The notes beneath the pieces are model-generated. The model saw only the letters and a list, made by a program, of their open reading frames with translations, did not search any database and was not told where the DNA came from. Positions 1-64,000 of a stretch of DNA of 64,000 nucleotides are shown piece by piece (positions within the stretch are counted from its first letter, which is position 1; the number at the start of each line of letters is the position of its first letter). The stretch spans positions 31,408,048 to 31,472,047 of the forward strand of contig NC_057732.1 in NCBI RefSeq assembly GCF_004010195.1, read 5' to 3'. The translations under genes were made by a program, and so were the position numbers. This DNA comes from Chiloscyllium plagiosum. Taxonomy: Eukaryota.

Positions 1-103
1 GCCATGCTAAATTGCCCATAGCATTAGGTGCATTAGTCAGAGGGAAATCGGTCTGGGTAGGTTACTCTTTGGGGTCTGTTTCCATACTGTAGGGAATCTA
101 ATC
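1..103 (+). mobile_element. HE1-type SINE 3' fragment
   Basis: gccatgctaaattgcccatag...ctgtttccatactgtaggg + aatctaatct tail, shared with fuller copies in this window. Confidence 0.8.
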
Positions 104-479
104 TCCTCTTCAACTTATGATGTCTCCAGTTCAGAGGCCTCAGAATGTTGCTCTACTGCTCAGTCAGCAACTGTGCAACCTTTCAGAGGCACAGATTGTG
201 GATTTTTGACACTCACCTAAAATAATCTTCTTGTATTGTAGGATCTCCTAAGCTTTGTCATTAAATTGGAAGTTCTGTTCCTCCAACCATCCAAGCCATT
301 TCCTCCTCAGCTACCGAATAGCTAAAAGTGCACATTATAATTTGTTCCTTAATTTTGTAACACTTCCAGCATTTTATTTATTGAAAGCAAATATTAGTTG
401 AGCTGATCTTATAACAAATAAAATAAATAAAATCTTGCAATTATGCAACATGCAATATGCTAACTTTTTCATTAAGTGG

Positions 480-860
480 AGTCACTGTTTAAGATGTAGG
501 AAACACCGGTCAAATTGTGAACGGCAAAGTCCTGTAATCACTAATGTAATAATGACTAGATCTGACTTGTAACTTTTTTGATTGAGGGATAACTATATGT
601 GAGGACACTGGAAATAACTACCCTGCTATTCTTCAAAATAGTGTCTTTTACAGCCAATCAAACAGCCAAGTGGAACATTGCTTTAATGTCTCATCTGAAA
701 GATAGTACCTCCAAAGACAGCACCTCCAAACAGTGCAATACTCCCATACTACTTCACTTAAATGTCAATTATAATTTTTGTTCTGATGCTCTAGACTGAG
801 ACTTGAATGAAGAACCATGTGACTCTAATGTGAATGTACTATCACCACAGCCACACCTGA
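480..860 (-). mobile_element. Deu-domain SINE (SacSINE1/AmnSINE1-like), decayed
   Basis: Reverse complement resembles the Deu core (gcactgt..gaggtgc.gtctt..agatgagacattaaa...ctatttt.gaagaa) and the copy at 32.7 kb. Confidence 0.6.
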
Positions 861-1779
861 CACTCATTGCAAGGTTGATGGCATGCGATTCATTAGATAC
901 ACTAGAGTTACAAATTGCCTTAGGTATAGAGTTTCTATTTAACCTTTATTAAGCTCCATCAAAATTGCAGTTGATTCTTGAAAGTAATCAATCGAATTGA
1001 CTAAATATTCTTTTCTGACTGCAAATATTTGGTGTGAAATTAGGCTCTGTAGCATTGCTGAGCTACAGCCAAGGAGCCTGAACTGCTGTGCTTTTCCAGC
1101 ACCACTACTCCAGAATCTGGTTTCCAGCATCTGCAGTCATTGTTTTTACCTGAGCTACAGCCAATGCTAATGAGGTCAAACTTGGGTGTGCAACCACATG
1201 AAGTGCAGTGCCTAATGTTGGGAAGATAATTTGCATATACTTGAATAGGCATGTCAATTATGCATCAGAAAGTTCCCAATTGGCTAGATCATAATCAAAA
1301 CCAGGTCCCTGGCATTCAGTCAGTAGTGCTAACCACCGTGCCACCATGCCGTCCTTAAGGGTCAGGCAACCAACTTATAGGGAAGGTGATTTAGGCTGCT
1401 ATTGCAAAATGTCTGGCTGTACATTGGAGAGACTTTGGAGGTATTGTGGTGATTTCCTGGACTTGACAAGGCATGTTGATACATGCTCAGAGGAAGCATA
1501 AATGACTTGGTCCCCTTTATACAAAGCTGGAAAAGATATGGGGCCTATAGTTTCATTACCTTTAGGTGATATGCCTTCCACAGATGAATATTTTGAGGGT
1601 GAGATGGATCTTCTGAATATTAAAAGTGAGTCCTGTTCCAGAATGAGCGCTACTGATGGATGAGTGGTGGCGTGAGGTGCATTAAGCAATATAGACTTTT
1701 AGGTATGGGTATGATATCCTTAGATGATGCATTCATTGACATTGACCATCAGAATGAGGTAGTTAAGCCTCTTGTGCCA

Positions 1780-3250
1780 CCCTGACAGGTCCTCCTGGCC
1801 AGACTCTTTTCATATCCTTTGGAAGGTGGTCCTTGTGTCTTTCCTGGCTCCCCTCCGTGAACCAACAGCCTCTCTCCTTCTGTCAACATCCATGACTATG
1901 GCATCCAATGCAGCATCCGTGAACTTAGGATTTAATTTAAACGTCAGGGTCCCCTGATTTGATCGCCATACCTGAAGTTCAGTAGGCAATGGATCTCCCG
2001 GTTCATCCACAGTTTCTGGTTGGGGAACATCTATGTACAAGCATCAGAATTCAAAAGGGATTCATAAATTTAGGAACAAGAACTCTAACTGATCTTCCCT
2101 TCTTCAGTCCATTCACATGAAGGTCAATCTTAGCATCCTTTACTACTATCCCAGATGGTCAATCAACTTATCATAAACTGTGAATAAAACAAGCCAAGTT
2201 TCTGAGTCAACCTATCCCCTATCCACGTTCATGTACACATATCTGATGAATCTCTCAATGCAAATCTCTTAACTGATGCATTTATAGATCTATTCGAGCG
2301 AAATAGACAAGAGTATGAAGGAGAAGAGAATAAATAGGTATAATGGTAGATTTAGGTGTGAAAAGACAGGAGGAGGCTTGAATACAACATGCATTCATTG
2401 GATTTTAGTGAACCTCTTAAATCTCTCCTTCAACTAGGTCCTTTACTTTGATTGGACCTATAAAAAGAGAGTAATAGATTATCAGTTAATGACAAAGGTA
2501 GTAGAAATAAATGGGTGCAGTTGAAGGCTTTGACATACTGTGTATGAGATTGACAGTTCAGTGAGCAGAGCCAAAGAAAGTAAAGTGAATAAGTGATCTT
2601 CAGAATGTATTATCTGACATTGTCAGTTGCAACATTTGTGACAGGCTTTGTGACCACTAGCTTCACTGTAGTCTGCTACAATTGGCACAGAATCTATGGC
2701 ATGATGCCTCTCCTTTCCTTATCAGTTCTATGGTATGGTGTACAAGCTTGCCTAACAACAAAAAAGGAATTTATTCATGTCAGCAGCTGGAAGATTGTAC
2801 AAGTATGTTCATTGTGGGAGAGTAGTATGGACGATGTATGAAATTGATAGATGCGGGGAAGGTGACAGATATTTTTGAAGACAGCAGCAAGTGCAACATG
2901 TACAAGTGGCAGCAGAAGGAAGTTCAGTTAAATTTGTTGCTTTGATTATAGGTAGTGAGGTGGTGTAGGCAAGGGGAGCTGTGTCATCATTGAGGTTGCA
3001 CAGATGAGAAGAGAGTTTGTGTTGGAGTTTTACCTGAGTAGTTTTAGCTAAATCATTGAATTTTTTGCTATATTGCCCATAGGTCCTAGAAACAGTCTGA
3101 AAAGGTATCTCCTCTTCTTGGTCACACTTTCCATAAAAGTTCCAGAATGATGTCTGAAAATTGAAGTGACCCTGTGGAACATTTTCTAGGTGCCATCTGT
3201 ATAGGATTGACTCAAATAATTCACAGACGGTACCCTGCCCCTTTAAAAGG
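1780..3250 (-). mobile_element. Harbinger/PIF transposon remnants (Myb/SANT-like accessory ORF fragments)
   Basis: Peptides PKFTDAALDAIVMDVDRRREAV and RTYGQYSKKFNDL resemble the Harbinger Myb/SANT consensus (PRFSD..LE.LV..V..RR; RT..QCRKKFNDL); probably two separate fragments. Confidence 0.55.
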
Positions 3251-3959
3251 CACATGCTGCTTTTATATGGCATCACACCTACCAAATATTCCTCTCTTTT
3301 TCATACACTTGACAATCAAAATGAACTCAGGCACAAACACCCGGTTAGCTTTTTCTGCTGTTATTGAACATGCAGATTGGTCATGATGCCCATTGTGTGC
3401 TTGCTTTCTGCATATGTTAAATGTTCAGCTTATGATTCAGTTACACACTGCCTTTGCCATTTGGAGAACATCATCTATAATCTTTTATTACTTCAGACAT
3501 TTGTATCTATTCACTAGGCACTAAATCTTTTTACAGTCCAAGTCATAACATTTCCTACTGACAAACATGGAACATTCAAAATGTTGCGCATCAACTAAAT
3601 ATGTAGTTTGAAATTAATCCAATTTTTTGACCTTCCCTTGACCGTTTATTATACTTTTTAACAAATATGCTCTTTGTAGTTGGAAGAAATTCCCCTTTGT
3701 TTACTCCTATGCATGGTTAGCTCTTGATAGATTGTTGATTTGTTGCCTAGTTACATGTTGCTGGGAAAAAAAACACAATAAAATTGGCAGAATTATCTGC
3801 CTGGGCAATGAGCTGAAAATCTATCAAAGTAAGAGGAATAAGGAGAGAAATTTTGGAGTCTGTGGGAAGAATTTAATAAGATATTAAAAGAACATTTCGA
3901 TTTCTTGGTAAAGAGAATTAAACTAGAGATTGGACCTCTGAGAAGACAGAATAATTAGT

Positions 3960-6455
3960 TACTACTAGACAGTAAACAGGTGGAAACAATGGACAAGTAC
4001 ATTGATGGCAAAGGATAACTAAGGAAAGAGTAGAGCTCATTAAGGACCACAGTGGTAACATGGGAATGAAGCAGGAGGATGTAGGTAGGGTTCTAAATTA
4101 ATAATTTGTGTTGGCATTTACTAGTGAGAAGGATGATATGGGTATAGAAATCAGAGAGAAAGATAGTGATACAATTAAAGAAATTAGCATGGACAGAGAG
4201 GAGATTTTAAGTGGTTTGGCAGGCTTCTAAGTAGATGTATCTCCAGGGCCAGATGAAATGTATCCCAGGCAGTTGAGTCAGACAAGGGAGAAAATAGGAA
4301 GGGACATTGGCAATAATTTTCAATTCCTTTCTGATCACAGGGGAGGTGCCTGAAGACAGGAGGATAGCCAATGTCATACAAGAAAGGTGGAAAGAATGAA
4401 TTGAGAAACTACAAGCCGGTCAGTTTAAGCTCAGTAGTTGGGAAACTATTGGTAGCAATTCTGAGGGACAGAATTAATTTGTACTTGGAGAGGCAGAGAT
4501 TAATCAAGAATGGTCAACATGTTTTTTTTCAATGGGAGGTCATGTCTGACCAACCTGATTGAATTTTTTTGAAGAGATGATCAGGTGTGTAGCTGAAGGC
4601 AATGTATTTGATGTAGTCTACTTGGATTTCAGCAAGGCTTCTGATAAGGTCCTGATAGGAGACTGACAGCAAAGGTTACAGGCCCTGGAATCCAAGGGCT
4701 GATTAGCTCTAGAACTGGCTGAATGGCAGGAATCAGAAGATGATGGTCGAGGCAATTCTCCGTGACTATGCCCAGTGCGGTCCCAAAAGGATTATGACTT
4801 ATATAAATGATTTAGACTTGAATGTAGGAGGTTTGATTAATATGTTTGCAGATTAGTGGTGTAGTAAATAGTGAAGACAGTCTTAGATTACAGGAGGACA
4901 TAGATGGGCTGATCAGTGGGAAATTCAGAGCCCTGTGACCATTGGAGTGCCACAAGGATCAGTGCTGGGTCCTCTACTTTTTGTCATTTACATAAATGAT
5001 TTGGATGTGAGCATAAAAGGTACAGTTAGTAAGTTTGCAGATGACACCAAAATTGGAGTTGGAGTGGACAGTGAAGAGGGTTACCTCAGATTACAACAGG
5101 ATCTGGAGCAGATGGGCCAATGGGCTGAGAAGTGGCAGATGGAATTTAATTCAGACAAATGCGAAGTGCTGCATATTGAGAATGCAAATCTTAGCAGGAC
5201 TTATACACTTAATGGTAAGGTCCTAGGGAGTGCTGCTGAACAAAGAGACCTTGGTGTGCAGGTTCTTAGCTTCCTGAAAGTGGAGTCGCAGGTAGATAGG
5301 ATAGTGAAGAAAGCGTTTGGTATGCTTTCCTTTATTGGTCAGAGTACTGAGTACAGGTGTTGGGAGGTCATATTGTGGCTGTACAGGACATTGGTTAGGC
5401 CACTGTTGGAATATTGCATGCAATTCTGGTCTCCTTCCTATCGGAAAGATGTTGTGAAACTTGAAAGGGTTCAGAAAAGATGTACAAGGATGTTGCCAGG
5501 GTTGGAGGATTTGAGCTATGGGGAGAGGCTGAACAGGCTGGGGCTGTTTTCCCTGGAGTGTCGGAGGCTGAGGGGTGACCTCGGGTGCTGGCAGGTGGGA
5601 CTAGATTGGGTTGGGATATCTGGTTGGCATGGACGGGTTGGACCGTAAGGTCTGTTTCCATGCTGTACATCTCTGTGACTCTATGACTCTGTAAGTGTAA
5701 GGTGATGCATTTGGGAAATTCAAACAAGGCAGGGGAATATAGAACAGTAGGACCCTGGAAATCAGGTGGACTTTGGTGTCCATGTCCACTGATCCCTTAA
5801 GGTAGTAGGACAGGGAGATAAAATGGTTAAGAACGTCTTCGTGATTCTTGCCTTTATTAGCCAAGGCATAGAGTTTAGGAGCTGGGAAGTTATGCTGGAA
5901 CTGTGTAAAACATTGTTTAGGCCATAGCTAGAGTACTGGGTGCAGTTTTGGAATCTAAATTATAAGAAGGATATAACTGCAGTAGAGACAGTGCAGAGGT
6001 GATGTTGGATGTTGCCTGGACTGGAGAGTTTTAGATCTATAGATAAATTGTTCTCCTTGGCGCAGAGAAGACTGAGAAGAAACATGTTTGAGATTTATAA
6101 AATTATGAGGTGCGTTGATAGGGTAAACAGAAAGAAATCTTTTCTCTTAGTGGAGGGATCAATGAGCGGGGGACATAGATTTAAGATAAGGGGGAGGAGA
6201 TTTACAGGATGTGAGGACTTTTTTTTTAAGCATCCAGAGGCTGGTGTGAACATGGAACTAACTGCCTGTAAGAGTGACAGAGGCAGAAACCTTCAAACGT
6301 TTAAGAGGTGTTTAGATGTGCACTGTGATGCAAGGCACACAGGCTATGGACCAAGTGCTGAAAAAAGGAATTAGAATAGCTAGGTGTTATTTTTAATCGG
6401 TGCGTACTCAATATGCTAAAGGGCCTTTTTCTGAGCTGGAATCCTCTATGACTCT
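3960..6455 (+). mobile_element. Older CR1-type LINE (decayed ORF2/RT and 3' end), interrupted by a younger CR1
   Basis: YKKG..NYKPVSLSSVVGKLL..ILRDRI, YLDFSKA, KCKVMHLG; many stops and frameshifts. Confidence 0.85.
4933..5690 (+). mobile_element. Younger 5'-truncated CR1/HER1 LINE nested in the older CR1
   Basis: 237-aa ORF GVPQGSVLGPLLF.IYINDLD...KFADDTK...RPLLEYC.QFWSP; (ctatga)n-like tail; host RT resumes at 5692. Confidence 0.9.
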
Positions 6456-7233
6456 TGCATTAGTGCTTCCAAATTAAAAAAGAAACTTGAGGAGGTAAAT
6501 CTTGAATTGATTCACAAGTGAGATAAGGTAATAAATAAAAGAAAAATACAACTTAAGCTAATAGACCTAGTCTAAGTAATTTCTTATGCATAATTATGCT
6601 AAGAATGGAGAAAAGCTAGGTGATGTATCAGCATAGAAACATTTGGGTGTTTACAATAATAAGAGTAGCCTCAAGTGGAAAAGAAGTTGCTTTATGTTCT
6701 TTGATGTACGAAAGGGGTGAGTACTGTTGTGAATTATCATGGATAAGTTTAACTCTTTATGCCTCTGCTCGGTATTTCAACAGACTTGTGTTTTTATTTC
6801 AACAAAAAATGGTGTTTGAGAAATTATTTTGTCATTTTACTGCCTAATAGTAACCAAATTGACATGTGCAATACATAGATTGTGTACTTCCACAGACATT
6901 ACTTACATTTTCTTATTTTGTGCTCTCTAGCTGAGAAAGTACTAGCTGTATCCAAAATATTGTAAATATTACTGTTTCAATAATGTAAAAGATCTTCACT
7001 ATAAACAGATAAGGCCAATATTTATTTTTCTTCAACAATCTAATTGATAGGTCATAATTGTGTAATTCCTTCTAATCCAAAAGTGTGATTAATCCCAGTC
7101 TATGTTCACAGATCTTGACATAATTCCAAATGCTTTATTGTATATATGTTATTTATCAATATTTTATGTGGAAGACTGTATTACATGTGATAATGCTACG
7201 AAATAAAATGATGTAGATAATATGGCTCCTTAC

Positions 7234-7443
7234 TATACAGTTCTGTGTTTCTGCCGAGAAATACGCTCTTCTGTCTGGTTCAATTCATTCTGACAATGAA
7301 GCAGCTGCTGTCTTAGTTTGTTGACCTCTGTATCATAGCTGTCAGGAAACTGATCAGCTTTTTCCAACTCTTGCCTTTGGCGCTCCAATTCAGCAGTAAA
7401 CAACTTGGCATCCTGTAATAACTTAACCTCAGACTCCTGCGTC
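7234..7443 (-). CDS. CCDC146: CCDC146 third coding exon (210 nt, TQESEVKLLQDAKLFTAELERQRQELEKADQFPDSYDTEVNKLRQQLLHCQNELNQTEERISRQKHRTV)
   Basis: Matches human TQESEVQLLQNAKRF...ADNFPEAFSTEVSKMREQLLKYQNE; acceptor tattttcag|, donor TA|gtaagg; open frame throughout. Confidence 0.95.
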
Positions 7444-7584
7444 CTGAAAATACAAATAAGTTCTTCCAGTTATAAGGCAGTTATAAGCCCATTACTTAAA
7501 GTATATTACAGAAATAATTTAGAAAAACATAAACAAAGACAAATTATAGAATTTACTTAACTATCTGGGAAGTTACACAGAATG

Positions 7585-7716
7585 GGCATTTAAACGGGCA
7601 TTGGATAGGCATATGGAGGATAGTGGGCTAGTGTAGGTTAGGTGGGCTTGGATCGGCGCAACATCGAGGGCCAAAGGGCCTGTACTGCGCTGTATTTTTC
7701 TATGTTCTATGTTCTA
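7585..7716 (+). mobile_element. CR1 3' end fragment
   Basis: gggccaaagggcctgtactgcgctgta + (ttctatg)n tail. Confidence 0.75.
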
Positions 7717-9187
7717 ATATTTCAGATTTCTGAACGGAAATAGGTATTAATTGAAATAGAACTGATAATACACCAGCTGCTAATTTAAAAATCCAGTAAT
7801 TTGCACTATGAAGAAAACGTAAGTTGCAATAAGAACCTTGGTCTCTGTTTATCAGATGACAAGCTGTAAATTCTGATGCTTTTTAAGTCATTTCCAGAAA
7901 GAACCCTAACTTGGGGACTGTGCTGTTTGCCTACAGCCCTGTTAATTGATCCAGGAGACTTTGATGGATCTCACCATATTAGATAGACATATCGAAATCT
8001 TGAATCCTGACAGTAAACATTTAGAATGCGTATATGTTTTTTGATAAACTAATACCTTCTTGCCATTCAATAATATAGTCTCCCCGGATTATTGGGGATT
8101 ATCTTGTTTGATGGATGTAACTTCAGCAGATGATCAAGAAAACCCTAATTTGGGCATGTAAATGTGGTTTCAATTAATCATGTATCAAAGTTCTAAAGGC
8201 CAATCAGGAGAATCTGTGAAGAAATTTCCACACAAAATTAATCGTCAAAGAAATCCTTCTGAGAGTTTTACAGTAGTAAGCACACATAGGCTCAAATGTT
8301 TTCTTCTGGAGGGCTCTAATATTGATGATTTCAGGAATGTTGTCAAATGAAAGGAGGGAGTGTTGGTGATGTTGCGAAAGACATAATATAGTAACTCCTA
8401 CATAATATGCTGTTTCACAACTTGGTAGCTCACAATACTAGTGAATCAAGTTTTCTTTTAATTCTTCTGGTTCCCCATCTCTTTCTTCAACTCCCTCTCC
8501 ACTTCTTCCACTTCATGTAATGTGAATTTATGTAAGTATGGTGGACTATCACTTTATGAGGCTGATGTAATATAATGATGACATCATCTGTCATATTGTG
8601 TGGGAAAACACCTTACTCAACTTTGCTGCCTGTAGAGTGAACACTTCCACAATGAAGTCCCTGCTGTTTAACACTTTGGCCTCTTGGTCTTTCTTGGAAT
8701 TTAATATCATGAAACTTCAAGGCATCTCCTCCTCCACAAATGATTATGAATCTTGAATTTGCTTTGGGCTATAGTGAAGGTCCATTCTTGATCTGTCCAG
8801 TCTGTAACTGTTGTTTCAAGAAGCCACAGGTTTGCTCAGTCAAGACTTAAGGTAACGCAGGTATCTCATTATATCAGCACCCTGCATCTGTACTTGAGTT
8901 CCTGACATTGAGGGCATAGCCAGTCTACCATGTTCTGGGTCAAATAGAGGATTCTATGAGAATTATGCATTATGAATTTGTCATAATTACTTCCAGAAAA
9001 CTGTGATAAGACCTGTTTGATTTGCTGCTGCCTGGTGCACTCTATGATGCCCTACATCTGTGGCAACCTAGCAGTGTGGGTGAGTGCCAGTGCCCTTCCT
9101 TAGTTGCCAGCTTCAGTGAGATAGTATCAAAACATAAGTTGCTGGAAAAGCTCAGCAGATCTGGCAACATCTGTGAAGAGAATTCAA

Positions 9188-9225
9188 AGTTAACGTTTCG
9201 GGTCCAGCGGCCCTTCCTCAGAACT
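9188..9225 (-). ncRNA. Minimal type I hammerhead ribozyme motif in Penelope pLTR
   Basis: Minus strand AGUU-CUGAGGA-A-GGGCC(GCUG)GACCC-GAAACGUU-AACU: stem I AGUU/AACU, intact core, palindromic ACGU stem III; one C.A mismatch in stem II. Confidence 0.7.
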
Positions 9226-9442
9226 GATGGTAGGTAGGAAAATGTCTGTTCATATGCAGTGGGTAGAGTGGGGGAGGGGTAAAGAGTAAACGATAGGTAG
9301 GGACAGAGCCCAAAGTGAGAAGAACAGTTGGACAGACAAAGGAGTCAATAACAATCTGGCTGGGAGGGTGAATAGCTGTTAATGGAAACATTTAGTGGCT
9401 AACAACAGATAGTGTGTAATGGCAGACTATGTGATGACAAGA

Positions 9443-9659
9443 TAGAATGGTGCTGGAAAAACACAGCAGGCCAGGCAGCATCTGAGAAGCAGAAAAATCG
9501 ATGTTTCAGGCAAAAGCCCTTCATCCAGAATCTTGTTGAAGGGCTTTTGCCTGAAACATCGATTTTCCTGCTCCTTGGATGCTGCCTGACCTGCTGTGCT
9601 TTTCCAGCACCATTCTAATCTTGACTCTAATCTCCAGCATCTGCAGTACCCACTTCTTC
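9443..9659. mobile_element. Penelope pLTR inverted-repeat (hairpin) insertion with 16-bp TSD
   Basis: ~80-bp arms; TSD ctatgtgatgacaaga at 9427-9442 and 9660-9675. Confidence 0.85.
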
Positions 9660-10174
9660 CTATGTGATGACAAGACTGGTGTGTTGGTGAGGGGCTAGGA
9701 CATACAGGAGTTCAGGCCCTAAAATTGTTGAATTCGATATTGAGGTGTAAAGGGTCCCCAAGCGGAAATGAGGTGTTGTTCTTCCAGCTTGCACTAAGCT
9801 TCACTGAGGTACTGCTGCAAGCCTGTCAGAGAGAAGTTGGCCAGGAAATAGGGTGGTGTGTTAAAGTGGCAGGCAACTGGAAGCTCAGGATCTTTTTTGT
9901 GCACCGTCTCAGAGTCTTTTTCGTTTCCCCCATGTAGAGGAGACTACATTGTGAGCAGCAAATGTAGCAACTTGATTGTGAGGTGCAAATAAAGTGCTGC
10001 TTCACCTGCAAGGTACGTCTGGGCCCTTGGATACTGAGGAGGGAGGAAGTAAATGGGCAGGTGACAGAAACCTGTCAGATTGGGCACAGAATAATTGATG
10101 TTGCTAATGTTACTGTTGCCAGAGCAGATTGGGACAAGCCAGAGGGATTCAGTGCTTCTGATCTTTGCTGAGAT

Positions 10175-10335
10175 ATTAGATTCCCTACAGTGTCAAAACA
10201 GGCCCTTCGGCCCAACAAGTCCACACCAACCCTCCGAAGAGTAACCCACCCAGATCCATTCCTCTCTGACTAATATACCTAATACTATGGACAATTTAGT
10301 AGAGCCAATTCACCTGACCTGCACATCTTTGGATA
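10175..10335 (-). mobile_element. HE1-type SINE 3' fragment
   Basis: attagattccctacagtg..aacaggcccttcggcccaacaagtccacac. Confidence 0.8.
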
Positions 10336-10932
10336 TGTTGAAAGCCAACAATACCAGCCAAAATATTCACTCCAGTTCAAATTGATATATCCAGTAAGTG
10401 TTCAATTCTGTCTTCAGGAAAGCATGATTACTATCGTAAATTGGTCTTGGATGGCTGGAAATTTATTTTCTGTCTCATGTAATCAACAGATGGATACTCT
10501 GGTGAAAACCCAGATTATTTCTTGTTTTCTGAGAGGAAATGGATATATTTCTTTCCCTAGTGGTTTTGGTCCCTAGTGGTTTGGTTCATAGGAACTCTTT
10601 TCTGGAATGGCACATTATGGCTCTGACTTCTAACTTTACAATGAGACAGCGCACTCATTCTAGTCAAATAGCTCAGTTCCCTGGATTAATGATAGGTCAG
10701 CACAGACTTGGAAGGAGAGGGAAGTACCTATCTCACTTTGATCCCCTCAAAAAAATTGGTGGAGTTGCCAGAGAAAAAAAATCAAATCCAAATAACATTT
10801 CTAAGTAAAACATTTGTTATTGATGAATTTAGCATATCATAAAATAATTTCCCTAAGGACACGCAGGTTTTCAATGAAAAATGATTACCAATGCAACAAT
10901 CAATCATTAATAATTATCATTTAGTGCTGTAC

Positions 10933-11015
10933 CTTCTTAAAGCTTCATGCAATAGAATGTATTTGGATTTCAAATGACCAATTTGAGTTCCTGCAATTTT
11001 TCCAGCAGAAAACAA
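10933..11015 (-). CDS. CCDC146: CCDC146 second coding exon (83 nt, LFSAGKIAGTQIGHLKSKYILLHEALR)
   Basis: Manual translation matches human [27 protein letters not shown]; acceptor ttctaacttccag|, donor AG|gtacag; phases 0 to 2 fit both neighbouring exons. Confidence 0.92.
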
Positions 11016-11444
11016 CTGGAAGTTAGAAAAGAAAGTTATGTTTTAGTAATAGTGTATTGAATATACAATAATTATTACTTATTACACAATCCAATCAGAA
11101 TTAGTGTGGATGATATTTAACATTTCTATCTTAAATAGTTTATCACAATGTCATTCATAATAAATGATCTTATACTTGTAAAACTGCAGACATACCAGGC
11201 TTGGAAATCTGTGTCATAATTATTCTGTACTACGCAGTTACTAGGTTCCAGTCAGAACCAACAATATATGAACTTTTCATAACAGCAACCCAGTGGGGAA
11301 GTTTATTCCAAAGCTGTGGACTCTGTACAAGTTCAAACAAGTATAAACAAGTCCATGAGCACTGGCTGAATACTCACAAGTGTGACATGATTGATCTCTA
11401 ACAGTAGTACTGTCCCAACATTACATACACCAATTATAATACAT

Positions 11445-11646
11445 ACAGGCTGTCCATGGGCTGTGAACAGGTCCATTCTTGAGTCCATTCGCAAGTTGAT
11501 TTGTACGGAAGTTGGAACATAATGTGGAAATGTAAAATAGCCACTTGTAGGTGCAGAAAACATTTGTATATATCAGATCTTTAAAATTACATCTCCCAGA
11601 TGGGATTGGTTGTAAGTTGGATGTTTGTAAATTGGGACCTCTTGTA
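11445..11646. mobile_element. Decayed Tigger/pogo-like MITE
   Basis: TA-flanked cagg.../...cttg ends with internal gtaagttgga repeats. Confidence 0.4.
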
Positions 11647-12465
11647 ATAGTAATTAATGGTGTTACACTGGATTGGGACTGATGATTTCTTCCAGTCCTG
11701 ATTTTGAGAAATTGAGTGCAGTCAGTGAAATGATACCTATTTCCCATGAGATTGATAAGCATCCACCTCACCATGGGTGAATCCTAATAATGCTCATCCA
11801 GCTGACAAAAGGTTCTGTGTTCTCTGCAGTTCTCCTCTTAGGAGTCTGGTTAACGAGACTAAACATAGATTGCCTTGATAAACAAAATCAATTTATGTTC
11901 AGGTTACATCTCTGCCTGGACTTCGCTACACAACCCTTGATGGACTCTCTGTAGGAAATATCACTCAATGGATCACATGAACTGTTGTGCAGTCTTATAT
12001 TTATCCTGTCATGGTGAGCAGAATAGGACCCACAATGTAGCAATTTCCACTCTCATGCATATCATTAGAAATGGGGAGAAGCCTGACCCCTAAAATAGCA
12101 AATTAAGTTTTCCTGATTTGAAGATTTGTACTTCACATGAAAACTGCTTTTTTTAACATTTAAATGGTCTAGTGCTTCACTAGTTTGGTACCCCATTTAT
12201 CATAGGCTGGAGCTGCTCCTGGTATATTCTCCTACTCTCCTCATTGAACCAAGTTGATCCAAGTACTGTCCCTTTACAGAACACTTCTAATGGACTCCTA
12301 CAAGAATTGCTGAAGAACAATGGAAGAAAGGCCAACAAAAGCTAACTCCATACAATTTAACACAACATTAAAATAACAAACACAATTCAGTAGTTTTCAA
12401 ATGGAGGTCCATGCATACCAGTAGGTTTGTAGAGACTTTTCAGAGTTTGTCATATAATGTGAAAG

Positions 12466-12902
12466 AGTTGAGCTATAGGGAGCGACTGAATAGGCTGAGA
12501 CTATTTTCCTTGGAATGTTAGAGGCTGAGGGGTGACCTTACAGAGATTTATAAAGTAAGAGGGGCATAGATAGGGTAAATAGTCAAGGCTTTTTCCCTTG
12601 GATGGGGGAGTCCAAATCTAGAAGGCATAGGTTTAAGGTGAGAGAGAAAAGATTTAAAAGGGACATAAAGGGTAACTTTTTGCGCAGAGCGTGCTGCTAG
12701 TATGGAATGAGCTGTCAGAGGAAGTGGTGGAGACTGGTACAAATACAACATTTAAAAGGCATCTGGATAAATAGAAAGGATTTAGAGGGATATGGGCCAA
12801 ATGCTGGCAAATGAGACTAGATTTATTTAAGGATATCTGGTCAGCATGGATGAGTTGGACCGAAGGGTCTCTTTCAGTGCTGTACACCTCTATGACTCTA
12901 TA
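12466..12902 (+). mobile_element. CR1/HER1 LINE 3' fragment
   Basis: ttgagctataggg..gactgaataggctg...ctctatgactcta tail; same family as 4933-5690. Confidence 0.85.
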
Positions 12903-14665
12903 AATCTGGCCTTGCAGGTAGTTGGTATATGACCTCCTGAGCTGTCACTATCAGAGGTATAAACCCATGTTGCTACCAGCTCCCTCAGTTGCTGAATCAG
13001 TTGAATATCACTGAGGAGAAGCACTGAGCATTGCAAGGGCAGTGAATGTATCATGAATGGGGACCTTCAACGTTCATCACAAAGAGTAGCTTGGAAGGAT
13101 CCAGAATGATTGAGTTGACTGAGTTTTGAAGGACATATCCACCATGACTGGACTTGTAGCAGATAGTAATTGAACCAACAAAAGGGAAGAAACTTATTTG
13201 ACCTCATCCTCACTAACCTAACTATTGCAGATGCCTCCCACAATAACAATATCAGCAGGAGTGACCAGTGCAGTCTCTGTTCAGATGAATTCTCATCTTC
13301 ACAGTGAGGGTACCCCCAAATAGTTTATGGAGTACCACTGTCATACAATGTTGGATAGACTTAGAACAGTTGTAGCAGTTCAAAACTGGGTTTCCTTGAG
13401 ATGCTCTGGACAATCATCAATAGCAGCAAAATTATTTAAGCGAGGCAATCGTCTTGCAGTACTTGCTACATTTTTAATCCAGAAACTCAGACAATGTTCT
13501 GGGAGCCTGGGTTGAAAGCACATCATGGAAGCATTTGAATTCAATAAAGTAGCTGGAATTAAGAATCTAATCATGGCTATAAAATCCATTGCCAATTGTC
13601 GGAAAAATAACAATCTGGTTCTTTTGAAGATTTATGCTACAAAACAAGCCACATCCTTAGCCAAACTAATTCAAAATAGCTGCAAAACTTCTGCCTACCC
13701 AACAAAGTGCAAAATTGCTAATATATGTCCTGTCCACAAAATGTAGGACAAATTGAATCTGCATTAGTCTACTCTCAATGTGTTGCGATACGCAATCAAC
13801 GGTTCTAACAACTGACATTTACTCAGCATAAGCTGCTTAGACTTAGTTCTGCCAGGGTACTTGTCTTTAGCTTCGTTAAAGCCTTGGCCTAAGAAGAGTA
13901 GAATTTCAAAAGTAAACTTGCCATAGCCCCATTCTCCTATTAGAGAAAGATGATTAGTGGTGTTTAACCTCAGGATCACTGTGCTTCAGGCAAGGCCAGA
14001 GGGACCTTTAGAAAGAGGGATCTTCATGATAAGCTCAGCCAACACAGGAATTGAGCTTGTATTGTGGCTTCACACTGCATTGCATGAGGTAACAGCGATT
14101 GCTCTGTACATACAGAAGCATTTGTTGCATCAAGGAGCCATAGTAAAATTGGAATTGATGGGAATTTCAGGAAAATCTTCATAATTTGGAGTTATAAATC
14201 AAAAGAAAGGTGGTTGTGGTTGTTGAGAGCCAATCTCAGCCCCAAGCCATTGTTGCAGGAGTTCCTTATGGCAGAATCCTAAGCATTGTCATCATCAGCA
14301 ATTTCATCAATAGCCTTCCATCTAACAAGGTCAGAAGTCGGGAGGTTGATACCGTGTTCAACAGACTTTGCAACTTCTCAGATGCTGAAGTAGTCTGTAC
14401 ACACATGCAGTAAGAACTGGCTGGGTGCATGTGACATTTTCACCACACAAGTGACAGGCAATGATGATCTCCAAAAAGAGATAACATGATCATTCCCTCT
14501 GGATGTCCAATGGCATTATCATCCTTAAAACCATCATCAACACCCTAGAAGTTACCAATGATCGAAAATCTACCTCGACCAGCCTTGTAATTACAACTGA
14601 AAGTCAGAGATAGGGAATTTTGCACTGAGTAACTTGGCTCCTGACTCTTCAAAGTTTATCCACTA

Positions 14666-15285
14666 TGGATTTGTTGTTGGTCTGTTCGCTGAGCTAGTAG
14701 GTTTGTTGGCAGACATTTTGTCCCTTTTCCAGATGACATCATCAGTGAAGTGTTGCCTCCTGTGAAGCCCTGCTATACTGTTCCGCTTTGAGTTTATGTG
14801 TTTCTGTTTGAGCTGTTTCTGGTCGGTGCCAATTCTGGTTTTCCATTGCAGCGGTCTGTATATTGGGTCCAGGTCAATGGCGGAGTCTGAGGAAAAGTAC
14901 CTTGCTTCCAGGAATTCCCTTGCTGTTTTTTATTTGGCTTGTCCTAGTTTCGTCGTGTCGTCCCAGTCAAACTTATGGTTCTTGTTGTCCGTGTGTGTGG
15001 ATATCAGGGAGAGTTTCTCATGTCATTTGGTTGCTAGTTGGTGTTTGTGGATGGGAACAATATACAAACAACTGCAATGGAAAACCAGAACCCCGCACCA
15101 ACTGGAAACAGCTCAAACAGAACCACATAAATTCAAAGCGGAACAATATAGCACTGTGTACAGGAGGCAACACAGCACTGATTATGTCATTTAGAAAGCA
15201 GCTGAAACGTCTGCAAACAAGCCTACCAGCTCGGTGAACAAACCAACAATGATCCAACCAGATCCCAAGCTACAGATGTTCATGA
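14666..15285. mobile_element. Penelope-like element with inverted pLTRs flanking a GIY-YIG C-terminal remnant
   Basis: ~200-bp inverted arms; internal minus-strand HQLATK..HKFDWDDT..LGQAK..AREFLEA; degenerate 15-bp TSD aaagtttatccacta/aaactttgtccacta. Confidence 0.85.
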
Positions 15286-15637
15286 AAACTTTGTCCACTA
15301 CCTACAAGGCAACTGTTTGGTGTGTGATGGGATACTTTCCATTTGCTTGTATAATTACAGTTCCAACAGCTCTTCATACGCAGGATTGACGCCATTGTGG
15401 ACAGAGCAGTGTGCTTGATTGACACCCTCATCCACCAGTTTAAACATTCAGTCCCTCTACCACTGGCAAGCTGTGTGTACCATCTATAGGATATACTACA
15501 GCAACTGCCAAGTCTCCTTTGACAGTATCTTCCAAACCAGTGACTTTCATCTGCAAGATCTCCTCTGAAACATACACCATCCTGATCTGGAATGTTATCA
15601 CTATTTCCTCACTGTCAATGGGGCAAAATCTCAGAAC

Positions 15638-15755
15638 TTTGTTCTGAAGAAGTCATACCCGACTCAAAACATTAACTCTGTTTCTCTGTTCACAGATGCT
15701 GCCAGCATTCGCTGTGTTTGTTTCAGATTTTCAGCATCCACAGTATTTTGCCTTT
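15638..15755 (+). mobile_element. Penelope pLTR fragment with degenerate hammerhead
   Basis: GTT-CTGAAGA-AGTC..GACT-CAAAACATT-AAC followed by the pLTR tail seen in other copies. Confidence 0.6.
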
Positions 15756-15909
15756 GTTATGGAATTCTTTCCTTTGCATCACTATGATGCACCAAAACTA
15801 TATGGATTGCAGCAGTTCAAGTTAATGGGTCATCGCCACCTACTCAATGACAATTAGTGATCACTCAAAATTTAAGACTGAATATTAAAAAATTTGATAG
15901 TAACACAAA

Positions 15910-16260
15910 ATCATGAGGGGCATGGATAGGGTAAATAGACAAAATCATTTCACTGAGGTGGAGCAGTCCAGAACTAGAGAAATAGGTTTAGGGTGAGAGG
16001 GGAAAAATTTAAAACAGACTTAAGGGACAACTTTTTAACGCAAAGGGTGGTGCGGGTATGGAATGAACTGCCAGAGGAAGTGGTGGAGGCTGGTACAATT
16101 ACAACATTTAAAGAGCATCTGGATGGATATATGAATAGGAAGAATTTAGAGAGATATTGGCCAAGTGCTGGTAAATGAGAATAGATTAATTTAGGATATC
16201 TGGTCAGCGTGGATGAGTTGGACCAAAGGGTCTGTTTCCGTGCTTACATCTCTATGACTT
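15910..16260 (+). mobile_element. CR1/HER1 LINE 3' fragment
   Basis: RGEKFK.DLR.NF.TQRVVRVWNELPEEVVEAGT; ctatgact tail. Confidence 0.85.
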
Positions 16261-17379
16261 ACACTGCTTAGATGCACTGTCTTTTGGTCAAAGTACACAT
16301 GGAATGATTCCAAACGTTAATGGAATTTCAGTTTCTTGAATTGGTGCAGAGTCAAATCTTGAGGTGCATCAACAATTAAACTAGTCTCAAATCATCCTTC
16401 AACTGGTGTCCTATTTCTCTGGCTGGCTGGCAGCTGCTTTATCAAACTAAGTGAATCAAATTCTGTTCTTAAGTATATGGAATTTTTACAGGTGTATTGA
16501 AAGATCATATCCTTGAAACCTTGCACTTTCCTCTGAGAAACAAGAAACGATGGCTTTTATTTGGAAGGGTTTACAAATGCCACTGCCAAACATCTCAGAG
16601 CATAGATGGGCACACCTATCTCAGTGATATGTGTAAGTAAATACTTTTCCATTTAATATACTTGTTTACTTATAAAAATGCTTATTTTCTGCAGCAATTT
16701 CACATTATGAATGGAACTGATATTGTAAAAGATTACTATTCAGACAGGAGAGTCTATTATTAGCAATCCATTTAAATAGGGGTGCTTCAGACAAAAAGAA
16801 GCTCAAGAACCATTGGTTTAAAGAAACCAGCTATTTGATACCAGTCAAATGTACTCCGTATGAAATATCATATTAAAGGACTCCTCTGTGTAAAACTCCT
16901 ATATAAATGCAGTTTGTTTTTATTGTTGTTGATTGCACATGTAATTTGTTAACAAGCCAGTAATTTACAGTTCTTTAATCACCACCTCTCATGCTGCAAA
17001 TGGCACAAATCTGCATATCTGAGTTTGCAACCATTTTTAATGTTATTATTGCAGGTAAAGTAACTATGCTGACAAAAGACAAACCAGTAAAAATAATTTA
17101 AAATAGTCATATTAGAAACAATCACATTTTCAGAGAAGAGAAAGAGATTTAGTTGACGCTTCAATTATTAAATCTGTATTGTCATTTCAGAAATTTTGAT
17201 GATCCATGGTCTTGTTTAATGGTTTAGTTGTACAGGCTGCTGATACAATACTAGTGGTTTGCAACTGATATAGTTGATGTCGAAAAATTAACTGAAGTTC
17301 AGATGCCAAAAATTTTCAGTGATGTTACTAATGGGACAAAATCCACTTAATATTGTTAGTTCATTTCAAAAAGAGTTTA

Positions 17380-17900
17380 GAAATGAGTAGTTGTGATCCC
17401 TCAAACCAAGAAGTTCAAGGATTTCAGGTGGGCAGCAATGGTAAATGACATAATAGGTGTTAAGCTGAATACGTTTGACATTCATAGCATTCTCCTGCAC
17501 AGCAGCCCTCAGATCTATTAAACTTGCAACTCCACTAATTTCTCCCTCTGGGTACCTATTTACATTCCCATCTGAGTGTCCATACTGACACATGCCTTCA
17601 CCTTTGAGCTGCTTCATATCTAAGCTTCATTGTCACCCTCCACAAATGCAGTCCTTTCCTATCTCCACACAGTTCCCACAACCACAACTTTAAGCTTTCA
17701 TTCCTTGCAGAAGAATGCAAAACTCTCATGAGCGGCAGAGCTGGGGTTGGACCTGTTGAAATGGCCTTGATGGTTCGCCTCTGTCTTTTAGGGTTGCAGG
17801 TAGTTAAGGAAAATGCAGCCGACGCTGCTTCTGGTATCGTTCTAGTGCTATTAGTGTTGACATTTTTGCTCCTTTTGTTCCAAATCAGATACTGGGTATA
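17380..17900 (-). mobile_element. Probable Harbinger remnant
   Basis: Weak peptide similarity (AMNV..IQL; TCNPKRQRR) to Harbinger transposase and SANT ORFs. Confidence 0.35.
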
Positions 17901-18172
17901 GAGCCTCAAAACTGAAGGCTGGCAGTAAGTAAGTGCAGATTATGCAATTGAGGTCAGGTGGGTTAAACTGACTCCCAAGAAGTTAGAAATCACCTGTCAA
18001 GTAGTGAGGATATATTCACAGTAGAAGTTTTGTGAGCAACAATCTCTCATGTGCAATTTCACTCTTGAAGGCTTCCTTAATTTTCAGTAAACAAACAACT
18101 CCCATTGTGTTCTTATCTGGTGAGTTCCATACGGCCCTGAGATGATTGGGGATTTCAATATTTTTATTACTT

Positions 18173-18394
18173 ATGGTCAGTTCTTCTATAATGCAATAGT
18201 TGCTTTCTTGTGCAACCCCATGTAATAGAAAAATCACACTTTAGAAACAGCGCTTAAGGTGTTGGTGCTGTAATCATGTTACAGCCAACACATGCTTTAA
18301 AAGTTTGCGCTGTAGAAACAGCGTACCCAATTCGTCAATCGCATTACAGCGAATTTGCGTTGACGAAATGTGCATTATAATGGAACGACCTGTA
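18173..18394. mobile_element. Tigger/pogo-like MITE (~220 bp), family copy 1
   Basis: TA flanks, imperfect TIR ggtc.gtt....tataatgca; similar copy at 25288-25502. Confidence 0.7.
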
Positions 18395-20339
18395 TTTTAC
18401 AGCACCATTGGGTTTTTTTTGCACTCACCTAAAAAGTCACCTGGGTTAAAATAGGCAGAATCCTGTCCCACATTTTGGAGCTAAAAACCTGAACTACCCC
18501 TCTTCTCCCTTGCTAGCTGGATGGCTGAATCTTATGTGACAGATATGAACGGTGGAGTAGAAAAGCATTCTACACATGTCCAACCAGCTTTCTAGCCTGG
18601 TAATGCCTAATGACTAGGTGGAAGCACTGGAAATCCTAGGTCTTGATTTGGATCAGGATTCTTGATAGTTCACGATAAAAAAAATTCCGATTTTCTACCA
18701 TGGTTTAATATTTAAAATGCTACAATGTGTAATATTTTATGCATTTTTCTCCAGAAGGAAAACTACATATTCATGTATTTCAATCCTACTGCTTTAAATA
18801 CCATCTCTGTCCAAAAGCAGGCAGTTCAATTTGTTTGGCTTGAAAATGTCAAAAGTTCATGATATTCCATTGACATACTAACATAAAGATCAAATTTGTG
18901 TCTATAATTTTTTCTTTTATTTTCAGTACAAAAACTGCAGAGAGTATTTAAAAGAAAAACTGCATTGCTTTACAAGAAGTAACAGCATGACCTGATATAT
19001 ATGCTGTTGTAAGTAAAATTAATGTTTGCACCGTTTAGAATTAATGTTTATATCCTGACATCTATGACTAACATTTTCAAAAAAATGTTGTTATGGAGAA
19101 AGTGACAAATGGTCTCTCAATCTGTTCTGAACTAGGATCCACTTGAAAACTAAATGCGTCATACATTTGTACTTGATTTTCTGCCTTGCAAAATATATTT
19201 GAGGGAGACCAATGTAACATTGTTTGTATGATTAATTCATTTTCTGGCAAAAGTATTTCAAATTCAATACAGCCAGCTATGTAGCATTCTGGGATTTAAT
19301 TTTACAGAAGCAAATGTTCTGTATATTAACAGTGTGTTGGGGAATAATGAAAGTTTTTTTTAAACTTTGAATTTAAAAAAATATACGCTGTGGTTTATGC
19401 TTAAGTTATCATTTCAAAGACAAAATTGTGTTCAATTGCTGAGTGATCAAGAGTAGAGGGAAAAGGGAGGAGGGTCAGGCCTGTGTACAGTAATAAAAAT
19501 TGCTGGTGAGGATGTAGCAAAGAATGAGTGGAAGATAGTGGTGGAAAACTGATCATTTTGTTCAGGGACACGTGAATGAATCTGATTTCAGAGCTAGAAA
19601 GGAGAAAAGACATGAATTCAAAAGTGAGAACAAAAGTCTGAGGACTCGAATTTTTTTGCCCCATGAAGTAACGAGAAAAATAACAGGCGGATGGCTTCAT
19701 TGGGTGAGAGCACAAAATCTTACTCCTGAGATAAATATTAGTAATTATTTCCTCCTTTCAACTTTGAACTAAGTCAACTTTCTCACATATTTGTACTCAC
19801 ATATTTATGCATTATGAACTAAAAACTTACTGGAATTAACTTTACCTTTCTAATATTAACTTCTGCCCAGTTGTGATTATTGACACTTCAGGAACTTGAC
19901 TTCTAGTAGTAAGTTTGCCTGTTGACTTGGTCTTCATTCTTTAGTCTAGGTGAGTTCTTTGCTTTGAATGCCTCTAGCGAAATTTTGTCAATGCTCGGTT
20001 TCCTAGCTTTTGCTGTAAACTCTACACATGCAATAGATGTGTCCACGGGGATCAAGACTAGATGTGACCCTTGCCCATCATGGAGTCCAAGTGAAGAACT
20101 TCATCAGCTTCTGTTTCAGAAAGGTTGCTTAGAGTGAAGGATCAGACAGCAGGTTGTCTAAGGGTAACTATTCGGTGCTGAAGGCAAGAGAGCAGCTTGT
20201 GTCTGTCGGGAACTGTTAAGTGTCAACAGGAATGGGGCAGATAATAAATGTTGTTGAAAGGCATGGTGCTATGTAAACATCAGAGTGGTGTATGCTCCTG
20301 CAGCATATATGACAAATACAATGTATGTACATAAAGAGC

Positions 20340-20541
20340 TTAAAAATGTGTTGCCGGAAAAGCGCAGCAGGTCAGGCAGCATCAAAGGAACAGGAGAATC
20401 GACGTTTTGGGTATAAGCCCTTCGGGCATACCTGAAACGTCGATTCTCCTGTTCCTTTGCTGCTGCCTGACCTGCTGCACTTTTCCAGCAACACATTTTT
20501 AAGCTCTGATCTCCAGCATCTGCAGTCCTCACTTTCTCCTC
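20340..20541. mobile_element. Penelope pLTR hairpin insertion with 14-bp TSD
   Basis: Inverted arms; TSD tgtacataaagagc at 20326-20339 and 20542-20555. Confidence 0.85.
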
Positions 20542-21979
20542 TGTACATAAAGAGCATGGCAATGTGTGAAAAGGAACGGAGGAGCACGGTTTGTGGTGTG
20601 AAGACGATCTCCAGAGACAGACGTGCCAATACAGTCAGTCCAAAACCTGAAGTATTTCTAGTTTGGAGGCATTGGTCACAGTCTGGCAGTTGGTTAAATT
20701 CACATCTGGGGAGGAATGTCATTTCAGTCTGGGAATTAGGCCATAGTCAGTCCTGGAAGTCAAGCAAAATAAGTCCAGGCTTGTGGTTAGTCAATCAAGG
20801 CATCTTGCAAGTTCCTTTCAAGCGATACATCATGTCATAAATAAGCAAAGTGTATTCGGGAATTGGGCCATAGCCAAGCAAAGTGGTGAGTCGTACATAA
20901 ACCAGGACCAAGGCATTGAGGCCTTGCGCAGCTCATGCACAGAGACTGGCCTGGTTATATTGGAGAAATGAGGGAATAGATACAGTCATAGGGGGCAACT
21001 GAATATTGGATGCAATTTAGAGCAGGGAATGTGACTGGACAGTCTTGAAAGTGGGGTGAATCAAGAGAAAAGTTGAAGTCACTCTCGCCATGATCAAGGG
21101 TGGGTACAGGACCGGCAAGGTTATCAGCATCTTGATAGTGAAGGATTCCGGAATGAAACAGGGACATTAATTGTTGCGTGAGGGGTTCAATTGAAAGTTG
21201 GGGGTGTGGGTGAGGGTGAAGTATTACTGGGGTAAAGGGATTGTGGAAATGTGTGAGAGGTGAAGAATGGAGGGTAATATTGTGGGTCACAGCAGGAGCC
21301 AGCAATTCACTGCAGCAAATGCAAATCCTGAAGCTCGCCACTTCATTCAATAATCAACTGACCAATATGCTTTCAATACCAATATGGCAACACCCAAAAT
21401 GGGAAGAGTAAATAACTTTTTTCTGAAAGGGGACAGAGTTGATGGCTGGAATGTAGGCCAACTGAAGGGCTACTCCAAAAATTAGCATTTGGGTAATAAT
21501 TCCATATTAACCTTTGCCTTTAATTCACTCTTAGGTTGCATGTCTATGTAGCTCCTAATATGCAAAATAGGTCCAGGCAGAGACCAAATGACGTGGTCAT
21601 TTGGCCTAACTACCTGCTCTTCTTTTGTGTTTATCTCTATTTCTGTAGTCCCTTAGGGGCTAGAGCGAATTATTCACCCCCAAGAACACATTTTAATTCA
21701 AATTTGTAAGTTTCATTCGGGATTTTCTTTAGATCCTTTTAAAGGCTGTCATTTTGGTCTCATTTGTCTTGATTTGTTTTAGAGTTGCTTTAAAAGAGTA
21801 GCTCATTGTGACTTGATCTCATGAAGTACTACATGAAAGTACATTGTGGCTTCATTGGAATTGGGTGACCTCTCAAATTTATAATAGTTAATGTAACAAG
21901 GGGCACGCATTCAAAGCCTCATCTTCCTTTTAGGTAAAGGCAGATCATCACTAGGACTGCAAGCAATGAAATTGCAGAT

Positions 21980-22650
21980 GTCATATCCTCACACATAACA
22001 TAAAGGTAATTTGGAGAGGCCTGGAGTGGTGAATTGGAAGAGTTGGTGGGGGCAAACTCCTGGCAACTGCTTCAGGCCAAGACCACATGAACACCTTTTT
22101 TGGGATACGTGAAATGAGGTCAGGACCATCACTGTGCACAGGAGAGAAATTCAACAGCTGCAGACGCCACCAAGCATCTATGCTTTTAGTGGCTAAAAGC
22201 TGCCCTCTCATGCCACACAGCAATGGAGAATCATGTAGAGCACATGCTGGTTGGTGTCTTGGCCAGGTATAAGACTGACCTCTATGAGCTAATCTAGAAC
22301 TGGGGAAGGATGTCATGGATGAAGAGCGATAGAACCGTGGAATTTAATTTAGTGTTATCAACGATCTCCTGAATGCAAAAGGATCACAGCATGGGTCAAC
22401 CCTGTCATTCTTCTTGTTCTCCTCGAGTTGCTCCCAAAAACTGTGAAGATAAAAACTGTGCCAACAGGCTCCACCTGCTGAGGGAGAAAGAGCAAGACAA
22501 GAGCCACCATGTCGAAGGAGATCTCTCAGTTTCTGCAATTCAGTTATTTGCAATTCAGTGAAGCTCACTGTCAACAAAATCTCAGGATGTCCCAGGCCAT
22601 TGTTTTGTGTCAACTGCTGGACAAGGACCTGCAGCCATATGGACTGAATG
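21980..22650 (-). mobile_element. Probable Harbinger transposase remnant
   Basis: DPCCDPFAFRRS (cf. PGSCHDAFILR.S) and ACALHD (cf. ACC.LHN) peptides in the expected order. Confidence 0.45.
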
Positions 22651-24594
22651 GCAATCCTACTCAGGTAGCCCTATAGGTAATAGCTAGCCTTCATGTTTAT
22701 ACCAGCTTTTAGCTTTAGAGACTGCTGAGGGGCCTTTGTGGCATTTTACAGTCCTCAATTCATAAGTATACCTGGGAGATTACTGATGCTTTCTCGACAG
22801 GAGCCCAATAATTTATCTTTCTTTGTACCTTGACGCAGGGAGTCAGGCAGCTAGGACTTGCTGCCATTTCTGTTTACTGCAATTTCAGGGTACAATCAAT
22901 TACACACATACAACAAACAGAGCATCCTATCATAAAACAGCAGTTTTATACCCAGAAATATTAATCCAAGAAAAGGCCTATACAAATAGTTTAATTTGAA
23001 ATGAGTTGAAATCAAGCTGATTCTTGACCTTTTTATTTCCCATCAGTCAGAGGTTTTGAAAAGATAAGTTTCATGGGTGAAGACCTAATTCTGGGATAAT
23101 ATCAGTTCAATCCTTTAATGTTCAAAAATGTAAATATTTAGACTAGTACTTGAACTATTTTCAGTACACTATGTAATAAATTAAACTTAAGTATTTTTTG
23201 TGCAGAAAGCCTAGAGCAGATAGATTTCCAAAATAGGGTTCTGCAAAATTGCTGAAGTGAATGCTGAGTTACAAGGCAGTATTTAAATTCTCATAATTTT
23301 TACAAGAGTTGAGAGAGTTCTCTTAGGTGGTGAGGAGAGACAGATTGGGGAAGAAGGGATTAAATACGTGCTTTAAAACCTGTGCAAGGAAGATGGAAAC
23401 TGGAATATGGAAATGAAACAATACTGTTTGCATGCTAAACATAAAACAACTGTGAATAGCTCTTAAATAAAAGTGGTTGGAACCTAATACTGCAGTGTCC
23501 TCACAAAGAAAGTGTCACATTTTGAAGTGCATTATCAATTGCATTGTATTCAGCTTTGACATTTAAAGCACTGTATTTAAAAGGTTCAATGAAGTAACAC
23601 ATTGTGGTAAATTTTCAACTTGCTGCCTGTGCATAAAACTATTTTGAATCTGCTGCCTTTCATATGGAAACTTGCTGATTTCTATTTTCATTGAAATTAA
23701 TAGGCAGAATGATGTTTTGCAATTTTGAAAAGCTACCTTATTGTTTCAAAGAAATATCTAAGATCACAGTTTAATTCAGGCACTATTGAATGGCTTTGTT
23801 TGTAGAGAAAATCATAGCTACATTTTCATAAAATCAAAGAATTTTTCAAAGTTGGTTTGTATAAATTCTGTTACTTGTTCCAGATGCTTAAGAGTTTGCT
23901 TTGAGATTAGTTAATGTATCATTGTACGTGGGAAGGAGCTTTCTTCCTTAATTGAATGTCACCACTTCTGGTTGTCATGCATAAACCACAAGCCAAAGTT
24001 TCCAGTTTCAATACATATTTGAATGTTTGGAAATTGTTAGTTCCCTATATATTTTCTTGATTTGAAATAATATGCAAAAAAAATCAATGTAGCAAATTGG
24101 TGAATGGGTGGGATTTAAACATTTAAGTAATAAATTTGTTCATTTGCTCCTATGTTTCTGCAAGATTGCAGAGTTTATCGTCTCACTTTGAAACTCCCTG
24201 GAGTTATAAGCAGTTGATCGACAAATTCAGATGACTCTGTACTTTCTTCATTACATGGTGACAAGAGTAAGGGCTTAAGAGTCAAATACATGTCTGCCCA
24301 TTTTGCATGGCATTTAGGAAAGAGGGTTCAAAAAGTGAAAATCTTTCAGACATTGCAGCATAGCATTTACCACATCCCCACTACCAAAATCATTTAAACA
24401 TACTAAAGGTAAATTTCAGCATGATTTAATTAACTCAATAGTTCCTCCTTAAAATGTAGGTTTTGGAATCTTTCTGAGAAATTGCTGAAGTAAAAGACTA
24501 ATGTGTTATGTTATGGGATTTGTCTCTTAGTAACATGCCTCCCAACTGAGAACATACAAGCAGTTAATGTATTGAGAAACAGATAATTATGCAA

Positions 24595-25140
24595 TGCTTA
24601 CAGCATAGAAGGAGGCCACTGCACCCATTGTGTCCATGCCAGCTCTCTGGAAAAGTAACCCACTGAGTCTCAGTCATCTGTCATTTACCCATGGTCCTAC
24701 AATTATTTTCTCCAAATAACTGCCATTTTTTGAAGCTTTGATTGAATTTGCCTTCAGCGCACTCTTGGGCCAATGTATTCCAGCTCCTCATCATGGTTGA
24801 GAAAAAGCTTTTATCTCATGTTGCCATTGCTTTCTTTGTGAATCATCTTAAATTGATGCCTCTTGTTCTCTGTCCTTCTGCCAACTGGAACAGTTTCTCC
24901 CAACTTATTCTAAACCCTACTCCTCATAATTCTGAACAGATAATCAATTCTCCTCCTAATCTTCCTGTCTTCCAGGAGAACAGCCCCATCTTCTCCAATT
25001 CATCATCTAAGTGTAGTACCTTATTGCGGGAACTACTTGTCAATATTTTTAGTATACTCTCTAATACCTTCACAGCTTTCCTAAAATATAGTGCCCATAG
25101 TACACCTGTATATAGCTGAGGCCAAACTCATGGCCTATTG
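24595..25140 (-). mobile_element. Older CR1 3' fragment
   Basis: Reverse-complement similarity to CR1 3' ends (acagcatagaaggaggcca...). Confidence 0.65.
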
Positions 25141-25287
25141 AAACACTAAAACCATTGGAGACTGCAATATTCTCAGATCCAGTCTTCCTCCTTTTAGTGC
25201 GTATTTTCTGAGTACAAGTTACAGATATGTGAGCATACTCTTACTTCTCTCCTACCCTGCCTGGTATTGTAACCTTACTCTCATTTT

Positions 25288-25502
25288 ACAGTCAGTTCAT
25301 TTATAAAGGGATAGATGCGTTCTTGTGCAACCCTGCTTTATAGAAAAATTGCACTTTAGAAACAGCACTTTAAAGTGTTGGTGATGTAATCTTGCTACAG
25401 TCAACATACATTTTAAAAGTTCACACTTTACAAATAGTGTTCAGAATTCATCAATCTCGAATTCACGTTGAGGAAACATGCATTATTAGCAGAACACCCT
25501 GG
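25288..25502. mobile_element. Tigger/pogo-like MITE, family copy 2
   Basis: Aligns by eye to 18173-18394. Confidence 0.65.
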
Positions 25503-25564
25503 ATGTCTTTCTCTGTTTAAGGAGTGCAAATCTGGCAAACAACTGGAGGTGGAGCTTTCAATAT

Positions 25565-27003
25565 AGAGTCATAGAATCATAGAGATGTACAGCATGGAAA
25601 GAGACCCTTCGGTCCAACCCGTCCATGCCGACCAGATATCCCAACTCAATCGAGTCCCACCTGCTAGCACCCGGTCCATATCCTCCAAATCCTTCCTATT
25701 CATAGACCCATTCAAATGCCTCTTAAATGTTGCAATTGTACCAGCCTCCACCACTTCCTCTGGCAGCTCATTCTGTACACGTACCACCCTCTGTGTGAAA
25801 AGGTTGCCCCTTAGGTCTCTTTTATATCTTTCCCCTCTCACCCTAAACTTATGACCTCTAGTTCTGGACACCCCCACACCAGGGAAAAGACTTTATCTAT
25901 TTACCCTATCCATGCCCCAGCCTGTTCAGCCTCTCCCGATAACTCAAATCCTCCAACCCTGGCAACATCCTGTAAATCTTTTCTGAACCTTTTCAAGTTT
26001 CACAACATCCTTCCAATAGGAAGGAGACCAGAATTGCACGCAATATTCCAACAGTGGCCCAACCAACGTCCTGTACAGCCGCAACATGACCTCCCAATTC
26101 CTGTACTTAATACTCAGACCAATAACGCAAAGCATACCAAACTCCTTCTTCACTATCCTATCTACCAGCGACTCCACTTTCAAGGAGCTATGAACCTGCA
26201 CTCCAAGGTCTCTTTGTTCAGCAACACTCCTGAGGACCTTACCATTAAGATTAGATTAGATTAAATTACTTACAGTGTGGAAGCAGGCCTTCGTCCCAAC
26301 AAGTCCACACTGACCCTCTGAAGAGCAACCCACACAGACCCATTCCCCTACATTTACCCCTTCAGCTAACACTATGGGCAATTTAGCATGGCGAATTCAC
26401 CTAACCTGCACATTTTTGGACTGTGGGAGGAAACTGGAGCACCCAGAGGAAACCCACACAGACACGGGGAGAATGTGCAAACTCCACACAGATAGTTGCC
26501 TGAGGCGGGAATTGAACCCGGGTCTCTGGCACTGTGGGGCAGCAGTGCTAACCACTGTGGCACCACGCCGCCCGTAAGTGTATACGTCCTGCTAAGATTT
26601 GCTTTCCCAAAATGCAACACCTTGCATTTATCTGAATTAAACTCCATCTGCCACTTCTCAGCCCATTGGTACATCTGGTCAAGATCCTGTTGTAATCCTA
26701 GGTAACCTTCTTCACTGTCCACTACACCTCCAATTTTGGTGTCATCTGCAAACTTACTAACTGTACCTCTTATGCTCGCATCCAAATTATTTATATAAAT
26801 GACAAAATGTAGAGGACTCAGCATCGATCCTTGTGGCACTCCACTAGTCACAGGCCTCCAGTCTGAAAAACTACTCTCCACCACCACCACCCTCTCTCTT
26901 CTACCTTTGAGCCAGTTCTGTATCCAAATGGCTAGTTCTCCCCATACTCTGTGAGATCTAACCTTGCTAATCAATCTCCCATGGGGAACCTTGTCAAACA
27001 TCT
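25565..27003 (-). mobile_element. CR1/HER1 LINE, 5'-truncated, with nested HE1 SINE
   Basis: FDKVPHGRL...GVPQGS...FADDTKIGG...; (ctatga)n tail; short internal deletion near 25915. Confidence 0.92.
26250..26573 (-). mobile_element. Full-length HE1 SINE inside the LINE
   Basis: tRNA-derived head GGGCGGCGTGGTGCCACAGTGGTTAGC...GGTTCAATTCC (A/B boxes), (aatct)n tail, taag repeated on both flanks. Confidence 0.92.
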
Positions 27004-28392
27004 TGCAGGTTGTATTCCATTGTTATGTAAATTAATTCAATGACCTTCTTTATTAAGTGAAAGCTAACCAAATTTTATTCTTTTTTTCAGAGAGAAGTAG
27101 CAGAGTGAATGCACTACCTTAATAGGATTAACCACACTATTTCCATGGCACAGGATGCTATTACAAAACGCCATTATATTGTTTTGTGGACACTGCATGT
27201 CAGATTTGCCTGTACCAGAACTCCCTCAAAGCCTAACTGAGTTGCAATCTTACATAGAAACCCATGCAGTTCAACACTCAGAAACCTGCCAACAGTCATG
27301 ATGCCTTCATACTGCAGCAGTACTACATTTGAGCCACTGTCATAGATCAAAGCTGGCTACAAAGATTACAAAGTGAATCCTTTGACCTCATGTGCAATGT
27401 TCAATTCATGCACATTTGTGCAATGCACATACAATGAAAACAATGCTGCAACACAAAATATGATGGAGCAGATATTCAACTTCAAAATGAATTCTGAAAC
27501 TTCAGCCAACTGCATCCACCTGAATATGAACTCCTACTGAAAAGAAGCTTCACTAGGCACTAACGTTCTGGACTCAGACAAAGATCAAAAGAATTAATAT
27601 CCATATGATTAATTCATAAGTTATTCTGAATTACAACCTGTTTCCTTTCCTTCTATTCTGTGTGAGTAGGTGTGATTTCACATGTGTGTGAGCTCATCTC
27701 CAAGTTTAATTTCATAAATAAACCACCTTTTTGTTTTCACCTTAAATCCGAGTTTAAGGTTGACCATTTAAAACTTAAACTTCACAAAGAAGGGTTGGAG
27801 GAGGGACAAAAACGTAGTCTCTTTCAAAAGAGAAAAAAAAGAAAAATTTTAAAAACTATGCTATGGATTAGAGAAGAAAAATAAAACAATTCAATTTGCG
27901 TTTCTCAATTACAGAAATCGTATGCTTGTCTGAAATCAAATCCATTACAAACAAGACAAAACAAGACAAAATCTGACCCAAATCCAAATCTAAGAAATAT
28001 AGCTGAATTTGACACTAAAAAAACTAGAAGCTAAGAGAAAAAATTCAGTGGCTGAAAAGATCTTTCAAAACAATAAACATTATGCACCAAATTTCTTTAA
28101 TCTAATACTACAGTAATGGTAGACAGAGAAGAGTTAACTGGCAAATCCTGAGCATCATTAAGATCAGGACAGTTAGATGTTATGATTAGGAGGTAATAGA
28201 GATTTTTAAAAATCCTTCGAAGTCAAAATGATGTGCTTTATTCAAGATGCTGATCAAACGTTTGGGTCTCATTCCATATCTGGAACAGCTAGAAGAATAC
28301 AGAACTGATTGGAGTACCTTACCAAGAGTAATAAGCCTAGCCAAGAAATGACTGATAAACATAATAAAAAGGAAGCAATAGCCAGAGTTTCA

Positions 28393-28393
<1 letters not shown>

Positions 28394-28424
<31 letters not shown>
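28394..28424. repeat. (GA)n microsatellite
   Basis: Read directly. Confidence 0.9.
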
Positions 28425-29824
28425 TTTCTAAAGAGCACAAGCTTTTCACCAAAAAAAATGCTGGACATTAAAAGCTGAACAGAGAAATATATAGAGAGAA
28501 AGAGAATATGTAAGTTGAGCAAGAATTAACTTTTCATCAAAAGATGTAAGTAAGGAAATTAAAAGTCCAAAAAAAGTCTGAAATGATGCAGAAAATGGTA
28601 GTTTGATTATTAGGGAATGGGTTGGTCTGACCCTGGCACTGTGCCAATGGGTTTCCAGAAAAGTCCAAAGAGAATACAAAAATGGAAGAGAACCAGAAGG
28701 GTTCTGTTCAGCCACTGAGAACTGCAGAAGCCTCAAAGATCCTTAAGGGATGAAAGATCCAATAAATATTGGGAAAACAATATGGGAATTTAAAGAGGCT
28801 GAGCCAGAGTCTGACAGATTTGAGGAGTTCAGGATATAACTCACAGGAATCAAAAGGGCCAGAAAAGAGCCTATTGAATCTAAGAGTCAGGATGGAACCC
28901 AGGAGATAGTTCAGAGAAGTTGTACAAACTAATCAGTTTCATAAATGTTCTGAGGGTTTCAGAAGGCTGGACTAATTCTAGTGGCCCTGCAAGAGGCTAA
29001 AGAATCTATCGAGATAGCCATCTGCATTTAAAAAGGCTGAAATCATACAAGCTAGAAGTGGTCAAGAAAGGATGCATGGATCTCAAAAGTAATGAAAAGA
29101 TTAAGCCAGAAATTGAGTTGGCAATCACCTTCTTCCCTGGGGAAATCATTACCCTGTAAGTATGACCATTACTTACAACTGTTCAAAAGGCAGTTCAAGT
29201 GTCGTCAATAACTCCCAGCCATTCAAAACTGGTGCGCAGTACTTTGATTTAGAAACCAGAGGGAGGTAAACATGCTGGTATGACAGCAGCACAGATTGAA
29301 AGAGATACAGCCAAACTGTGACTAGTGGAATCTTTCTTCCCAGGGAAATCTAGAGGAACTGAAAATTCCCAAACCCAGCCAGAAAATTTGAAAGGAAGGA
29401 AGCCTTGTTGGAGAGCAGGAGTCAGGCCAACTGAAACTGTTTTTCCGTATTTAGAGGGTGATTAAGAGGTTTCAAATATCCCACAACTGATGAGCAAGCT
29501 ACGTTACCTTGATTTAAAAGAAAAGGAGCCTGTACCCTGCTGATCAGAAGGTCTGGCTAGTTAAAACTTTACAATATTTAGAGGTAGATTTGGGAACTTC
29601 CCAAATTAGATTCACAGTTGGTGTTAAACTTGCCTTGCCCAAACTGACAGGAGTCTGTGCCCTGATAATGAACAGTATAATGACTGGCTATCCAAATTAG
29701 CTATTTCAAAGACACATAGAGAGACCTGGGAAATTCAAATATAAACCCATAGCTGGTGAACAAGCTGCCTTACCCAGTGGAAGTTGTAGAGCGAGCAGTT
29801 AAAAGTTCTATAAACAGCGTTGCC

Positions 29825-30117
29825 ATAGAATCAGAGAATCATAGAATCCCTTCAACGTGGAAACAGGCCCTTCAGCCCAACAAGTCCTCCGAAGAGTAAC
29901 CCACCCAGACCCATTCCCCTACCCTATATTTACCCCTGACTAATGCACCTAACCCAATATCCCTGAACACTAGGGGCAATTTAGCACAGCCAAATCACCT
30001 AACTTGCACATCTTTGGACTGTGGAAGGAAACTATAGCACTAGAGGAAACCCACGCAGTCAGAGGGAGAATGTGCAAACTCCACACAGACAGTCAGCCAA
30101 AGCTGGAATTGAACCCC
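29825..30117 (-). mobile_element. HE1-type SINE, 5'-truncated
   Basis: Same body as 26250-26573; different (attctat)-like tail. Confidence 0.85.
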
Positions 30118-32419
30118 AAAGAATATGAGCAGAACAAGGATAAAGAAACAAGGCAGAAAAAATTGAAAGGAGAATAGTCCATACTCCTGCTGGATGTACA
30201 GCAGGTCTAGTTGGTCAATATAATATTTTCAGATTTAGAGAGAGAACAGGAAATTCCCAGATAGACATGGTGAGGTAGATACCTCAGAGCTGCAGAGCAA
30301 TGCAGCACAGCTGGACAGCTAACTGAAGGCAGTAGCATTCTAAAGGTATTGAGGATGCATGCCTACTCAAAGTAACCAAACACGGAAAGTTAACACCCCC
30401 GGGATTCTATCACACTTGTGACAACCACAAAGGAGTTCGATATGGCCGAGTAACAATATTGATTGACTATTAATTCAGAAACCCAGGAAATGTTCTGGGG
30501 AGTTGGATACAAATCTGACTATGGCAGATGGTGGAATTTGAATTCAATAAAGTATGCAATTAGGAGTCTAATAACGACCATGACACCATTGTCCACAGTT
30601 TGGGAAAACCCATCTGGTTCACCAATGTGCCTAAATGTAACTCCATACCCACAGCAATGTGGTTGAGTCTTACTTACCTTCTGGGCAATAAATGCTGTTC
30701 AAGCTAGTGAAAGAACTTTAAAAAGTGTAGAGTTAAAAGAAATCAAACACAAAGCGCCGTATGTCTGCTGGAGCGAGCCAAGTGCAGTCAACTGAGAAGG
30801 AGGGACTGGAGGCTTCCCCATTTGAACCTCTGACTGCCAGGCTGGCTGACACTGGCGTCTTGGACGTAAATGCCCAGTTAGCACTGCTGGCCAAACAGCA
30901 GTGGGAAGATGTAGCCACCTTGTTTGGGAAATTGAAAAAAAAACATTGTGTAGATAAGGCCTATTTCAGCAAAACTAACCTTTTAAAAGGCTACTGGCAA
31001 GACCCATTTTTTCTCAGATCAAGAGAAAGCTCAACATTTTTTCACCAAGGCAGACTTATACCAGAGCAAGGTCATATTTTTTGGCCTTGAAAATGCCCTA
31101 GCAGTCTTTTAGAGGTGAACAAAATATGATTAGTTAGTTTGTTAACTAGTTCTTACTTAATTTGATGGTTTACAGAACCAAAAATAAAACCACAAGTGGA
31201 ACAGGGAAATGCTAAGAGCATTTTACAAAAACAAGATTGAAAGCGTCCAAGCAGCCTTGTAACCTTTGAATTTCCTAGAAAGTGAAAAGCAGCCAATTGC
31301 AGATTGTTTCACTGAACGTGTTTGTTGTCAGTTTCTTGTTACATCCGCTCTTTGTCTGTTTGACTTTCAAGAGTGAATCATATACCTCTTTGTTTCTGCA
31401 AGAAAAAATGCTAAGAAAATTGAATTTGCTTTCTTCTCTGAAAGCAGGAGGAATATCGTTTCCACAAGTGATGTAGAAAGACCATAACTTGTTTTAAAAG
31501 CTATAGTTCCTTGTTTAATTTTTAAAATGGGCTTTGCCCAGTCTCTACCAATCACATTATGCAAGTTGACTACATCCATGACACAGCCAGTGCTCAGATC
31601 ACCTTCATGGAATTTCACATTTTTCTGTTGTGATCATTGTAGTCAAACCAACACAAAAGAAAAGGCAATGCAGTGTCTCCCTAGCAGGGATTGAGAAAAT
31701 TGAAACTCATTATGCTTGAAATGGCACTAATGCAATGAATTGTATAAAGCAATAGTTTTAGCCTACGGCATTTAAGATTGACCTCTTAATACTTGAGATA
31801 ATAATAATTCCATTTATCTCCTAAGTGAAGACTGGAACCTGGCTATGTGGATAGAAACTAATTGTTTGGAGACTTATTCAGGAACATTTATATGTTCAAA
31901 CATCCACTCCACATCCACTCCACCCTACCCCAGAGAGGTTAACTGTAATCTGCTGCTTCAGTCTGGTAAGAATCTAGTTATTTGCTAATACTGTCTGTTT
32001 GTTAACATTGAGACTCTCAGCAGGAAATCTAAAAGGAAGCATTTTACTTGTAAAGAGTGCAGATGTAGGATTATGCTTCATAGTAACTTCTAGTAAACAG
32101 TTAAACTTGGTAAAAGGAAATATATTTCTAGGCTTCTGGTTAATTGTTCCTTTTTAAGTGTATTTATTTACTGTATTTTTTTTCTTCTGCTGCCCAACAT
32201 GCCAATCCTGCCTGGAAGTTTGGGTGGAGATCATAGGGCTAGTTGGAGTAAGTGAGGTACAAGAATGAAATCTCCCAGTCCTTTCTGCTGGTCCATATGA
32301 ATCCTGCCTAGATGGTGTGAGCAAAAAGGAAAAGAAGTAATATGATTTTTTTTAAAAACCTCTATTTATGGTCAGAAGAAGAGAATTCAACTTACTCTCT
32401 CCCCTGTCAATAACAGGGT

Positions 32420-33085
32420 TTAGTTTGTGTACTGCTTGCCTGAGTTAGAATGTTGTAGGTTCAAAAACTTAGATGAGGAGGAATTTCTTTACTCAATGTG
32501 ACAAACTATTGGAATTCTTTACCTCAGTGAGTCATGAAAGTTCAATCATTGAGCATATGCAAGACAGAAATTGAAAGATTTCTGGGGATTGCTGAGTTGA
32601 AGGAATAAGGAGGTAGTAAGGCAAAGAAGTGGTGGATGACCAACTGAATGACGTGGAGCAGGCCAGATAGCTGAATGACCTGCTCCTGTTCCTCTGCCCT
32701 AAGCCAGGACTAAAATGGAAAAAGCTAGGCTGGCACTCCAGTGCTGTATTGAGGAAGCATTGCACTGCCAGATGTTTTTGCTTTTTGAATGAGGCATTAA
32801 TCTGTGGTCTCCCTTGCCCTCACAGATGCACGTAAAGGATCCCACAGCACTAAATTGAAGATGAGCACAGGAGTCATTCCAATGTCCTGACCAATGTATA
32901 TTTCTCAACCAGCACATCACAGAAACAGATTAGTTGGTCATTATTAAATTGTTGTCTTGAGAAGCTGGCTACCACAGAGCCTACATTTTAAGACTTATTA
33001 AACCTTAAAAGTATTTTAAATGTTGTGAAGCACTTTGGATGGCCAGTTGTGATGAAAGGCACTATATAAATGCAAGGCTTTCTAT
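32420..33085 (+). mobile_element. Deu-domain SINE (SacSINE1/AmnSINE1-like) split by a CR1 3' fragment (~32468-32697)
   Basis: ctaggctggcactccagtgc.gtattgagg...gtaaaggatccca.agcacta...tgaaaggcactatataaatgcaag. Confidence 0.75.
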
Positions 33086-33371
33086 TCTTTTCTAAAATCT
33101 ACCAACCACTTGAAGAATCAAACCAACAACCATAGAGGTGGAACAGCAATGAACTTCTAAATATTTGATGATCCCATTGACCTATCACTGGTGAGGTGAT
33201 TCTTCCTTTTGCTGCTTGCAAATTAATTGTGTGAGTTTACAAGATGAGATTTGCTGGAATGTTGAGTTCTAAACTGGTAGAGCTAACATGACATTATGTG
33301 TTTGGTTTGTATGGTTCCAAGTGATGGTACAATATTTATACATTAATAACCTCTCAATGTCATATTGTGTG

Positions 33372-33690
33372 TCATAGAACCATACAGGTCGACAACACAG
33401 AAAAAGGATTTTCGCCAATCAAGTCTGCACTGGTCAAAAATAAGTAGCTAATTATTTTAATCCCATTTTCCAGCACTTGACCCAGCACTTTGTATGCCCT
33501 GGCATCACAATTGCACATCTAAATACTTCTCAAATGTTATGATGTTTTCTGCTCTACTACTGTTATAGTGAATTCCAGATACCCATCACCTTCATTTCCC
33601 CTCTAAACATCCTGCCCCTTATCTTAAATCTACAATACTGGTCTTTGATCTCTCCATCGAGAGGAAAAGTTCTTTCCTGTTTGCCCCAAA
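33372..33690 (-). mobile_element. CR1 3' fragment
   Basis: RFKIRGRMFRGEM...IWNSL remnant; catagaaccata tail. Confidence 0.7.
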
Positions 33691-33875
33691 AATGCACATG
33701 TATGGTGCATAAACCATTTTGGTTACCTGTTGTGTCCAAAAAATTCACTACAGATCAAATCTCTGGCACACTTGCCTGCAACAGAAATGTGTAGTATACA
33801 TACTTAAAGCAGAAAAACAGCATTTACATTCTGTTAAATATAAAATGTTCCGCCATACTGTTTAGTAACTGAAGT

Positions 33876-34065
33876 AATTTTCATTTCATGTAGGCAGGCT
33901 AAGTGACTGTCAATAATGAAGAGTGACAGATAGATATCACAACTGAACGCCCACCTACAATATTAATATCCTTAGCAGCTTGAACAGTGACTTCCTGTTA
34001 GTCAGTGCTGGGGTACTGACAGCACAGCATTACTTCTAACAACTATAAAGCATTTTCACTTCACT
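33876..34065 (+). promoter_or_regulatory. FGL2 proximal promoter: TATA (TATAAAG 34044-34050), ETS (ACTTCCTG 33990-33997), GC/GT box (CGCCCACC ~33948-33955), IRF-E-like TTTCATTTC (~33879-33887)
   Basis: Motifs read directly; TATA lies 36 nt upstream of the ATG. Confidence 0.65.
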
Positions 34066-34079
34066 GTTAGTGGAACATA

Positions 34080-34671
34080 ATGAAGACTGCTGTTGCATTT
34101 GTTTTCTTGAATATTGGATTAATTCTATGTATTGAGGCTTCTGTGGAATACAGCAATACCAGCAGATTCACAAATTCCAGAAAACAAAATGAAAATGGAG
34201 CCTGTGCCATCCAGCTGAAGCGCACAGAGTGTGATGAAGATGAAGTCTGTAGTTATAAGGTCAACCTTCCACCTCTCACCGTTCAGCTTCCCAAAGAGAC
34301 AAAACTCCTCAAACAGACCATCAAACAAGTGAAAAGTCTAACAGCAACAGTCAATAAGATGAAGAATAGGTGGCTGGAAGCAAAACAGAAAAAGCCTATT
34401 AGTCATAAGCAAGCTACTGGAGATATAGAAGATGGAAGGAAGGATACCAAGAGAATATCATTGTTGGAGGAAAAAATTATTAAGCTAACAGGTTTATTAC
34501 AGAAAGCCAGAAATCAAATCAATGTGCTTCAGGGTCGTTTAGAAAAGATAAGTATTCTGAATATGGACAATGTTTTGCACTATATTGACAATGAGCTTTC
34601 AAAAATTAACTACACAGTGAATACATTGAACAACAAGTGTTCTACAACTTGTGAAGCTCAAGGTCAACAAG
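34080..34671 (+). CDS. FGL2: Fibroleukin / fibrinogen-like protein 2, exon 1 (signal peptide + coiled coil)
   Basis: Hydrophobic signal peptide; C-x-Y-x-V-x-LPPLTVQLPK, INVLQGRLEK and LNMDNV match recalled FGL2; donor CAA G|gtaagt, phase 1. Confidence 0.96.
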
Positions 34672-35249
34672 GTAAGTTAATCCATGTGTGAAATATAGAA
34701 TACAAAACTATAAAAAATACCAACAATCAAAGTTTCTAAGATTTTCCTAACTTTTCCTCTATTATAAATAGATGTAAACTTGAAATTCTAGCATTATACT
34801 TTAATGGACAAATTGAACAATGCAATACTTCGGTTCATGAATTTTAAATATACTATATAATGAAAAACTTTATTACTTGATAAACTGTCAAATATTAGGA
34901 TATCTAATATGATTTTCCAAATTTTTAATTTTCAAATTCAACTAGAATTTGCTGTAATATGTAAAAAGTATATAATATACTGTAATATACATTTTGTAAA
35001 ATACTATTAATTGTGTTTTGCTTTCATTAAATTGTTGTTATAATGTCACTTATAAATTCCTAATCATCACTCCCTTTCACTTTTTAAGTAAGCTTGTTTG
35101 GTTGGTCATTCTTTCTGAATTAACTAGTGATAATGAGTAGGGAGTTTCTTGCTAGTCTTAAACAGTGAACTGATACAAATTAAATATTTCAATAATGCAT
35201 GTGTTTCCATCAGCTAAAAATTATCTCTACCTGATTCATTTTAATGTCA

Positions 35250-35489
35250 GAAACCAAAACAGAAATTGATGGAAAAATTCAGGAGGTCTGGCAGCATCTG
35301 TGGAGAGAAATCGATTAACATTTCAGGTCCAGTGTCCCTTCCTCAGAGGAAGGTTTCTGAGGAAAGGTCACTAGACCTGAAATGTTAACTCTGATTTCGC
35401 TCCGCCAATGCTGTCTGACCTGCTCAGCTTTTCCAGCAATTTCTGCTTTTGTTTCTGATTTACAGCATCCAAAGTTCTTTTGGTTTTTA
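35250..35489. mobile_element. Penelope pLTR hairpin in the FGL2 intron, with two oppositely oriented hammerhead cores and a 12-bp TSD
   Basis: ~100-bp arms; TSD attttaatgtca at 35238-35249 and 35490-35501; plus-strand CUGAGGA-A-AGGUC(ACUA)GACCU-GAAAUGUU at 35357-35386. Confidence 0.85.
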
Positions 35490-36737
35490 ATTTTAATGTC
35501 AATTGCATTGGATTTTTTGTGAGTTTCATCACAGCAAATTAATGTGAACATTCATAAATGGAAACATTTTGTACATTAAATTACCATGCTTTCTACTTGT
35601 AATAATATAGTTTAGAATTTCTGGAGAACATTAACCTTACTTAAATCATGACCTATTTTTTGCAATGTTGTAAACTTGCAGATGTTTACCATGCTGCAAG
35701 TCACATTATCAGGTAAGTGTAAGATTGCCTGAGCTGAGGGCCTGATTTCAACTCTGGATATGATTCATATGGACAAGCAGCGAGGATAGAAGATTGCACT
35801 CACAGACTTCATGTAGTCCTGTGATCTCCCACCCAAAACTGCCAGGCATGTTTGGCATGTTAGACAATGGAAAAAAAGTGAATAAATATACTTAAAAAGA
35901 AACAAATTACTAAGAAGGCCAAAGATGACACTTCCGTTTGCTGAGGTTATCTGCTTACTAAAGATTACTGTAAAACATATCCTATATCCACTCTCTTTAT
36001 AAATGAAATGCCTCTTTTTTAGATTAACTGTGAACTGAAACTATTAATACTAAAAAATATCTCGAGGCCTAGAGGTACCAAATTGCACATCACATCTTGT
36101 TTATATTTAATTGCAGAAATTGCTTCAATTAATTTCCCCTATTTGCAGAAGTCCAATTATATTTGAATCAAGGAGTCATCTTTCTCTTTAAAACTGTTGG
36201 CAAATTTTGCTCTGTTTACAGACACAATTAGTTTGTTTTATTTGTTTTGTATAAGTGCATAACTTGTGTATCAAGTTATGCTTGTCAAGTATTACTTGTC
36301 AAACATGGTTTTGTCAGCACTGGGTTGGTTTAAAACCACAGAAATAGGGAAGTAATTTGGCAACATAGCATTTACAGTACAGATAAATAAGATACTATTA
36401 ATTATGAGTAAAGAACTGAGAAAAAGGTGCATTTTGTGCTTTTTGAGTAACCATTTATGAATGTTTTCTAAATCATCTCATTGTTAGGGAAGTAGAATTC
36501 TGAAACAACTAAAACACTGATCACCATCAATTAAGGTTTTGCTTAAGAATTTACTAAGATCTGTATGGTACCTGCTTGTTTAAAAAGACATTTGTAATAG
36601 AAGGTTTCTCCTTTCTGAGTGTGTTATATTTAATATTGAGAAAGATTGCTATAATATATACTTATTAATAGCTCATCATTAAAGCTGGTATGAAATAAAA
36701 AGGAAAATTAATGACGTAGTTCTATACTTTCTTTCAG

Positions 36738-37447
36738 CCACAAAATATCCTCAAGATTGCTCAGATTATTATTACAACTTAAAAGAACGGAAAAGCGGTA
36801 TCTATGTAATTGGTGAAAGCTTGAATGAAAGGTTTTCAGTTTATTGTGATATGGAAACTGAGAATGGAGGTTGGACAGTGGTGCAGAATCGTAAAGACGG
36901 TAGTGTTGATTTTAATCGCACTTGGGCTGAATACAAAAATGGTTTTGGGAATCTCTCGACAGAATTTTGGCTGGGAAATGACAAAATACATTTTTTGACA
37001 AAATCCAAGGAAATGATTTTAAGAATTGAATTGGAAGACTGGAACAGCATCAAAGAATATGCCTCTTATGATCAATTCTTCGTTGCAGATGAAGATCATT
37101 ATTATCGCCTGACTGTTAAGAATTTCTCAGGCACAGCTGGTGATGCACTGCATAATGGCAAGAATTACAACCATGATCAAAAATATTTCACCACCAAAGA
37201 TAAAGATAATGATAATTATTCTTCAGGTAACTGCGGGGCATATTATAGCTCTGGCTGGTGGTTTGATGCTTGCATGTCAGCCAATCTCAATGGCAAATAT
37301 TATAAAAAGTTCTACAGAGGCATACGAAATGGTATTTATTGGGGCACTTGGTACAATGCAGCAAATGAAATTCTGAATGGTTATCGTCATTCTTTTAAGT
37401 CAGTAAGAATGCTCATCAGGCCTAAGGCTTTTCGGCCACAGGTATGA
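36738..37447 (+). CDS. FGL2: FGL2 exon 2 (fibrinogen-related domain); spliced protein 433 aa
   Basis: Acceptor tactttctttcag|CC; YPQDCSDYY, VYCDME..GGWTV, EFWLGNDKIH.LTKSKEMILRI, GNCG.YYSSGWWFDAC.SANLNGKYY, MLIRPK; 592+710=1302 nt in frame to TGA. Confidence 0.97.
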
Positions 37448-37799
37448 GGTAACAATAATGCCAAAATATTTTAATGATGCTATTGGAGACCTTTCGCTAC
37501 ACAATCATTTTAAAAGCTGTATTCTACAGTATAACCTGCAATATTAGTAACACCCAGCTCTATTCTCTATCATTTCTGACAACCACTAGACTATTTCTAT
37601 AATGTCAGGATGCCTCTCCAAAATTAAATCATATGCATGTCAAAGCTTATTCCAGCCAAGCACCAGGAAGATTAAGTCATCGTTTCCTATCTCACTTTAT
37701 TCCTTTAACACCAACTTCAACTATATTCTCAATTATTTAATCAGGGTGATTCAAATTGTTCACACATCGATGTTTTGTTCAATCTAGCGCTTCAAACTC

Positions 37800-37925
37800 A
37801 TCTTTGAAGAAAGGCAATTTACCTGAAACATGAACTCTGTTTCTCTCTCCACAGATGCTGCAAGATCTGCTGAGTATCTCTCATCATTTTCTGTTGTATT
37901 CTCGCATTTGTAGTGCTTTCTTTTG
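37800..37925 (+). mobile_element. Degenerate Penelope pLTR fragment downstream of the FGL2 stop
   Basis: tgaaga..agg..cctgaaacatgaactctgtttctctctccacagatgctg. Confidence 0.6.
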
Positions 37926-40292
37926 CTTCAAACTCCATGTCCTTTCCATCGGCAATACTGCTTATTGCCACAGCTTGTTTCAAGTATTACTGTCACCACC
38001 TATACATGTCTCACAGCTCTTGAGTTGAGTGATTCCTAACTAGTTTTCAATTCTCTAATTTACATTAAGAACAACTTGTCAAAATATCACCCATTCACAT
38101 TCTTTTTCGCACTAAATCCCAATCACCTATCACACTGTGTTTGTTGATCTATGTTTGACCTTGCTCTTCCAATATATTGAATGTTAATTCCTGGTACTCA
38201 TTTTCAGATTCATCCAAGATCTTGCTTCACCCTACCTTTGCCTCATCGCCTCTCCTATAATTGTCAGTTTTCTGACTGGCATCCTGTGGCTTCTTCTGTC
38301 ACATTTCTCTGAAATTGATCGCAAGTCCTTCAGTTATCTTTTTTTTTTCTCCATGTTTCTGGTAAAATCATCTCAAAACCAATCTTTTTAACCAAAGTTT
38401 CAGCAATCTCTCTATGGTTCAACATTGAATTTTGTATAACTTTGAAAAGCATCGTAAAACATTAAATGAAATATAAATGAGTGTTCTCGTCAATAGAAAA
38501 GAGAACATGTTAAAGAAATATGTGTACATGTGGGTGTAAAATATTTGTACTGGTTGTTAATGAGTATAATTAAGGTCAACAGGCACTGGCAACATGCCAG
38601 ATGTTGAAATCCATCCAAAGGCATGTCTCAGGCCTCACAGTTGGGGTGCAGGGTGCCTCCAACTCTGAATCTTTGTCCATAAAAGGGTGTAAATTAATTT
38701 TACTCCCTCATTTTTTAAGGAGTTGGATGGAAATAATAATAAGATATCTATTTTTTATTCATTTTTTAAGAATTTCAGGTATATGATTAAATAGACTTTT
38801 CAATGAAGAATTAATCTAAAAGAAATTTAGCAGGAATTAACTTCAGAAGACACCTTGTCATCCTAATGAATCATTTCATAACTTTAATGGTATTCTCATT
38901 ATAGCAGATAATAGAAATTTCCATTTAACTGTGCTATGCTAATAAGTATTCAAATTGGTTATTTTAGCTTTAATTATATCTTTACTGATTGCACTGAATA
39001 TCTTGATCTTGGGAATGGTCGTCCACTGTTAACATATTAATTTGCATATTTACTCAGCAATTTAATGTTAAGGACAGAGACAATGAAAGAATTAAAATAA
39101 CTGTATTGTGCTATGCTGTCTTTGAAAGATATATTAGAAAGCTGAACTTGTTTAAGCTATTCTCATTATAATGCATTTACCATAAGCAGTGAGGCCTGTT
39201 ACAAGCTCTGTAAAACTGTACAATACAATTATATCTATAATAAAGCAAGCACATGCAGATAATGGTGTGATCTATTCTATTTATATATGTCATTCAAGAG
39301 CACTTACCTAAATTCCTCCCTCAACCATACCATCAAAATAAATTAACTTGTTTTGTTGTTTCTGGGTTTATGAGATGCAGAACAGAACCATGGTAAGTCT
39401 TCATACTGACAAGTAATTAATGATGTTAAAGTGCAGTACAATAGAAACACAAGTAAGGAGATCTGAGAAGGGGTAGGGTGATGTAGGGATGATGGATGAG
39501 GTAAATTGGTGGCTTGTCAATGATTAGCACCACTGAAGTAGAAAAGTCACAAAAAAGCCAAGGTTACAAAGGTAGTTACATTGAAAATTTCAGTAATTTT
39601 TTCTCATCTGCAATAACTTAGTACAGTGCCTCCAGCTGCACTCCTCCAACCACCACTCCACCACCTTACCTCCCCAACCCCATTAGATAATATGGGACCA
39701 TTTGGTCCTATAACCAATGCTATTAACCCTCAGTAATAAACTGGGCATGGCAGAGGAGAAAATAAAATTGTCTCCCTCCCTTCCTTTTGCATTGGTGAAA
39801 ATCTGGGATGGCAGAGGGACTTGCAAATATTTTTTCTGAATTGCTCTTGGTCCACTGCTTCTGATTTTATTTGGTGGAGTCTGCAGAGTTATGTAACTTG
39901 ACTTTAATTCTTACCATTGCAGCTTCTGTTTTTAAAACCTTTTTTTGTAGAGAAAGTTGACTTTCCCTGGAACTGGAAATTTCTGAAACAGCTGAATTCA
40001 TACACTTACATAATTCTCTCCCCCCAACCACAATTTCATTCTGGCTTCACTAACCATTTTCCCAGCTTATCCCAGTCATTCCATTCCCCATTTCCTGAAT
40101 CTCCTTAACACTCCTGACTTCCCTTTATCTGCAAGTCACAAGTCAGAAGGTGATGCTGATTTTCTATCACCAGTATTAAAAATCAAATTAACACCCAAGG
40201 GGTTCAGAGCAAGATAGACTCAGGCAAAATTATCCTCCATATATAAATTAGCATATAAACATTAGTTAGTATAAATATAGACGAGAACTTAC

Positions 40293-40436
40293 TTCATCCA
40301 GGCACTGAAAAGCAGGACTTGTAGTCACATCTGCAGGTTCCTCTTCTTGAAGGATTACTGCTGGGGCTACAGCTGTGATGGTTTCTTCTTCATCTTCATC
40401 AATATCATCTTCTGATTTTTTTTCCTCTTCACTCAT
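40293..40436 (-). CDS. CCDC146: CCDC146 first coding exon (48 codons, MSEEEKKSEDD...TSPAFQCLDE); exon begins at 40441
   Basis: Acidic N-terminus and 'AVAPAVILQEEEPADVTTSPAFQCLDE' align to recalled human 'AIVPTINIQDERFVDLSETPAFIFLHE'; acceptor ctccag|GCGATATG, donor GAA|gtaagt, phase 0. Confidence 0.9.
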
Positions 40437-40679
40437 ATCGCCTGGAGTATGAATATAAAAATTATATAAACCATATAAATACAAAGAGGAAGGAGTGGTA
40501 GTAGCAAGAGCAGGGAGGTATCTCTCAGTGGGTACTTCTGTCTTGATAACAGGTTCCATGATCAGGCATTAAGGAAGCTTGCCAACCCTGGCAGGAATTG
40601 CTCTTTGGGATCATTGCAAAGCAAATCCTCCACACAATGATGGAATGAGGCTTTTAAGTGGGCATTAATAACCTACCTG

Positions 40680-40930
40680 ATGGAGGGCTTCAATTGGTGG
40701 CAGGGTAAGAAGACCACTTATGAATCATCTCACTGTGCACATAATCAGGGTAAAGATGGAAAGTATTGTTTTTCAACAGATAGGAATAAGAGGCCACTCT
40801 TTCAAACCAAGAACATGTGGATAGAAATTATCAACAATATGAGAAACAGGAATATCCCTGGAACATGGATATAGTTTCCCAAGAGATAGAATAACGCTGT
40901 GAGAACAGAAAAGGTGAATAAGTGCCAACA
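40680..40930 (+). mobile_element. Harbinger Myb/SANT ORF remnant
   Basis: FSTDRNKRPLFQTKNMWIEII..MR.RNI.GTWI*FPKR*NN resembles LF..DG.RRP...TK.AW.E.A...RTW.QCRKRFND. Confidence 0.55.
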
Positions 40931-43104
40931 ACAACACTCTGACTTCCCCAGCATTCTCCTGTACAGGACCCCACAGGCCAATAAACCTTGCAGCTCCATT
41001 CATTGCTTATTTTTCAGACACATGTTCACTTACCCATCTGATCGGCTAATAATGACGTTCATCAATTATCTTATAATTGGTGCAACTGTTTCCACTCTGC
41101 ACAATTCATTTTTCAGAGTCATGACAGTGTTTTCTCCTTACACAAGAAAATAAGCACAACTTGAGGAAAAGAACACAGAGCCATGAATGGATCTTCATTG
41201 ACAGCCACCTTGATAGTCCCTGTAATGCATACTACTAGGTTCACTATTGCCTATCCTGAATTATCCAACAGCACCATGGAGATATCCCTCCCCTCCTTCA
41301 AATGCACCCTGGATAAATCAGAAGTAGGTGGGATTATGCCATGTTTCTGATCTGATGTAACATTTTTGAGCTTTAAATTGACCCTGCCTGCACCTGAATT
41401 TGCTCCCAACTTAGAGAATTCTCAGAGAAGCTGGCACAGAAAGCAAATTTAAGAAGTTTTCCTCAACTCCATTTTTTGCCAAATAGCAGGAAGGGTTAAA
41501 ACTTAAACAATAAAGCACTGAAACAAATAAAAGAAAACCTCATCAACTCCTACTTTTTGTAAAAATTAATGTGTCTGAAGAGATTAATATTCCTGATATG
41601 AATGTGGACACTTTGTGGATGGAAACAAGGAGGTCTACTCAGGCCTCCCTAGTGAGGCTTGGTAAGTCAATGCCAGTGTCCTAGGCAGGCTTATGGGCCC
41701 TCTCTCTGAGCCTGATGGTGTGTTCATTGGCCCCATTGCTCTCAGAAATAATGGTCCAGTAGGACTGTTGTGATTTTACTTTATCACACTGTTATCACAC
41801 TGAGAACATACTGCCACCTGGTGGGATTCTACAGTAGTATGGAATTGTTATAGTAATACAGATTGTATGGAGATAAATTGCATCAGTAGAGATTGGATTC
41901 CCATCCTTGATGTTACAATGACAAAGACATATATAATGAAGCTAAGGTAAATATGTGGCAATGAACTGGGATTCTTGCATGGAAATAAGGTTTAAAGGCA
42001 GATCTGCTAACAAGAAGGAGAATAAATATCAACTAAAAACGTAGTGAGATGATTAGTTTTAGGGAGTCATTTCCACAATTTTTAACGATGTTAAGATGAA
42101 AGCATGGGGATTGCACAGGTATGGGAAATGACGACTAGCAATTCTGTCATATCAGTATACCCGTATTGCTAGGTCGAAATCCTAGTGTTGAATAGCATTG
42201 TGGCTCTGCCTACATCACGTGGACTGCAGCAGTTCAAAAGGCAGCTCACCACCACCTTCTCAAAGGCAGTTAAGTTTCAGCAATAACTGCTGGCCCAGCC
42301 AGCTGCACCAACAAATGAATGAAAAAAAAGTGATGTTCAGGAGTCGGATAGGGAAGGCAGATAGCCTGAAGGCTTGATGGTGGATTAAGGTTCGGGATTC
42401 AGGAGTAATAGAAGTGATCTTACAATCTGCAAGTATTGGGAATCAAAGTATCTGATTCTTGCATCTTGGAGAAGCAGCTAGGACTAGGAACACTGGTAAC
42501 TTTGAGAAACATATTGAAAGATTCAAGAGGATGGCGACTGATAGGTTAAAGTGAATTGTGGGCAGCATTTGACAATAGATGAACCCAAGATTTTACATTT
42601 GTTAAGGAAAAGAAGGTTTTGACAGTATTGACAACAAGATTGGATTATATTTGCTGAGCAATAATTGGTCAGTATTATCAGAAGTAAAAACTTGGAAGCG
42701 CAGATTGGAACTGAATAAGATTGAACATGACTGGATTTAGATCTTAAGATAGTTTCTCTTTAAATTATCAGCTCTTAAACCTTTTCATTCTGGTCCTCCA
42801 GTGATCTGAGAAACACTTCACACAGTTTGGAACTACGGACCAGTTTCAGATATTTATTATACTTTTACTCTATTTTCTCTGACTTAGCAAAAATTGAATC
42901 ATAGTATTTTTTTAACAACAAGGTATTGTGATTCATAAAGCAGCGTAAAGAAAGTGTCACTGAAACACTTACCAAACAGGCCAAATTGCAAATTATTGCG
43001 TAGCATTGTTGGAATTTAAATAGCATTTCAAGTACTGAGAATTGTGAGATTGAGTAATTTTCATCAAAGCACTTCCTGAACATTTTGATTATTAGATAAC
43101 CATT

Positions 43105-43370
43105 TCACTATAAGAACATAAGAATGTAAAAGAATGGAGCAGGAGTAAGCCATTTGACCTCTTAAGGCTGTTCCATTATTCAACAAGGTCATGGCTGATC
43201 CGCCCCAGGCCACAACTCCTCTTTCATGCCAGCTTTTCATCATCCTCAATTCCCTTTTATTTCTAAAATCTATCTACCTCCTCTTTAAATATTTTCACTG
43301 ATTATCCTCCACAATTCTTGAGAGAATCATAGACATGCATATCCTCCAGGAGAGAAAGTTCCTTCATGTT
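43105..43370 (-). mobile_element. CR1 3' fragment
   Basis: cataagaacataagaa...ggagcaggagtaagccatt. Confidence 0.75.
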
Positions 43371-43892
43371 GTGGCAGTGAAAGTGCAAGTGACCCACATC
43401 TGTGCACCTGACATTGGCCTAATATCGACAAGGATCAGTTGTAAAAGACCACATAGTTTTTACTTTCTTGGACAAGAAAGTCAAATGGAAGTTAGACTAC
43501 ATTAATTGAAAAACAGATAGGTTTTGCAACTTGAAAACAAGTGTTGCACAATGAGCTGTGCCATACAATGTTTCTTTCTGAAACCAAAAAGAAAGGGATG
43601 TTGAGGATTTTTGACTTAAGGTTTTGCCTTGCAAAGTAGTCTGGTTAAGCAAAAGTTCTATGTGCCAAGAGCAGCAGAGAGTGAAAACATATAGCAAGCT
43701 CTCTCCCTCACTTCTCTCTCTTCATGTGGGTAGAAAGTCAGACAGCTTAAAATAAATAAGTCATACAAGAGAAGACCAAGGTATCTGATTAACCATCAAA
43801 TGGAAGGGTAACCATCACTGTATACACAACATCACTATTTTACCATTGCAAAAATCAAAAAGAATGAGAGAGGAAATGACTTCTCAACTAAA

Positions 43893-44027
43893 ATAAATAC
43901 AAAGAACTCTAAAAGCTGGCAATCTGAAACAAAAACAGAGAGTGTTGGAGAAACACAGCAGGTCTGGCATCAGCTACTGAGAGCAAAATAGTTAACTTTT
44001 CAAGTCCAGTAACCCTTCATCAGAAAA
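43893..44027 (-). mobile_element. Penelope pLTR fragment with hammerhead core
   Basis: Minus CUGAUGA-A-GGGUU(ACUG)GACUU-GAAAAGUU-AACU at 43990-44023. Confidence 0.7.
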
Positions 44028-45394
44028 TGTCCAGCCTGCAGACAGCATCCTCTTTCCTTCACGTCTCTTTCTTCATGTAAGGAAAAGACAGAACAACCCA
44101 TAAAACTTAAAAGGAATCAGTTCTACAAGAAATGACCTGAGTACCTGATCAACTATCAAATTGAAGGATGACCATCACTGTACAGGCAACAGTGAGGTAC
44201 AATGCATACAAAAAAAAACGTTAAAGGCAACATCTTATAAGGTCTGACCAATGGCAAAGATTTATGGCCAAAGCGGATGAGAAGTCTAACAAAGCTTAAA
44301 TCAACATCAGGAGCATCTTTTAAGCTTTTTACAAGTGGTGAGATAAGTGTTTCATTTGGCAGTGAAGAGTTTCCAATAAAGGGGGATTACAGCTTGTTAA
44401 ACGCCTTATTAATGGCCTAAATTACCTCATTAATATTCAGCTTCCGATTTTACTCAAACGCGGTGAACAAGATGTATATCAAGAAACCTTGACGTGGATT
44501 GGAATGGGTATCTGATGACTTCAGCTCACTGTTGGCTGTAAGGAGTCTCTATGTTGCTCAGCAGTAAACAACATCTCATGACATGATCGATGAACACTAG
44601 ATTCATGCGCTCCCTCATCAATGGATATTGGCATCTGACATTTGCCAACTCTTCATGACCATCAGTACACCTCATCAATTCACTTGCAGGCCACTTAAAA
44701 AGACAACTATAGGACCACTTCATATAAGCAGTTTTCTTTGACAAAGTGAAGAAATTCTACAACCAATAGATTTGATCTAAGCTGTGCAATCCCACCACCT
44801 CCTACTGTAAATGATGGTTGACTTAACTCCTGAACCATTACAGTCTTGGTCGAAACATGAACAAAACAGCAAAACTCCAGAGGTGCGTTGAGACTGACTG
44901 TCAACATCAACACAACGTTTGACTGATTATGCATGAAGAAACCTTAGCAAACTGGAGTCAATAGGAACTAGGTGGATGAATCTACATTGGTTGAAGTCAT
45001 GCTATAACACAAAAGAAACTGAACAACATGACATCACTGCAAGAGTTGCTCAATGTAGTATTCTCGACTCAGTTGTCTTCAGCTGTTTCTATGACTTTCT
45101 CTTGATCAGAAGATAAGAAGTGGAGATGTTGTTGACAATTGCATAATGTTCAACAACGTTCACAACTCTTCAGCTAATGAATAAGCTCATGTCCATATGC
45201 AGCAAAACCTGAGCAAAATCCTATCTTGGGATGATAAGTGGAAAATTATATTTTCCCCCGGTAATTACCATCTCCAACAAGAGAGAATCCAACCATCTGT
45301 CCATGACATTTAATGACATTTCCATCACTGAAAGCCACAAACAACATCCTAGAGATCAATATTCACTGAAAATTTAAGTAGACTGGCTAAATAA

Positions 45395-45522
45395 CTCCCG
45401 AAGAAGAGTTACACCTGAAACATTGACTTCTCCACCTTCTGATGTTGCCTGGCTTGCTGTGTATTTCCAGCCTCTTGCTTGTCTACCTTGGATTCCAGTA
45501 CCTGCAGCTTTTTTGTCTCTAT
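45395..45522 (+). mobile_element. Penelope pLTR fragment (degenerate hammerhead)
   Basis: ccgaagaagagttacacctgaaacattgacttctcc...ccagtacctgcag. Confidence 0.55.
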
Positions 45523-45604
45523 ATAAGTTCTGTGGCTACAAGAGAAAATCAGAGGCTTAGAACTCTGCATTGAGTAATTCACCTCCTGTCTCCGCAAAGG
45601 AGGT

Positions 45605-46120
45605 GAGTGAGCACAGGATCGGTGTGGGAATTGTGCTGTGTATGCAGGGTGATGTGGTCAGTATACACAGGACAGGGTGAATCAGTGCAGACATGGCAGA
45701 GCTGGGGTGGTCTGTGCACACAGAGCAGGAGGAAGTCTGCACTCAAGGCTGAGAGGTGGTCAGTGCACACATGGCAGGAAGGGGGGGGTCAGTGTAGACT
45801 GGGCTGTGAAGAAAGTAGGTATGGTTAGTATACACAGGGCAGGGTGGATCAGGGCAGGATTGTTGGGGCAAGGGAGGTCAGTGCACATAGGGTAGTGGGG
45901 AGGTCAGTGTATCCAGGGCTGTGTTTGTGTGTGTGTGTGTGTGTGTGTGGGGGGGGGGGGGGGGTAGGTCAGTGTNNNNNNNNNNNNNNNNNNNNNNNNN
46001 NNNNNNNNNNNNNNNNNNNNNNNNNNNNNNNNNGGCCATGAGGGGGGGTTGAGGGTGGTCAGTGCACACAGGGCCTTGAGGAGGGTGAGGATGGTCAGCG
46101 CACACAGGGAGGAAGCACAT
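45605..46120. repeat. G-rich minisatellite (core ggtcagtgcacacaggg, ~30-bp units) with (TG)n/poly-G and an assembly gap at 45976-46033
   Basis: Repeated core visible on both sides of the N-run. Confidence 0.85.
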
Positions 46121-46249
46121 TGGTGATGCTGTAGGTCAGAACATCAGTACTAGAGTTTGCGGATTAAACCTGTAATCAGCGCCTTTCTGGTAGTTTTGTT
46201 TTTTGTTCTGTGCCGTCTCGATTTGAAGCCCTCGCCTTTGAGACGTTAC

Positions 46250-46300
46250 CCGAGGAGCTGCTGACACTCTTCGGTATCCTCTTCCAGTGCGTGGTCAACA
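46250..46300 (-). other. CCDC146: Putative non-coding first exon of CCDC146 (5' end approximate)
   Basis: The first coding exon has an acceptor 5 nt before the ATG, so an upstream UTR exon is required; a donor CGG|gtaacg sits at 46250/46249, just downstream of X-box and CCAAT motifs in a CpG-containing stretch. Confidence 0.45.
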
Positions 46301-46380
46301 AACGTCATCTCCAAGGCAACCACACATACACTTCATTCGCGCTCAACCATTGGGCAGTAAGGGATGCATCTGGACCAATA
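46301..46380 (-). promoter_or_regulatory. CCDC146-side promoter module: RFX X-box (GTTGCCTTGGAGAT, 46320-46307), CRE-like half site, two CCAAT boxes (46349-46353, 46375-46379)
   Basis: Motifs read directly; X-boxes are typical of ciliary gene promoters and CCDC146 is an axonemal protein. Confidence 0.6.
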
Positions 46381-46684
46381 GCAAAGCCACTAAAATAAAC
46401 CAGATCCCCTCATGCACTGCACTGTTAATGCGACTTAATGGTACTTCCTTTATTTATATTGCAGCATTAAGTTTTTCATCAACTATTCTTCAAATTATAA
46501 TAAAGAAATCCGCTGAGCCCAGTTATGAACCCTTCGGCAGATATTTATCGGAAGACTTTTTGTGAAAATTCGCATATTTTGTATACATTTCCTTGAATTA
46601 CATCAACAATTGACACCTTAGGTCAGACAATACATTTTAGGTGTGAGGCCATGTTTCAACTCCGTTTGTATTTGTCAGACTGTT

Positions 46685-47052
46685 TTTAATTTCCAAAGTA
46701 GGAATTTATAAGATACCTCTTTGACAGCTGTCTCCAGATTGTGTGCTTTTTGAACAAAATAGAATGTATCTGCAAATTCAAATTTACAAATGGAATTTCA
46801 CCGCATAGATTCGTATGTGAGAGAGAGTGTGAGGGAGTATATGCATGTGAGAAGGTGTGACTGTGTGTGTACTGTATGGCGTAGTGATCGTATGCTATAA
46901 ATCCTGTGTCTTGTGATCCTGTCCCAGTAGCTACCTTGACGAAGGAGCAGCGCTTCCAGTTAGTGCTTCCAAATAATCCTTTTGGAGTATAACCTGGTGT
47001 CGTGTGATTTTTAACTTTTCCACCCCAGTCCAACACCGGCACCTCCACATCA
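46685..47052 (+). mobile_element. Penelope-like 3'/pLTR fragment inside the CCDC146-FAM185A promoter interval
   Basis: tgacgaaggagcagcgcttcc..tagtgcttccaaataa...ccccagtccaacaccggcacctccacatc; degenerate hammerhead. Confidence 0.65.
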
Positions 47053-47121
47053 GTTTTATTGTACGGATGTTCACAACAGACATTGCTCTGTGCAATGCTT
47101 GGCCTGCTTAGCCGTTTGTAC

Positions 47122-47194
47122 TGCATTGTGGGAATTGTAGTCCGCAACCGTCCTGTTAAAGAGCGCGTGCGCGGACTTCAACTCCCGACAGCAC
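47122..47194. promoter_or_regulatory. FAM185A-side promoter module: ZNF143/THAP11 motif ACTACAATTCCCACAATGCA (minus, 47141-47122), NRF1 site GCGCGTGCGC (47163-47172), second degenerate SBS (47175-47194)
   Basis: Near-consensus motifs at the start of a CpG-rich island 90-160 nt upstream of the ATG. Confidence 0.75.
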
Positions 47195-47282
47195 TTTGTC
47201 CGCTACACACAAAAACAACAACAACAGGGTTTGCTCTGAGCTGTCGATGATCCGGTGCTCTGTCCCTCGTACCGGCTCCAGC

Positions 47283-47682
47283 ATGGCTTCCTTGCCTCTG
47301 TTTTTCCGCCGAGCCTGGCCAGCGCTTTTGCTGAGGGAGGGCGGCCCGTGTTTTGTCCGTCTGCGGCCTTGGAGGTCGGTGTCGGGCACCCGCCGCCTGG
47401 ACTCACGGCACAAGGGCAGCGTCTTGAAACGCTGGACTCTGCTGGTGGATCCCTTCGGCTCTTTGAAGGTCCGTCTGCCCTGCGATGTGTCGGTGAAACC
47501 GCTGGACCCGCACGGCTACCCGTCGGCTGACCGCGCTTTCGTTGAGCTAATTTCTCCAAACCAAGGGGAGAATATGGACGATGTTCTGGTCAAGTATGAC
47601 AAGGCTCTGAAACAGATGGTGGTGACTTCTGAAAACATTAGTAGCGATACTCTCATTGATCTGGTAACTCCGGTAAAGTTTG
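47283..47682 (+). CDS. FAM185A: FAM185A coding exon 1 (alternative in-frame ATG at 47247)
   Basis: LKRWTLLVDPFGSLKVRLPCDVSVKPLDPHGYPSADR...VKYD...PVKF matches human LKEWTLQVSPFGRLRARLPCHLAVRPLDPLTYPDGDR...VKYD...PLKF; strong Kozak agcATGG; donor G|gtgagt. Confidence 0.92.
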
Positions 47683-48244
47683 GTGAGTGCATTTTGTGAA
47701 ACTGAACTCCCTTTTTGTGTTGCAAGTGGGCCAGTCTTTTTTAGCAAAACTTTGTAGTTTAAAGTCCAAATGTTATTGTGATGCAGGGGGCAAAAAGGTA
47801 GTTTTGGCTTCGCGTGTGTGTTTTCTTGACGACTTCTGTAAATCTGCTTCCCCCCCCCCCCCCCCCACATATGTTCAAAAGAATGATATAGTCGTTTTTA
47901 TTGGTGTTTTGAAGTTACCATGGATGTTTTGGAACCAATATAAAAGGGTTAGTGTAATTAAGTGGAAAATTATTTGCACCCTCACTATATCCCAAGGGGA
48001 TTCCAAGTTAATTAGTTACTGTTTATGCAGAAAAGATGTAACATGCACACATTGAGGTTCTAGAACTAACAATGAAAACATGCTCTTATTCAAGAGAGGA
48101 CATAGGTTTTAGCATTAGACTCATTTGTGAAAATCACTTTACTCACTGTGTTTTGCTTCAGAGTTTCAGCATTTTTTTAGGAGTTTATTTGTGCGCTTGA
48201 GCTGCTAGGGTCAGCCTTGAACATCTGATCTGACAGATCACCTA

Positions 48245-48970
48245 CGAAATAGGAACAATTTAGCTCATCAGGAATACTCCACTATTCGATTGAATTATGG
48301 CAATTTGACAATCCTCACGTCTACTTTTCCCTTTTCCCCATAACCCTTGATTCCCTTCCAGATCAAGAATCTATCTTAGCTTTAAATATACACAAGGATT
48401 CTGCCCACAGCTCTCAGTGGTGAGCCCCAGCTGATACATTAGTCGCATCTTTGAGGAGGAGGGAAAAAGTATTTTGTCTGCTTTGTGTGTTGTTTTTAGG
48501 TATGTGTTTATTCATGTTCTTTAGTTAGAAGTTTGTGAAATAAGATAGTAGCTTACATGGTCCTTTTGAACCATTGCTGCCATTTATGGTTTATGTCTTC
48601 ATCCCAATTTCCTCCCTGTTCCCATAATGCTTAAATTTTTGATGCATTAAAGAGTTATCTAACTCGTCTTTGAATGCATTCAATGAACTTTCCTCCACTG
48701 CTCCCTTTGGAAAAGAAGTCAAAAGACTTATGACTCATTTAAGAGAAGAGATTCCTTCTCATCAATCTTGAATGAGAGTCCCTTCCTTTTGAAATTGCCC
48801 TCACTTCTAGACATATTCCCCTGAAAGGGAACATCTTCCCGGCATCTCTCTGACAAGCTTCCTTTTACTTCAATAAAACCGCTTTTCATTTTCCTCAGCT
48901 ATAATGACTCAATCTTTCTATGTAAAACAACCCTTTCAATTCAAGAATCAGTCTAGTGAACTTTCTCGGA
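48245..48970 (-). mobile_element. Two old CR1 3' fragments
   Basis: Reverse-complement CR1 3' similarity. Confidence 0.55.
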
Positions 48971-49270
48971 ACTAATCTTTTGATGGTAAGATAATGACAG
49001 TGAAGTTGTACGTTGACTTCCAAGTTATCATCTTTCCCAATTCTTTGTCACCTCAAGCTCTTCTGGGCCCAGGTGGGAGGTTTTCTTTTCTCTACTAGTA
49101 CTGCAGGGAAGCTTATTCAACTAAACATTCCCTTTTCCCATTTATTCCTATTTCTTGTAAAATGCACTGTAATTGCATAATATATTGTATTTAGTAATGT
49201 AAACAGCTGACTTTGTGTGTTGTGACTTATTTTCTTTTTTAAAAATAATTTTAAAACTTTCTGTTTGCAG

Positions 49271-49380
49271 ACTTGGACATTAGCACCTTTCATAAAGGAT
49301 GTGTCAAAATAAAAAAAATGGAGAGTGATAACTGCTATATAGAGACTGAAAAAGGACACAGTATTCTGAACTCGTTAAAG
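49271..49380 (+). CDS. FAM185A: FAM185A coding exon 2 (110 nt, DLDISTFHKGCVKIKKMESDNCYIETEKGHSILNSLK)
   Basis: Matches human LDIKSSGSGCVKVQSIEGDNCKIETEHGTSILQSVK; ctgtttgcag| and AAG|gtatga; phase 1 to 0. Confidence 0.93.
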
Positions 49381-49527
49381 GTATGATTTTTTTTCTCAGA
49401 ACTGTTTGAATGTTTTTCAATTTGGTGTTTTAGTTTAGTCTCTAAATAATGGCAACATCCACAAAATTACTAGACTTGTCAACATTATGGAATTGTATTA
49501 GTGGTGACAAGATTAATAAAATTCCAT

Positions 49528-49807
49528 GGGCAGCATGGTGGCACAGTGCTTAGCACTGCTACCTCATCACACCAGAGACCCAGGTTCAATTCCCACCTCA
49601 GGCAACTGCCTGTGTGGAGTTTGCACATTTCCCCCCATGTCTGCCTGGGTTTCCTCCCACAGTCCAAAAAATGTGCAGGTGAGGAGATGCTGGCCATGCT
49701 AAATTGATTCTCGTGTTAGGTGTAGGGGAATGGGTCTGGGTGGATTGTCTTCGGAGGGTCTTGTTGGGCCGAAAGGCCTGTTTCCACACTGTAAGTAATC
49801 TAATCTA
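49528..49807 (+). mobile_element. HE1 SINE, near full length
   Basis: gggcagcatggtggcacagtgcttagc...ggttcaattccc head; aatctaatct tail. Confidence 0.9.
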
Positions 49808-49814
49808 AAAAAAA

Positions 49815-51835
49815 CCAGGAGAGGAACTGCACATTCTTAGATACAGAGAAAAGCTCCTATACTTTTCAACTGCAAGTAATAACACTGTCCCCCTTAAACA
49901 CTTATAACCAGGTCCAGTATAAAGTTGACCAGAGTAAGTTTACTCTGCTCTTTTAAACTGAAAGTAAATCCTTCAGCATTCTCCCCATCAGACACTCCTA
50001 GGCCTGATGAAACATGGGATTAGATGCAGAGTAAAACTACCCCTACTGTTTTTAAGCTGAAAGCAAACCTCCTGCACAGTCTCCATCAAACACTCCCAGT
50101 ACGGTGACTGCCTGGGTTAGATATAGAGTAATGCTACCTCTGTTGTCCACCTCGGACATCCCCATGACTGGAGTAGAAACTGAGTAAAGCTCTATCTACT
50201 CTTTTTCAACTAAACGTTATTAGAAAGTAGAGCTTCACTACCTTTTAAAACCGAAGTTAGAGCTGCCTGCACTCTTTTCAATGTAAAGTAAAGCTCTCTA
50301 CTTTGTCCACATTGAACGGTTCAAGGACAGCTACTGCACTGGGTTCGATAGAGTAAAGCTGTCTCTGCTGTTTTTTTTTACAAAAGTAAATGGAAGGTAA
50401 AGCCCCCCCCCCTAAACTTTTTAAACAAAGTAATTGTTTCTCAAAACAGTCTCCATCAAAATCTCTTAAGTGCAGGGACAACATGAGGTTAGATGCAGAG
50501 TAAAGCACTCTCTACTCTTTTGGACTGAAAATAAGTGTCCCTTGACAGTGCCCTCATTGAATAGTCCCAGGTCAGGTACAGCGCAGGGTTAGATACAGAA
50601 TATGTTCCCTCTACTCTTGAAAGTAAAAATTTTCTACCCTTTTAAACCCTTTCAAGCTCCCTCTATACTTTCCCCATCAAACACTTACAGGACAGCATAA
50701 GGTTAAATACAGAGCAAAGCTTTCTTTTAAGTTCATTCACAGGATGTGGGCATTGCTGGCTAAGCCTGCATTTATACTTAGCAGCATTTATTGGCCAGAT
50801 TGCCCAGAGGGTAGTTAAGAGACGACCTTGTTGCTGTAGATCACATGTTGGCTAGACTAGGTAAGGATGACAGTTTCCTTCCCTAAGAAACATGAGTGAA
50901 CCAGATGGGATTTTCCAACAATTGACAGTGGATGCATGGTCACCGTTAGACTCTTAATCCAGATTTTTATTAAATTCAAAACCCATCCTCTGCTGCGGCA
51001 GGATGTTACCAAGGTCCCCAGAACGTTACCCAGGACTCTGGATTAGTAGTCCAGTGATAATACCATGAGGTCATCACCTTCCCTATATTTGTAGACTGAA
51101 GGTAATACTCCCTCCACCCTGTTTGTCTTCATTAAATTCTGCCTAGACAGGTGAAACATGGGGTTAGATGCTCCTGCTACACTGCCCCATTGAACACTTC
51201 CAGGACAGGAACAGCATGGGCTTAGATACAGAGTAATGCTTCCTGTCTGAAAGTCCAGCTTCATTGACACTGTCGCCATCGACCCCTCTCAGGACAGGTA
51301 CAGCACAGGGTTAGATACATAAGAATGCTGTTTCTACTTTTTAAAACTGAAAATAAAGCTGCCTCCATACAGTCTGTGTCAAACATCTCCAAGACATTAA
51401 AAGGATATTTGGATGAGTAAACAAATAGGAAAAGTTTAAAGGGATATGGGCGAAATACAGGCAAATGGGACTAATTTAGTTTGGGAAACCTAGTTGGTAT
51501 GGATGAGTTGGACTGAAAGGTCTGTTTCCATGCTCTGTGACTGTATGGCTTTATGGCTCTATGACAGGGACAGCACAAAATTAGATAATGTAAAGCTATT
51601 CTGATTCTTTCAAACAGAAATAAAGGTCCCATGATACTATCTCTATCGAACACGCTCTGCACAGGTACAGAACAGTGTTAGATGCAGAATAAAGATCCTT
51701 CTACTCTTTTAACATGAAAGTAAAACTGCCTTTTTAAGTTGAAAGTAAAGCTATCTCAACACTGTCCCATAAACACACTCAGGGCAGGTACAAATTGGGT
51801 TAGATACAAAATAAAGCTTCCTCAACTCTTTTTGA
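49815..51835. repeat. Degenerate tandem satellite (core ggttagatacagagtaaagct..ctctac..tgtccccatcaaacactcccaggacaggtacagc), interrupted by LINE fragments at ~50725-51080 and ~51390-51562
   Basis: More than a dozen recognisable copies of the core. Confidence 0.85.
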
Positions 51836-51899
51836 AATATGAAGTCAAATAATAATGAAACAGCCTTTGCTTGGGCACTGTATCAAAATAAAACACAAT

Positions 51900-54800
51900 T
51901 TAGCATTTGAATGAAAGTTTGTATAATAAAAACAAAACCTTATTAAATTAAAATCATATTGTCTGGGCTGATGATGCACCCCAGCCTCTGTGATGCCCAC
52001 CGGTCTCTAAAGGCCGCTATTGTGCCTAAGAGCACTTTGTTCTCTTGCTCCCGCTCGCTTCCCCTTGTCTGACTCACTCCCTCACTCGTTTCTTCTGGAA
52101 TACCCAAGTGTGGACATGACCATGAAAGAGGGACAGACAGACAGTCAGGATCAATAAGTCTGTCCACAGTCCACTACCTGGACCTTTTGATGACCACATT
52201 GCCAGGTCCGGGAACAGAATCATGAGATGATTGCTCCTTGCTGCACCAGGTGTCTGTAGATCAGGAGTGTGGGACAGACTTGCAACCAAAATTTAAGGAG
52301 CAACTTCTTTTTTAAAAAAACTAAAAAGCGACTGCAAACAGAAACATTTTGATATATATAATGTAAAACCATTTCCTCCAGTCCACAAAAACAGCATGTG
52401 GCTTGGCACCCACTGAACTTACTCAATTCACAATTGCACAGGATTGCCACGTGCAGCAGTCTGCACTTCAGATTCCCAATTGAATAGGGATGGAACCATT
52501 TGTAGAGGGCTCTCCACTGGCGATCTCTGCCACTGGAAGGCAAAACATCACGCCAAAGCAAAGCCTGCGGTAGGCGAAGTTGGCGAAGTAGACAATGTGT
52601 AGTAGCAGCTCCCACAGGAATTGACGCCATTTGATGTAATAGCACTCTTTACATCTATAAACTTTGACCTCGCCAAGAATACTATTGCCACAGTATTGGA
52701 TGAAGTGAATACTAGGACTCAACACATCAATAACATCCTCACCAGAATAAAGTTCACCTAAAGAAGAGGAGAACAACTACACACTCTCCTTCCTGGACTT
52801 GTTAGTGGAATGCACACCTACTGGTGAACTCCAGCAGAGCAAAGATGGGCTCCCAGGTAGAGGAGGTGAATGGTACTCCACGTTAAGTACCAGAGCTCCT
52901 CCAGCAGATGTCCATCCACCATGGATAAACCAGAAATCCTCAACATTTACACTAGGTGAGTCTCAGAGTACGGTGCAGAGTAGACGTCTTGGCACTTGCA
53001 CATCCTTCACAAGTGAGCTAGATCCATGAACATGAGCATGTCGTTGGCATATGCTGAAAGGATTATCCCCAGCCCTAGCCCGTGCAGAATCAGATATGAT
53101 AATTGCTTCTGCAAGAGGTACAGGAATGATTCCACACAGTACAATTGATCGGAATGTGACAGTCTGATGCACTCCATAGTGAAGCTTAGGGACCCATTAA
53201 CCTTCTGCGGCAATGTACTAAAGTCCGATCCGATGTGACAAAGTGGGGTCGGACCCTGGACCCCAAAGCTTTTAAAAATCCCGAACGGACACTTGTGATC
53301 TACCCTGATGAATGCCTTTCACTAATGAAAGGAGAGAAAGATGCTCAACAAGCCACTTTTCTGGGAATGATGACCATATCCCAAACCATGTGAATAATAT
53401 TGTGAATGCTCTGATCTGGTTGAATCATGAGATCCAGCGTAGTGCCAAGGCAAGGAGAAAGCACCTGTCATACGTGCTAAGGAGGAAGACTGTGAGAATG
53501 TGTATCGGGTATGATCAGATAAGGAAAGACTTTAAGTTTTGAGTTTTGTGAGACAGCAGTTCAGCTAAGCATGACTCCGGTCAGATAAGAACTTGCAGTT
53601 AACAATGGGGTGCTGGAGGCAATGGTAATGGGTTAACAAGGTGGAAAAGCATTCATTATATAGAGCCATTTAACAATATTGGAAGCTTTCAGTATATAAG
53701 GTTAGTTTAACAAGGTGAAAAGTATTCATTATGTGAAGCCAGTTAAGGTTAAGAACATTAATTGTGTAACACCAGATGGCTTAATCTTTGCTGTTGACAC
53801 TCCCTGATTCTAACGGTCACACAATCAATATGTATGTTCTCTTATCTGGATGCTTCTCCCTGTAAAATGACTATATAATTCACTTAAGAAATTGCTGTTC
53901 CAGAGAAGACCAAGAACTCATGTCCCTGTGCACATGGGCGATCGTTCTCTCTCCCTCCAGGGCCCAGAATAAAGATGAAGGAGGTGAAACTACTGTGTCT
54001 CTGAGCGTTTTGCTTCGACTGAGGGGAGGAAACAGGGCGACAACCAGATATCAGTTTTTTAGCAAATAGAGACATCCCCTTGGGCAACAGAGTAATGATA
54101 GTTCTGTACCGAGAAAGAGGCATCTCTCTGATCGCAATACACCTGGAGAGCCAGTCAAGAGTGGCAGTCAGCTCCTTCAGGATCAGAATGCAGTGAGCCC
54201 TATGGAAGTCTGTGAGTTGACCAACAACTGATCCTCCCATAGAACTTTGTTAGTTTCCTTGCTGGATGGATCCAGGAGAGAAAGCAGAAGTCCCTTACTT
54301 GGGCTTTGGTGCCTCTTGATCTGAGATGTGAGATCCGTCATTGGCCAGCTGCACAAGGAGTTGCTGGTAGACGCCACGCTTTTCTTCAGTGAGTAGCAGA
54401 AGGGGACGTTGTGGTCTAGATCCTTGAGGATCCTTGTGCTCTAAGACCCAGTGTGATGCAGGTCTTGGAGCATGTCCTTCTTTTTGGATGCCTCCCACAA
54501 GGCTGAGTCCTCATCTAGCTGTCTGAGATGTGACTCTGGGTCGAGCATCCCTTTCCAGTTTGTCGATCATGGATTTCTGCCTCTTTCTGGACCTCTACAT
54601 GTGCTGCTGTCAGAAGACCACTTCCCACCATAACCTTCAGGAGGTGTCAACAGAGTAGTATTCACTGCTCTAAGCTCTGAAGTTTCACCTGAAATGTTGG
54701 GGCCACTGGATGGCAGCAGGTCGGAATCTTGCTCTGCTTCTGGCACTGGGTCACCCTCCATGATGGGGAAAAAATCTCGATTTTAGGGTGGCGGTACCAA

Positions 54801-55170
54801 AACAAAGATCTGGGAGGGAACAAAGGCTCTGTTCAACCACCTAGGATCCCATCAGTTTGGGTGTTGCCACTGCATTCCCCATCAAGGTTACGCAGCTCTT
54901 TAGGGCATTCTAGGTGTTTGGCATGGACATGAACTCAGTGGCCATGCCACTTAATCTCTGCCCAGTCCAGTTGCGCAGGAGACTGTGTTGGTGGGTTTTA
55001 GGATCAGGAAGAGCAGTTTTCTGGGGTTCCCCACTGTTTCATTGCTATGGGGTAGTTATAGTTTTTGCTTCCCTTTTTTCCAGGAGTACTGAGGAGCTAG
55101 GAAGAACTGTCTCTCCAATTCCCTACTGCCCTCCCTCCTTTACAATCTCTCAACCTCTTCAGCATACCTA
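51900..55170 (-). mobile_element. Tx1/L1-clade LINE, decayed
   Basis: RTIITLLPKG, KAF.RVDH, LSAYANDM (AYADD) and C-terminal WRALY...C.FCGLEE.V.H zinc finger. Confidence 0.8.
53547..54053 (+). mobile_element. Solo LTR (507 bp) inserted in the Tx1 LINE
   Basis: TG...CA ends, 4-bp TSD gttt (53543-53546, 54054-54057), TATATAA ~53872, AATAAA 53968; removal restores LINE peptide LPKG...LLKN. Confidence 0.75.
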
Positions 55171-55199
55171 ATGGAGGTGCCATCCTGGTGATGCTGTAA

Positions 55200-57070
55200 A
55201 ACTACCTGCATGTCAAAGCGCTAAAACAGCAAGTGCCTGATAGAGCTAAGTGATCCTAGAATTAACAGATCAGATCCAAGTTCTACACTCCTACTGTATC
55301 TAGTCATGAACAGTGGTGGCCAGTCAAACAACCCATTGATGGGAGAGTGCAGCACATCAGCCAGAAGTGCTTAGTGGGTAATCCATCTCCGCTTCCTCAA
55401 GAGGTCTGGGTAGATGCCAGTCTTCAGCTAACTTGATACACTCCAATATGATATAAATAAACAGGTGGAGCCACTGGATACTGCAAAGACTATGGACCCT
55501 GACTACATTTTGGCAATAGTGCCAAAGATTTCTGACTCAAAATTTGCTGCTATCTTCACCTGTCTATTCCTGTGCAGCTATAATCTAACCAATTATCACC
55601 TTTTGCCTCAGTGAAGTGATGCAAGGTGTCTTCCATTGTGTTATCAAGTGGCACCTAATCACTGATACCCAGATTGGGTTCACTAGGACCGCTTGGCTCC
55701 TGACCTCATTGCAGCCTTGATTCAAATGTGGGCAAAAGAAATGAGGCTGTATTTGACCTACTGTGGTATCATGGAGCACTAGTAATTGGGGAAAAGTCTT
55801 CCCTACTTGGAGACCAGTGCAGCACATAGTGGTTGTGGTTGTTGGATGTCAGTCAACTCAGCATGAGTTTCATTGAGTAATGTCCTAGATCCAACCATTT
55901 GCAGCTGCTTTATCAATGACCTTCCTTCTATCATAAGTCAGAACTGGGGGTATTTGAAAATTGTTCAGCACCATTTGCAGCTCATCACATACTGAAGCAG
56001 TCCATGTCTAATTCCAAAACCTGTGCCCACACCTCCCCCTTCACGACCCTCGAAGGCCCCCAAATGAGCCTTCCACATCCATCAGCGTTTTACCTGCACT
56101 TCTGCACATGTCATTTACTGTATTCGTTACTCCTGATGTGCTATCTACATTGGGGAGATGGGGCGCCTACTTGCAGAATGCTTCAGAGAACCTCTCCAGG
56201 ATACCTGCACTAACCAATCCATCACCCCGTGGCCGAACACTTCAACACTCCTTCCCACTCCACCAAGGACATGTACATCCTGGGCCTCCTCCATCATTAA
56301 ACCCTAACCACCCGATGCCTGGAGGAAGAACACCTCATCTTCTGCCATGGGACCCTCCAACCACATGGGATCAATGTGGATTTCACCAGTTTCCTCTCAC
56401 CCCACTCACCACCTAATTATCTCTCCACTCCCTTGGCTCACCAGGTTCATTCCTGCTGAAGGGCCTTTGTCCAAAACTTTGATTCTCCTGCTCCTCGGAT
56501 GCTGCCTGACCTGCTGTGCATCTCCAGCACCACGCTCTTGCCTCTGATCTCCAGCATCTGCAATCCTCACTTTCTCCTTGGTCTACAAGGCACAGTCAGG
56601 AATGTGACGGAATATTCCTCACTTGCCTGGATTATTGCAGGTTCAGCAGTGCTGAGGAAGCTTGACATCGTGCAAAACAAAGCAGCCACTTGTTTGTCTG
56701 TGGATGTGGTGCTCATCAATCTTTTCACTTGCGCTCAGTAGTAACACTATACAATCGACAAGGTGCATTGCAGAAATTTGCCAAAGAGTCTTAAAACCTT
56801 CCAAACCCACGTCCTGTTTCAGATATGTGGCAACAGCTCAGTCCGCATGTTCCCTTCCAAGCCAATCACCATCCCGACTTGCAAATATCTCATCTTGCTG
56901 GTTCAAAATCCTGGAATTCCCTCTTGAAGGGCATTGTGGGTCAACCTACAGCACATCGATTCCAATGGTTCAAGAAGACAGTTCACTGCCACCTGCTGTA
57001 GGGCATCTCTGGATGGGCAGAAAATGCTGGTCCAGCCGGTGCCACCAACATCTCACAAGTGAATAGAGGG
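55200..57070 (+). mobile_element. Old L2/CR1-like LINE with a nested Penelope
   Basis: KTMDPD.I, FINDLPSII remnants; 3' tail shared with ~15800 and ~42230 fragments. Confidence 0.6.
56008..56578 (+). mobile_element. Penelope-like element fragment (GIY-YIG + pLTR)
   Basis: VIYCIRYS*CAIYIGEMGRLLAECFRE; pLTR end matches the arms of the 9443 and 20340 hairpins. Confidence 0.8.
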
Positions 57071-60000
57071 AAAAGAAATCTGCAGCATTTACATGGATTT
57101 TGTAAATAAATACTTTTGTATTTTAGTACTGAAACAGTGTATTATTGACCTATGTCTAAGTAAATTCAAAGCTTGTGCTTGACAAAGAAAAGTATAGCTC
57201 CTTTATGCAAGAGCCATTAGCTAAACCTCCATTGATTTACCCATGCGTTTGTTTGTTCCTATTAGAAAATAAGAAAAGTTTGAAACCGTTTAGGAATGGT
57301 GAGATTTATGCATAATTTGCAGTCTATATTGCTGGCGTGGTGCTGCAAATAATTTTACCCCAAGGTGTTTGTAAAAGTGAATAACAGACAGTTTAAAAAA
57401 AAATTATATAAATTATTGCGCACTTGATACTTGAAGCACCTCCTTGTAAATCTTGAAGAGAAGTTCCAATTTGTCATGAATACTTCAAATGTGAGCTATA
57501 AAATAAGTTATCTGTTGATTTTTATTTAAAAATAACACCAGTAATAACGATCTGAGTTGATGTTACTGGGCAAGTCCGATCCTGTACTGAAATCTGGCTT
57601 GATAGGTCATATTGTGGTTTTATTCTATTTTTAATGAGAGTCTTTTATTGAACCACAATATAATAATGCAAATTTGAATTTAACAAGAAAACAGAAGCTT
57701 ATTATTACAAAAGAAATGAAAATAAAATAGAACAAACCAACTATTTATACCCAACACAAATATTTGAAGATTTCAAAACATCTGGTGAAATGGAATTCTA
57801 TTAATGTCATGAACAGCCCTTTTACATTACTCACTCCAGAGAGGATTCCCTTCTCTTTCACATCTTTAAGGCTTAATTTAACTGTGATTTCATATCTCTA
57901 TCTGGAAGAGCTGATAGACTCTTCCTGGAGTCTTTGTATGATCAAGCTTAGACTTTGTCAGCTTCACATAACCCTTCAGGGTTGTAACTGACTTCGATCT
58001 GCAACTTAAAAACGAAACTCAACCCAAGAATCATTCTCTCAATAATCCTAAAGTATTGTACCTCCCTTTCTGTGGAGCAACTGTTTAACACATCCAGCTT
58101 CAGCCAAGATTTTTTTAAAGCTGCCCAAACCTAAAGTAAAAATGTTTTTCTTTCCCCACGCTACTGTTGCTTCATCTAATTAAAAAGGAAAATAAAACCA
58201 CCCTGAACCTTAAACTGAAATGCACAACTGTTTGTTTTGTTCAATCGTTTAAAAATCTCCCTAGTTCCTGCCTAATCTATGTCTGACATTTTTAAAAAAA
58301 TGTCACCATGGCTACAGGAAAACCAACAGGTCAATCATGACACCCCTTCAGGTGCACACACACTGCATGTGACACCATTCAAAACCTAAAAATCTAAAAG
58401 AAATGAACATTAAAATAATACAAAATACACTTTGCAGCACAACATTCATATTCGGAATCTTCATATTATTAAGCAAAGCAGAATCTCAATTACAGAAATG
58501 TACCACCAGGGGGAATAGTTAACAAACAAGTGACAACAGACACAATTTGAATTTGGTGATTAGCTTGTGATTTATAGCATGCAGCACCCAGGGGAACTTA
58601 AATCATGCTTTTTGTATTTTGTTTTAACTGCAAATTACAATACTATGACTGCTGGTGTTTCTGACCCCCTGCCAGTTCTACAACTGTCCTGATTAGATGG
58701 AGGAAAAACACTTTTTCGGCCATGTGTTTCCTGAGTGTTATTGTCACTTTAAGATTGCTAATGGGTGGTGGGACTTTCAATCTTATGCAGGAATTTATGT
58801 TTTTAATATTTTTTCAATATATCAGTAGATATTCAGGTGAATGGTTGTGGCTGCATTTATCATTAACCAATGTTGTCAGTACATTAAAGGCTTAAAGTCT
58901 TGTCACCAAAGCACGGCAGGAAAGATTGAATGCTATTTTTAATCTTTCAATGACTCACTTCTATTAAATTGCTTACACAGGAACCATCTTCATTAGTCAC
59001 AGATGTTACCCCATAATCTTACATAGTTAAGGTTTGGAAGGACAAAATGTGTAATGTGTTGCTTGCCTTTTTACAGTTGTAGTGAAATCATCTAAAGAAT
59101 TCTCACATACTGCACTTTATTCTTCTGAAATCTGCCTTTTGTTATTATATAATTAAACCAAAGGAAGCCCAGTGGCTCTGAGCAGGATCCCTATCTCTAT
59201 TATGGGAAACTATGCCATTTGATAATGTAACTTTAAATGAACTCAATTAGTTTGTAGATTAATATGGTGAGTCTGAGTGATTTTTATTTTCTTGTGCTAT
59301 GCATTTGCTATTGAAGTGAAAGTTTCCTTAACAGGATGCTGTAAAAATATGTTCTATGTACTACAGAATTGAGCAGCATGTGTAAATTTCAGTGCTGGCA
59401 TGATGCCAGGCAAGCGGGCCATAAATCCCAGTGATTGGCTAATTGAATTAAACACATATTCCTTTGATTACGTACAATAGGCAGAGCTCATGCATTCAAA
59501 ACAAAACAAGTGCTTCTGTGTTTGGGCAGCACTTCCTGAACAGCCCTGAATGTGCTACTAGCTTGCTAACAACCTATTTAAAATAATCAGTTGATCCTAT
59601 AATGAGCTTTGTTTAATTGCTAGAAGTTACATATGAATCTTACGCAGAATTCAGTTCTCCGTCAACGAATGAAACGTGCTCATGTTTTGCATCTTCTTTG
59701 AGTTATCTGGGAGCTTGGACAGCCTATGGTTCCAGGTTGTTTTATCCTTGACAATGTCTAAACCAGCGACATTCTTTTCTTCTGTAGTATAAATTGCTAT
59801 GATGGTTTGTTTGAAATTTCACATTTTTGCATTTGCCCTGATGCATGCAAGATCAAAAGCTTCAGCAATATGTCTTCCCGTTTGGCAGTGGTCAGATCAA
59901 TATTGTAATCATCCATACAGTCCCCATCAATCATGCACATGAAGGCTTTAATAGAGTTCATCCAGATTAGTTGATTGTGATCTGTCCTTAACAAATGTAA

Positions 60001-61110
60001 TCATTATGCACTTTTCATTCTTTCACTAACTTCAATAACTTTCACATGACTACTAGGTCACAATTACCTTGAATCAATCTCTTTCCTATCACAAATAATG
60101 AGTGGTATGTTTTAACCAAAGGTCTAATAGCTGAATAGCTTTTGGAAAGCTCTTTATTAACCTATATAGTTTCTGCTTTGTTTCTCAATATTTGGCTGTG
60201 ACCATCCAACATTGAAGCTTCATCCATCATAGCTCCGTATTATTTTCTCCAGTATCCTTTTTCTGCTGTTAAATTCATCAGTATCCCTTCCTCAGCCTGT
60301 GTAATGCTGCGTTTTGTCATTTTTAACTTGCAAATGTACTCTTTTTACATCTCTTCTCACCTCTTGCACTTTTTTCTCCTCCATAACGATATCTTAAAAG
60401 AAAATTGCCAAGTTATGTGCTGCCTGAAGTCAATTTTTTTTTCACATTAGCCCTATTGGCCCTCAGCAGAATCTTGGCAAATATGTTTTGTTGTTCAAAT
60501 GTTTTCACGCAATCCTGCAGTCAATCAACCTTGTACTTCTAGTCGCTTGCAAATTCCACTAACAGATCAGACATCACTGAATTTAATACTTTGGGAAATC
60601 ATGGAAACTTAGAATGAAGGAGGCCATTTTGGCCCTTCATGTCAATGCTGGGTCTCATGATCACAGGCTTTATGGTTCAAGTCTGAAATATTTGCATAAT
60701 TCTTTTACTTTTTCCTGGTCAATAGTTTTCTCTTTGAGAGGATTTTAAAATGTTTTTAATTCAATGTTTTCAGACTGAACTATCAAAAGGCAACAAATCA
60801 AAATAATGTCAGGGATATAGACCAGAAAGTCCAACCAATCTATTGCTGTACTAAGAAGACATTGGACATTTTATGTTGTGAAATAGCTGCAGCAGGTTAC
60901 TTTCAGATTATGTTTAATTTCAATTTTTCCAAATTAATAAATCTTGAGGATATCAGGATCAAACAATAAATCTTTAGAAAACCCAATGTGGGTGGAAAGG
61001 TTTTTTAAAATGAAATTCAGTTTGCTACATTGTATGGAAATATTATAATTTTGAAGACTTTGCTCATTGTTGAATCCATAATTTCTGCTTTTGTCTTGTA
61101 TGCTTTCCAG

Positions 61111-61203
61111 GCTCATAAAGTCCAAGTCCATAGCAAAGGTGGGAAAGTGATTTGTCGAGGAACAATCCATGGAAATGTAGACATACAGACCTCTGATAAA
61201 GGA
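61111..61203 (+). CDS. FAM185A: FAM185A coding exon 3 (93 nt, AHKVQVHSKGGKVICRGTIHGNVDIQTSDKG); gene continues beyond the window
   Basis: Matches human QKLHVQTKGGKVICLGTVYGNIDIHASDKS; tgctttccag| and GGA|gtaagt. Confidence 0.94.
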
Positions 61204-61286
61204 GTAAGTTAAAGAAACCATTTTATTTAGCAACTTTAATGATTAGTGATGCACATGAACTATAAGATAAACAATCCCCTCATATA

Positions 61287-61741
61287 CAGAGGAACTTCGA
61301 TTATCCGAACAAGGTGGGAGGGCATTATTTAGTTCAGATAATTGATTATTCGGTTAATTGGTTTCCTATGGGGCTCTGAGTTTTCTGGAAAGTCTGCTCC
61401 CCGTTCAGGAGAGTAGATAGCAGCACACCCGCATGTGAACCCCGCCTGCCCTCAACCCTCATCTGCCTCCCCACGCCTCTATGTAGACTCCAGGAAAAGT
61501 CGGGGGGGGGAGGGTGAGTTCGGGAGGTCAGTCACTTGGAGAAGGTGCCTGGACTGTCCAGGACTATTCTCAGCAGCATTTCAGTGAGCTGAGTTTGTTT
61601 TTAATCATTGTACCTGTAAACAAAAGACGCAGTCAGGGTGGAAACAGCTCTTTGATGTAATGTTTCTATTGGGATCTTATGATCCCCTTCGGATAATTCG
61701 AAATTCAGATAACTGGTATTCGGATAATCGAGGTTCCTCTG
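61287..61741. mobile_element. Tigger/pogo-type MITE, 455 bp
   Basis: 23-bp TIR cagaggaac(t/c)tcgattatccgaa (22/23 identical), TA TSD on both sides. Confidence 0.9.
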
Positions 61742-61794
61742 TATGTGTGAAAAGTTGGTATGTTGCTATTATGGGCATTTAGAATAAAATCATA

Positions 61795-62262
61795 GGTAGT
61801 GTGTAGGTTTGCTCGCTGAGCTGTAGGTTTGATATCCAGACGTTTCATTACCTGGCTAGGTAACATCAACAGTGGCGACCACCAAGTGAAGCGAAGCCGT
61901 TGTCTCCTGCTTTCTATTTATATCTTTCTCCTGGATGGGGTTCCTGGGGTTTGTGGTGATGTCATTTCCTGTTCGTTTTCTGAGGGGTTGATAGATGGCA
62001 TCTAGATCTATGTGTTTGTTTATGGCATTTGTGGTTGGAGTGCCAGGCCTCTCGGAATTCTCTGGCATGTCTTTGCTTAGCCTGTCCCAGGATAGATGTG
62101 TTGTCCCAATCGAAATGGTGGTTTTTTTCATCTGTGTGTAGGGCTACGAGGGAGAGGGGGTCGTATCTTTTTGTGGCTAGCTGGTGTTCATGTATGCTGG
62201 TGGCTAACTTTCTTCCTGTTTGTCCTACTTAGTGTTTGTGGCAGTCCTTGCATGGAATTTTA
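61795..62262 (-). mobile_element. Penelope-like element 3' fragment (GIY-YIG + pLTR with hammerhead)
   Basis: IPCKDCHKH*VGQTGRKLAT.IHEHQLATKR...HHFDWDNTSILGQAK; CCA-CUGUUGA-U-GUUACCU(AGCC)AGGUAAU-GAAACGUC-UGG at 61875-61836. Confidence 0.85.
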
Positions 62263-62759
62263 TGTCCTGACCAAGACAACCCACACCTCCTTAAAGTCTG
62301 TTTCCCATATCTAGCATTGCATCTTACTCTGTCACTTACCTTACATACTGAACCTTTCACAGGGACTGTCAAAGTAGCTGGTTACGCTGCTGGGCATTTA
62401 ATTCCCAGAGCAGGGACACTGACAAAATAAAGGCATGTGATTTCTATGAAGTTTTTCTCATTGTTTTATTTGTCGAATCTTGGACAGCGATTTGTAACAG
62501 GAGGCCCCTGTCCAGGAATTTCAATCACAGAACTCATTTAGCATAATTGGTAACTATAATCTGATCAGGATCAAAAATAGGTTTTTCAATTCTGATCTGA
62601 CTATCTGGACCACATTGCCTTTGTTTAAGATGAGAGATGTTGTGTCCAGGGCAATATAGACCAGTCAGCTCAGAACTAACTGTAGGTAAAATATTTGAGT
62701 CCCTACGAAAGGAGAAAATAGAAAATCATCTAAACCAAAAATATAATAATGAACTGTCA

Positions 62760-63620
62760 GCATGGATTTCAAAGAAATATCTTGTTTTTCAATTTTTTAA
62801 AAGAATTCTTTGAAGAGGTAGCAGAGAGAAAACAGAGATCAGAGGTACTTTATTTAAGGCCTTTTGAAGATTATCATATGATGGATAATGGGTGAAATGA
62901 GAGCATGTAGTATCAGGGCAATTACAGAATGAATAGTTGACTAAGGAGCAGAGACGATAAGTGAAGGGTGGCTGTTCAAAGTAGTAGAAAATAGGGTTCA
63001 CAAAAACTAGTGCTGGGAATGTCATTGTTCACAATTAACATAACTAACAGTTACTTTGAATCAAACAAAATTTCTTAATTTACAGGCATCACCAAAGTAA
63101 GGATGGACAACACTTAGGGAACTACAAAAATTGCTCAAAGACGTTAATGAAGTTGCCAATTTTATGTCCATTCTGCCAATAAAATTGTATGTAGACTAAT
63201 AAAATATATTTTGGATAGATAAAATAACTCTCATGTCACTTAGAAAATGAAAATCCAGATGGGTAGAGGAACAGTAGATTTGAGAATACAAATGCACAAA
63301 GGAAGAGAAGCAGGATGTTACATCATCAAAAAATGGCATCAAAATAGGAACCAACATTATCCCGCCCACTTCCAAGTTTGACAACAAACAGAGCTTCCCC
63401 TTGCAGCAGCTGTGCAAGTTATTCAAATAAGTAATGAAGTTTTACTTTAACACTGCAATCTGGTTTGAACAGCCAGCAAATAGATTCTCCAAGCTGTCTG
63501 TATCTCATGAGGGTGCATGAGTTCAGAACACAGCAAAGAGTTCAATGAAATTGACATGCTTAAAAACTGAATTTGTTAAACTTATGTTTGGCCGCAGTGG
63601 AAGCCTTGTGTTTATAAGGT
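62760..63620 (+). mobile_element. Very old CR1 remnant
   Basis: Traces of GFQRN..LF, Y.KAF and SAGNV.VHN; heavily decayed. Confidence 0.4.
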
Positions 63621-64000
63621 TACTTCTGATAGACTAAAATCACTTCATGAAATGTCAATTTTGACTCTTTGGAGTAACTTTTCAAATGTTTTGAAGTATG
63701 CGCTCATTCGTACTAACTCCTTTGCTATCGACCTTCATTGCAGTATAATAAGAACCTGTGCAGCTGTGGTCTGAACCACGAAGGAACAAGGGAACACAAA
63801 AAAACCTTCTAAACAAAATGCCTTTTTATGAAGCAGAGAGAATAGAAATAGAGAGCTAGTTCTAAGGTGGTGACAACCCAACTGTTTGTCCTAAAGCTGA
63901 GGAGTAGCTATCTGGGCCTGTTTAAGTACTGGTGTCTTGGGAGGCTTAGGCTTTCATGAGAGATTGTTGCTGACATCTGCAACCTCCCAAAACAATATTT

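What the first reader, a model, noticed from the sequence alone, without database searches (positions are those of the whole stretch)
9188..9225. Dispersed minimal hammerhead ribozymes from several Penelope families; best copy here
Seen: CUGAnGA-stem II-GAAA cores occur at 9188-9225(-), 35313-35349(-), 35357-35390(+), 43990-44023(-) and 61836-61875(-, CUGUUGA), with degenerate copies near 14.7k, 15.2k, 15.6k, 37.8k, 45.4k, 46.9k and 56.5k. All carry one extra nucleotide after CUGAnGA and a loopless, palindrome-like stem III (ACGU). Established: Penelope-like elements carry minimal type I hammerheads in their pLTRs, proposed to cleave as dimers. Inference: the 9188 copy is sense to the CCDC146 pre-mRNA, so intronic self-cleavage or pairing with another copy in the same transcript is possible.
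Basis: partly seen in the sequence, partly recalled or inferred. Interest (0 to 1): 0.7.

Follow-up and report, generated by a model that had tools for sequence, protein, structure and literature searches.

The report
Penelope ribozyme relics marking transcript starts
The hammerhead motifs are real but are decaying end pieces of Penelope-like jumping genes, present in about 226,000 copies in this shark genome, so the one inside the CCDC146 intron likely does nothing to that gene; the more telling pattern is that most short copies begin at the ribozyme's first bases, about 30 bases behind a TATA box, which likely means the element's RNA starts with the ribozyme and is copied uncut.

Summary
All five motifs are present at the stated places. 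They are minimal type I hammerheads in the pseudo-LTRs of Neptune- and Poseidon-type Penelope-like elements. The genome holds 226,485 intact-core motifs against 796 for the reversed control, and stems I, II and III covary between families.

9188-9225 is the best copy and lies sense in a CCDC146 intron. The intronic-cleavage idea is not supported: stem III is loopless, stem II has a mismatch, no compatible partner exists in the gene, genomic copies decay at near-neutral rates, and sense and antisense copies number 24 and 22. Only 2 of the 5 copies carry ACGU.

Beyond the finding, 123 of 198 Neptune-type copies lose homology within 8 bases upstream of the core, against 1 of 26 Poseidon copies. 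The edge lies about 30 bases behind a conserved TATA box. The RNA likely starts at the ribozyme, and the stubs are likely run-off copies of uncleaved RNA. I reached this before looking; the scan had already noted it on other DNA. No direct RNA 5'-end evidence.

The parts
9188..9225 (-). Minimal type I hammerhead, family A (Neptune type). Stem I 9225-9222 / 9191-9188; core CUGAGGA 9221-9215; extra A 9214; stem II 9213-9209 / 9204-9200 with a C.A mismatch; GAAA 9199-9196; palindrome ACGU 9196-9193; predicted cut after GUU between 9192 and 9191
9249..9254 (-). pLTR TATA box position (-33 from core C3), mutated here to TATGAA; family reads TATAAA; predicted start is the A at 9225
   Evidence: start site inferred
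9129..10063 (-). 5'-truncated Neptune-type Penelope-like element: GIY-YIG remnant (10059-9718), 3' pLTR, hammerhead and tail; 84-87% identical to its best genomic relatives over the 311 bases searched
9427..9675 (.). Family B fold-back insertion nested in the element above: 87-bp arms (9443-9529 / 9531-9617), two damaged hammerheads (ACAU), 16-bp target-site duplication
35238..35501 (.). Head-to-head family A stub pair (hammerheads 35313-35349 minus and 35357-35390 plus, both AUGU), joined at the hammerhead 5' edge, 12-bp target-site duplication; inside the FGL2 intron and the large CCDC146 intron
43890..44026 (-). Solo family A stub starting at the hammerhead edge (43990-44023; AAGU, stem I broken); upstream of the first coding exon found for CCDC146
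61800..62264 (-). 5'-truncated Poseidon-type element with GIY-YIG remnant, TATA-like box and hammerhead 61836-61875 (A6 to U, G10.1.U wobble)
20326..20555 (.). Family B fold-back stub pair, junction inside the hammerhead, 14-bp target-site duplication
56062..56580 (+). 5'-truncated family B Neptune-type element with GIY-YIG remnant and damaged hammerhead (core starts 56453)
14674..15249 (.). Inverted pair of Poseidon-type ends with damaged hammerheads (core starts 14745 minus, 15178 plus)
15643..15750 (+). Degenerate family A-like stub
37802..37900 (+). Degenerate family A-like stub
45405..45510 (+). Degenerate tail with partial hammerhead
46896..47000 (+). Family C pLTR with intact TATAAA (46896-46901) and broken hammerhead
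7234..40559 (-). Host gene CCDC146: coding exons 40559/40436-40293, about 11030-10932, 7443-7234; continues about 98 kb left of the window
34071..37447 (+). Nested fibrinogen-domain gene (FGL2 by recalled synteny), two exons
   Evidence: Fibrinogen_C, E 3e-79; gene name recalled

Best explanation
The motifs are pseudo-LTR hammerheads of several Penelope-like retrotransposon families, and the genomic copies, 9188 included, are likely inert relics; in the Neptune-type families the ribozyme likely forms the first bases of the element's RNA, and most dispersed copies are likely run-off cDNAs of uncleaved RNA. Shown: family membership, stem covariation between families, near-neutral decay of copies, a TATA box at a fixed distance (families A, A2, C), and a sharp 5' edge of short copies at -3 to -5 (A, A2, B) or up to -8 (C) from core C3. 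Inferred: (1) RNA polymerase II starts about 30 bases behind the TATA box, at the first base of stem I in A, A2 and B. (2) The element's protein primes reverse transcription at the tail about 100 bases downstream, as shown in vitro for an Anolis element. (3) On a promoter-proximal tail the cDNA runs off the uncleaved 5' end and gives a 120-150 base promoterless stub; on the distal tail it gives long 5'-truncated copies such as 9188. (4) Head-to-head pairs arise when cDNA ends at that spot snap back or two are joined. (5) In an active element the two pLTR hammerheads would pair through ACGU or AGCU and cut, removing a 34-base leader. The lone 9188 copy has no such partner, so CCDC146 would splice it out untouched.
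For: Membership: GIY-YIG remnants upstream, RT domains in longer relatives (RVT_1 E 4.8e-7), CX4CxxC linker typical of Neptune (PMC8557442 passage). Covariation in 118 motifs found with stem-free patterns: stem II pairs 2+3 formed in 111 (permuted mean 64, max 77), stem I pairs 1+2 in 92 (mean 40, max 56); stem III CG 55, GC 22, CpG-decay TG/CA 36, other 5; a separate family swaps C3-G8 for U3-A8. Decay: core vs tail substitutions 11.0 vs 15.5% (A), 6.6 vs 10.3% (B), 9.7 vs 9.8% (C); core CpGs 25-47% mutated; 23 of 187 hammerhead-spanning copies intact; 1 of 44 in family A, about 1.1 expected from those rates (my arithmetic). CCDC146: 24 sense vs 22 antisense, intact 2 vs 3; heterodimers with 9188 score -1.4 to +4.2 kcal/mol against -9.1 for its homodimer. 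5' edge: A 28 of 38, A2 12 of 14, B 66 of 112, C 17 of 34 within 8 bases, Poseidon 1 of 26, p 4e-9; same peak in a set picked by tail alone; 161 RNA reads from other loci lose homology exactly at -4, and 20 fold back there. TATA: -33 in 9 of 16 long A copies, -35 to -37 in 10 of 11 A2, -38 to -41 in 9 of 12 C, so the edge moves with the TATA box. Extra G at -5 in family B: 9 G vs 1 A, p 0.002. Uncleaved RNA is the main template in vitro (PMC11167929).
Against: No transcript 5' end was observed: the one usable RNA run showed no pile of molecule starts at the predicted start or cut site, a weak test. Family B, the most abundant, has no canonical TATA box (0 of 9 long copies, only a positionally fixed TTATC-like word). 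Poseidon D1 has a TATA box at -53 (7 of 12) but hardly any stubs. Core positions are slightly less mutated than tails in A and B, which my filter and subfamily differences may explain but weak selection could too. No full-length element with two direct pLTRs was found among 18 loci fetched, so steps 3 and 5 rest on the published PLE layout. The permutation test ignores relatedness; the independent changes number about six families. Relative to its best competing fold, the 9188 homodimer is no worse off than an intact copy (gap 12.1 vs 11.9 kcal/mol).
Confidence: 0.72

Rival explanations
1. The 9188 copy cleaves the CCDC146 pre-mRNA, alone, with another copy in the same transcript, or helped by element protein, and so affects splicing or expression.
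For: It is sense and intronic, has all 11 core bases, ACGU and a 4-bp stem I, and is the only intact family A copy of 44. Element protein switches on cleavage of the Anolis hammerhead in vitro (PMC11167929). About 374 fully intact family motifs exist as possible partners in trans. Domesticated intronic hammerheads are known in amniotes (PMC6155905 passage).
Against: Loopless stem III; single minimal motifs do not cleave and dimers do so weakly (PMC4209133). Stem II mismatch; local folds do not give the hammerhead (z 0.95 and 0.46). No compatible sense partner among 24 sense copies. No strand bias; intactness matches chance. Even a slow intronic cut need not block splicing (inference).
Confidence: 0.07
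2. The sharp 5' edge of stubs comes from the ribozyme itself (reverse transcriptase stalling or template switching at the folded hammerhead, or self-priming at its stems), not from a transcription start.
For: The edge coincides with the first base of stem I in A, A2 and B. Junctions of inverted pairs show microhomology within the hammerhead. Self-priming on an antisense template was proposed for PLE palindromes (PMC3846280).
Against: A stall would be expected at the 3' foot of the structure, not after the whole motif is copied (inference). Poseidon copies have the same ribozyme but 1 of 26 is short. In family C the edge reaches -8, beyond its 3-bp stem I, following its more distant TATA box.
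Confidence: 0.14
3. The edge is a 3' splice site just upstream of the core, as reported for Drosophila virilis Penelope, and stubs derive from spliced RNA.
For: A and A2 read as pyrimidine tract plus AG two bases before the core. In D. virilis the intron ends at helix I (PMC4209133).
Against: Short copies usually keep the G of that AG (23 of 32 in A, 9 of 12 in A2) and share no upstream exon; B and C have no AG there.
Confidence: 0.04
4. The stubs are an independent non-autonomous mobile family (retrozyme-like) that multiplies through ribozyme-cut, circular RNA.
For: Huge copy number; one 177-bp tandem pair with two intact motifs (L062); animal retrozymes derive from PLE pLTRs (bioRxiv 10.64898/2026.07.22.740005).
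Against: Stubs include the whole ribozyme instead of starting at the cut site, lack the promoter, are mostly solo or head-to-head rather than tandem, and match the ends of long protein-coding copies.
Confidence: 0.05

Closest known systems
Minimal hammerheads (min-HHR) of metazoan Penelope-like elements (Cervera and de la Pena 2014, PMC4209133)
   Same: In pLTRs; no stem III loop; palindrome at 15.2-16.2; extra base between 9 and 10.1; G10.1-C11.1; several families per genome; mostly solo copies, some close pairs on opposite strands; a U3-A8 core variant (reported there for Schistosoma).
   Different: About 226,000 motifs here against about 4,000 (coelacanth) and 9,000 (Xenopus) there, with different descriptors; stem II is shorter (4-6 bp); cartilaginous fish are not named in the text I read; that paper does not describe a TATA box or a fixed 5' edge at the ribozyme.
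Neptune and Penelope/Poseidon clades of endonuclease-bearing PLEs (PMC8557442, PMC3846280)
   Same: C-terminal GIY-YIG, CX2-5CxxC linker in the Neptune-type families, heavy 5' truncation, inverted head-to-head copies, optional tail, target-site duplications, putative TATA plus Inr in a pLTR (Adineta Pen2a).
   Different: Those passages do not place the start at the ribozyme or report a dominant class of 120-150 base stubs with a common 5' end. D. virilis Penelope is TATA-less and starts 46 bases plus a 75-base intron upstream (PMC2377424).
PAc, Poseidon element of Anolis carolinensis (Frangieh et al. 2024, PMC11167929)
   Same: Hammerhead about 100 bases upstream of the tail where reverse transcription starts; uncleaved RNA is the template; both DNA strands are nicked and extended.
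   Different: In vitro study of a Poseidon element; no start site mapped. The shark Poseidon families do not show the stub peak; the Neptune-type ones do.
Domesticated intronic hammerheads of amniotes (RECK, CTCL; PMC6155905)
   Same: Type I hammerhead, sense in an intron.
   Different: Those are canonical, with tertiary contacts, and conserved across species. 9188 is minimal, mismatched, embedded in a decaying element, and shows no sign of selection.
Animal non-LTR retrozymes (bioRxiv 10.64898/2026.07.22.740005)
   Same: Derived from PLE pLTRs; carry type I hammerheads.
   Different: Defined as tandem arrays; the copies here are solo or inverted.

Membership tests
PLE minimal hammerhead | Core CUGAnGA and GAAA, U16.1, H17 | tested here: met
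   9188 has 11 of 11 core bases and H17 = U; 61836 has 10 of 11
PLE minimal hammerhead | Extra base between positions 9 and 10.1, and G10.1-C11.1 pair | tested here: met
   9188: A9214, G9213-C9200; extra base A 97, U 21 of 118. C11.1 is U at 35313, 35357, 43990, 61836
PLE minimal hammerhead | Loopless palindromic stem III | tested here: met
   ACGU at 9188 and 61836; broken in the other three; CG or GC in 77 of 118 motifs, CpG-decay forms in 36
PLE minimal hammerhead | Compensatory changes in stems I and II across families | tested here: met
   111 and 92 of 118 paired vs permuted maxima 77 and 56; G-C, U-A, A-U, C-G all occur at the same stem positions
PLE minimal hammerhead | Self-cleavage as dimer or with protein | not testable with these tools
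   RNA reads gave no end pile-up; needs an assay
Endonuclease-bearing PLE, Neptune clade | RT plus C-terminal GIY-YIG upstream of the pLTR | tested here: met
   RVT_1 E 4.8e-7 in L196; GIY-YIG only weak in Pfam (E 0.02, below cut-off) with motif VYCI..YIG; window remnant 10059-9718 matches it at E 9e-16
Endonuclease-bearing PLE, Neptune clade | CX2-5CxxC linker before the endonuclease | tested here: met
   present in L195; upstream of the truncation point of the 9188 copy
Endonuclease-bearing PLE, Neptune clade | Placement in an RT tree with reference Neptune elements | not tested
   no reference set was available; clade names rest on the linker motif and on recall
Endonuclease-bearing PLE, Neptune clade | Full-length ORF between two direct pLTRs | tested here: inconclusive
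   none among 18 loci fetched; all ORFs broken or truncated
Domesticated intronic hammerhead | Stable stem III and loop-loop tertiary contacts | tested here: not met
   no stem III loop; 4-bp stem I; mismatch in stem II
Domesticated intronic hammerhead | Conservation at the orthologous site across species | not testable with these tools
   no relative genomes are held for this window
Non-LTR retrozyme | Head-to-tail tandem units each with a hammerhead | tested here: not met
   window copies are solo or head-to-head

The most novel reading that the evidence does not exclude
In shark Neptune-type Penelope elements the hammerhead is the capped first 34 bases of the transcript, placed there by a TATA promoter in the pLTR. 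Well over a hundred thousand genomic stubs are a fossil record of reverse transcription running off that uncleaved 5' end. The ribozyme would then be a leader-removal (decapping) switch that fires only when paired with the distal pLTR copy or helped by the element's protein, rather than the maker of the transposition template.
Probability: 0.55. Interest if true: 0.62.

Novelty: new variant of a known kind. Interest (0 to 1): 0.42.

Why it matters
For CCDC146 it likely does not matter: this is one of 46 such relics in the gene. For Penelope biology it bears on an open question, namely what the pLTR hammerhead is for and how the odd head-to-head insertions arise. If the RNA starts at the ribozyme and most insertions come from uncleaved RNA, cleavage is not what makes the template, and solo motifs, inverted pairs and long truncated copies follow from one priming rule. 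The prediction is base-precise (-4 in three families, about -8 in a fourth) and cheap to test. The genome also carries about one intact-core hammerhead per 16 kb, a large natural set for asking whether minimal ribozymes in introns are ever under selection.

Tried and rejected
Rfam 15 at E<=1 over the window: 6 matches, none a hammerhead; the miRNA-family hits at 9.45-9.6k are the fold-back insertion. RNA evidence: no RNA holder was listed for 7000-16500. Of two raw-read runs one laid nothing; the other showed CCDC146-strand reads near the 7443-7234 exon but only cross-mapping reads at the hammerhead and no end pile-up there. Laying that run on a long family B copy gave no pile of starts or ends. 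These are weak tests, neither for nor against cleavage. Search for a full-length element: the pair 3,255 bp apart on C7 is a 1.4-kb duplication; 16 loci with the longest open frames were all broken, many head-to-head. Pfam barely sees this endonuclease (E 0.02-0.12). Monomer folds do not give the hammerhead, as expected for a loopless motif, so they say little. Two script patterns were faulty and were redone: one search's motif pattern left out families B and C (redone; its dimer energies stand), and the Poseidon pattern (redone). The pattern cannot match family B, hence. In one search, 8 of 243 tail hits were dropped because they started late in the model, and family C intactness is undercounted by an alignment gap in stem I. 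The gene starting near 47.3k(+) could not be named by a call (no Pfam match). Literature: 7 searches found no paper placing a PLE start site at the ribozyme or counting these motifs in sharks; subscription papers (such as Arkhipova 2006) are outside the library, and I saw no supplements, which may list cartilaginous-fish motifs (PMC4209133) or start-site data (PMC11167929).

Full report
Observation. The five motifs are in the sequence as stated. At 9188-9225(-) the anatomy is a 4-bp stem I, core CUGAGGA, one extra A, a 5-bp stem II with a C.A mismatch and a 4-base loop, GAAA, the palindrome ACGU with no loop, and a predicted cut after GUU between 9192 and 9191. The other four are damaged: AUGU at 35313 and 35357, AAGU at 43990, lost stem I at 35313 and 43990, A6 to U at 61836. 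The seven degenerate copies exist. Two fold-back insertions were missed, 9443-9617 and 20335-20507. Rfam has no hammerhead match at E<=1.

Setting. The window lies in a 3.56-Gb genome. Its CCDC146 exon is 96% identical to a protein named from the bamboo shark Chiloscyllium plagiosum. CCDC146 runs on the minus strand, with coding exons at 40559/40436-40293, about 11030-10932 and 7443-7234, and continues about 98 kb to the left. A fibrinogen-domain gene is nested on the plus strand (FGL2 by recalled synteny), and the 35.3k pair sits in its intron.

What the motifs belong to. The 9188 motif ends a 5'-truncated element of about 10063-9129 whose upstream part encodes a broken GIY-YIG endonuclease. 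Longer relatives carry RT and the CX4CxxC linker that PMC8557442 ascribes to Neptune elements (passages). The element is split by a second family's hairpin insertion with a 16-bp target-site duplication. Clustering gave Neptune-type families A (9188, 35.3k, 43990, 37.8k, 15.6k), B (9.5k, 20.4k, 56.5k), C (46.9k, palindrome AGCU; its clade is assumed from the shared layout, not tested on protein) and Poseidon-type D (61836, 14.7k, 15.2k). A further family, A2, has U3-A8 in place of C3-G8: about 89 of the first 100 listed of 3,534 matches, control 1,780.

Abundance and covariation. Two stem-free patterns match 70,836 and 155,649 places against 699 and 97 for the reversed patterns: about one per 16 kb. 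A tail-only profile found 243 copies in 844 kb of tiles chosen without regard to the motif. In 118 motifs, stem II pairs 2+3 form in 111 and stem I pairs 1+2 in 92, against permuted maxima of 77 and 56; each stem position shows several Watson-Crick types, and stem III alternates between CG and GC. The permutation ignores relatedness, so this shows selection on about six source families, not on the genomic copies.

Is the 9188 copy functional? Of 235 scored copies 187 span the hammerhead and 23 pass an integrity filter; in family A only 1 of 44 does, and it is 9188. The measured rates (11% at 10 core positions, 47% at 4 CpG positions) predict about 1.1 such copies, so no special preservation is needed. 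Core and tail decay at similar rates (11.0/15.5, 6.6/10.3, 9.7/9.8%); the lower core values in A and B may be filter bias, though weak selection is not excluded. Within the CCDC146 span there are 24 sense and 22 antisense copies, intact 2 and 3; this is underpowered but shows no avoidance. PMC4209133 (parts 1-2 of 4 read: abstract, results, discussion) found no cleavage by a single minimal motif and low cleavage by dimers. In a double hammerhead stem I forms between the two copies (recalled model), so the partner must match. The only other intact sense copy is a Poseidon motif about 960 bases left of the window; it and the copies at 35313 and 43990 give active-form energies of -1.4, +4.2 and +3.9 kcal/mol, against -9.1 for a 9188 homodimer and -18.5 for a homodimer with unbroken stems (the model ignores the tertiary core, and the gap to the best competing fold is about 12 in both homodimers). 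The nearest sense copy, at 9490-9530, is damaged and locked in an 87-bp hairpin. RNA reads were uninformative. I put a real effect on CCDC146 at about 7%.

An unasked pattern. Most copies do not extend upstream of the ribozyme. Among copies not picked for length, homology to long copies ends within 8 bases of C3 in 28 of 38 (A), 12 of 14 (A2), 66 of 112 (B) and 17 of 34 (C), but 1 of 26 Poseidon copies (p 4e-9). Element bases are kept at -1 to -4 and fall to background by about -6 or -7 in A, A2 and B, and reach -8 in C. These sets require the core, so truncations inside it are excluded; a set picked by tail alone shows the same peak with a shoulder to +30 and a few copies near the cut site. 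In that set 87 of 215 Neptune-type copies are in head-to-head pairs, mostly joined at or inside the hammerhead. Reads laid on a long B copy drop about threefold at -4; 161 reads lose homology exactly there with mixed flanks, and 20 switch strand there. Long copies carry TATA[AT]A at -33 (9 of 16 A), -35 to -37 (10 of 11 A2), -38 to -41 (9 of 12 C) and -53 (7 of 12 D1); B has none (0 of 9), nor D2 (0 of 5). TATA to edge is 29-32 bases in A, A2 and C, the usual TATA-to-start spacing (recalled), and A and some B copies read TCAGTT and TCATTC around the -4 A, an initiator-like word (recalled consensus). In family B the base before the edge is G in 9 of 10 non-templated purines (p 0.002), as expected if RT copies the cap; A and A2 do not show it. 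In the 9188 copy the box is mutated to TATGAA.

Mechanism. Inferred: transcription starts at stem I. The element's protein primes at the tail, as shown for the Anolis element, where uncleaved RNA was the main template, both DNA strands were extended, and cleavage needed protein (PMC11167929, parts 1-2 of 4 read). Priming at a promoter-proximal tail gives run-off stubs; priming at the distal tail gives long truncated copies. Head-to-head pairs come from snap-back or joining of cDNA ends, in line with the self-priming idea of PMC3846280 (passages). In an active element the two pLTR motifs could pair through the palindrome and cut off a 34-base leader. A stall at the ribozyme is less likely because the whole motif is copied, Poseidon copies lack the peak, and the edge follows the TATA box in C. 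Splicing is unlikely because the AG is kept and B and C lack it.

Known or new. Minimal hammerheads in PLE pLTRs, their dispersal, opposite-strand pairs and the U3-A8 variant are published (PMC4209133). A putative TATA plus Inr in a pLTR is published for a rotifer (PMC3846280); D. virilis Penelope is TATA-less and starts further upstream (PMC2377424, passages). A preprint covers tandem retrozymes in one chondrichthyan (10.64898/2026.07.22.740005; part 1 of 5 and passages). PMC6155905 was seen as passages. Seven searches found no paper on a start site at the ribozyme or on shark counts; supplements and subscription papers were not seen. I noted the start-site reading; one search then showed that eight earlier scan notes, two from this genome, say much the same. 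They are unchecked and are not counted as support; one supplied the extra-G test.

Verdict. The locus is an ordinary relic of a known kind, and the intronic-cleavage idea is unsupported. The promoter-ribozyme layout is a probable new variant that makes the role of the PLE hammerhead testable. Interest 0.42.

Noticed in passing
G000-wide; L181-L192, L193-L198: A Neptune-type family with a compensatory U3-A8 hammerhead core, about 89 of the first 100 listed of 3,534 matches; 4 of 10 listed head-to-head pairs are separated by exactly 4 bases, the length of its self-complementary stem I strand.
   Followed up: partly
window 9427-9675: Family B fold-back insertion with 87-bp arms nested in the 9188 element; it scores as several miRNA precursor families in Rfam below their cut-offs, a likely source of false miRNA annotation.
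   Followed up: yes
window 35238-35501: The head-to-head pair lies in an intron of the nested fibrinogen-domain gene and of CCDC146 at once, so both pre-mRNAs carry a long hairpin; a possible RNA-editing substrate.
   Followed up: no
window 34071-37447: Two-exon fibrinogen-domain gene nested antisense in the large CCDC146 intron, the arrangement recalled for human FGL2.
   Followed up: partly
window 47160-47699: Open frame on the plus strand in a GC-rich stretch, head to head with CCDC146; resembles FAM185A by recalled synteny, not confirmed by a call. The CCDC146 start, and so whether 43990 is inside its transcript, is not established.
   Followed up: no
L062:2265-2698 (G000:C4:54.04 Mb): 177-bp tandem duplication with two intact family A hammerheads plus an inverted arm; a natural dimer-competent arrangement and a good assay substrate.
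   Followed up: partly
L173 near 8247-8500 (G000:C20:25.03 Mb): Poseidon ends in a 100-bp direct repeat plus an inverted copy, the repeat beginning near the TATA box.
   Followed up: no
window 4887-5693, 25562-27022, 12465-12908, 15915-16259: Fragments of a CR1/L2-like LINE reverse transcriptase (RVT_1, E 9e-15 at 4887-5645; clade name recalled).
   Followed up: no
tails of families A and A2, e.g. window 9181-9165(-): The tail just after the cut site reads as a pyrimidine tract plus CAG followed by ATG, a possible splice acceptor of the element.
   Followed up: no
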